A DNA stretch of 45,344 nt, counting the filler, from Jimgerdemannia flammicorona (lineage: Eukaryota): NCBI GenBank assembly GCA_003990765.1. It is 2 parts of 2 records of this genome, joined end to end, with 100 filler letters (N's around TTAATTAATTAA, not from the genome) between each part and the next. Parts side by side here need not be neighbours in the genome. Positions count along the whole stretch, not along the records: positions 22,725 to 45,344 come from RBNJ01001239.1; 1 more part is not named here. One strand, written 5' to 3'. A program made the translations under genes and the position numbers. Within the stretch, counting starts at the first letter, position 1; each line of letters begins with the position of its first letter. The notes under the pieces were generated by a model, which was given only the letters and a program-made list of their open reading frames with translations, ran no database searches and was not told the origin of the DNA. This document shows positions 1 through 45,344 of this stretch, one piece after another.

Positions 1-733
1 TTGGTTCCACCCGTGGTTAAGTTTAGAGAATGGAAAAATAATGGGCTGGAGCTCAAAGGGGGTCATGTAATGGTGTGACGTGGCGCTTGTGACCGCAATC
101 CCCACCTTCATTCTCCTTACAAGGAAGTCTATCTGACATCACTCCACAGCTCTCTCCGAATCATTATCCTCCTGCCATCCACCTGCCTACCACCAACCGG
201 AAACCCTAACCACTCACCAAATCTGTACCAATTTACCACTTGTTGTCTCCACTGTCTCTAAACTTTGCGTGAAACAAAAAAGACCACCCCTTGCCCTTCT
301 CCGCTATGATCACACCAAAAAAAAAAAAAAAAAGATACATAATTACATATTAATACTGTGATCGCCAATTGTTTGGTCACATCAAAACAAATTCCATCTC
401 TTCTCACGGTCCTTGGGACACCAAGGTTCGAACCCCCTTCGATTGACATATGGTCATCACCAGGCACTACCATGCGTATAAATCAATTCCATCAGTATGG
501 CCAGCTAGCACAGCGCCTGTTTGTTTGTTTGTTAAACAACGCCAGGGTTAGATGGTCGGTCTTATATATTATGATATTCAATTACGTCAATATCTATTCT
601 CGAAATCATCAGCAAGTCTCCTTTTTCGAGAAAATTGTTCGACCGATGTGGTTGGCGTCAAAAGAATGGGCATGTAATTATTATTCCGAAAAATATATCG
701 AAATTGAAAAACATGCACATTTCGATATACGAG

Positions 734-766
<33 letters not shown>

Positions 767-949
767 AAAAAACAAAAAAAAACTCCGATCACGAAGCATA
801 CCGCATAACACAACTTTCACATCGAAGGATTTGAGATTTTACTTCGGCATAAAATTGGTGCTCCCAACTGCAAGCGTTATCCGATGTTGAATTGGCATGC
901 TTGCTGTCACTCAAGAGCCCATCGCCCGACGCGACGCCCATGCTCAAGC

Positions 950-2154
950 ACTGGTCCTCAATCCCACCTCCACCTTCTCTAAGAACGAATACCGAAACAT
1001 TCCGTCTACCTCCGCCACCACCCACAATTCTTCCTCCCCTGCCTTCCATCCCTTCTCCATCCTCCTCACTCTCTCTCTCCCACCTCGGGCCTCAACCACC
1101 ACTTCATTCCTCGCCCTTATCCATTACAAACCCTAACCCTTCCTCCATCCTTCCACGTCACCTGCATCGAAATCTTCACCTCTAGCCTGGGCGCTGACAC
1201 AACCAACACCCGTATCGCCGTTGGGTCCCCGCGCAGGTCTAATAATCTCAGCCTCGGAAGATTGATGACCACGCCCACCACTGAACCACCCCCACGTAGC
1301 ACAAGTTGCCGAAGGCCAGGTGTCCCAGTCACAATCTCAACCAATGCCTCCTTACAGGCGTATACCGATCGGTGACGTCGAGCGTCTCGAGCCCCTTGCA
1401 CCGCGCCAGCATGGAGTTATCGCCGGTCCAGTTATCCATAATATGGTCAGAGACACTGCATCCGGGCGCAACGAGCTCGCGCAGCCGCGGGCAATGTGTT
1501 GTGAGCGCCAAGACCACGTACGCCATGAAGGCGTTGGATTGTGAACGCCCTTCCGTCGGCTGGATCTTGAGGATCTCGAGCGTCGGTTAGCAAGATACGA
1601 AAAGATTCAAGCCGTGGCCTTCGCCCCCAGGGGGTGTGCTCGTATCGCTCGAGGAGGCGGCAGTGCTTGGTCAGCGCGGGGGACAACCTTGGTCTCTGCC
1701 TCGCCGAGCAAAATTAGCCTTACGTTGCGCAAGGGTTTCATCTCCGTCACGACCGCCTGTTTCGGCACGTCCGTAACCTCCTGGTATCCACCACTAAATC
1801 CTTCACTCCGCCTAACACTTCTACTATCCGCATCATGGCGACCTCTTACTCTCCATTTCCCAACGAACAGCACACACTCGCGACATCTGGCGAGACATCG
1901 CGCAGGCGTTTCAAGAGCCGCGCGAGCTGTGATAGGATGACTTGGTCAGACGGGGGGAAATCGATACATCAGATCATCGTGGCAAGGATAGGGACGGCGG
2001 CGTCGCGCCAGGCGCGGGAAGCGAGGATACAAGAGAGGAGGTCAAGGAGGTGAGCGGTGCGGACAGATGAGGATGGGATCTGGGAGAAGAGAATCTAGGT
2101 GCAGAGCTCGAGGGGAGGTGAAGGTGTGGGCCTGAGGAAGGCTTGCTGTGACAT
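950..2154 (-). pseudogene. F-box/LRR (RNI-like) pseudogene
   Basis: Minus strand from ATG 2154 reads MSQQAFLRPTPSPPLELCT*ILFSQIP...HLLDLLSCILASRAWRDAAVPIL (F-box pattern with an in-frame TAG). LRR-like pieces follow in shifting frames (LTKHCRLLE, LTTHCPRLREL, RCKGLETLDV, LPRLRLLDL). 3' end approximate. Confidence 0.65.
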
Positions 2155-2214
2155 GAGTGGACTGGCGGAGATTGGGTGTACAAAGTGTGCGGTTGTTTGT
2201 AGGGTGCAGATCCC

Positions 2215-2261
2215 TGCATGCAATTTTGATTGAGCTGCATGCAATTTTGATCGAGTTGCAT
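2215..2261. repeat. 21-bp tandem duplication (tgcatgcaattttgatYgagY x2)
   Basis: Seen directly, just upstream of the F-box pseudogene start. Confidence 0.8.
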
Positions 2262-4208
2262 ACATAGACTTTGCACGGTTGGGCGATTTAATTCCAGGCT
2301 CCCTCTTCTTTCCACAGCAGGATTTCAGTATTGGATGCAAGTCATTCTAAAAATAGAGTAAAAATAAAACCATCCTTTGTTTAATAACGAGAACAGGGTG
2401 ACTCGTAAATGGGTTGCAGCAAGCACGCTTTGAACCAGGCAAGTTCAGCATAATTAGGTCCCACATCCGCGCATATTCCCCAACCTACCCAATTTAGAAA
2501 ACTGGTAATACCGCTGGAAGAAACAGAACTCGTGTCTGCCGCTCGTCAACACAACGGTAGCTATCCGAATTCACGAGCGCGTTGAAAACATCCTCGACGG
2601 TTCCGATACACTCATCGAGAGCATGAGACAGAGGGTTTATACGATAGCCTTCCTCGCATTTCTCACTTACGCTATTTCAATACTCCTCTTCGAACACTCA
2701 GAGTATCAACTTCAACGATCCCTTAAAACGTGCAGGCCGAGGCCGAAGCCGTCAGCGTCGCTGCTGACGGCCCCATTCGTTCTCGCCGTGCGCGTTGACA
2801 ACGCTGATCTCCCCGGCCAGAGCGCGGGAGGGTGCGCGTGTGGAGAAAGCGCACCGTCTCTGAGACGTGTGGTGCATCCTGGAGATGTGGAAACAAGGAG
2901 AATGTGAGAAGAGTACCATTGCCGATTACAAGGGTTACAGTCAGGCCGTATCGGTCTACCAGCTCTCATGGTATCGGGGAGGATCGATAGAGGCGGGGCT
3001 TGTTCATGGTGGATGCCGGTTTCGTCGAGGATGTAGGTTCGACAGGAAACTGACCTAATTGAGCATGTGTGTTTTCTTTCTCTTATTTAAAAATAAACTA
3101 AGATTCGATTTCTGCTGTCTTTGTACCACAATCTTGATTTTCGTGTTTTCGGAGGCACAGTTCCCTAGTTTGCTGTACTTGGCAGCTCGTTCGTTATCAT
3201 TTAAGTTTACGTTTTTATCTCTCCCACACCTTGTCGCCGCGGGGCGAACACAGCTAGCTATTAGCACTGGACGCCGAGCGGAAATTTGTAGGTCATTGTA
3301 AGAACCTGTTATGTAAGTACAACACGCAAGAACAATTGAATGACCATGTCTGATCACTTCCTGCATTCCCTCCATACGGCCTGATCTTCCCGTCTTGGAA
3401 CTGATGAAAGTTCGCGCTTCAAGGTTTAAGGTTCCCAGTATGCTTTTGCTATTTATGCGGTTCGTACGATGGGGCAAGGGTATGGTATGGGGGTTATGCA
3501 GAGGGTTTGTTGGATGCATCTCCGTTACCGTTATTCATCGAAAAGAAGAAAAATCATCTATATAAAACTAGGGAGTATTATTCCGCGCCTATGGCATGGT
3601 GGCATAGCGCGACGGAAATCTGAGACACGAGTATGAACTCAGCTAGCTCAGGGCATGACGGCGTTAGAACCCTGAATTCCGCGTCCCTCCTCGAAAAAGG
3701 AAATGTTCGCCTATTGAAGCGATGCAGACCCGTCTACGCGAAGATCCTGTTTCGAGTATATACAACAGGGATATGATTGTAACAAACAACCCAAAGCGGG
3801 GCCAATGAGGGACGGTTTTGTTAGGTCCATTGTTTGGATTTCGAAAAGGAGTATGCCCACATGGAGCACTCGTTCCGATGCCTTTTTGGCATGGCCGAAG
3901 GGTCTTGGATCCCTCGTGGGTGGTGAAGGGGTCGTGGTGGGTGGCTTGATGGACGTATTGAGCGTGTTCTCGCACTGAAAGAATAAGGGGAGCAGATATG
4001 ATACGAACAGGAGGCGGTGGAACATGCAACGTGTAAGTGTGGGGCAGCTTGAAAGACAGTCACCTCCGGGGGTTGATTAATTTGTGAAACTCTATTCCTT
4101 TTCTTTTAATTACCACCTTCTCCCTCTCTCACACCTACTCCCCACCTTCCTTTTTATTGACGGACACCCAACCACACCTCGTAACGACAGTGAATGGACT
4201 CGTAGACC

Positions 4209-7200
4209 ATGCCCGCCTTCTTCGAACACCTCCCCGTCCCGTCCGAGGACCCCAAGTCGCCGACCTCACCCCTCAACCTCACCACCCTCCTCTCCGCTCC
4301 CTTCCTCGTCCTCTTCCTCATCCTCCTCGCCCTCGACGGTCACTATATTATCACCTCCATCATCCTCGGTTTCGTTGCAGGCGCAGTTCTCGTTATTGGT
4401 TTTGTATTCGGCGGCCACCTCGGCGGGAACGGTGTTGTCGACAAGCTGAGCAAACGGATCGGTGCTTATCATGACCTTACTATGCCCCTCAACGAGAATA
4501 TTCCGCCACCAGAAAACCCGAACTCATCTAAGGTATGTACACACGTGCATGCACGTACACACACGTACACACACACACACACTCTCTCTCTCTCTCATTC
4601 CGCTCCGGTCATTTTCAACGAATACTTAATATCATCGTCTGCCGCTCACTCGTCCGCTTCTCCTCGCCCATTCCCATTCACACAGGCTGCACCCCTCTTC
4701 CGCACCGCCTTCAAGGCATTGCAACTCAGCACCTCCGATCTAACGTCGGCCACGGAACACCTCTTCGATCTCTTTACGCGCGACTACGTTCTCAGCTGGT
4801 GGACGAACATGAACCACCTAGACGATGCCGAGTTTCAGGCACAGGTGCGCGTGAGCATGAATGCCGTCATCATGAACCTTGAAGCGTGCCTGCTCAGGCA
4901 CCAGAGGAACGACCTGGTACTCGTGGCCATGTATGCTGTGGCGAATAGCTTGATCATTCATATGGTAGGTATCATAGAGAGCCATTAGGAGGAAACAGGG
5001 TTGAAAGGAGAAGGGTTGCGGGGCGGGGACTGGTCGACATGTTTTAGGTGAAGCGAAATCGGTGAGAAGCGATCGTGAGAAGGCTATTTCAAAAGCATGT
5101 GGCGAATCACGCTTTATCATTTTATATGAACGGACATAATATCGAGGACATTCACAATGATAGTCCGCCCCTAGCACCCTACAATGAACAATCAAACATC
5201 GATTAACATCACATACCCTCTAATAGCGCGAAAATCGGGCCCTCGAAGCCTCAACTATCCCGATCCCAGACTACATCCGCTCGAACCCGCAATCTCCGTT
5301 CGCACAATACCTCCCGCGCTCAGCGCAGTACACCTACTTCCGCGAACTCTCGACACTCGTCCTCAAGCGGCTCCTCCCCGCCGATGACGCGACTTCGCCT
5401 GTCCTGACGGTACTCCTGCGCGAACTCTTCGCATCGCACCTGTTCGAGTCGACCATTGAGATGTGCAGCGACCCGGACTGGATCAACCTCCGCATCGTCG
5501 AATACCTAAGCAGCGAGAAAGGCAAGGAGAAGGGCGAAAAAGTCACAGGGGACGAGGAATTGATGAGTGGGTTCGTCGATATGGTTGAAATGGCCGCCGA
5601 GGAGTTGATCGAGAATGAGAGCGCCGGGAAGAGGAGGTATGAGGAGAGGGTGTGTGAACAAATTCCCGCGCAGAGGCAGGCATCTGTACACGAACAGGCG
5701 GCCCAGAAGCAAGCGATGGGAAGCGAGCAGCCGGCAAGGCAGGCGTCTGGGCGCGAACCGACGGCACGTCAAGACACCGCATGGGAATCAACGGCAAAAC
5801 AGTCACCTGTCACGTCCTCCCCGACGGCGTATGTCTCTGCACCGTTGCCAACGCCTTCATCGCAACCGCAACTGCAACCGTTCGCCTCCGAATCGACCTC
5901 GACAACCCCGCCCCCTAGCCCCACCCCGACCCCGACCCCACCCCCGTCGACTCACCGGTTCCGTAGCTCGCCCGCCCCCTCCGTCTCTACCTCTAGTCCG
6001 GCGGTTCGTACCCCCACCGACGTCGTCGATATCACGACCACCCCACCCACGCCCGCAAGCCCGCACCCCAGGCCGTTCGACGTGGTCTCTACGAGGCCGT
6101 TGCCCTCGAAATCGCTTAGCGCGTCATCAGCTGCGCAGCCGTCCATGCAATCGTTTCACCAGTCCGTCGCAGCTGGAGCGGAGGACCAGGGCGATGATCT
6201 CGAGGTGAAGAGCCGGAGGCGCGGGTACGATGATGATGAGGGATCGGTTAGGCCGAGGGGTGGGAGCGACGCCTCGATTTCCAGGCGCAATACGACCACG
6301 ATTGCCGACGGGCCGCGCACACCGAACGGACACCGGCGCACCTTCTCCGACGAGGTCCCGACCCACAGCTCGGAAAACCGCAACCCCGCACAACCGCCCC
6401 CCTCGACCGCGCATCTCTCCGCCTTCCCGACTCCTTCCCCAACCTCCTCCTATACCTACTCCTTCCGCCCCAAACCTGCCGTCGTCCTGCCTTCCACAAC
6501 CCCACCTCCGCCGCCTCAACGCCCATCTCTCATTTACCCTCTGGGCACGATCCACTTCCATCTCACGGATATCTCTCCTCCGCCTACGAGCGGCGGTCCA
6601 GGCGCACCCCCGCCCCCGAAACAATCCCTCCTCTACATGATCCAGATCGAACGTCCCGTCTCCGCCAACGTCCCCTCCGACGGCGGCGGTTACGTCATCA
6701 CCCGCACCTACGTCGACTTCGAGAACATCCACGCGACACTCGCAAATCGATACCCGCGTCGCATGACAAAGCTTCGGCTGCCCCTCGATAAATCATCTGG
6801 GTGGAGAAGGAGCTCTGCCGCGCGTGCGGCAGCCTTTGATGGAGACGAGGTCGTGAGGCAGCTACAGGCATACCTTGTAGCGCTCGTCGAGGACCAGGAA
6901 GTGGGAAGGGACGAAACCGTCGCATGGTTCTTGAGAAAGGAGGCGAGCGCGGCGGAGGAAGCCGGCATTGCTGGTGCTGCGCCGAGAGGCGAGAGGAAAA
7001 GAGCATTTGCTGTTACCGGCGTCGCAAGTAGGGCTATGTCCTTGTTGACGAGGGGGGCGGCGAATGGGTATGCGAATGGACACACGAGCGGAAACACAAA
7101 TGGGAACGCTAGTAATGGAAGCGCTCTCTTAGACGATGGCGTCGAAGAGTGGAGCAACGGCGCCGCCACCAACCTTGATGAGGGTCGCCGACGGCCCTTC

Positions 7201-8859
7201 TCGTATGCCGGCGAGGACCCAGCGAGAACCTCTACCCAGACGACGAGGGAACGGCCCATCTCGTACGCCCAGCCATCATCCTCGTTCGCGCCTGAATCGC
7301 CGCCGCAGGGGATGGGCATGATGATGGGCGCCGGGCTGATTGCGGCCCCGCAGGCCGCTGTCGCCAAGATGTGGGGACGCGGCGAGGATGGGGTTTATAG
7401 GGAGAGGATGAGAAGGGAGAGAGAGCAAGCGCAAGCACAGGTACAGGCGCAGAAGGGGATGGTGGGGAATGGTGGCGTTATTGAGAATGGGCGTACTGCG
7501 GAGAATAGCAGTCGCGCGGCTGAGAACGAGCGCGCATCGGAGAGCAACAATCGCGCATCGGAAAGCAACAATCGCGCATCGGAAAGCAATCGTTCGTCGT
7601 TGCGGAGCTTCGCGGCGTTGATAGGAGGGAACATGGGCGACGAGAGCGTGCCAAGGCTACGTGCTAGAGAAAACGCGGAAAACGCGGAGAGTTCAAGCAA
7701 CGCCGGTGCTGGCATCGGCGAGGAGCGCGAGGGTGGCAAATGGTGGAATCTCGGTGGGATTCTGACATCAAGCGAAAGCGATGAGGAAGCAAGCGGATCC
7801 GACCAACGGAGGAGGACGGCTCCTGTTCGCACAGAGGGAGGCGGCAGCAGCAATGTCAACGCCAATGGATTATCCAAATGGTCCGTGGGCGGGTTGATCA
7901 GCGCGATGATGGAGGACAGCGACGACGACAGCTCCTCCCGTGACGGATCGAGTTCGAGAAGGTCCTCCTCGTCGACGGCCGCGTCGTCCATAATTGGGCC
8001 CGTGGCGTCCTCACCCGCGTTGGCAGCGGTGCTGGCGCAAGAGGGCCAGGTCCGGAAGAGGAGAATGACGTCACCGTTGGCGGAGCAGGTGTTGCCAGAT
8101 GAGGCAGAGGCGGGTGTAGATGACGACTTGAATGCGAACGGGATCCCGAACACCATCAAGACGAAGCAAGGGAGTGTATACAGGCTCGGTGGGATTGGTC
8201 AGATGGCAGGACGATCGACGTCCTCATTAGCATCGGCGGGTTCTTCCGCTGAGTCGTCATCGCCAGTGGAGTTCCCGTTCATGTCGTCGACGATGCAGAT
8301 TCCGCAACCCCTTCCGCAACTCGATCCCTTACCCGCCAACCGGTCACCTTCACCACCCCAACAGCAACGCACAACCCCGACCTCGCGCCCTCTCTCGGCC
8401 ATGGACATTGACCTGCTGATCGAGACGGCCTTCGCGCTAATTGAGGAGACATTCCACCTCAACGATCGGGCCTGGCTTCGGCGTACGGCACTGAACTTGC
8501 TCAAAGAGATGCTGCGCCGCTCGTACACCGATACTATCTCCAAGACGTTCTTGCACTACCTCGACCGGCTCACATCCGTGGACGCCGTCGTCACATATGT
8601 GCAAGGTATCACCGAGGCGACGTGGCCGGAGGGTCCAACGAGGCCCGTCAGGACAAGGGAGGAGAAGGAGAGGACTAAGTGGTTGGCAAGGGAGATGTTG
8701 ATTGAGAAAGGAGTGCCTACGGCGGTTAGGCAGGTAGTTGGGGAGCAGAATTGTGTGGAAGCTATGGAGAGGCTGTGGGAGAGGTGTCAGAGGAAGGAGC
8801 TGAACAGAGTGTTGGTTGTGCAAGTGGTGGAGGTTGTGGTGAGGACGGCGATTGGATAG
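4209..8859 (+). CDS. PXA-PX-Nexin_C sorting nexin (Mdm1/SNX13-14-like, no obvious RGS), ~1411 aa
   Basis: Exons 4209-4532, 4686-4964, 5227-8859 with GT-AG introns. N-terminal TM pair; PXA (LFTRDYVLSWW...LLRELFASHLF...CSDPDWIN); PX (YVITRTYVDFENIHATL); C-terminal Nexin_C (WLRR, TREEKERTK, ELNRVLV). Confidence 0.88.
4540..4596. repeat. (CA)n/(CT)n microsatellite in intron 1
   Basis: acacacacac...ctctctctc run inside the 4533-4685 intron. Confidence 0.9.
7531..7593 (+). repeat. coding 21-bp tandem repeat (RASESNN, ~3 copies)
   Basis: cgcgcatcggaRagcaacaat repeated in the sorting nexin low-complexity region. Confidence 0.85.
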
Positions 8860-9097
8860 ACGACAGATTGATGCCTTTGCTTCCCTTGTAATAATTTTTA
8901 TACGCTTTATTCTTTGTATATTACGATTGTCGACCTGTAGATGTAGTCTCAAAAGTGTTTACGTTTTGCCGTTTTCGGTGCGATACTACTCGTTAATTTA
9001 ATAAGTCACTGTGACAGGAAAGTCGCTCGATCAGTGGCTTATTCACGTGACTAAGGATCGAAAATAGATCCACATCGAATGAAACCCCAAGGACACA

Positions 9098-10393
9098 ATG
9101 ACGACTGAAATCCCCGCGATCAGCAAAGCAAAATCCTTGGGAATTGCGCTTACTATCAACGAGGAAGAATCACAAGCGGAGGGGGAGGGAGTATCAGTGT
9201 CGGCAGCGGAAAAGAAATCCAAGAAATCGTCGACGGGGAAGACAAAGAGAACGACCAAAGCGAAAAAGGAAAAGGATGGACCAGATAAACTATTGGTGAA
9301 AGAAAGGATCAAAGTGTTAGGGAAGGACCCGGAGCAAGGTGAATGTTTTCTTTTGTTTTCTTTATCCCATGCCTGACATCATCCGTCCACGCACGCATTA
9401 ACTCTATCCAATCATCCCTCCCCCAGCAATCCTCAACGCGATACAGCAGGCCTGCACCTCAACTTTTTCGAACCCAACTTTTACGACAACGCTGCAAAGC
9501 ATCAAGACCGCCTTTTTCGCACGCGATTACCTCTCCATTTTTACTGTTCCTGCCAACCTCCCCACTTACACTGCGGCCTACATCCCCGCCCGTTCCCTTT
9601 GCTATTACACCCTTTTCCGCGACGAACCTCTGCTGCAGGGCCTCCTCTCTCGGCGGTCGCGCATATTCCTCCCGGGGTCCGGGTCCGGGTCCGAGTTAAT
9701 GGGGATCACGGCAGCGATGCTACACGCGTCGTCCGAGACGCAGAGGGTCGAGCTGCGGATGCAGGATATTGGGGAGTGGGGCGACGTGCTGGGTGGGTTG
9801 GAGGCGGAGGTGAGACGGAGGTGGGGTTTCGGAGAGGAGCTAGTGTGCGGGTATGAGCGCGGGGATGTGTTGGGTGTGGTCGGGAGAGTGGAGGAAGAAA
9901 TTCAGGAGGCGGATCTAATCACCTTTATGTTTGTGATGAATGAATTGTTTGTGGAGAAGGCGAGGGCGATGGAGATGGTGAAGAGGTTGGTCGGAGGGAT
10001 GAAGAAAGGGGCATGGTTGTTGGTAGGTTTTGTGTATGGTTTTGTTAAAATTACTTTATTGAAGGTACCCGACTTGAAACTTTTGCAATATCCCCTTCAG
10101 GTCGTCGACTCCGCAGGTTCTTTTTCGCATCTCAAAGTCGGCGGGAGGACGTACATGGTTTACTTTCTACTCGATGCGCTCAAAGATTTAGAAAAACTGA
10201 TCTCGGAAGACTCCAAGTGGTATCGGTGGGTTTCCATTTGCAGCGTCTCACCATTTCTCGTACCCGCTAGTGTGATCTTCTAGATTACGGCTGTAACCTT
10301 GCATGTATCAAAAACAGGTACCCTGAACATTTGAAATACCCGGTGGATATCCAGAATATGCGATATTTTATTCGCTTGTATCGAAAACTTTGA
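9098..10393 (+). CDS. BMT6: 25S rRNA m3U2843 methyltransferase-like (DUF3115/Bmt6 family)
   Basis: Exons 9098-9338, 9427-10022, 10101-10225, 10318-10393. Motifs IKTAFFARDY, YTAAYIPARSLCY, GSGSGSEL (SAM), LITFMFVMNELF, VDSAGSFS, WYRYP...YPVDIQNMRYFIRLYRK. Confidence 0.82.
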
Positions 10394-11039
10394 AGAGCTT
10401 GAATTGAGTTGAATAAGATGGCAGTTTCACGTCAAGCAAAGAGAGATACTAGATCCACTTCAAAATTATTTATTGAGACTATTATTCAATTGCACCGATA
10501 GAAACTCTTGCTACGTTCTTGTTGCCATTCTCTCACTTCTCTTAGAATTTCTCCTTTCGGCAATAGGCGTACTGTTCAGGTTTGTAAAACCACCCCTAAT
10601 GATACCACCTAGGTTTTGAATATTCTGCATAATGATATTCTTCCAGGAGCGTGTGATACACTTCCTCGTGGTATTCGTCCTTGGTGCGTGATATCTTGTG
10701 ATGTGGGAAAGTTGCTTTGTTGAGATTCCGTCGAAGTGATATTCCTCGAGCCTAACGATATTGTAAGTCTTGGCTTTCAGGGCTCTCCATTGTTGGCGCT
10801 GATATCTGAGGGTTCGGTAAAGGTCGCGAACCAAATGGTGGGCCACTTCGACTACAGTGGCCTATGCCGAAGGCACATGATTGGGATAGTCATGATAAAT
10901 TGCTGGAATAGAAATAAGGGCACTATTCACACTATCCATTCGAGCTGAACCATATCCACCACATTAAAATATTGCTCTGGTCCGACATCTAGAAATTTTA
11001 ATTCTAAATACTATTGTCATTGCAAAATATTGATATATA

Positions 11040-12050
11040 TAAACTTGCCTATATATTGTGGCATGTAATTTGTAGGTCTGGTTTGTTTCAAGCATAGCTC
11101 AATGTGCTACTTAGTAGAAGTATTACTTGATATAATTATGTATGCACTCCTTTCTCTGCTACCTTACCAGTCACAAGGTTTGGTAGGCAACCTTCCAAGT
11201 CTACTTTTCACAACTTATACCCTCTCTACCTTGGGTTAATTTGCTGTATCTGTTGCAGGGCAGTGAGAGGGAGATAATGGTAATGAGTTGCCCCTTTATT
11301 GGTGTCTGATCAGTGTCTTCTTCACTTTTTGCAGTTTCTGATGCCTTCAGCTGTATCTGGGATATACTTGTTTTGGTGTAGCACTTTCTTCTTTTTGCTA
11401 TTATTAATGAGATATTATCTGAAGTATTATGGGCTATATATAGAGTCAGCTGACCTTGGGTGTCAAGTGTCAGTATAGGTTATCTGCAGGTCTCTGGTAT
11501 CTGTAGTAGAGTCCTCTAAGCTTTGGTGAGCTTCTCAGTGAGTATAGTTCTGGTATAGGTGACTACTTTTTGGGTAGAATTAGGATGAGAGAGAAGATAG
11601 CCATTATAGATAAAAAGAAAAGTAATTATAGTAGATCAGTTAGATACCAGGCTGGGGGCAGTCATCAGGGCTGGAGTAAGTACTGCATCAGTGGGGTCTT
11701 CTAATTAGTATAAAGTAGTTAAATAATAGATATTACTCTCAGCTTCTTTTGATATTTATAGAGTTGGGCCCCAGTCATTGGGGAGGGGGTTGGAGGGCTC
11801 AAGGCTACCCATTTCAAGTATCTTGGCTATACTCAACTGGAACTGAGAGCTGATATGGCAATGTGATTGAGGTCTGTAGGCTTAAGTAGTAGAGTATTGG
11901 AGGTCTTCTTCCACCTCATATATAAGTCTTTTATTTATCTTATCTGGGAGAACCAAGCTCTCAACCATCAGAGCACATTCTTTCTCTGATATAATTTATA
12001 TAATACAAACTTCTAGCAATACTTTTCATGACAATTCAGAGAAAAGGTAC
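11040..12050. mobile_element. unclassified degenerate repeat DNA (CpG-free)
   Basis: Abrupt loss of CpG, excess TpA and no long ORF; abuts LINE copy 1. Family not recognised. Confidence 0.4.
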
Positions 12051-15000
12051 TATTAATATATCTTTGAGTAAGAGTTCTGATAAATATGTTAGGTTAGATA
12101 GATCTGGAGCATTTGGCTGGCAATATGTGGGAAGGAGTTATGGCCTAGAGATGGGCTCTTTTGGAGATATGAAGGATGAGGAGAACTCTGAAGAGTGATC
12201 AGAATCTGATAGAAATAGAGGAGGATCTGAGTCCTCAAGCTTTGCTGACAAGGTAAAGAAGAGTAGATGGCCAGTAGATACTTGGGCTGGCATAGCTGAG
12301 GAGAAAGACAAGACTGCTCTGGGGAGGGCAGAAGGTTCTCTACTTAGGAGAGCAAGTATAGGAACAGAAGAGACTATGGCTGAGAGTAGTGGAGTAACTA
12401 CTGATAGAGGTATAATGGTAAATCTGGAAAAAAAAAGAGATGTAACAGCTGATAGTAGCACTATGCAGAGAAACAGGCAGAGATAGGAGAATCTGGCTGA
12501 TGGTATAACAGGCCAGACAGTGGCTCTTTTACTCAAGAAGTCCATCTTAGAGTTTATAGTTATATTGTACTTCTGGAGCTTAGTAGTGATAGTAAGGATA
12601 GTTCTGAGACTGATCTTGAAGCAGATGACTAGAGTGATCTTGGTAAAGTTCCTAAAAGAGCTTGAGGAGATAGAGTGGGCTTTGAGGAGACTGCCCTCTT
12701 GAAAGAGATAATGAAGAGAGAGCTGACTATAGGAGAGATTGTAGTTCCAATGGCTCACTGTCTGAGGTGAGACCCCAGAGTAGTCTAGTTACTAGTAAAG
12801 AGAGTGCCTACAATGACAATGGTCAAGATAAGGAAGAGGGTAGAGAAAGTGATGGTAAAGTATAGTGAGGTAGTTGATATTAGTTTCTAAGTCTAGAAGG
12901 AGACTTCATTCAGGATAAGAGATATATATAGATGTTAAGCTCTAGTTTACTGGAAAGGAGGCTATAGAGAAGCTGAGGGATGGGCTCTCAGTGCTGATAT
13001 AGGAGGCATTTATCTACTAGATAACAAGAGTGAAAGGGAGTATGGAGGAGGAGGAGGATCTAATAGAGATACTGGAAGAGTTCAGTGGAGCAGTAGAGTA
13101 GCAGACTAAGATATGGTAGGTGTATGTGAATTAAACTCACTTAGAAGTAGTAGATGAGAAGTACATTCAGATAGATAAGAGGTAGTGAGAGAGAGTGCAG
13201 AGGCATAAGTGGCAGAGGGAGTTGCTAGTTAGCTTGAAAGAGAAGATGGTGCCCAGCTCTGAGAGTATGTAGGGAGTGCTCAGAAGAGTGTCTGGGCAGA
13301 TGTTGAGGTAGAGAGGAGTGTATAGACTATAGATGGGAGCTGGGAGATAAGAAACCAGGCTCTCTATAATAATGGTATGCTGGAGGTATAAAAGGAGAGC
13401 AAGGATTTGAGAGAGAGGTCTAGAGATATATGGTAGAGAGCTGGAGAGGATGTGGAGATGATGGGGACTTACCACATTCAGTTTGGAGTACCTGAGATGG
13501 CAAGTAGAGAGTGGGTAGTTGAGGTTAGAAAGAATGAGCTGGTGGATATTTCTGAGGAGAAGTGGGATGAGTCTGTGAGCATAGGGGCAGATATGGTGAT
13601 ACTAGAGACTAGCTGACCAGCAATTCCTAGAGGCAAGAAGATTGGAAACCTACAGTAGATATATCAGGTAATGAATAACTTGATAGCTGAGGAGTTGAGG
13701 GATATAGATTTGTAAGTCATCAGTGAGGAGTACTGGACAAGGGTACTGCAGGGAGAGGATATTGTAGAGGCCTTAGTAATAGAGGTGTTGGCAGTTTTTC
13801 TGGACAAGAAAGGCTATGAGGTAGATGAGATAAGGGAGGTTTAGATAGTGGTGGCTGCTAGAGAGAGGGCAGTCTATTGGTAGAAACAGAAGCATAGACT
13901 AAAGATCTGTCAAAGAGCTTGCCTGAAATACTGAGAGGAGATAGAGCTGAAAGATAGTAATAGATGGACTTTTGGTTAGACTGGAGGCTAAGTGGGTTAA
14001 GGGAGAGGAGGCTGCTGCAGAAAATAGATTAGACTTAGCTAGAGAGGAGAGGAATATGAAGTTGTGAAGAGAATATATCTATTTCAACATTATTTCTTAT
14101 GAATAGTACAACTAATATATTTTTATTAAACATGAATAGCTTGAGAGATAATCAGAGGCAATATAATATTTTACTTTACTAAAGAGATTAAAAGGTGATC
14201 TTTTTCTTCTATAGGATGTACAATGTGAGGAGGACCTAGATTGATAGAAGTGGACAAAAGAATAGAGAGGGGCAGTAGTGTAGATGGATAAGATTGAAAT
14301 ACTAGTGTGGAAAGAGTGAGATGAAATTTGTGATAGCAGGAATTAGGAGGATTGACTAGTTTGGAGAGAATAGCATCAGTCAGGGTGAGAGTCAATTGTG
14401 GTTAGATCTTGTTACTGCCCTACTATTAGGGACAAGTATGTGGAGTGGATTATTGGTCTTTTAGATAGTAGAGCACTTGTAGAGGCTGGAGTGGATATGC
14501 TAGGAGGAGACTTCAATATGGTATATTTGGTATAGATAGACAGAACAGATGGGGGAAGAAATGCTAGAAGCAGGAGTTGTGGCTTAGAAGGTTAGAGCAA
14601 CTTAGATTCTTGGTGGATACTAGTTGAGCTATGTGGGGTGATAGTAGGGTCTATATTCATTAGGTGGATAGACTTAGAACTAGGATAAACTAAGTGCTGA
14701 TAGCTAATTGTTGGGGTCTAGGTATCTGGAAGTCTCTGAAGGTTGAGTAATGTCTATAGTCAGACCACTGAGACTTGTTAGGGTATAGTTGGTTTGGGGG
14801 AAGTGGGGATGGGTCTGAATATTGGTGTCTCAATTCCTCCTTATTAGCTGAGAAGGAGTTGTAGGATACTTGGGCTAAGGACATTGGGCAGAAAGTGGAT
14901 AGTTAGGTCCATAAGGGCACCTCTGTGGATATTCAATGGGTGAGATTGAAGGAGGCCACTAAGAATTACTAGGGTAAGGCCAGTAAGGTGGCTAGAAGAT

Positions 15001-15639
15001 AGTAGCAAAAGAGGGTGGCCTGGGCCTCTGCTAGATTAGTCTGACTTCAGGAGAAGTAGATGAATCTTTTGACCTTAGAGGGGGTTGAGGATTAGAGGCT
15101 GCTGCAAATAAGACTGGAGGTTGCTGAGCAATAACAGGTATTGAAGGAGAAGGAGGAGACTTATATATATGTGAGAAATGGCTGTACAGCTATACTGGTA
15201 TGGGCTAGAGGAGAGAGAGAGGCTCTCTAAGTACCTTTTAAGGCTCCTGTAGGTAAGAAAGATGAGGTAGTAGTGGGAGGGGGTACTGAGTTCTGATGGT
15301 CTGCTGATATATAGTTTACAAAACATTTTGCACTCACTGAAGGAGAGGTGGAGTAATTTATGAAGTGAGAAGAAGGGTGGGGCTGATGTAGCCACTATTG
15401 AACACACTTTGGAAGAGTAGTACTCACCATAAGTAGATGGACTAGGCAATTTGGTATTACTGGTTCAGGAGGAGGAGATACTCCAGATTCTTGCCACAAC
15501 TTTATTAGGTACTGTACCTGGCAAGGATGGTCTGCTCTAGGACTTCTAGAAGAAGATAGTGAGAGTTCCCATACTGGGAGAGATGATGGCACTTTGTGAC
15601 TTAATATTACAGTCAGAGAAGTGGGTGAAAGAGCAGAAT
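12050..15639 (+). mobile_element. L1/Tx1-like LINE copy 1, heavily decayed (ORF1, APE endonuclease, start of RT)
   Basis: Colinear with 16850-20460. Endonuclease start at ~14098 (MNSTTNIFLLNMNSL), LGGDFNMV, SDH, then VPGKDGL; truncated at 15639 by an LTR. Confidence 0.85.
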
Positions 15640-16800
15640 TATAATAGTTCTAGTTTCTTTAAGAGGAAGTGACTAAATCTGGAAGTTCTAGTTGGCCTAA
15701 AGTAGCTTAAAGAGATACTTAAAGGATTTCTGAGAGAAAATATTCTGAACTTTATTCAGGTAGAAAACAAGAATATTTATACAAGATCTGAAAGAAAGAT
15801 CCAAAAGGATCTTGAAAAGAAAGAGAAATGCCAAGAAATAGGTTCTTGACAAAGCTGACTAATACTATTCTACAATGTTCCAAAAGGTTCCATAACTAGC
15901 TAAGACAAGATACTTGGTACTAAGAAAAGACAAGAATGTTCTAGTAGTGTCTGGGTACTGAGAGAAAGTTTCTAAGCAAGTAGAAGGTGCCGGAACATAG
16001 TAGAATGTTCAAGAAATAATAAGAAAAGACTGACTAAAAGACATGAAAAATATACTAAGACTAAATATAACTGTGAAATTGTTACATCTCTCTCTCCTTA
16101 AGAACTAATGTCCTCATTGAGTTCTTAGATAATATAAGGCTAGATATACTTAACCAAAATTTCTCAAACTTGAATTGGTGTATTGACAGGAATTGGCCAT
16201 TCTCATATAGAGCAGAGAATCTATTACTAGATTAACCAACTGAGAGGAGTTTAAACTCAGCTAGTAGCTTCATTTTGGTAGACTTCTTATTTATTAAATG
16301 TTCTGCTGGTTCCAGGGTCCTAAAGTAAACTTCCAATATATAAGGCACTAGTCATTGCCATAGATCATCAATAATCCAAGGAGATCACTATAGAGATTGG
16401 GCAATATATTTTGCCTCAAAGTCTTAAACTAGATCTTGAGAGTTCTTGAGGTTGACCAGTGATTCCCAGATAGCATTATATTCAGAATAACCCATCCACT
16501 TGACTAGGTATTCAGAGCAGTGGTAGTGGATTCATTTGTCAAGAATTTTCTCAGCTTCATACTCAATATGGTCTTCAATAATCACAGGGGTAGAAGGCTT
16601 AGGAATTCAACCAGGATAGAGTGGTGACTGGTTCCAGGTCTTGAGGTGTGACACATAAAAGACCAGGTGTACTCTCATGGTTTCAGGTAGCTTGAGGCAG
16701 TAGGAGGATGCAGAGACTTGTTCAGTGATCTCAAAAGGTCCAATATACTTGAGTTGGAACTTGTTTAAAGAGCAGTTGACTTGACCCTTTCTCAGCTAAC
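15640..16800 (-). mobile_element. Ty3/Gypsy chromovirus 3' fragment: integrase C-terminus, chromodomain(s), PPT, ~447 bp 3' LTR (15640-16086)
   Basis: Minus strand reads KYIGPFEITEQVS...LKLPETMRVHLVFYVSHLK, EYEAEKILD...EYLVKWMGY...WESLVNL. PPT aaggagagagaga is followed by TGTAACA at 16086; the other end TATAATA at 15640 looks like mutated TGTAACA. Confidence 0.8.
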
Positions 16801-19800
16801 ATTCACATTACACACACTTTACAATATACTCTCAAGTCATTTATTGGAGAAAGATGATAAGGAAATGGCAAACAACAAGCATTCTGGGGTGTATACTAGA
16901 CAGGGTGGCCCTAGCACATTCGACTGGCAGCAGGTGGGGAGAGGTCCTGGCCTGGGAGGTGGTATGAGAGGACTGTTGACAGGAGGACAAAGAGGAGATA
17001 GAGACAGTAGAGAAGGACAGGAGTCTGGGAGGGCGAGCTTTGCAGAGGTAGTGAAGGAGAGGTAGCAGATGACAGGGCTGGAGGGTTGGCTGAAGAAAGG
17101 CAAGCAGATGGAGATGATGACATTTTATGGGGGAGTAGCACTTGGGGGTGAGGACAGTGGAGCTGGGGGAGTAGTGGCTGGGGGGGGTGTGATGGCTGAT
17201 GGTGACAGGACTGCCAATCTGGAAAAAAATCAAGATATAATGGCTGATAGCATGGCTAAGCAACTGAGGCTTGGAAGGCAGGGAGATTTGGCAGATGGTG
17301 TGATGGGCCTGGCAGTAGCACTGTTACTCAAGAAATTGATCTCAGTGTTTGCAGTGACATTGTACTTCCAGGGCCTGGTGGTGATGGTAAAAATGGTGCT
17401 GGGGCTTATCGCTAAGCAGATGGCAGAAGCTGCATCTGTGAAGTTCCTGAAGGGATTGGAGAGAGTAGAGGTGGGTTTTGAGGAGGCTGAGCCCCTGGAG
17501 AAAGTGCTGAAGGTTGGATTGATTGTTGGGGAGGTGTGTGTCCTGATGACATACTGTCTGAAATGGGACCCCAGGGTGGTCCAACTGCTGGTGAAAGGAG
17601 TGTCCATGGTGATGGCAGTGGAGATGAGAAGGAGAGTCGAGGAGGTCATAGAAGAGTATAGTGAGGTAGTAGATATCAGGTTCAGGGTCTGGGAAGGGAT
17701 CTCACTCAGGATAGGGGATGTGGATGTGTGGATTCAGCTGGCAGGGAAAGAAGCTACAGAGAAGATAAGGGACTGGTCTTTGGTGATGGTCTGGGGGGCA
17801 ATCTTATACAAGGTGATAAGGATGAAGGGGAGTGAGGAGGAGGAAGAGGACTTGCTAGAGGTACTGAAAGAGATGAGTAGAGCAGTAGAGCAGCAGGTGA
17901 AGGCTTAGAGGTCCTTTGTGGAGTCGACACACTTAAAAGTGGTAGATGGGAAGAGGATCAGAGTGGACAAGGGGCAATGGGAAAAGCTCAGGGCTGTAAA
18001 CATCAGAAGGAGTTACTGGCTAAGATAGAGAGATGACTGCTGAAGGAGGCAGGAACTGGGGGGTGCCAAGGTGAGTGTCTGGGCCAGCAAGAAGGGTGGG
18101 AGTACAGAGAAAGGAACAGAGGAGAACAGGAAAGCAGCTGGTGGTGACCCATATGCTGATAGTACATTTGAGGTCTGGGAGGAGGACTGGGAGGGATCAC
18201 CTACTCCTACCCCTCTCATCAGGTGAGGGCTGGCTTACCAGAGCAGGGCAGGAGAGGATGTGTCAATAAAGGGGGCCCAGTGAGTGCAATTTGGCATACC
18301 TGAGGTAGCAAATAGAGGACAGGTGGTGGCAGTTGGAGAGGAGAAATTAGTGGATGTCCCAGAGGTGTGGGATGAGGCTGCAAGTACTGGGGCTGATACC
18401 ATGATATTGGATAGTGGAAGACTGGTGACCCTGGGAGGGAAGGAGGTGGGAAATCTACTTTAGATGTATAGGATAATGAATAACCTGGTGGCTGAAGAGC
18501 TTGGGGAGGTGGACTTGAGGGTGATGAGTGATGAGCATTGGGTACAGGTATTGCAGGGAGATGATGTAGAGTTGGCATTGAAGATAGAGATCCTTGCAGT
18601 ATATCTGGAGGAGGAAGGGTATGAGGTGGATAAGGAGCAAGAGACTGAACTAGCAGAGGTTGCTGGTAAGAGGGCTAAGTATTGTTGGGCCAAGTGACAT
18701 GGATTGCAGCTCTGGCAGAAGGTCTGTCTGAAATACTGTGAGGAGTTTGAGGAGAAGGTGGATGGAGAGATGAATGAGCTGTTGACTAGATTGGAGGCTC
18801 AGAGGGCTGAAGAGGAGGCAGTGATGATAGAACATAATCTGGACATGGTGCAAGAAGAGATAAACTTGGAGCAGTAGAGATGGACTGGATAAAAACACTA
18901 TACTTCAATATAAATAGTACAACCAACATTTTTTCACTAAATGTAAATAGGTTATGGAGTACTTTTTGACAAAGGAATATTTTTACTTAGCTGAAGAGAT
19001 TGGAGGCTGATCTCTTCCTCTTGCAGAATATCAGGTATGAAGATGATTTGGATAAACTGGAATAGATAAAGAAATGAGGAGGTGAGGCAGTTTGAACAGG
19101 TAAGGTTGGAATTCTGATACAGAAAGGCAGAGGGGAGATAAGGAATATGCAGAGCTGGGAGAATAAACTGGTCTGGGGTGAGTGGATATATACTGGATGG
19201 GAGCCAATTACAGTGGGATCTTGTTACTGCCCTGCTATATAGGGTGAGTATGTGGACTGGGTAAAGGGTCTTCAAGAGAGTGGGACACTTGCAGAGGCTG
19301 GGGTAGATGTACTGGGTGGAGACTTTAATATGGTTTGAGAGGTACTGTTAGACAGAACAGATGGAGGACAAGGAGTTGAGGGTCAGAGTGGTGGGCTGGT
19401 GGCATGGGAGGAAGTAGAAAGGCTGAGTGCTCTGGTGGATGTGGGTAGGAAGTACTGGAGGGATAGGAGGGTATACATACATTGGGCAGAAGGCTTGGGA
19501 ATGAGAATTGATTAGATTCTGATAGCCAGCTGCTGGGGTTTGGATGTGTGGAGATCACTGGAGGTAAAATGGTGTCCTTGGTCAGATCATTGGGGGATTC
19601 TTGGACAGGGTCAGTTTGGGGGGAGTGGGGATGGGCCTGGACATTGGTGTCTCAATTTCTCCTTATTAGATGATAGGATCTGGTGGGATGGGTGGGCTGC
19701 AGACATTCAGCTACAGGTAGAGTGTTGGAGGCAGGAAGGTACTCCAGTGGGTATTCAGTAGATGAGGATGAAGGAGATGGCCAAGGCATACTGGAGTGAG

Positions 19801-22624
19801 GCTGGCAAGGAGGCTGGGAAATAGAGAAGGTGAAAGGTGAGATGGGCTTCTAGTAGACTGTCTAGGCTCTTAGGAGATTGGGTGAGACTGGTGACATTGG
19901 AGGGGGAGGAGAATTGGAGGTCCATATAGGTGAAAAAGGAGGTTGGTGAACTACAACAGGTGCTGCGAGAGGAGGAGAAAGCGAGGGTGAAGAGTTTGGC
20001 AGCTAGGCTATATTGGCAGGGTTTGGAAGAAGGGGAGAGGCCCTCTAAGTTTCTCATGAGAGCCCTTTGGGTAAGGAGGGTGCAACAAAGGTGGAAGGGG
20101 GTGCTTGACTCTGATGGTGTCCTGGTCTATGGTATTCAAGACATTCTTGGATTTTTAAAGGAGCACTAGAGTGGATTGTGGAGTGAGGAGGAGGGTGGGG
20201 TAGATGCCAATACAATTGGCCATGCATTAGAAGATTGGTAACCCCCACAAGTAGATGGAATGGGTGACTTGGTGTTGCCAGTCTAAGAGGAGGAGATCCA
20301 CCAGATTCTCACTATAACAATGTCAGGTATGGCACCTGGAAAAGATGGTTTGCTCTGGGATTTCTGGAAGAAGATGGTCGGGATCCCAGGAGTACTGGGT
20401 GAGATGATGGTATTATGTAATCTTATTCTACAGATAGGGAGATGGGTGGGGGAACAAGATCTGGGGTTGGTGACATTGTTCTACAAGAACAAAGGAAGGT
20501 GAGAGGACTGGAAGAACTGGAGGCTGATTATGCTCTTGGATATGGACAGAAAGTTGGTTACTAAGGTGGTGGTTGCGAGACTACAAATGGTGACACAGAA
20601 AATCTTGAGCATTGAGCAGAGGGGTTTTGTAGGGAGATGGCTCATTAGGGATGGCATGGCCTGGGTATATGGAGTTATTGAAGGGGCATGAGCTTGTGGA
20701 TTGGATGGGTACCTGGTCTTCTTGGACCAGGAGAAGGCTTACGACCAAGTGAGGTGAGTCTGGCTGGCAAAAGTTTTGGATAGGGCTGGGGTTCTGCACC
20801 AGTTCTAATTAGCAATAGTCAGTCTACTGGAAGGGAGTAGAGCAGTGCTTATGTGTAATGGTCATTGAGGGGTGGCTTTTCCCCTAGATAGGGGGGTGCC
20901 CCAGGAGGACCCATTGTCCCCCATTTTGTATGCCCTTTCCCTGGAACTGCTACTGGATAGAATCAGGCAGAAGATAGTGAGGCTCTCCATCTTAGTATCA
21001 GATAGAAGGTAGGGGCCTTTGCAGATGACATGGTGGTTGGACTGGGATCAATTGCTAATGTCAAGGAGCTTAAGGAGACAGTGGAGTGGTATGAGAAGAA
21101 CTCTGGGGCAAGACTTAATTGGCATAAGTGCAAAACAATAGTGTTAGGCAATGGTCTGGTGGGCAGGGAGGTTATTGGAACAATCATCTCTACTGGTAAG
21201 GCAGTGTGGTACTTGGGTATCTATATATTAGTGTATGGGTCAGTACTATCCAGGCTAGTGCTCCCAATGAATCAAGGGTCCAATTCAATTCAATTTGAAT
21301 TGAATCAAAGGTCCAATTTGATTTGAAGTTCGATTCGAACCTTAATTTTCAAAATGTAATAACTCGACGAAAACTCATCCAAATTTAACGTATTTTAGCT
21401 TGTTAGATTCACTGTATTAATGTAATTCTAACAAGCCAAAGTATGTTAGATTTGGATGAGTTACGCTGAGTTATTGCATTTTGAAAATTAGGGTTTGAAT
21501 CAGACCCTCAATTCGATTCGACTTTTGATTCAATTTGAATTGATTCAAATTGAAAAATCCCCAATTCGATTTGACTCATTTAACCCTCAATTCGATTCAA
21601 TTCGAATTGATTCAACTCATTTGGGAGCATTAATCCAGGCTTTGGTAGGAGCAGTGGATTAGCATCTGGGGGGAGGCCCTGTAGAGTTGGGGGGGCCATC
21701 AATTGTCCCTGGCAGGGCGTGTTACAATTTTGAACATCTACTGGCTGCTGAAGTTGTGGTATCTGGCATATTATCTGGATTTCCCATCCTGGGTAGTGAA
21801 GTGGCTGATGAAGCTTGCCATAGGATGGATCTAGACTAGAAGGAGGAGTCAGATAAGCTGGGAGGTCTTGTCCTTACCAGTGGTGAGGGGTGGACTGGGA
21901 CTGGTTGACTTTCCAAAGAGACTATACTGCTTGAGGGTTTGGTGGTTGAAGAGAGCTGTGGAATTGAGAGGGGGTGGTTGGGTTCCCCTATTACAGAAGG
22001 TTTGAGAGAGACAGTTCTTACCAAGAGACTCAACTAGTAATCTCCTATCTTTGGTTGGACTTCAGAACACTAATCAATTGTGATATAAAAGCTTCCAGTT
22101 GGGGATAGCAGAGGGGGCATACTGCATCAGAATCCATTGGCAGGGGAATGAAGGAGAGGAGGATTGGAACCTGGTAATGTGGAGATGGGACTGGGTACTA
22201 CTGGGTGGTATCCCATTACTTGAGTTTGACATTAGTAATGGGATAGACTGCCAGAGGGGACCAGACCAGGATCTGTGGCCCAGTGGTTGATAAGGTGTAG
22301 GAATTGGCGAGAAGTGGGACTGATGTAGCATTTGGACATAGAGTGCTAAGGTGAGAAGATGGATGCTGCTGAAGTACTGGATGACTTAGTGATGCATGCT
22401 GAGGAGGAATGTTATGCTCAATTACTGCTTAGGTCATCTTGTCAAGGGGGGTTGTTTTGACTGTAAGGAGTGCTATAATATAGGACAGAAAGGGGGTTAT
22501 GTACAGATGCCTGAACATTGGCTAGGGGAGTGTGATGTACTTAGTGACTTTTGGCAGACTGTTGGGGATCATTTGGGGGTAAGGGGCAGGGGAACTGGCA
22601 TATGGGGGTGGTGGAAGGATTTGA
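16801..22624 (+). mobile_element. L1/Tx1-like LINE copy 2, near full length, inactivated
   Basis: ORF1 from ~16865 (SFAEVVK motif). ORF2 from ~18910: SLNVN, DLFLLQ, LGGDFN, SDH; RT motifs APGKDGL, QRGFV, DQEKAYD, GVPQEDPLSP, FADD, YLGI, LSLAGRVTILN; C-terminal CxxC..H..C at ~22450-22540. Many stops. Confidence 0.9.
21256..21632. mobile_element. hAT-type foldback MITE, 377 bp
   Basis: TIRs TAGTGCTCCCAA / TTGGGAGCATTA; 8-bp TSD ATCCAGGC at 21248-21255 and 21633-21640; long internal inverted repeat. Confidence 0.88.
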
Positions 22625-22724
22625 NNNNNNNNNNNNNNNNNNNNNNNNNNNNNNNNNNNNNNNNNNNNTTAATTAATTAANNNNNNNNNNNNNNNNNNNN
22701 NNNNNNNNNNNNNNNNNNNNNNNN
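22625..22724. other. artificial assembly linker (44 N + TTAATTAATTAA + 44 N)
   Basis: Exactly 100 nt, symmetric, with a core giving stops in all six frames. Confidence 0.95.
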
Positions 22725-22830
22725 TTTTTAAAAAAATTTATTATCATTTTCTTATTCTTTTTTTTTTTGTGAGATTCTCTGCAATGACAGAACATCCATA
22801 CAGTATAGACTCAGTAATTATTTTTTATTA

Positions 22831-23138
22831 GAGCATTTTCTCGATCAATTGCTCAACAAGGCTGAGGAGCTAGGAAAGAAAGTGGTCATTGTTTCTGAGG
22901 TGTATATGTCAAAGACATATAGTGCATGTGGGTAGATCAATCAGGGGTTGAGCAGTCAAAAGGTCTTTTGGTGCTGGGATTGTAAATGGGTAGTAGATAG
23001 AGATGTAAATGGCACCCAAAGGATCTTTCTGAGAGGACTTCTGTTTCTCGAAGAGAGATCTCAATGAAGGCTTTGCTTGATGGAGCTGCCCAAGTTGCGA
23101 AACTGGTGAGTTTCACGTGCCTGACTAGTGTTGACTAG
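22831..23138 (+). pseudogene. Fanzor2/TnpB C-terminal remnant (zinc ribbon + RuvC-III)
   Basis: FLDQLLNKAEELGKKVVIVSEVYMSKTYSACG*INQGLSSQKVFWCWDCKWVVDRDVNGTQRIFLR, then ALLDGAAQ after a ~35-bp insertion. Matches the TnpB pattern E.YTSKTCS.CG...F.C..C....DRD.NGA. Confidence 0.85.
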
Positions 23139-23172
23139 CCATGGTTAGTGATGCTCGCTTAGACCCATCCGA
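23075..23172 (+). ncRNA. candidate Fanzor omega-RNA scaffold / element right end
   Basis: Hairpins GAAACT-ggtg-AGTTTC and ACTAGC-catg-GTTAGT, possible closing pairing GATGG(23079)/CCATC(23165); overlaps the ORF 3' end as for TnpB omega-RNAs. Confidence 0.4.
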
Positions 23173-23445
23173 CAGCAAACGAAGGAACGAAGGACAGCAT
23201 TTGAGCGTGACATCACCCACTGACTAACCAATCATCCTGAATAATTATGTTATCCTGCATTTCACACCATCGTTCGTTTATTTGAGTACTCCGTTTCCAA
23301 ATCGTGTCACATTTGTTACATTTATGAATTAGTTTCATACTATCGAGTATGAACGTCTTTGTCGTAGCAACCACAATGAGCTCAAGAGTTGATCATGTCT
23401 GCTTGTTTTTTTGTCTCCTTTTCCAACTCAACCTTTCCAGGTTCG

Positions 23446-25593
23446 TTATGATGTGATGGTATACCTGTATAAAAGTTTGAACGACATTTGGTTATGAAAG
23501 CGGCCTATAAAGCATAAGTAATCGCTAAACACGTTCATAAATCAAACAAACCATCTGGCACGACAGTCCACCGCATGCCGCCTGACTAGCCTCTTATTGT
23601 CGTCCAGCGCCTGTCCGAGTTCCAACAGCACCTGGGTCTTGTATGGATGTAATATGTCGTAGCGTAGAGCTGATGGATATTGAGCAAGGCACCGCAGCGC
23701 GGCTATTCTTACTTTCTGCGCAACCAAAAGCAGCAGACGGAAAGAGGGTTAAGGAGTTACGTCAAGTACAAAAACAATGCGGATCGCAGTCTCAAAGTAC
23801 CATGGTATTCGGCTCCGCCATCTTGGACAAGCCTAGCAAGGCAGGAATCAGGGTCTGTATGTGCGCGGCCACCACTTGTGGTGCATCGGTAGTTGCCATG
23901 TAAAATGTGTTCAATGTAGCGATCTTAAGGCTCGGGTACGGCAACGACAAGGATTGGATCAGTAACGGGAAGAGCTGGTGGAAGATGAAGTGGTTGGAAA
24001 TATCATTAGACGAGTGTATTTGTCTACACAGCGAGCATTACAGATTATGATTCCAAGCAAAATATTGAGTCTCGAATCGCAGCTTAGCTTCAAATTATGC
24101 ATTATGTATAAGCACTCACTGGCGGCAACTCGTTCAGCAACACCTGTTTCGGGATATTTCGCAGAACGTACGACAGAGCAATTAGATGATTATGCTTCAC
24201 ATCTGTGGCATCCGAAAAATAGGCAAACAGCAAGTTGTTAGATTTCGAGATGCAGCACAGATGCTATCATAATAAAATGAACCATAGTACGAACCGTCCA
24301 TCGACGACTTGAATCCAGAGACTAGGCCTGGCAGGCAGTGATTGAAAAAGCGTTGCTTATACAACAACTGAATGAGGGTGATTGATTGGTCACGTCAGAA
24401 TTGAATTGTGCTCACAATCATGATATAGTCAGTCTACATGATAAATGCGGTGATAACCAACCTTAATCACCGCGAACGAGGCCTTATTCAGCACCAGTTC
24501 GTCGTCTCCGATAATGACATTGAAACCTTCTGATGCTTTTTTGCCCACCTGCGGGTCGCCAAACAGTTTTATTACGCTATCTGTCATTTCGAAGCCGAGC
24601 GCGTGGGTGCGGAGCACCAGAGCCTTGGTGATCTGTGTCAAGTATTGAATGGTTCTGTTATTTGAACGAACGATGTCTGCATGGCGACGTTTCTTATATC
24701 CACAAAGATGCGACTAGTTGCCAATCCTTACCCACAAATGCACCAAAAGTGCCGCGCTTTGTTTCCGTTGTGCTAAATCGTCCACTACTGGGGATGTCAT
24801 GATGGCGCTCAACTTTGTAATGACATTGGTTTGGACAAAGGTGGTCAACCCAGCATCTGCGCAAAAAAAAAAAAAAAAAAGGATGAACTCCGACACGTTA
24901 TGTAACATGATACGAATATCAAAACCCACTAGTTACTAGTTACTGACCATCCTGCCATTTATTTACTACGGAACCAACGGTCCGCGTCACCGCCTCCCGT
25001 TGCACATCGTCGTTTGCCTCAAGTGCAAGCCCAATGAGCTCTGTGAGGAATTCCGGCAAACTCGCAACAGGCAATATAACCTTCAAAGAAGCGAACCGGT
25101 TCGAATAAAATCAGCCCAAATGTCTGGTCAAGTATGCATGATAATTCATGAACAATTTTTACCTCTTTTCGACTCGACCCTACGACAGCTGCAAACAGTA
25201 ATGTCAATCTTGCCTGAGACAAGGGCGCATCTACCTGATCGATCCAATATACGAATAAATACATTCAACGCTGATGGTCAGTGCCTTCCAAAGTATGTCG
25301 CCTGGAAAGTTAAACGGGGATGATGCTGGAAGCAGTGGCAATCAAGTTAACATGGTCAACCGACCTTGAGAGGAGCGAAGCTATTGGAAAATACCGCGTG
25401 CCCACCCAAGGACGATCCTGCCGTGTTGCCTTTCATGAATAAGTCGAAAAGCTGGTCAATGAAGGTTTTTTGCGAGCTGGAAAAGATGGAACCAGAACAT
25501 TGGTCATATATTTACGGTTCGTTAGAAATCAACTGCAGGGATCAGTGATACAAATTTGAACCAATAAATGAAATTAAAAATAAAAAATAAAAT

Positions 25594-25626
<33 letters not shown>

Positions 25627-28600
25627 TACATACGAAGCATCCAGGCTACGCAGCACAAAGGCCACAATGCTGGCAGTAATTTGCAGTGTGCTAACGTCCC
25701 CCCACATGCTGTCACTCCCTTCAGGATCTGCCATTGCTGACTCGACCAACTTGCTCACAAGCCGCGGAACGAGTGTGGTAATACATGAGCCGATATCCGT
25801 GTGTGCCTGCGCCGATTTGACGTTTAACACGGTCAAGACCGTGGACAGCATTGCTTGAGGGTATGTGACGTCGGTGTTGGTAGAGTCTGATGGAGAGAAA
25901 AGAGATGTATAGAGACGAAATTAAAATGCTGGCCTCACGAAATAAGATGGCGGAGAAGAGGAGAACTTTGAACGCTCACCCGTATTAGAAACGCGATCTA
26001 GCTTCTTCAGCAGCTCCGGCACAATCACAGCGAACAACGCAGGTTTGACGGCCAGCTCGCCTAGGGCGTGCAATGTTTTCTCGTACGTGCGGTGCGCCAC
26101 TGCCGGATCGTCCAGAGAATAGGGAAGCTGTGCGACGAGCGAGGGAACGGTGTGCTCGAGGAGTGGGGCGGGTCTATGGTGCGCGATCATGAATAGGGAT
26201 TTGAGAGCCTCCGTCCTGCAAAGATGTGGGATCGGGACAATATAAGAGACATGCGATATATCCAACAGGAGATGATGCCTTCAAATAACAAATGCATTAT
26301 ACTAGAACTAATGACTAATGTCCACCTCAATTCGGCATCGTCATCGTCCAGAAGAATCTGGTTAATTGACTGTACCACGATTCCCACCTATGTAAAGAAA
26401 GCATCCAGCATACCATCAGAGTCTCGCTCAAACCATAATCTTAATGCCTACTATATCAACTATCATTCGTTAGGTATGGTTTCACGAGCCAAATGCCTCA
26501 CCTCATTGATGGCCAGATACTGCCTCAACATCGCCATTAGATGCAACCCCTTCAACCCTCCCAGCCTGAGAGCACTATATTCATTCGACGACATTAGGGC
26601 AGTGCCAAAGATCTCGAAGAACCGATCCTTGTAAGCGAGCAACGGGGTGACAAAATCCTGATCGGCTGGTGGGACGATGAAGGGCGAAAAAGACGAGGAG
26701 GGCAGGGTTAACGAGCAAGACGGGACCGCGTCAGATGCCGCCGGACACACGGCGACGCGACAATCATAAGACGCGGATAAAGACATGCGCTCGCGTTTTC
26801 GCTTCCGCTTCCGCGTACCGTCGTTCGTGTCGTCGATCGAGCCGTACAGGGTTTTGCTGGCCTCAAGGAACTCGTGAAGGACATCGATGATGGCTTTCTT
26901 ACGCGTCGCCAGATTGCTCTCCCTGTATTGGCGGAGGAGAATCGGGACAGCGGCGGTGACGATGGCGTTGCATGCCGGATCTGTATCGTGGTCCAGTTGG
27001 TCGGTGGCAATATGTCAAACCCTCACCCAATGGTTTATGCGTATCATTTCCCAGCACACATTACTTCATTACTCAAAGAAACAGGGACTTCATACCCGAT
27101 GCCGACGCCGCAGCCTTCAATATCCTCCCAGCGGGCTTCGAATTCTTGGCTTCGGGTTCCTTGAGGTTGACCATGCACTCGACGATCAACGGTTTGAGAG
27201 CCTTTTCGGTCGGATCCGCAGCCGCGATGACGCTGATCCCGGCGCTCAGGGTCGCGACGATGCGGTGCATGGCGGCGAGGGCGGCGTCCTCGAGCGCCGG
27301 GTCCGTAGCATGGAAGATCTCGATCTTGAGGGCGTCGAATAGATCAGCGAGGTACGGGATCAGCGCCGTCGCGCCGTATATCGGGGCGCACGCCGCAATC
27401 GTTTCCATTGAATCTTTCTGTGATGAGATCGAAATAAAAAGTTCAACAGAATGGACGATAGTCCTTGTAGATGAGGGTATTATAGAGGAATTCGCAAACC
27501 TTGGCACTTCCAGAACTAGACGACAGCTTCTCCAGCAAAAGAGGCATCGCGAATTTTGCGAAATGGGGAGTCGCTGCAAGGCATTCCCTGGATGGCATAA
27601 TCAAGGTGAGATAGACATTCTATCGTCCACATATACATTTATAGCATGTTTATAAGACTTGATGCTAACCGCAAGCTGAACTTTAGATCCTCGGCCGTGA
27701 TGCCGTATGGATCATCTGGCGGAGGCTTGAAAGTAATTGGGAAGTAGCAAAACGTAACTTCAAATAGATCCTGCATCATGACAAGACAGCGCAGAGAATG
27801 TAAGCAACAAGTGTATACATAAATCGAGGAGCAGTGCGACAACAGTATACATCACACGAACCTCGACATGACTGGCAATGTCGAACTCGTGGATGATGTT
27901 CTTGATCAATCCAAATGCCAGTAGCAGGTTCCGAGGATCCTTCTCGCCGTCCATAATTTGCGTGAAGCCAAAGACGAAGTCGTCGCCGAGCTTCTGAAGG
28001 GCTGATAAATATTTATACACCGATGAAGAGGTTAACATTGCGCGTGAATTGAACATGAATAAATGGATTCGACGCGAAATGTGCTAGACACAATATGGTT
28101 TGGCTAACCTTGCAGGTGTTGCTTGAGCAGTGAGTCGATGGTCTGGAACACCGTGTGCCGGACCGCTTGTTGGAAGCTCTGTACATTCACGTTAAACAAG
28201 CTGTGATATGGAAAGTTAGGTGAATTAGAGATTCCAAGAATCTGATGATTGTCATCTTGCGCTGCGGGGAAACTCACGCCTTCGCCGTCTTTGTGGCATT
28301 CTCGTTACTGAAGGCGTCGAATTTGGACAGGGCGAGCAAGCCTTCGAGGAGTTTAGGAGCGCTTATCTTGTCCGCCAGTCTCTCGCGGAAGAAGTCCGTC
28401 AGAACGTTGACTTCAAGAGATAATCAATACCCCAGTGATTCCATTTAAACTCGGCCCGAGATCACAATGATGAGCCAATGCATAGAGACAACACCAATGA
28501 TGTCAGGAAATAGACTGACCTGCCGTCGCGTTGATCTGGTTTTGCTGACAGTTAGCCAGAACGAATGAAAGAATTCCCGTCGCTATATTGGTTCAATTTT

Positions 28601-28966
28601 GGCCAGAAAGCAAACCAATTGAAGAATTAACAATACTGTTGAAAAATGCGAATGCGTGCAAATGCTATACGCTACCTTTCGCCCGGACCGAATCCTCTTC
28701 ACTTGTCAAGTATTCTCCGAGCGCTTGCACTAGCACCAAAATGGAAGTCTGCACATTTCCGTCGTTAACGTCTACAGGAGCGAATTGTAGCGCGGCAGAA
28801 TGGACAGGATCAACATGGATACCAAAGCATAAAAACTTGACGGCTGGTGGAGTGGGGTACCATGCATACTCTCCAGGATAGCTGAGCTTGCCGCCAGGGC
28901 CTCTTGTGAGGAGTCCCCAGTTGCGACGATGTAGTTCCTGACGTTTCGTTGAATGGCAGATTCCAT
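23446..28966 (-). CDS. MMS19: MMS19/Met18 cytosolic Fe-S assembly component (multi-exon)
   Basis: LVQALGEYLTSEEDSVRAKG, MDGEKDPRNLLLAF, LFEVTFCYFPITFKPPPDDPYGIT, ALDDNKRLVRRHAVDCRARW; GT-AG introns; last exon YTITS*. Confidence 0.95.
25597..25624. repeat. (AG)n microsatellite in an MMS19 intron
   Basis: gagagagaga run. Confidence 0.9.
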
Positions 28967-29245
28967 GGTGAACACGAGACAATCAGCGCGTTCGAAGAAA
29001 TATTGAAGGTCATGATGATGACATCATTGCATCTTTATCTCCCAAGCCACCATCGCCACTTTTGATGAAATTTTTCAATCCAGTAAACTTTACACAATTT
29101 TTCAATCCTGATAGGCCATAAGGCACCTTTTGAAAATTGCGCCCTATATATATATCTCGCGAAGATCACGTGATCATACCGATTTTTGGGGGAAATTACC
29201 AGTATTAATGTTTCGGGAAGTTCCCTGCGTTCGTTGACCTGAAAC

Positions 29246-30159
29246 ATGGAAATCACCACAAAGAATCTGGCCAACATCTTCGTCCGCATCATCCGGATGG
29301 GATCTTTCACGCGCCCCCACATCGATTGCGTCTATACCATACCCAAAAGTTATACTCGTTGGACCACATCACCTCCTTCTCCTCCCTCCGCGATGCCATC
29401 CTCCCGTACTGTCGCCACGTCGAGGGCTTCACGCTGCGACACAATCTCTCCGCCGCGGAGTTCTCCTACCACATCTTCCTCGCCGGCTGGGTCGAGCACC
29501 TTCGCCATCCACCTCTCGGGAGGGTACCCCTACACTCTCCTCCAGTCCGCTCTCGCGCGCCACGCCTCCATCGAAGCTGCCGACTTAAGGATAATACCAC
29601 CCTCAACACTATCCAGGCCGCCAAACTCATCGCCCGATGGCCGGGCCTGACCGACCTCGATCTGACCAACACCCAGCCCGTCGACGACGCTCTCCTCGCC
29701 TGTATCTCCAAGGCTTGCCCGCGACTCCACTCCCGCTCCTCTGCCCCGTCGCGAAACTTCTCGCGCCGCACACCCTCCGCCAGCTGCTCCGCATTGCGCC
29801 AAGCACCTGCGTGTGCTCGATTTGTCCTATCATGTGGCCGGATTCGACGACGCCTGTCTTCGCCTTGTGGCCGAGTCGTACGTGCATCCGCGCAGCTTGT
29901 CAATTACCGGATGCGCGCGCGTTAGGGCCAGATTGGATGTCAGGCTCGCGTGGCCTGAACTGGCGTCGTTGTATTTGTGGGGTTGTGATATGGTGTCGGC
30001 TGGGTTCGTGCGGAGACGTGTCCGAGGCTGAGGACGCTGCGGTTGCTGGATCACTTGAACAATGACGAGGAGGTGGTGAGGATAGTGGAGCAAAAGTTTG
30101 TGTTGGAGGTGGACGAAGTGGCGACGCGATGGGTCCCGGTAGACGATTGGGTGGTTTGA
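29246..30159 (+). pseudogene. LRR (RNI-like, F-box/LRR family) pseudogene
   Basis: LRR units split over several frames: WPGLTDLDLTNTQPVDDALLACISKACPRL, LRVLDLSYHVAGFDDACL, LSITGC, WPELASLYLWGC, CPRLRTLRL. Confidence 0.7.
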
Positions 30160-30724
30160 GGTTTGTGATGTTCTCACATACCAAACGGAACATTTATATA
30201 ATAACGATATACATGACAATCTCCTTTCACGTGTGTCCGACTGGTTTACATTGTTTACATTGGCTTTGAATAACACGGCGTGTACGTTGAATACATCCTG
30301 GCAAATGACAATTCAGACCATGCCCCCCACTGCAGAGTTGATCTAGTCCGCATAGCAATTTTTCAATCCGCGAGACAAATTTAATGTACGCAACATGAAC
30401 ACAGAAAATAGATCTAAATGTTAATTGTCATCAACAAATGAGTAAAATGAGTAAAAGTGGGAGTTCTAAAATCGAGCACATGTTTAGTGCCATGCCATTG
30501 ATGATTGCAGATCGCATATGCAGAAAGAAAAGTTCATAGTCTATAGCATCCTTTCGGATATTGTGACGGCCAGCGTTCATAAACACCCTTCTACAGATAA
30601 ACTAGATGCCCATGAATAGCCGGGTACTCTCCTAATTTCGAGCCAATAGCCCGTCATTCCCAAAATCTCGAATGCAAGCAGCAAGCCGTTCCCAACCCAA
30701 AAATGCTACGTTACCCAGCACCCG

Positions 30725-32503
30725 TTAGGCAAACGGCGCTGTTCCCTGCGCAGCTGCCTCGGCCTTTTTAGCCTCGGCTGCTTTGCGCGATTTCTCCACC
30801 AGCTCATCAGTGTACACCCCCGAAACGTTGGGGTTCGCTACAGTTATTTCTGGCGCCACAGGAAGCGTCTTGGCCACTATGGTGCAGATAGAAATTTGAG
30901 TTTAAGATGCAGTTATTAAAAAGAAAAAGAGTTTTGTCAAGACGTAGATCACTGTTGGAAGGACTTACTATGCGATGGAACACAACCACCGGCAATGTGA
31001 CTGCAAGTACAGGTACCGCCCAAGAAATCGGGAAGGTTCTCCGCCGGGATTTGTTCAAGGAGGACTTTAGGGTAGTCCTTTCCGAGAATGTGAATCTTTT
31101 CGATGACCTGATCATAAAAAAAAAAAAAAAAAAAAGCCAACACATAACAAATATCTTCAATATTGATATTTTCCCAATACCAATGCATCACACAAGAGGA
31201 TAGAATTGTTCTGACCCACAACGAAACCCAATGGGGATCGGAATAACTTACACCGGGATCAAGCCACCCCTTGACAATTTTCCACACCATGACGAATGCG
31301 CTCGGAGCATTGACGAGGTAAAGCTTGTTCATCGTCTCGGGATAATACTTTTGGTCAATGTCAGCAATAGCGCGGATAAATTGCAGGGCGGGCATATGGA
31401 ATTCTGAATGCAGCGAACATGGAATAATAATATAGTATGAGTACACATCCGGAAGAACATATTCTACATATTCTGAAAAAGTGCTTCCCACTGCTATTGT
31501 TGCACAAGGCCTTCATCAAGGAGAATGAACAACAGAAAGTCGCCGCCACATGACCCTTTGTTCCGAAAACGAAGTTTTTTTCTTCAAACAATACCTCACT
31601 CAACATAGGAAACATCAGCTTGACCAGTAATCAGATCGTCAAAAAACACAAACCGTAACAGACTGTAACAACAACACTTACGATTCCAGCCCATATTCGT
31701 GCAATCGAAGATTACAGTCTCCTTGTGGATAATGTGTCCCACGCGCTCCGTGCATTCACCCATGATCTTCCGGTGCAAGAACTCATTGCACGCAATGTGA
31801 TAATTGACCACTTCCTCTATGGTCGTGAACGTGGCGAGCTTCTTGGCATCGTGGTAACCCTGTTGTGAGATGAGATCCGAAAAGGATATTATGTGTGGGG
31901 ATCATTGGAGGATTCTCTATACGAGGATGCGATTCCTATATATACTGCAGCGTCTCTTCGCCACCTTTTGTTTCTCCTTCTATCATATGCAGCATAAATC
32001 CCAATTCATGCTACCACATCTCTCATCGTCACTGCAAATGTAGTGCATATCCCACCTACACTAGAATCAACCTACTCACCAATCGCTCAATATACAACGG
32101 GCACCCCTCCCTATCAACTTTGTGAAGGCATGAACCCCCCATATACTTGGCGATGCGGAGCACGTACTCGGAGATGCCAGGCACGGTCTCGAGGTTGCTG
32201 TCTGGCATCGAGGTGAAGCCGCGCACGGGGTAGATGCACGGCAGAATGCCGTCGCCGGCGATCGGGACCTCGTCGATCTTGTTGGCCATACGCCATTCCA
32301 TCGCGGCATTGAACTGTTCCTTGGCGGCGTTCTGGGGGCGAAGGGGATTGTGAGTTCTGGCTCGTGGCTTTCAGGGAGGTCCGATAGTACGTCGCTGCGC
32401 TTGATGGGTCAAGCGACCGTCAGGGTTTTCAACATGGTCATAGTTCAGATCTAGCGTGACCACAAAGGGTGCGAAGGAACCCAAAAGTGGGAATATCGGC
32501 CAA

Positions 32504-32547
<44 letters not shown>

Positions 32548-32783
32548 GGGTTCAACCTACCATGTCCCAGCTACGCGCCAAAAGGAACCGCAAAAGTAGC
32601 TGCAGCGTCAAGTGGAAGGTCATAAGAGTAAGTCAGCAACGAATCTCGTCAGAATGGTACCAAGAACCTAAAAAAGTGAAGACGAACCGCGTCGGAGTGT
32701 TTCTCCTCGTCGTCGCCAACTACCGCTTTAAACACTTCAATGAGCTGTTTCTGTTCCTCGGGTGTTTTCGTTGGAGGTGGCAT
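30725..32783 (-). CDS. Sec14/CRAL-TRIO phosphatidylinositol transfer protein family
   Basis: 7 exons: LLLRFLLARSWDM, HKVDREGCPLYIERLG, TVIFDCTNMG, DQKYYPETMNKLYLVNAP, KGWLDP, KIHILG, LPDFLGGTCTC. Confidence 0.9.
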
Positions 32784-33213
32784 GGTTGAAGGGCAGAAGG
32801 TTGAGGTAGTGAAGGAGAAAAAGGTGTAAAGGTATTTGTGAGTCGGAGGCTGGGAGGTTCCCTGTTCGGGGTTCTTAAAATATTAAGGTTTGATGTCCTG
32901 ATTTGGGCCGGAGGCCCCGAGACCCTGAGCCCAACAACTCTCCTGAGTTCTAATTTCTTCCTTTTCCCAATTGCTTGTAGCACGGTTATAAGAGGACAAT
33001 AGGTCGTTGATAGGAATTTACCATACATGGCCATACAACTCTGCGCGGGCGTGTCTTTTTGTGGATAGGCTGAAGAAAGTTTTCTGCACCAATGGCAAGG
33101 TGCCATTCGACTAGCGGTGACGGTGACACAGCTGTAGATGATGTCACCGACTGTATGAAAACACGTCCCTCAAAACTTTTGGCAGCGCCATCCCAACCCT
33201 CCTCCCAACCATA

Positions 33214-35919
33214 ATGTCCATGAACTTGAGTCCTTTCGTTCATTATCATTGTCCCTGTCCCGACATTTACTTCGAGTCTGACGCCGCTGTCGACGCCGCC
33301 TCAACCACTGCTCCCCAGGCCTGCCTCCGAGACGCGACCCAGACCCTTGACATCAACTCCCCGCGCACGGACTTCTCGTTGCATCCGCTATCGCGCCTCT
33401 ACTTTTGCGAGGACTGCCACCAGATCCGTTGTCCTTCGTGCGTGCAGGACGAGATTGTTTCGTACTACTGTCCGAACTGCTTGTTTGAGGTGAGGCGCAC
33501 CGGCTAGAACCCAACAGAACGCGCCTGTGGCTGGCCGACGGCTGTGGTGCATTTTCTGATCTGCCGGCTTTGTCTTCGTCCCTCAGGTACCCCAAGCGAC
33601 CGTGAAGAGCGAGAAGAGTCGGTAGGCTGAGAATATTTATACCTATTCATCCATGATCATCGTATCTACTATTGATCTAAACCTATTTGCCCCCTCTGCG
33701 TGTCCAGCTGCGCCCGCAATTGTTTCCAATGTCCTATCTGTCAAAATACGCTCTCGGTTGTGTCAAGCTCTGAGTCTGCTGTAGGAACACAGAGCACGAC
33801 GGCGACTGCTGTGGGACCATATTTCCTCTCGTGCAGCGTGTGTCGGTGGGATTCGCAGGAGATCGGGATAACGTTTGAGAGACCAAACAGTTTGGCTCGT
33901 AAGTAATGGCCGCTTGTGGAGAGAGGCGCAATATGTAATCGTTGGTTGATCTGCTTTATCCAAACCCTGGTGCGGGCTTCGTAGCCGTGGATTGGGCTCA
34001 GTATTGTCCTCAAAATGCATTGTTTGCATATCATCACCGCCCTATAGTTCAGCTCCAAAAGAACGAAGAGGCCCTCCCCGATGTCAAGGAATTCGAGCAC
34101 CTCAAGGAGCATTTCGACAAGTTCCTGCGCGGGCCCTCCCCGCCCGCACACTCCAACCTGCTCTCCGTGTCGAGCGTCAGTGCATTTAGTAGGATGGGGG
34201 TCAACCCGGCGACGCAGCAACAACAGCGGGCGGATGAAATCGGGAAGTACGAGCCCGAAGTGAAGGTCCCGAATGATGATGTCGCAAAGACGCAGAGCTT
34301 AATATCAGTGAAGCATGTGAATGAGGGTAGGTAGAATGAGCGGGATTGGGTTTGGCTTATCGTTTTTTGTTTATTCGGGGTGTATGGCGAGAGAGAAGGG
34401 CAATTGTGCGGGTATGTGGTAATTCCTGGCATGATCTATGCCATTGCATCAAGTCACAACCCTCAGTCAACGAGTCAACCAATTACACGATCAGCCGTAT
34501 CACACCAGGTACGTTGCATTGTCTCCATGCCTCATATAATGAACCTTGTCTTCATTTGCCAGCTCAACGCATATTTTTCCAGCCGAATGTTGACATGCAT
34601 CACCAATCATCATTCTCATCGCTGTGTAGTAAAATCCACCCCCAGCGCATCAATTTGCGCATTAAGCGCTCAAAACGTTGCCGAACCTGTCGTCACATCC
34701 TAATCAAGCCCGAGCAGAAGGCCCAAGCGACGCGGTTCAAAATAAAGCTTGTGGCCATGTAAGCACCACTGCTTCCTTTTCTTTGTAATTATATAAGCCA
34801 AATGGAACCCACCTAACCAACCATACATATCGGCGGTTTTTTTTTTTTTTTTTTGGAAGGATCTATATCCCGACCATCTCGATCGTGAAGCTACCCAAGA
34901 AGAACTGGCCGTTGCAGTTGGGCATCCCGACACAGTTCGTGCTCAAGTTCACGAATCCACTGTACGAGGAGATCAGCGTCACCTTGGCGACGCCACATCA
35001 GGAAACCGAGGAGCAGCGACGGCGCGGAAGCCGCACCAGCTCCAGCACGGATGGGGTGAGCAGCGCGAAGCAGAGTCTCGAACACAAGGAAGAACCCAAG
35101 ACGTGTGGGAAGGTGAGTTGTGGGAATCTTTAATAATAGGAAAGTTTTTACATAGGAAGGCGCGTGATCTGTTGAAAATTGGGAGATGTCATATTTCCAA
35201 TCACTCAGCCGCCATTCCTATGGACCAAACAGGTCACCCTTCTCTCCCCGCACTTCACTGTCGGGCCCTATGACGAGGTCTGGGGCTACGATGAGGAGCT
35301 CTCGTCGCTTTCGGGCGCCACCACTCCAGGCTCGGCGTCGATACGTTCGGGCACCTCTGGGTTTTCGTTCAAGCGCGAGAAACACAACTCGTTGGCCGCG
35401 GGGTGGGAGGCCGGCGTGTACGAGAAGCGCAACAACTTCACCAGCATACTGGTCGAGGTCGTACCGGAGAAGGAGGGCGAGTTCAAGGTGCGTGAGTGGG
35501 TTTACGTTGGTCTGTTCTGGATCGATTGACGCGACGTGGGAATGGGAAATTTGCAAATCTTCCATATCTCTGGAACTGCGTCGTGTTCGGCTCGGCGAGT
35601 TACGTATTTTCGACACTCATCTCATTTTTCCCTTTCACCAATTATTATCCAGTTCCCCATCCTGGTGACATACACTTATCGGCCAGACGACGATAATAAG
35701 ATGGACACGGCGGGGGACGCGGTGGACGCGGTGGACGACGACGCCTCATCTACGCACTCGTCGGTTTACACGGACGAAGACGGTAACGTGTCCCATTCGC
35801 ACAAGGCGGGCGCAGCTCGCCACTCGGACGACGAAAAAAGCGAAGAGGGTCTGAAGAGCTATTCATTTTGGACCGTCGTCGGCCTAGGGGAGGTCGTGGC
35901 GAGAGATGCGACGGTATGA
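33214..35919 (+). CDS. DCTN4: dynactin subunit 4 (p62), ~9 exons
   Basis: LYFCEDCHQIRCPSCVQDEIVSYYCPNCLFEV, CARNCFQCPIC, LRIKRSKRCRTCRHILIKPE, LKFTNPLYE. Confidence 0.95.
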
Positions 35920-36859
35920 GCAGAATAGTGAATGTGGGTCGCGAGCACTAGAAGCTTGTCAATTGATTAATACGATGGTATCAATATTTGGGTGGCATGC
36001 TGTTCATAGTAAGCAAGGGTCGTAAATTTTTGTGGGTTCGGATTCGAAGTTAGCATTTACATACATTTTCATTCGAGTCGTTTCATATCTCGCTTGATTG
36101 CATTGATGTCGGCTGGTCGATCATAGCCTCAAAATAATATATATGCCGCGCTTAAGTCAAATGACATTCCAGTACAGCTTTTGAAAAGGCTTAACATGCT
36201 GGTGAATCTTCTCTGCTTATAATACTGGAAGCAAGCTTCGTTTGCTGAATGGACCCTGTCAGATTCATACTTGTTAATGAAAACGAAAATGCTACTTGTT
36301 CAAATATCAATATGGTTGAAAATTTCAAGGTCAGTTACCATAAGGAAAATATATATATAATGGAGAAGCCATTTCTTTTGACAGCCTCTGTGCATCGCTC
36401 ATTGGCGTTAGCTCGTTTTACGTATTATTGGTAATTTTTATTTATAGGAAAGGGTTTTTACATGTGTGACAGAATGTCAGTATAATAAAGCTAGGATATT
36501 AAAACAGAATCTCAGATCTTTTATATTTGCGATTTATCCAAGCTTACTTGGGTTAGATGTGACGGTTTTGCAACGTAGTATAGAACAAGGCATATTTTGT
36601 GTAATATATTCGGATGTGTCTCCTTCACCTGGTTGGTACATTACGAGGTCAGAACAATCTCGACGTCGTATATGCCGCGCGTGAGGATGGTTCAAATATG
36701 GGGCATGCTGCAACAAAACCAGACAAAGTGAACGCCCTATTCATTATGATAATATGTTTATTCATGCAAATACAAAATGCTTGCAGAGGGCATCCTTCTT
36801 CCTCTTAGCTCTGATAAATTACAAAAGAAGGCCGGATGTTTCTGCTCCCTGATGGGATC

Positions 36860-38750
36860 CTATTCTGAGCACTGCAGCTCGTCAAAGAAGTCAAATATGC
36901 CGTCTTTAGTCTTTTTTTTTTTTGACTTCTGGAGTCGGGATCGTGTCTCCCAGTGGGGACGACGGAGGGCTCGGAGTTCTCAAGCGTTGGCGGGCAATGG
37001 CCTGCACTGTTTGGTTCAACTGAAGTAGAGTATGCTGTGACAGAGGTTTAGGAAATCGCATCGTAAGTTAAACGGTGAAGAAGAGAAAAAAAAAATAAAA
37101 AAAATAAAAAATTGATGGCCATACACGCAGGCTTAACATCGACTCTATAAACGGAGGCAGTTGGTCGGCCATCGCAGAGAGAGTCGTTGGGATTGTCAAG
37201 GTTCCCATCTCCGTCATGAAGTAGAATTTTGCCGACGCGTCGAACTTCATCGCATAGATTGTCCACCGATTACCTGTTGGTTAAAAATTCGGGGTGAAAA
37301 AGCAACTTCCATATCTACTCGAATTCACGGCAACGCTCTGACGGCTTACCTGACACCAATATTCCGATGGTGAAGATTTTCTCCATGTCCTCCTTCTTGA
37401 AGTGAAGGACGTATCGATATTGATCCAAGGTGTCCTTCAGCTGTATTGTCAACTCGGATCTGTCGACGCGTTCCTTTGTTTCATCATAGTCCATATCCGT
37501 GTTGCCGACTTCGAGTGATAGCAGCTCTACCTTATAATTCCTCAACTCTAGTAGCATATCAACTTTGTGACAGTCGTGGCTCAGCTGTGTATACTCGGCG
37601 TGCATGTATCGGCGCTTCCTACTTGTTACCGACCGAATCACTTTTTCAACCCTAAGGAGAAGACAAGGCGTTAAAAACGACTAGACTGCAATCAGATCTT
37701 ACAAACGACTTCTCACCAGTAGAGTTGAAAGCGACCGATATCAAATTCCAGCAGAAGGTCGGAAAATAGTGGGCCCAAGATGTTAACAATGTAGTCTCGT
37801 TCGCGCTGCGAACGATCGAGTATGTTCATCTCGCGCCGAAGACACTTGTGGCTGTGAGAATCCAACGTCATCTCGATGAGAATTCGTTTAGGAAAAAAAA
37901 GCGTTCAATCGTCAACTTACAAAAATGCGATCATCTGCGCAGCCAGAAACCCATCTCCAGCGTCGTCGAGGTCCTCGAGCTGCCGTTGCAGCTTTACCAG
38001 GCCCTTCAACGAAGACTAAAAAAGGAAAGCCGTGGCCTGTCGTCAAAAGACACTAGCGAAAGTGCCGAGGTACGATATCTTACCATATCGGCATCACTCA
38101 GCAGCTCGCTGACTGTTTCTCTTTGCGTAGATACTGCCTGTACTTCTGGACCAACATTCCGTTGTCGACCACAGAAAAAATGCGCCTCCATTCAACGGGA
38201 TTCCAGTTGGAGAGGTCGATAATTCGAGATGATATCGTCTTATCAAAGAATCGGGTACTGTTAGCCGAGTGATGGCGAGCAGGTAAGCTCCCAGTCTATC
38301 GGAGAATGCACAATTTGACGCGTCAAAAATTCGGCGTACGTAAATATATACATAGGACTCTTTTCTCTGTATCCACCGAGGAGTGTGGAAATGACTGTTA
38401 CAACGCTTACGACCACCGTTCTCCATTTGGAAAACGCCCTCGTATGCGCAGTCCCTCTCCACTTGGAGAGGCTGGCTGGTAACCGTCTTTTCTCTGGGAA
38501 CTCGAAATGCCGTCTTCCCTCTCCCCAAATCTCCACATCTCCCATAATCCTCCTCTACCAGGACGGTGGGTTGACCCTGTAAGTGAGCAATATCTCATCT
38601 TGGTTTAGAGCCTGTTAAACCTAGTCCGCTAAAACTGCAATGGTTTATCATCTCGATAGCTTCGGAACGAAATCCTCTGGCGACGAAACCGCTCGGTATA
38701 AGTACGCAGGAACGTGGAACTTTCTTTCTTTGCCTGCATTCGTTACCTAG
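36860..38750 (-). pseudogene. Crinkler-like protein with C-terminal PD-(D/E)xK (REase) fold; 5' exons disrupted
   Basis: Spliced C-terminal exons: ERDYIVNILGPLF..W / VEKVIRSVTSRK..KVDMLL..ELLSLEVG..DETK..DRSELTIQLKDTLD..GILVSG / NRWTIYAM..IPTT..FIESMLSLR / ..CSE*. Stops upstream of ~38190. 5' limit uncertain. Confidence 0.55.
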
Positions 38751-39589
38751 GCTTTCAGCATTTTCAATCCACTCTCTATTTCTTTATTCAAAGACACAGG
38801 TATCTTGGCCATCCTCTCGCTACGGCGAGGTAGCCTTCGTGGTCCCTTAAATGAAACGGCCTGCCATTTTGTCGGCATGCTGAGTTTAAGCCACTCCCAG
38901 CTCCGCATTTTTATAAAAGCCTTTGGAAATCTTTCAAGAATAAGCCTTTTTACTATTCATGTGAGTTTTATTGCACGCAAGCTGATCTTGGGAAATGAAA
39001 AGGTAAATTGTGGGCCGATAGCTGACAATGCTTTATTGCATGAATGACAAAGGTGGCAAGGACGGCAACCATCCAGATCCTACGCGTTTCCACGCAGCCG
39101 TCTTTACCATTGAACTCCGCCTAACTATCAGCTTCCAATAGCCGGCATCAGAAAGAAATGAAGGGATTGCAAGTGAAATTCAACGAGGTCCGCAGCTATG
39201 TCGAAAAAAGGGAGGGGCCGTCACCAAGGCTTAAGGGGCAAATTCGAGAGAGTTGGGAGAAAAAAGGAGAGAGGAAGGACTCTGACCTTGCACGGGCACA
39301 TTGAGGTTGAAAATAGAGCAAATCGATGAGATGCGAGAAATGTTATAGCCTATCCTCAAGTCGGCGAACAGCTTATGTAGTTTAGAGTACTTTGAGATTG
39401 TGTAATGGTACTAGGATGGGTGGAGCCGACAACTGACTTGGATATACGAGGTTGGTGCCTGGCCGAGTGCCGAGAATTGTACATCAATAATCAGAGTGAT
39501 TCCTAAACAGACTCTGCGAAGTTCCAGGTTACAATTTAAGATCAAGCATTCTCGTAGAATCAGATTGTTAGCCGCTTTCCATGTAATTT

Positions 39590-40740
39590 GTAGTGTAATT
39601 TTTGTGTAATTTTAAATATATTTCACTTTATAGTAGAAAGGACTATCCCTATATAAAATGAACATATGAAACTAATTTACATCAAATCTATGATAGAGTC
39701 CAAAAATTACAGCACCATCAGAAGTATTTTGAAACAAGAACAAGGTAAGAAAATCACTCTATATATTTTCAAAATATCTGATACCAAAGCTATTTAAGAA
39801 TATTTGGATAAAGAGAGGATTACCTATGAAATTTACCAACAATTAGTTAATTTCAATAATTTTAATAGAAGTATAAACACTATTTATCTAGAAGATATTT
39901 CTGGATAAAGTCAATAAGAAATTAAATTCTAGAAAGTAAGAATTATCAGAAATATCTGAAGAATCAAGAAAAAAATGAAAATATAAAGAGTAAAGATATA
40001 GGAATAGTTCTATATATTCTTTAATATACTGTAAAAGAAATTTAACAAACTCAGACAAACTGTATATAATATATATATATATATATAATGAATGATAAAA
40101 ATTTAATTAAATATAAGAAGGTACTCTATTTTTTAAAACTTGTTTACAGTTGTAATTGCTCTACCAAAGTTTCTAAAGAAGAGTTTGCCAAATTGTGAAA
40201 AGCTTTTTAAGCTCTCTCTAAGTCAGAACAAGATATATTTTTAATGGCTCAACTCAAAACTATGGATGGAAAAGTGACCAATATTAGTCAATATCTTAAG
40301 AATAGAGCTCATATTAATAAAAGAACTTTATACTATTGAGACTGCAATATATCTCTTTACTAGAAAACCTACTTAAATATACTAGAAATTAGTTGAGTCT
40401 ATTTTGAAAACATCAGTAAATAATAGTCTTTTATTTTTATTTTTATTTTTTATTTTTTATTTTATAGACTCAGAGTTCTACAGATTTTTATTGAAAGAGA
40501 ATCTAGACTATATAGGCCAAAACTCTTCTCTACCATCTAGAGCACTGTTTATCTATTAAGTCTAGACTAGCTATTATTCAGCAGCTTGACCATATTAGAT
40601 ACAGTAGAGTCTATAGCAATCTGTATCTTATTCTGCATACTGTATTCTCTCTACTACCAGAGAGAACTCAGTCATATACCAATAACTGAAAGTATATACC
40701 TGAAACCCCAATATATGTACAAGGCCATATCTGAGCTAAA
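39590..40740 (+). mobile_element. AT-rich degenerate DNA-transposon-like fragment (possibly Sola-type)
   Basis: CpG-free; remnant peptide ALSKSEQDIFLMAQL...KTYLNILEIS resembles transposase N-termini. Family assignment weak. Confidence 0.35.
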
Positions 40741-40741
40741 T

Positions 40742-40817
40742 TGTAAGTACACAACCTCCAAGCCACTGAAATTACATGTCACTCTCTGAATAAGCCACCA
40801 AAATCACATGCAACCTC
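40742..40817 (+). mobile_element. LTR copy A (first 76 bp, interrupted by copy B)
   Basis: TGTAAGTACACAACCTCCAAGCCAC... matches the start at 43568; homology ends where B's terminus begins. Confidence 0.85.
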
Positions 40818-42878
40818 TGTATAAGGGGGTTGCTTTTTAGGGTAACCATTACGTAGTTCTGGAAAGGTTTTCTGGAGGTTCTGAATATTCTGGAAGACTG
40901 TTTTCTTATGGTCAAGATCAATTTCATATGGAGTATGTCCTCTACGCTTATTGATTTCAAGATCAGGTTGACATCTCAACCAAAGTCCTTTTTCGGACTA
41001 GTTCTGGATATTCAGGATTTTCCGTATTTCAGAAAGTTCAAGAAACTAAGACCAGCTTAGTTAAATCAGCATATTGCTGCAGACAATACCCAATTAGGAA
41101 ATTTTGTGATGGGGTTAGGAGTGGGACCTAATGGGTAGCAGATTTACTTAAGGGTAGTTTGTGGGTTATTGAATAGGTTTATTTGCTATTCATGATATTG
41201 CTATACTAGGAGTAGTTATGTGAAGAGATATTGTAGGGAAGTATTCAGGAATGTTCTTGTGTGTCCAAGTCTCAGATTCTGAGGTCTGGGGGAGGGGGTA
41301 TTTATACATGAGGGGCTATCTGGACTATGCTGAATATGGATGTAGCACTAAGTGCCTTGCTGAGTCAGAATGTAGTCATGTAGTATAAGTGTGATCTGAC
41401 ATGTCAAGAGATCGTCTGACTGCTGAGTCAGTTCACAGTCATGTCGTATAAGGCTAATCTAACTATACTATGACTGCTAGGCTATTTATGGGTTTAGATA
41501 CTGTCTAGATAGTCTTTGATAATATCACTATCAATTGCATCATCTCTGATAAAGTAGTCATTTAGGAAGAGTGGTTCGCGGATTACTTCTTCTTGTTTGC
41601 TGAGGTAATAATACATTGGAACTTTGTCACCATCCCACAGAATAGTATCATCTGTCTCATATACTGGATAAGGTGTTGGTGGGCGAAAGAGGGGTACATC
41701 ATCTTCACTTATATCAGATTCGCTGTCTGTATATCTTCTGTAGGTTACAGCACTATAAGTCACAGGATTGTAGTAAGCTGGTGACTGTGGTTCATGTTAC
41801 TCATACTCGGGTGGTGGGGTGGTTGGTTCAATCTCGAGGGTTGTCTGGAGGTACAGGTTGTGTTCTCCAGTCTCTTCATTATAGTTGAAGTAATTGGGGA
41901 TGAATACAGGTTAGTATTCATACCAGTGGTCATTGTCCCAATAAGTCTTGTATGCTGTTATGAATTGTATAAGTTCATCGGCAAGGTTGGTGGTATGATC
42001 AGGGTTGGCAGAGATCCTTGGCTAGAGGTCATGTTAGTATCAGAGGGATTATTGTCTTCTGCTTCATCTTCATCAAAGTAGATTATATTGTAGATATCCT
42101 TCATGGCATATCCAACTTAGGGCATTTGCAGGATATGGTCATTGGGGTGTAGGAAGGTTCTGTCTGTGGTTTTGACATACTCGAGGTACTTGTGGTTGAG
42201 TTCTTGTATCATGTTGTCGATTTGGCCATAGGACAGGGTAGCAACCATTTCGGCTGTGGTAACTTGGAGGTGGGGAATAATGGTGCTATACTCATAGAAG
42301 AGTTCTTGATGTTTGCAGGCGATAAGCTTCTGGTGTTGAGACATCTGAGTGATGTCTGTATCATGGTGGTGTTTGATCATGTCTTCTAGGAGGTGGCCAA
42401 TCTGGTAGTAGCTTGAGATTTGTCCAATTCAGTGGGCCTCACTAAGTATGTTCAGAGCATTCTATCAGACTTCTACGAAGTAGAGGGGTGCTAGGCTATG
42501 GATATTCATGAGGGGCAGAGAGAGTGTGGCTCGGTTGATAATGGCATTCCAAATGTCAGCATAGATATGGGTATAGATCTTGGTAGTCATATTTGTATAT
42601 TTAGAAGTTATAGTTGTTGTTTGTTTTGGTTCTCTAATTCGATGTGTCTTGGTGCTCAGTATATATGCATTTGGTCCTGATTGGTAAGATTCCATTTGTG
42701 TGAATCTTGTGTTCTGTGACTTTGTATTGACTCAGCTTTGTATGCTGTGACTTTGGTTTGACTCAGCTTTGTGATCAAGCAGGTGATTTCCAGATTTGTT
42801 CAGAGGTCGCATGTGATTTCAGTGGCTTGTTCAGAGAGTAATATATAGTTTTGGTGGCTTAGAGGTTGTACACTTACA
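40818..42878 (-). mobile_element. LTR copy B, complete 2061-bp 3' LTR with decayed internal ORF
   Basis: Minus strand TGTAAG...TTATACA; PPT AAGAAGGGGAGAG adjacent at 42880-42892; inverted homolog of 43568-45344. Confidence 0.88.
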
Positions 42879-43567
42879 ACTCTCCCCTTCTTAGCTTTCG
42901 ACATCCTCATCAGGACCTTCTAATTTTGTTCAGTAGTACAGGGAGAATAGGCTTGCTTTCAGTTTTGCCATTTTTTCAGAGGGTCAGTATTTCTGTCTTG
43001 TTTTGCTGAGTTCTTGGTTTGGTTTGCAATAAATATAATGTTCAGACAGATAATATATAGTATGTATAGATAGGTGTGGAGTATTTGGTTCTAGTTGTTC
43101 AAGAAATCATATTTCTGAACTAGATTGGTAGTATTCTGGAGATTGGTCTTGGGTTCCCATATTGTATCATAGATCGGGTAACCTTTCCATTTGACAAGAT
43201 ACTCAGGGTGACTCTTGTTGCCATGTTTGTTGAGGATTTGTTCAACTTCATACTCTTCTTAATCATTAATAATGATAGGTGCAGGTGGTTTGGTAGTCCA
43301 GTTTGGAAATAGCTTATCATCATTCTCATTGTATTGCTTGAGATGTTGAATATTAAAGACTGGATGAATCTTATGGTATCCAGTAGCACCAATTTGTAGG
43401 AGGTTAGAGAGACTTGTGCAATGACTTCAAATGGTCCAATGAACTTGCTGTTCAGCTTTGTAGATAGTCTGTGCTTTGAGGTTGTCAACTTGGTATCCTC
43501 TGATGTCCAGTAGAACTTTTTCTCCAATATCAAAGGTTTCTTCTTGGCAGTGTTGGTTAATATACTA
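42879..43567 (-). mobile_element. Ty3/Gypsy chromovirus internal 3' region (integrase C-terminus, chromodomain, PPT)
   Basis: KLNSKFIGPFEVIAQVSLTSYKL, then EEYEVEQILNKHGNKSHPEYLVKWKGYPIYDTIWEPKTNL. Confidence 0.88.
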
Positions 43568-45344
43568 TGTAAGCGCACAACCTCCAAGCCACCGAAATTA
43601 CATGTCACCCTCTGAACAAGCCACTGAAATCACACACGACCTCCAAACAAATCTGGAAATCACCTGCTTGATCACTAAGCTGAGTCAAACTGAAGTCACA
43701 GCGCACAAAGCTGAGTCAATATGAAGTCATGGAACACAAGATCTACACAAACGGAACATTACCAATCAGGACCAAATGCATATATACTGAGCACCGAGAC
43801 GCATCAAGTCAGAGAACCAAAACAAACAACAACCACAACTTCCAAACACACAAACATGACCACTGAGATCTATAACTGCATCCGCGCTGACATTTGGAAT
43901 GCCATTGTCAACTGAGCCATACCCCCTCTGCCCCTCATGAATATCCATAGCCTGGCACCTCTCTACTTCATGGAAGCCCGATGGAATGCCCTGAACATAC
44001 TTAGCGAGGCCCACCGAATCGGACAAATCTCAAGCTACTACCAGATTGGCCACCTCCTGGAAGACATGGTCGAACACCACCATGATACAGACATTACCCA
44101 GATGTCTCAACACCAGAAGCTCATCGCCCGCAAACATCGAGAACTCTTCTATGAGTACAACACCTTTATTCCCCATCTCCGAGTCACTACCAGTGAAATG
44201 ATTGCTACCCTGTCCTACGGCCAAATCGATGATATGATACAAGAAATCAACCACAAATACCTCGAGTATATCGAAACCACAGACAGAACCTTCCCGCACC
44301 CCAATGACCATATCCTACAAATGCCTCAAGTCGGATACGCCATGAAGGACGTCTACGATATAATCCACTTCGATGAAGATGAAGCAGAAGACAATGATCT
44401 CTCTGATGCTGACATGACCTCTAGCCAAGGATCTCTGCCAACCCTGATCACTCCGCCAACCTTGCCGATGAACTTACAACAGTTCATAACCACATACGAG
44501 ACTTATTGGGACAATGACCACTGGCACGAATACCAACCCGCGTTCACCCCCGATTACTTTAACTACAATGAAGAGACTGGAGAACACAACCTGTACCTCC
44601 AGACAACTCTCGAGATTGAACCAACCACTCCACCACCCGAGTACGAGCGACTTGAATCACAGCCACCAGCTTACTACAACCCCGCGACTTATAGTGCTGT
44701 AACCTATAGAAGGTACGTAGATAGCGAATCTGATGAAAGCGAAGACAATACACCCATCCTTTGCCCACCAACACCTTATCCAGCATACGAGACAGATGAT
44801 GCTATCCTGTGGGATGGCGACGAAGTTCCAATGTATTACTACCTCAGCCAACAAGGAGAAGTAATCTGCAAACCACTATTCCTAGATGACTACTTCATCA
44901 GAGATGATGCAATCGATGGTGATGTCATTGAGGACTACCCAGACAGCGCCTAAAACTATAAATAGCCTAGCAGTTATAGTATAGTTAGATTAGCCTTGTA
45001 TGATGTAACTGTGAACTGACTCAGCAGTCAGACGATCTCTTGACATGTCAGATCACACTTGTACTACGTGACTGCATTCCGACTCAGCAAGGCACTTAGT
45101 GCTACATCCATATCTAGCATAGTCCAGATAGCCCCTCACTAGTATAAATACCCCCTCCCCCAGACCTCAGAATCTCAGACTCGAACATATAAGAACATTC
45201 CTGAATACTTCCCCACAAATATCCCTTCACACAAATACTCCTAGTATAGCAATATCATGAATAGCAAATAAACCTATTCCATAACCCACAAACCACTCTT
45301 AAGTAAATCCGCTCTCTGTTAGGTCCTACTCCTAACCCCGTCAC
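43568..45344 (+). mobile_element. LTR copy C (least mutated; runs off window end, ~290 bp missing)
   Basis: Starts TGTAAGCGC; colinear with the reverse complement of 41106-42878; TATA-like GTATAAATA ~45142 and AATAAA ~45267. Confidence 0.88.
43856..44953 (+). CDS. LTR-embedded ORF of unknown function (one TGA at 43913; open 338 aa from 43937)
   Basis: Copy B has CGA (Arg) at the 43913 stop position, restoring 365 aa from 43856 or 410 aa from 43721. Helical N-half, acidic C-half with PPEY and PPAY. Confidence 0.7.

Follow-up and report, generated by a model that had tools for sequence, protein, structure and literature searches.

In the 45,344-nt stretch of Jimgerdemannia flammicorona DNA analysed here (the window; NCBI GenBank assembly GCA_003990765.1, positions 22,725 to 45,344 being from RBNJ01001239.1), three copies of one repeat begin with the same TGTAAG, at 40742 and 43568 on the plus strand and at 42878 on the minus strand. 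This common start had been proposed in an earlier reading of the sequence (the original prediction), and it was borne out by inspection of the sequence and by a blastn search in which copy C was the query and the whole window the target. Three places matched: C itself (43568–45344, plus strand), copy B (40818–42878, minus strand) and a fragment, A (40742–40817, plus strand). B was 87.8% identical to C over 1777 nt (42878 to 41106), and the two were collinear across all 1777 nt, with four single-base gaps. Fragment A is the 76-nt start of an older copy, truncated where the 3′ end of B abuts it; over these 76 nt it was 86.8% identical to C and 83% identical to B. The upstream flanks of A, B and C were mutually unrelated, and the 5′ terminus was identical. 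Repeats sought elsewhere, in the 9800–24500 region, were unrelated to these copies.

Copy B lies directly behind the 3′ end of a pol gene (42893–43567, minus strand). An integrase C-terminal SH3-like domain (SH3_Tf2-1, PF24626; 43339–43470, E = 6.7e-09) is followed by a chromodomain (Chromo, PF00385; 43094–43258, E = 8.4e-15), just after which comes the pol stop codon (43091–43093). An untranslated 3′ spacer of about 200 nt then leads to a polypurine tract (PPT) of 13 purines, AAGAAGGGGAGAG (42880–42892, minus strand), one nucleotide (T) from the start of B. B has the terminal dinucleotides TG...CA, its sense strand ending in TTATACA at 40818, and measures 2061 nt in total, in agreement with the original prediction as to the CA end and the length. 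Because a 13-nt PPT immediately precedes B, with a Pfam chromodomain and the C-terminus of an integrase before it, the sequence supports identification of the 2061-nt repeat as the long terminal repeat (LTR) belonging to a chromodomain-bearing Ty3/Gypsy retrotransposon, a chromovirus, with B as its 3′ LTR. B is complete and heavily decayed, and the integrase region of its element is damaged by a frameshift near 43372 and by stop codons. Copy C, which lies within the integrase of B in the opposite orientation, interrupts the pol segment at 43567. The interval 43568–45344, which had itself been put forward as an LTR, is the same LTR, of which the window includes only positions 1–1777 of 2061. 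Of the internal region, the window contains only the final 675 nt, and gag, protease, RT and RNase H fall outside it. No full-length element, second LTR, target-site duplication (TSD) or primer-binding site (PBS) was found in the window, which stops within C.

The boundaries of these units were compared with contig junctions from four sets (X1, X2, X3 and X20), taken among the 24 loose ends listed (162 more exist). Two observations set the 3′ end of LTR B: it abuts fragment A, and one X2 contig, among the loose ends listed, departs from the LTR at 40820. Three nucleotides (ACT) later, this single contig carries the PBS-like TGGTAGCAGCAG where a PBS is expected; the first seven letters of TGGTAGCAGCAG are presumably complementary to the 3′ end of initiator tRNA-Met. 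No tRNA gene was found within the window. We also considered A and B as one 2137-nt unit with a 76-nt terminal inverted repeat, and rejected it because the X2 contig departs at 40820, not at 40742. One X20 contig, again among the loose ends listed, matches the flank to the left of A and diverges exactly at 40742. At least eight X1 contigs and at least one X3 contig extend the integrase of B past 43566 with other sequence; therefore, C is an insertion. The arrangement represents a nest of three levels, in which an old LTR, A, was split by the minus-strand element B, and the integrase of B was later struck by the plus-strand LTR or element C. Such self-nesting would be the expected product of chromodomain-guided integration into silenced repeats.

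The longest stop-free stretch of the LTR is an open reading frame (ORF) in sense orientation, which starts 288 nt inside the unit, downstream of the PPT. In C, it spans 43856–44953 on the plus strand (LTR positions 289–1386) and comprises 365 codons and a stop, from the ATG at 43856 to the TAA at 44951–44953. The original prediction had given 365 to 410 codons: the shorter form, from the ATG at 43856, stood, but the longer one needs an ATG at 43721 that is absent from aligned B. As for its openness, codon 20 is an in-frame TGA in C (43913–43915), leaving 338 codons open from the ATG at 43937, and the decayed ORF of B (41494–42590, minus strand) has seven stops and a 1-nt deletion that shifts the frame. 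All eight stops are transition products, and the inactivating decay in both copies consists of transitions concentrated at CpG/CpA. When C or G was set as ancestral at each B/C transition, the inferred ancestor of B and C had 366 codons and no internal stop. As reconstructed in this way, the ORF is intact in the last common ancestor of B and C; both LTR copies within the window are dead. The base composition of the ORF (A 32, C 30, G 18 and T 21%) resembles the rest of the element, unlike that of a host gene in the window (G 31.5%).

An exhaustive search of 1.84 billion representative proteins with the ORF returned three matches, one of which, P0003 (E = 2e-04), is a repetitive protein matched over 38 residues that we regarded as a chance match and set aside. 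The two others were the only relatives. Further homologue searches gave one near match, one shorter and none longer, and no longer or fused homologue was present among 1440 candidates. P0002 (128 aa) is 90% identical; its first Met corresponds to that at 43856, and it has an Arg at the position of the TGA in C. P0001 (247 aa) is 67% identical and is open to the identical C-terminal end, with two in-frame 2-residue gaps as its only gaps. A transversion is needed for 38 of its 83 replacements, and 19 of the 213 B/C substitutions are transversions. The P0001 replacements had a mean BLOSUM62 score of +0.27; the corresponding means were −0.20 over every possible single transition and −0.42 over every single-base change. 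Because P0002 shares the Met and P0001, at 67% identity, remains open to the same end with conservative replacements, the ORF is probably a real LTR-resident accessory gene, a case for constraint that is built on two database proteins, called only because they are open (ascertainment). The intact ancestor of B and C and the open frames in diverged relatives suggest, moreover, that the gene is kept up by an active lineage of the chromovirus.

The two copies in the window were also compared for selection. Context-matched permutation detected no purifying selection on the C lineage (17 nonsynonymous changes versus 20.3 expected, P = 0.13) or on the B lineage (53 versus 57.6 expected, P = 0.12). 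Position-2 changes numbered 4 in C versus 7.2 expected (P = 0.11) and 18 in B versus 17.7 expected. The B/C differences by codon position were 52/26/63; this bias was rejected as a sign of constraint because the context-matched permutation accounts for it. Absence of a selection signal in B and C fits dead copies and gives no positive support to the gene. Searches for related DNA found none among 74 matches to an alignment-based pattern in metagenome contigs, 28 pattern matches in genome contigs and 10 in viral contigs; a 22-nt exact LTR pattern had no match in metagenome contigs.

The predicted protein is acidic (pI 4.2 for the open 338-residue part) and rich in Tyr and Pro. Its N-terminal portion of about 145 residues is predicted, with low confidence only, to be helical, and its C-terminal half is of low complexity and contains two PPxY motifs in copy C; P0001 has PLxxY and PLxY at these sites. 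The original prediction had noted no Gag or Pol motif in the ORF, and at E ≤ 1 we likewise found no Pfam match to Gag, capsid, zf-CCHC (CCHC zinc knuckle) or Pol, the one Pfam family at this level being a sub-threshold DUF5338. A PDB sequence search with the ORF gave nothing significant (best E = 0.21), the best score in the ESM Atlas (0.84) was below lead level, and AlphaFold2 returned no confident fold (pLDDT 35.1 from the single sequence and 32.4 from a 3-row alignment). Neither the Pfam nor the PDB sequence search detected homology to Sag or Nef, and the fold models were too poor for comparison with them. By these searches, the protein is in no known family. It might act as a trans-acting accessory factor of the element; speculatively, its PPxY motifs might recruit a host WW-domain ubiquitin ligase, which would give it the role of an adaptor.

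Two promoter-like modules accompany the ORF. All eight occurrences of the motif GCTGAGTC-N7-AGTCA in the window (0.05 expected) fall in LTRs B and C, four in each: a sense pair upstream of the ORF and an antisense pair upstream of a TATA-like sequence, TATAAATA. In C, the sense pair (43679–43729, plus strand) forms a 31-nt direct repeat 127–177 nt upstream of the ORF ATG, and the antisense pair (45006–45088, minus strand) is 55–137 nt upstream of TATAAATA. Between the sense pair and the ATG are an ATATATA (43780–43786), about 70 nt before the ATG, and a CA-rich leader with no upstream ATG and with an A at −3. On the other side, the end of the ORF is followed 190 nt downstream by TATAAATA (45143–45150, plus strand) and 315 nt downstream by AATAAA (45268–45273, plus strand), the order that had been predicted; these two sequences are a candidate genomic promoter and a candidate poly(A) signal, and would define U3, R and U5.

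The placement of the ORF in U3, its promoters, its expression and its function are inferences, drawn for the expression from sequence alone. Most probably, the 5′ 290 nt of the LTR, with the TGAGTCA-containing motif pair, the ATATATA, the CA-rich leader and the A at −3, would be the promoter of the gene; its transcript would stop at the AATAAA of the LTR, and the mirror-image motif pair before TATAAATA would drive the genomic RNA. Any LTR, even a solo LTR, could on this model act as a transcription unit for the protein, with two copies of the gene made at each insertion. On balance, we favour the explanation that the chromovirus has a 2061-nt LTR with a 365-codon accessory gene maintained by an active lineage, every LTR of the family carrying it at positions 289–1386. 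We hold more tentatively to the fuller version, which is possible though doubtful, that the LTR-borne gene has its own promoter, that every LTR is an autonomous unit, and that the gene is an independent counterpart of sag and nef, possibly working through a PPxY-bound ligase or against silencing.

Could the ORF be a mere passenger? A captured or de novo sequence carried in the U3 of one successful subfamily, useless to the element and open through a recent burst, would account for there being just two real homologues among 1.84 billion representatives, for the lack of a known domain or confident fold and for the failure of permutation to reveal selection along either window lineage. It would also suit the contigs that have a different 5′ LTR part and break at 44899: one X3 and one X20 contig, among the loose ends listed, match the LTR only from that position on and have 101–125 unlike letters before it, so some related LTRs may have a different 5′ part without the ORF. 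In the fungal chromovirus crapaud, according to the available part of the source, the 5′ half of the LTR varies between subfamilies and defines them, and only gag and pol are named as ORFs (PMC10787394). We nevertheless consider a passenger origin unlikely. P0001 is 33% diverged, with nearly half of its replacements (38 of 83) requiring transversions, yet its 247 codons are open to the same stop and its changes are conservative, whereas the decay rate of B and C (eight stops and one frameshift per 366 codons at 12.9% divergence) predicts several stops in P0001. Moreover, the composition of the ORF is that of the element and not that of a host gene.

The layout of the LTR also permits readings in which the ORF is placed otherwise. 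The upstream module, with its motif pair and the ATATATA near 43780, could be the genomic promoter, which would put the ORF outside U3 as the first cistron in a very long R or leader and make TATAAATA secondary or unused. The module before the ORF does carry the same motif pair as that before TATAAATA, and the leader lacks an upstream ATG and shows an A at −3. Such an R would, however, span about 1.5 kb (from about 43810 to about 45290), the AATAAA of the 5′ LTR would need to go unused and gag-pol would turn into a downstream cistron, whereas TATAAATA with AATAAA 125 nt further on is the usual layout of U3, R and U5; we regard this arrangement as improbable. Still less probable is a composite, in which a short canonical LTR received, before the B/C ancestor, a separate mobile element consisting of the ORF block between the inverted 31-nt motif pairs (43679–43740 and 45006–45088). 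Inverted repeats of 30–31 nt with 73–74% complementarity do flank the ORF, and some contigs share just the part from 44899 on, but this breakpoint does not match the inverted repeats, no TSD is present at their edges, Pfam gave neither a transposase-like nor any other domain, the alignment of B and C is collinear over all 1777 nt with its four single-base gaps, and none of the loose ends listed (24; 162 more exist) hits the edges of the block. That the ORF arose by chance in T- and G-poor sequence is very unlikely, the least probable of these readings. The richness of the sense strand in A and C (T 21%, G 16–18%) does lower the frequency of stop codons; even so, of 2000 LTRs simulated with matched composition (first-order Markov), none reached 338 open codons (mean longest 104.5, maximum 302), and two independent homologues retain the frame, the start and the end.

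If the ORF is an accessory gene in the LTR of a chromovirus, how does it compare with known systems? To our knowledge, the LTRs of named fungal chromoviruses (MAGGY, Skippy, crapaud and Tcn1-like elements) are a few hundred nucleotides long and have no ORFs. The present element resembles these in the order of integrase SH3-like domain, chromodomain, PPT and TG...CA LTR, in the nesting of copies in its own copies and in C-to-T type decay; it differs from them in its 2061-nt LTR with a 365-codon sense ORF. Among retroviruses, MMTV encodes a superantigen in an ORF, sag, that lies within the U3 of its LTR, and in HIV/SIV, nef overlaps the 3′ U3. By positional analogy, the present ORF is like both, being a sense ORF in an LTR before a TATA/poly(A) pair and duplicated in each replication cycle, but it has no sequence similarity to them, belongs to an env-less retrotransposon of a fungal host and has a separate promoter-like module just before it within the LTR. 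A further class consists of the additional ORFs (aORFs) of LTR retrotransposons, such as gene23 of plant Grande, those of RIRE2, Retand and Ogre, and brtn of fungal Boty; according to the available part of a review, these are lineage-specific, have no database similarity, occur in many copies per family and are proposed to be regulatory or accessory (PMC7264820). The ORF described here is likewise extra, lineage-specific and without database similarity. It differs in lying inside the LTR itself, in sense orientation and downstream of the PPT, whereas aORFs occupy the internal region, for the most part the stretch from pol to the 3′ LTR, and are often antisense; the phrases "in", "within" or "inside the LTR" are absent from the available text of the review (PMC7264820). 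A full-text literature search for ORFs in or within retrotransposon LTRs found only retroviral cases of the MMTV type.

Fungal chromodomain Gypsy LTRs are normally short and non-coding, and a 2-kb LTR that bears a gene is unusual among them. Retrotransposon LTRs in general are regarded as promoter and terminator modules that do not code for protein. A conserved gene within the LTR, if real, would change the logic of dosage, with two copies per element, and would outlive deletion of the element, persisting in solo LTRs, the annotation of which would change accordingly. It would also offer a tractable fungal system for the role of an LTR-borne accessory protein. With LTRs of about 2 kb, such elements may also be overlooked or wrongly split by annotation pipelines and by LTR finders run with default limits on length.

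Some minor observations concern contig depth. In X20, which is RNA by guess only, the summed depth was about 3000 at LTR positions of about 1630–1890 versus about 3–19 on the ORF, values that rank nothing, and the integrase piece was uncovered. In X1, summed depth went from 2153 to 55 across 40823/40824, which is compatible with an LTR boundary and is not a copy number. Across X1–X3, summed contig depth was higher on the LTR than on the integrase piece.

When copy C of the LTR (43568–45344), which reaches LTR position 1777 where the window ends, was compared with the window by blastn, only three places were matched: C itself, copy B (42878→41106, minus strand, 87.8% over 1777 nt) and fragment A (40742–40817, plus strand, 76 nt, 86.8%). 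The common TGTAAG start of the three copies, noted in the original prediction, was thereby confirmed. The sequences upstream of this start were mutually unrelated (AT-rich DNA before A, a polypurine tract before B and the middle of an integrase gene before C), and one terminus shared by three different flanks indicates the end of an integrating unit. B directly follows the polypurine tract AAGAAGGGGAGAG (42880–42892, minus strand) plus one T. The pol stop (43091–43093, minus strand) lies approximately 200 nt further upstream, preceded by a chromodomain (43094–43258, minus strand; Pfam Chromo, E = 8.4e-15) and, upstream of that in another frame, by an integrase C-terminal SH3-like domain (PF24626, E = 6.7e-09). 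B ends at 40818, reading ...CCCCCTTATACA in the sense direction, and is 2061 nt long with TG...CA termini. The tract, pol stop and two domains identify B as the 3′ LTR of a chromovirus, and its predicted position, length and CA end were all recovered. That the pol remnant of B is broken is clear from two in-frame stops and from the shift of frame between its domains.

Logan contigs with at least 85% likeness were compared over a 4845-nt stretch in four sequencing runs: X1 and X3 (soil metagenomes from two studies), X2 (organism A) and X20 (organism B). The numbers of matching contigs (4786, 504, 64 and 450 in X1, X3, X2 and X20, respectively) indicate that outside the window the family is present in many copies. 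The integrase of B is crossed by eight X1 contigs and by one from X3 (211 loose letters), all of which depart from the window sequence past 43566, indicating that copy C was inserted into element B. A single X2 contig tracks the LTR as far as 40820, after which it continues, in the sense direction, with ACT TGGTAGCAGCAG... at the position expected for a primer-binding site; the first seven letters of TGGTAGCAGCAG would be complementary to the 3′ terminus of initiator tRNA-Met. A single X20 contig matches the flank left of A and departs exactly at 40742. Taken together, these junctions favour a three-level nest, in which A is an older LTR stump split by element B, and B was later struck by C. 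The same evidence counts against a single 2137-nt unit whose ends would be 76-nt inverted repeats. The integrase remnant in the window is one base short just after 43372 relative to one X2 contig and has one extra base at 43475 relative to four X1, one X2 and one X3 contigs; both differences are consistent with the frame change between the SH3-like domain and the chromodomain.

Within copy C, the sense frame of the LTR runs from the ATG at 43856 to the TAA at 44951–44953 (365 codons), with an in-frame TGA at codon 20 and an open run of 338 codons from the ATG at 43937. Of the predicted length of 365–410 codons, this frame is the shorter version; the 410-codon version starts at an ATG (43721) that sits within a repeated motif and is missing at the aligned place in B. 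In first-order Markov simulations of the LTR (n = 2000), the mean length of the longest stop-free run was 104.5 codons and the highest value 302, so that none reached 338.

B and C differ by 213 substitutions (194 transitions and 19 transversions) and 4 single-base gaps. In the ORF of B, CpG was hardest hit (27/55 C's and 20/55 G's mutated), followed by CpA/TpG (16/104 and 12/63). The decay is of the deamination type and more CpG-biased than classical RIP; its spectrum looks more like methyl-CpG deamination than CpA-directed RIP. When C or G was taken as ancestral at every transition difference between B and C, the inferred ORF comprised 366 codons with zero internal stops. All stops (one in C and seven in B, which also carries a 1-nt deletion) are transition products. 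The stop-free inferred frame indicates that the ancestor of B and C had an intact gene; both copies are now dead. When the observed mutations were re-dealt among sites with the same dinucleotide context, no deficit of nonsynonymous or stop-creating mutations was detected in the B or C lineage (P = 0.12–0.59), as expected under post-insertion decay. The same permutation explained a seeming scarcity of second-position differences (26/141).

In an exhaustive HMMER scan covering 1.84 billion representative proteins, two real relatives of the ORF protein, P0001 and P0002, and one chance-level match were recovered; word-indexed searches covering near, shorter and longer proteins yielded nothing further and no fused form. 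P0002 (128 aa, 90% identical) starts with MTTEIYN... at the Met of 43856 and reads Arg at the TGA position of copy C. P0001 (247 aa, 67% identity) spans the C-terminal two thirds and has the same end point, two in-frame 2-residue gaps being the sole length differences. Of its 83 replacements, 38 are impossible by transitions alone, compared with 19 transversions among the 213 substitutions of the B/C decay, and the replacements are comparatively conservative, their mean BLOSUM62 score being +0.27, against −0.20 for all single-transition changes possible in this ORF and −0.42 for all single-base changes. At the B/C rate of decay, which over 366 codons and 12.9% divergence produced 8 stops plus one frameshift, a neutral copy as diverged as P0001 should hold several stops. 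These protein-level comparisons provide moderate evidence that the active lineage keeps the protein, with the caveat that database proteins are open frames by construction. The base composition of the ORF resembles the rest of the element and not a host gene in the window, which argues against recent host-gene capture. The evidence comes from two copies that are both dead and from two proteins in databases. It partly supports the original interpretation, in that the gene resides in the LTR and is probably maintained; its U3 placement, expression and function are put forward as proposals.

As originally noted, the protein resembled no Gag: no Pfam family, including Gag, capsid, CCHC, Sag and Nef, was matched at E ≤ 1 (one DUF match was sub-threshold). 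A PDB sequence search found no relative (best E = 0.21) and the ESM Atlas gave no lead (top score 0.84). AlphaFold2 pLDDT was low, at 35.1 for the single sequence and 32.4 with a 3-row alignment. Over its open 338 residues the protein is acidic, with a pI of 4.2 and 63 Asp+Glu, and contains 29 Tyr and 26 Pro; the first ~145 residues are predicted, at low confidence, to be helical, and the remainder is rich in Pro, Tyr and acidic residues and contains PPEY and PPAY. Because the P0001 equivalents are PLSEY and PLAY, a PPxY-based adaptor role would be only a lead.

Downstream of the ORF on the plus strand, a TATA-like TATAAATA (45143) and AATAAA (45268) form the usual U3/R/U5 layout; if the former drives the genomic RNA, the ORF would lie in U3, in line with the original prediction. 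Eight occurrences of the composite motif GCTGAGTC-N7-AGTCA were counted in the window (0.05 expected), always within LTRs B and C. Each LTR has two sense copies 127–177 nt before the ORF ATG and two antisense copies 55–137 nt before TATAAATA, and the pairs constitute 30–31-nt inverted repeats flanking the ORF on both sides. The interval separating the upstream pair from the ATG contains an ATATATA (43780) and a CA-rich, ATG-free leader with A at −3. We prefer to read each LTR as having two putative promoters, one serving the gene and the other the genomic RNA, and a poly(A) signal at which both transcripts would stop; under this model, any such LTR would amount to a self-contained gene. As less probable alternatives, the upstream motif module could be the genomic promoter, with the ORF within a long leader, or the ORF block bracketed by the repeats could be a nested foreign element. 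One X3 and one X20 contig match the LTR only from 44899, 18 codons before the ORF stop, with 101 and 125 unlike letters upstream, which makes it probable that there are subfamilies of related LTRs whose 5′ part differs. Such variants would echo crapaud of Podospora, whose LTR 5′ halves are described as subfamily-specific in PMC10787394.

By position, the nearest analogues of the LTR ORF are MMTV sag and HIV nef, but these have no homology to it and differ in host and element type. Additional ORFs of LTR retrotransposons, the antisense gene of fungal Boty among them, are placed by the review PMC7264820 in the interior of the element, for the most part between pol and the 3′ LTR. Among the matches listed in a full-text literature search, whose scope excluded subscription journals and Repbase, no fungal or retrotransposon in-LTR ORF was found, which is not proof of absence. 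The element falls among LTR retrotransposons that bear a putative accessory ORF, and its architecture is unusual and testable.

The window is fungal nuclear DNA, with the LTR locus within its final 4.6 kb. Ordinary fungal host genes (PXA/PX/Nexin_C sorting nexin, Methyltransf_34, MMS19 on the minus strand and intron-split, CRAL/TRIO and dynactin p62) were found at 4206–10280, 25525–28083, 30952–31512 and 33142–34759, and their matches to stop-to-stop ORFs were split as by introns. A direct duplication of ~3.2 kb (12421–15627 and 17216–20448; 65–69% identity, spacing ~4.8 kb), unrelated to the LTR, is enclosed in a 12–23 kb stretch of strong positive GC skew (+0.3 to +0.55), where stop-to-stop ORFs of at least 75 aa gave no Pfam match at 1e-3. 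Left of fragment A, 39550–40741 is AT-rich (30–37% GC) and has no long ORF. X20 contigs match part of it (40562–40741), indicating that this stretch too is repetitive; it probably represents an older repeat, now decayed, that served as the insertion target of LTR A.
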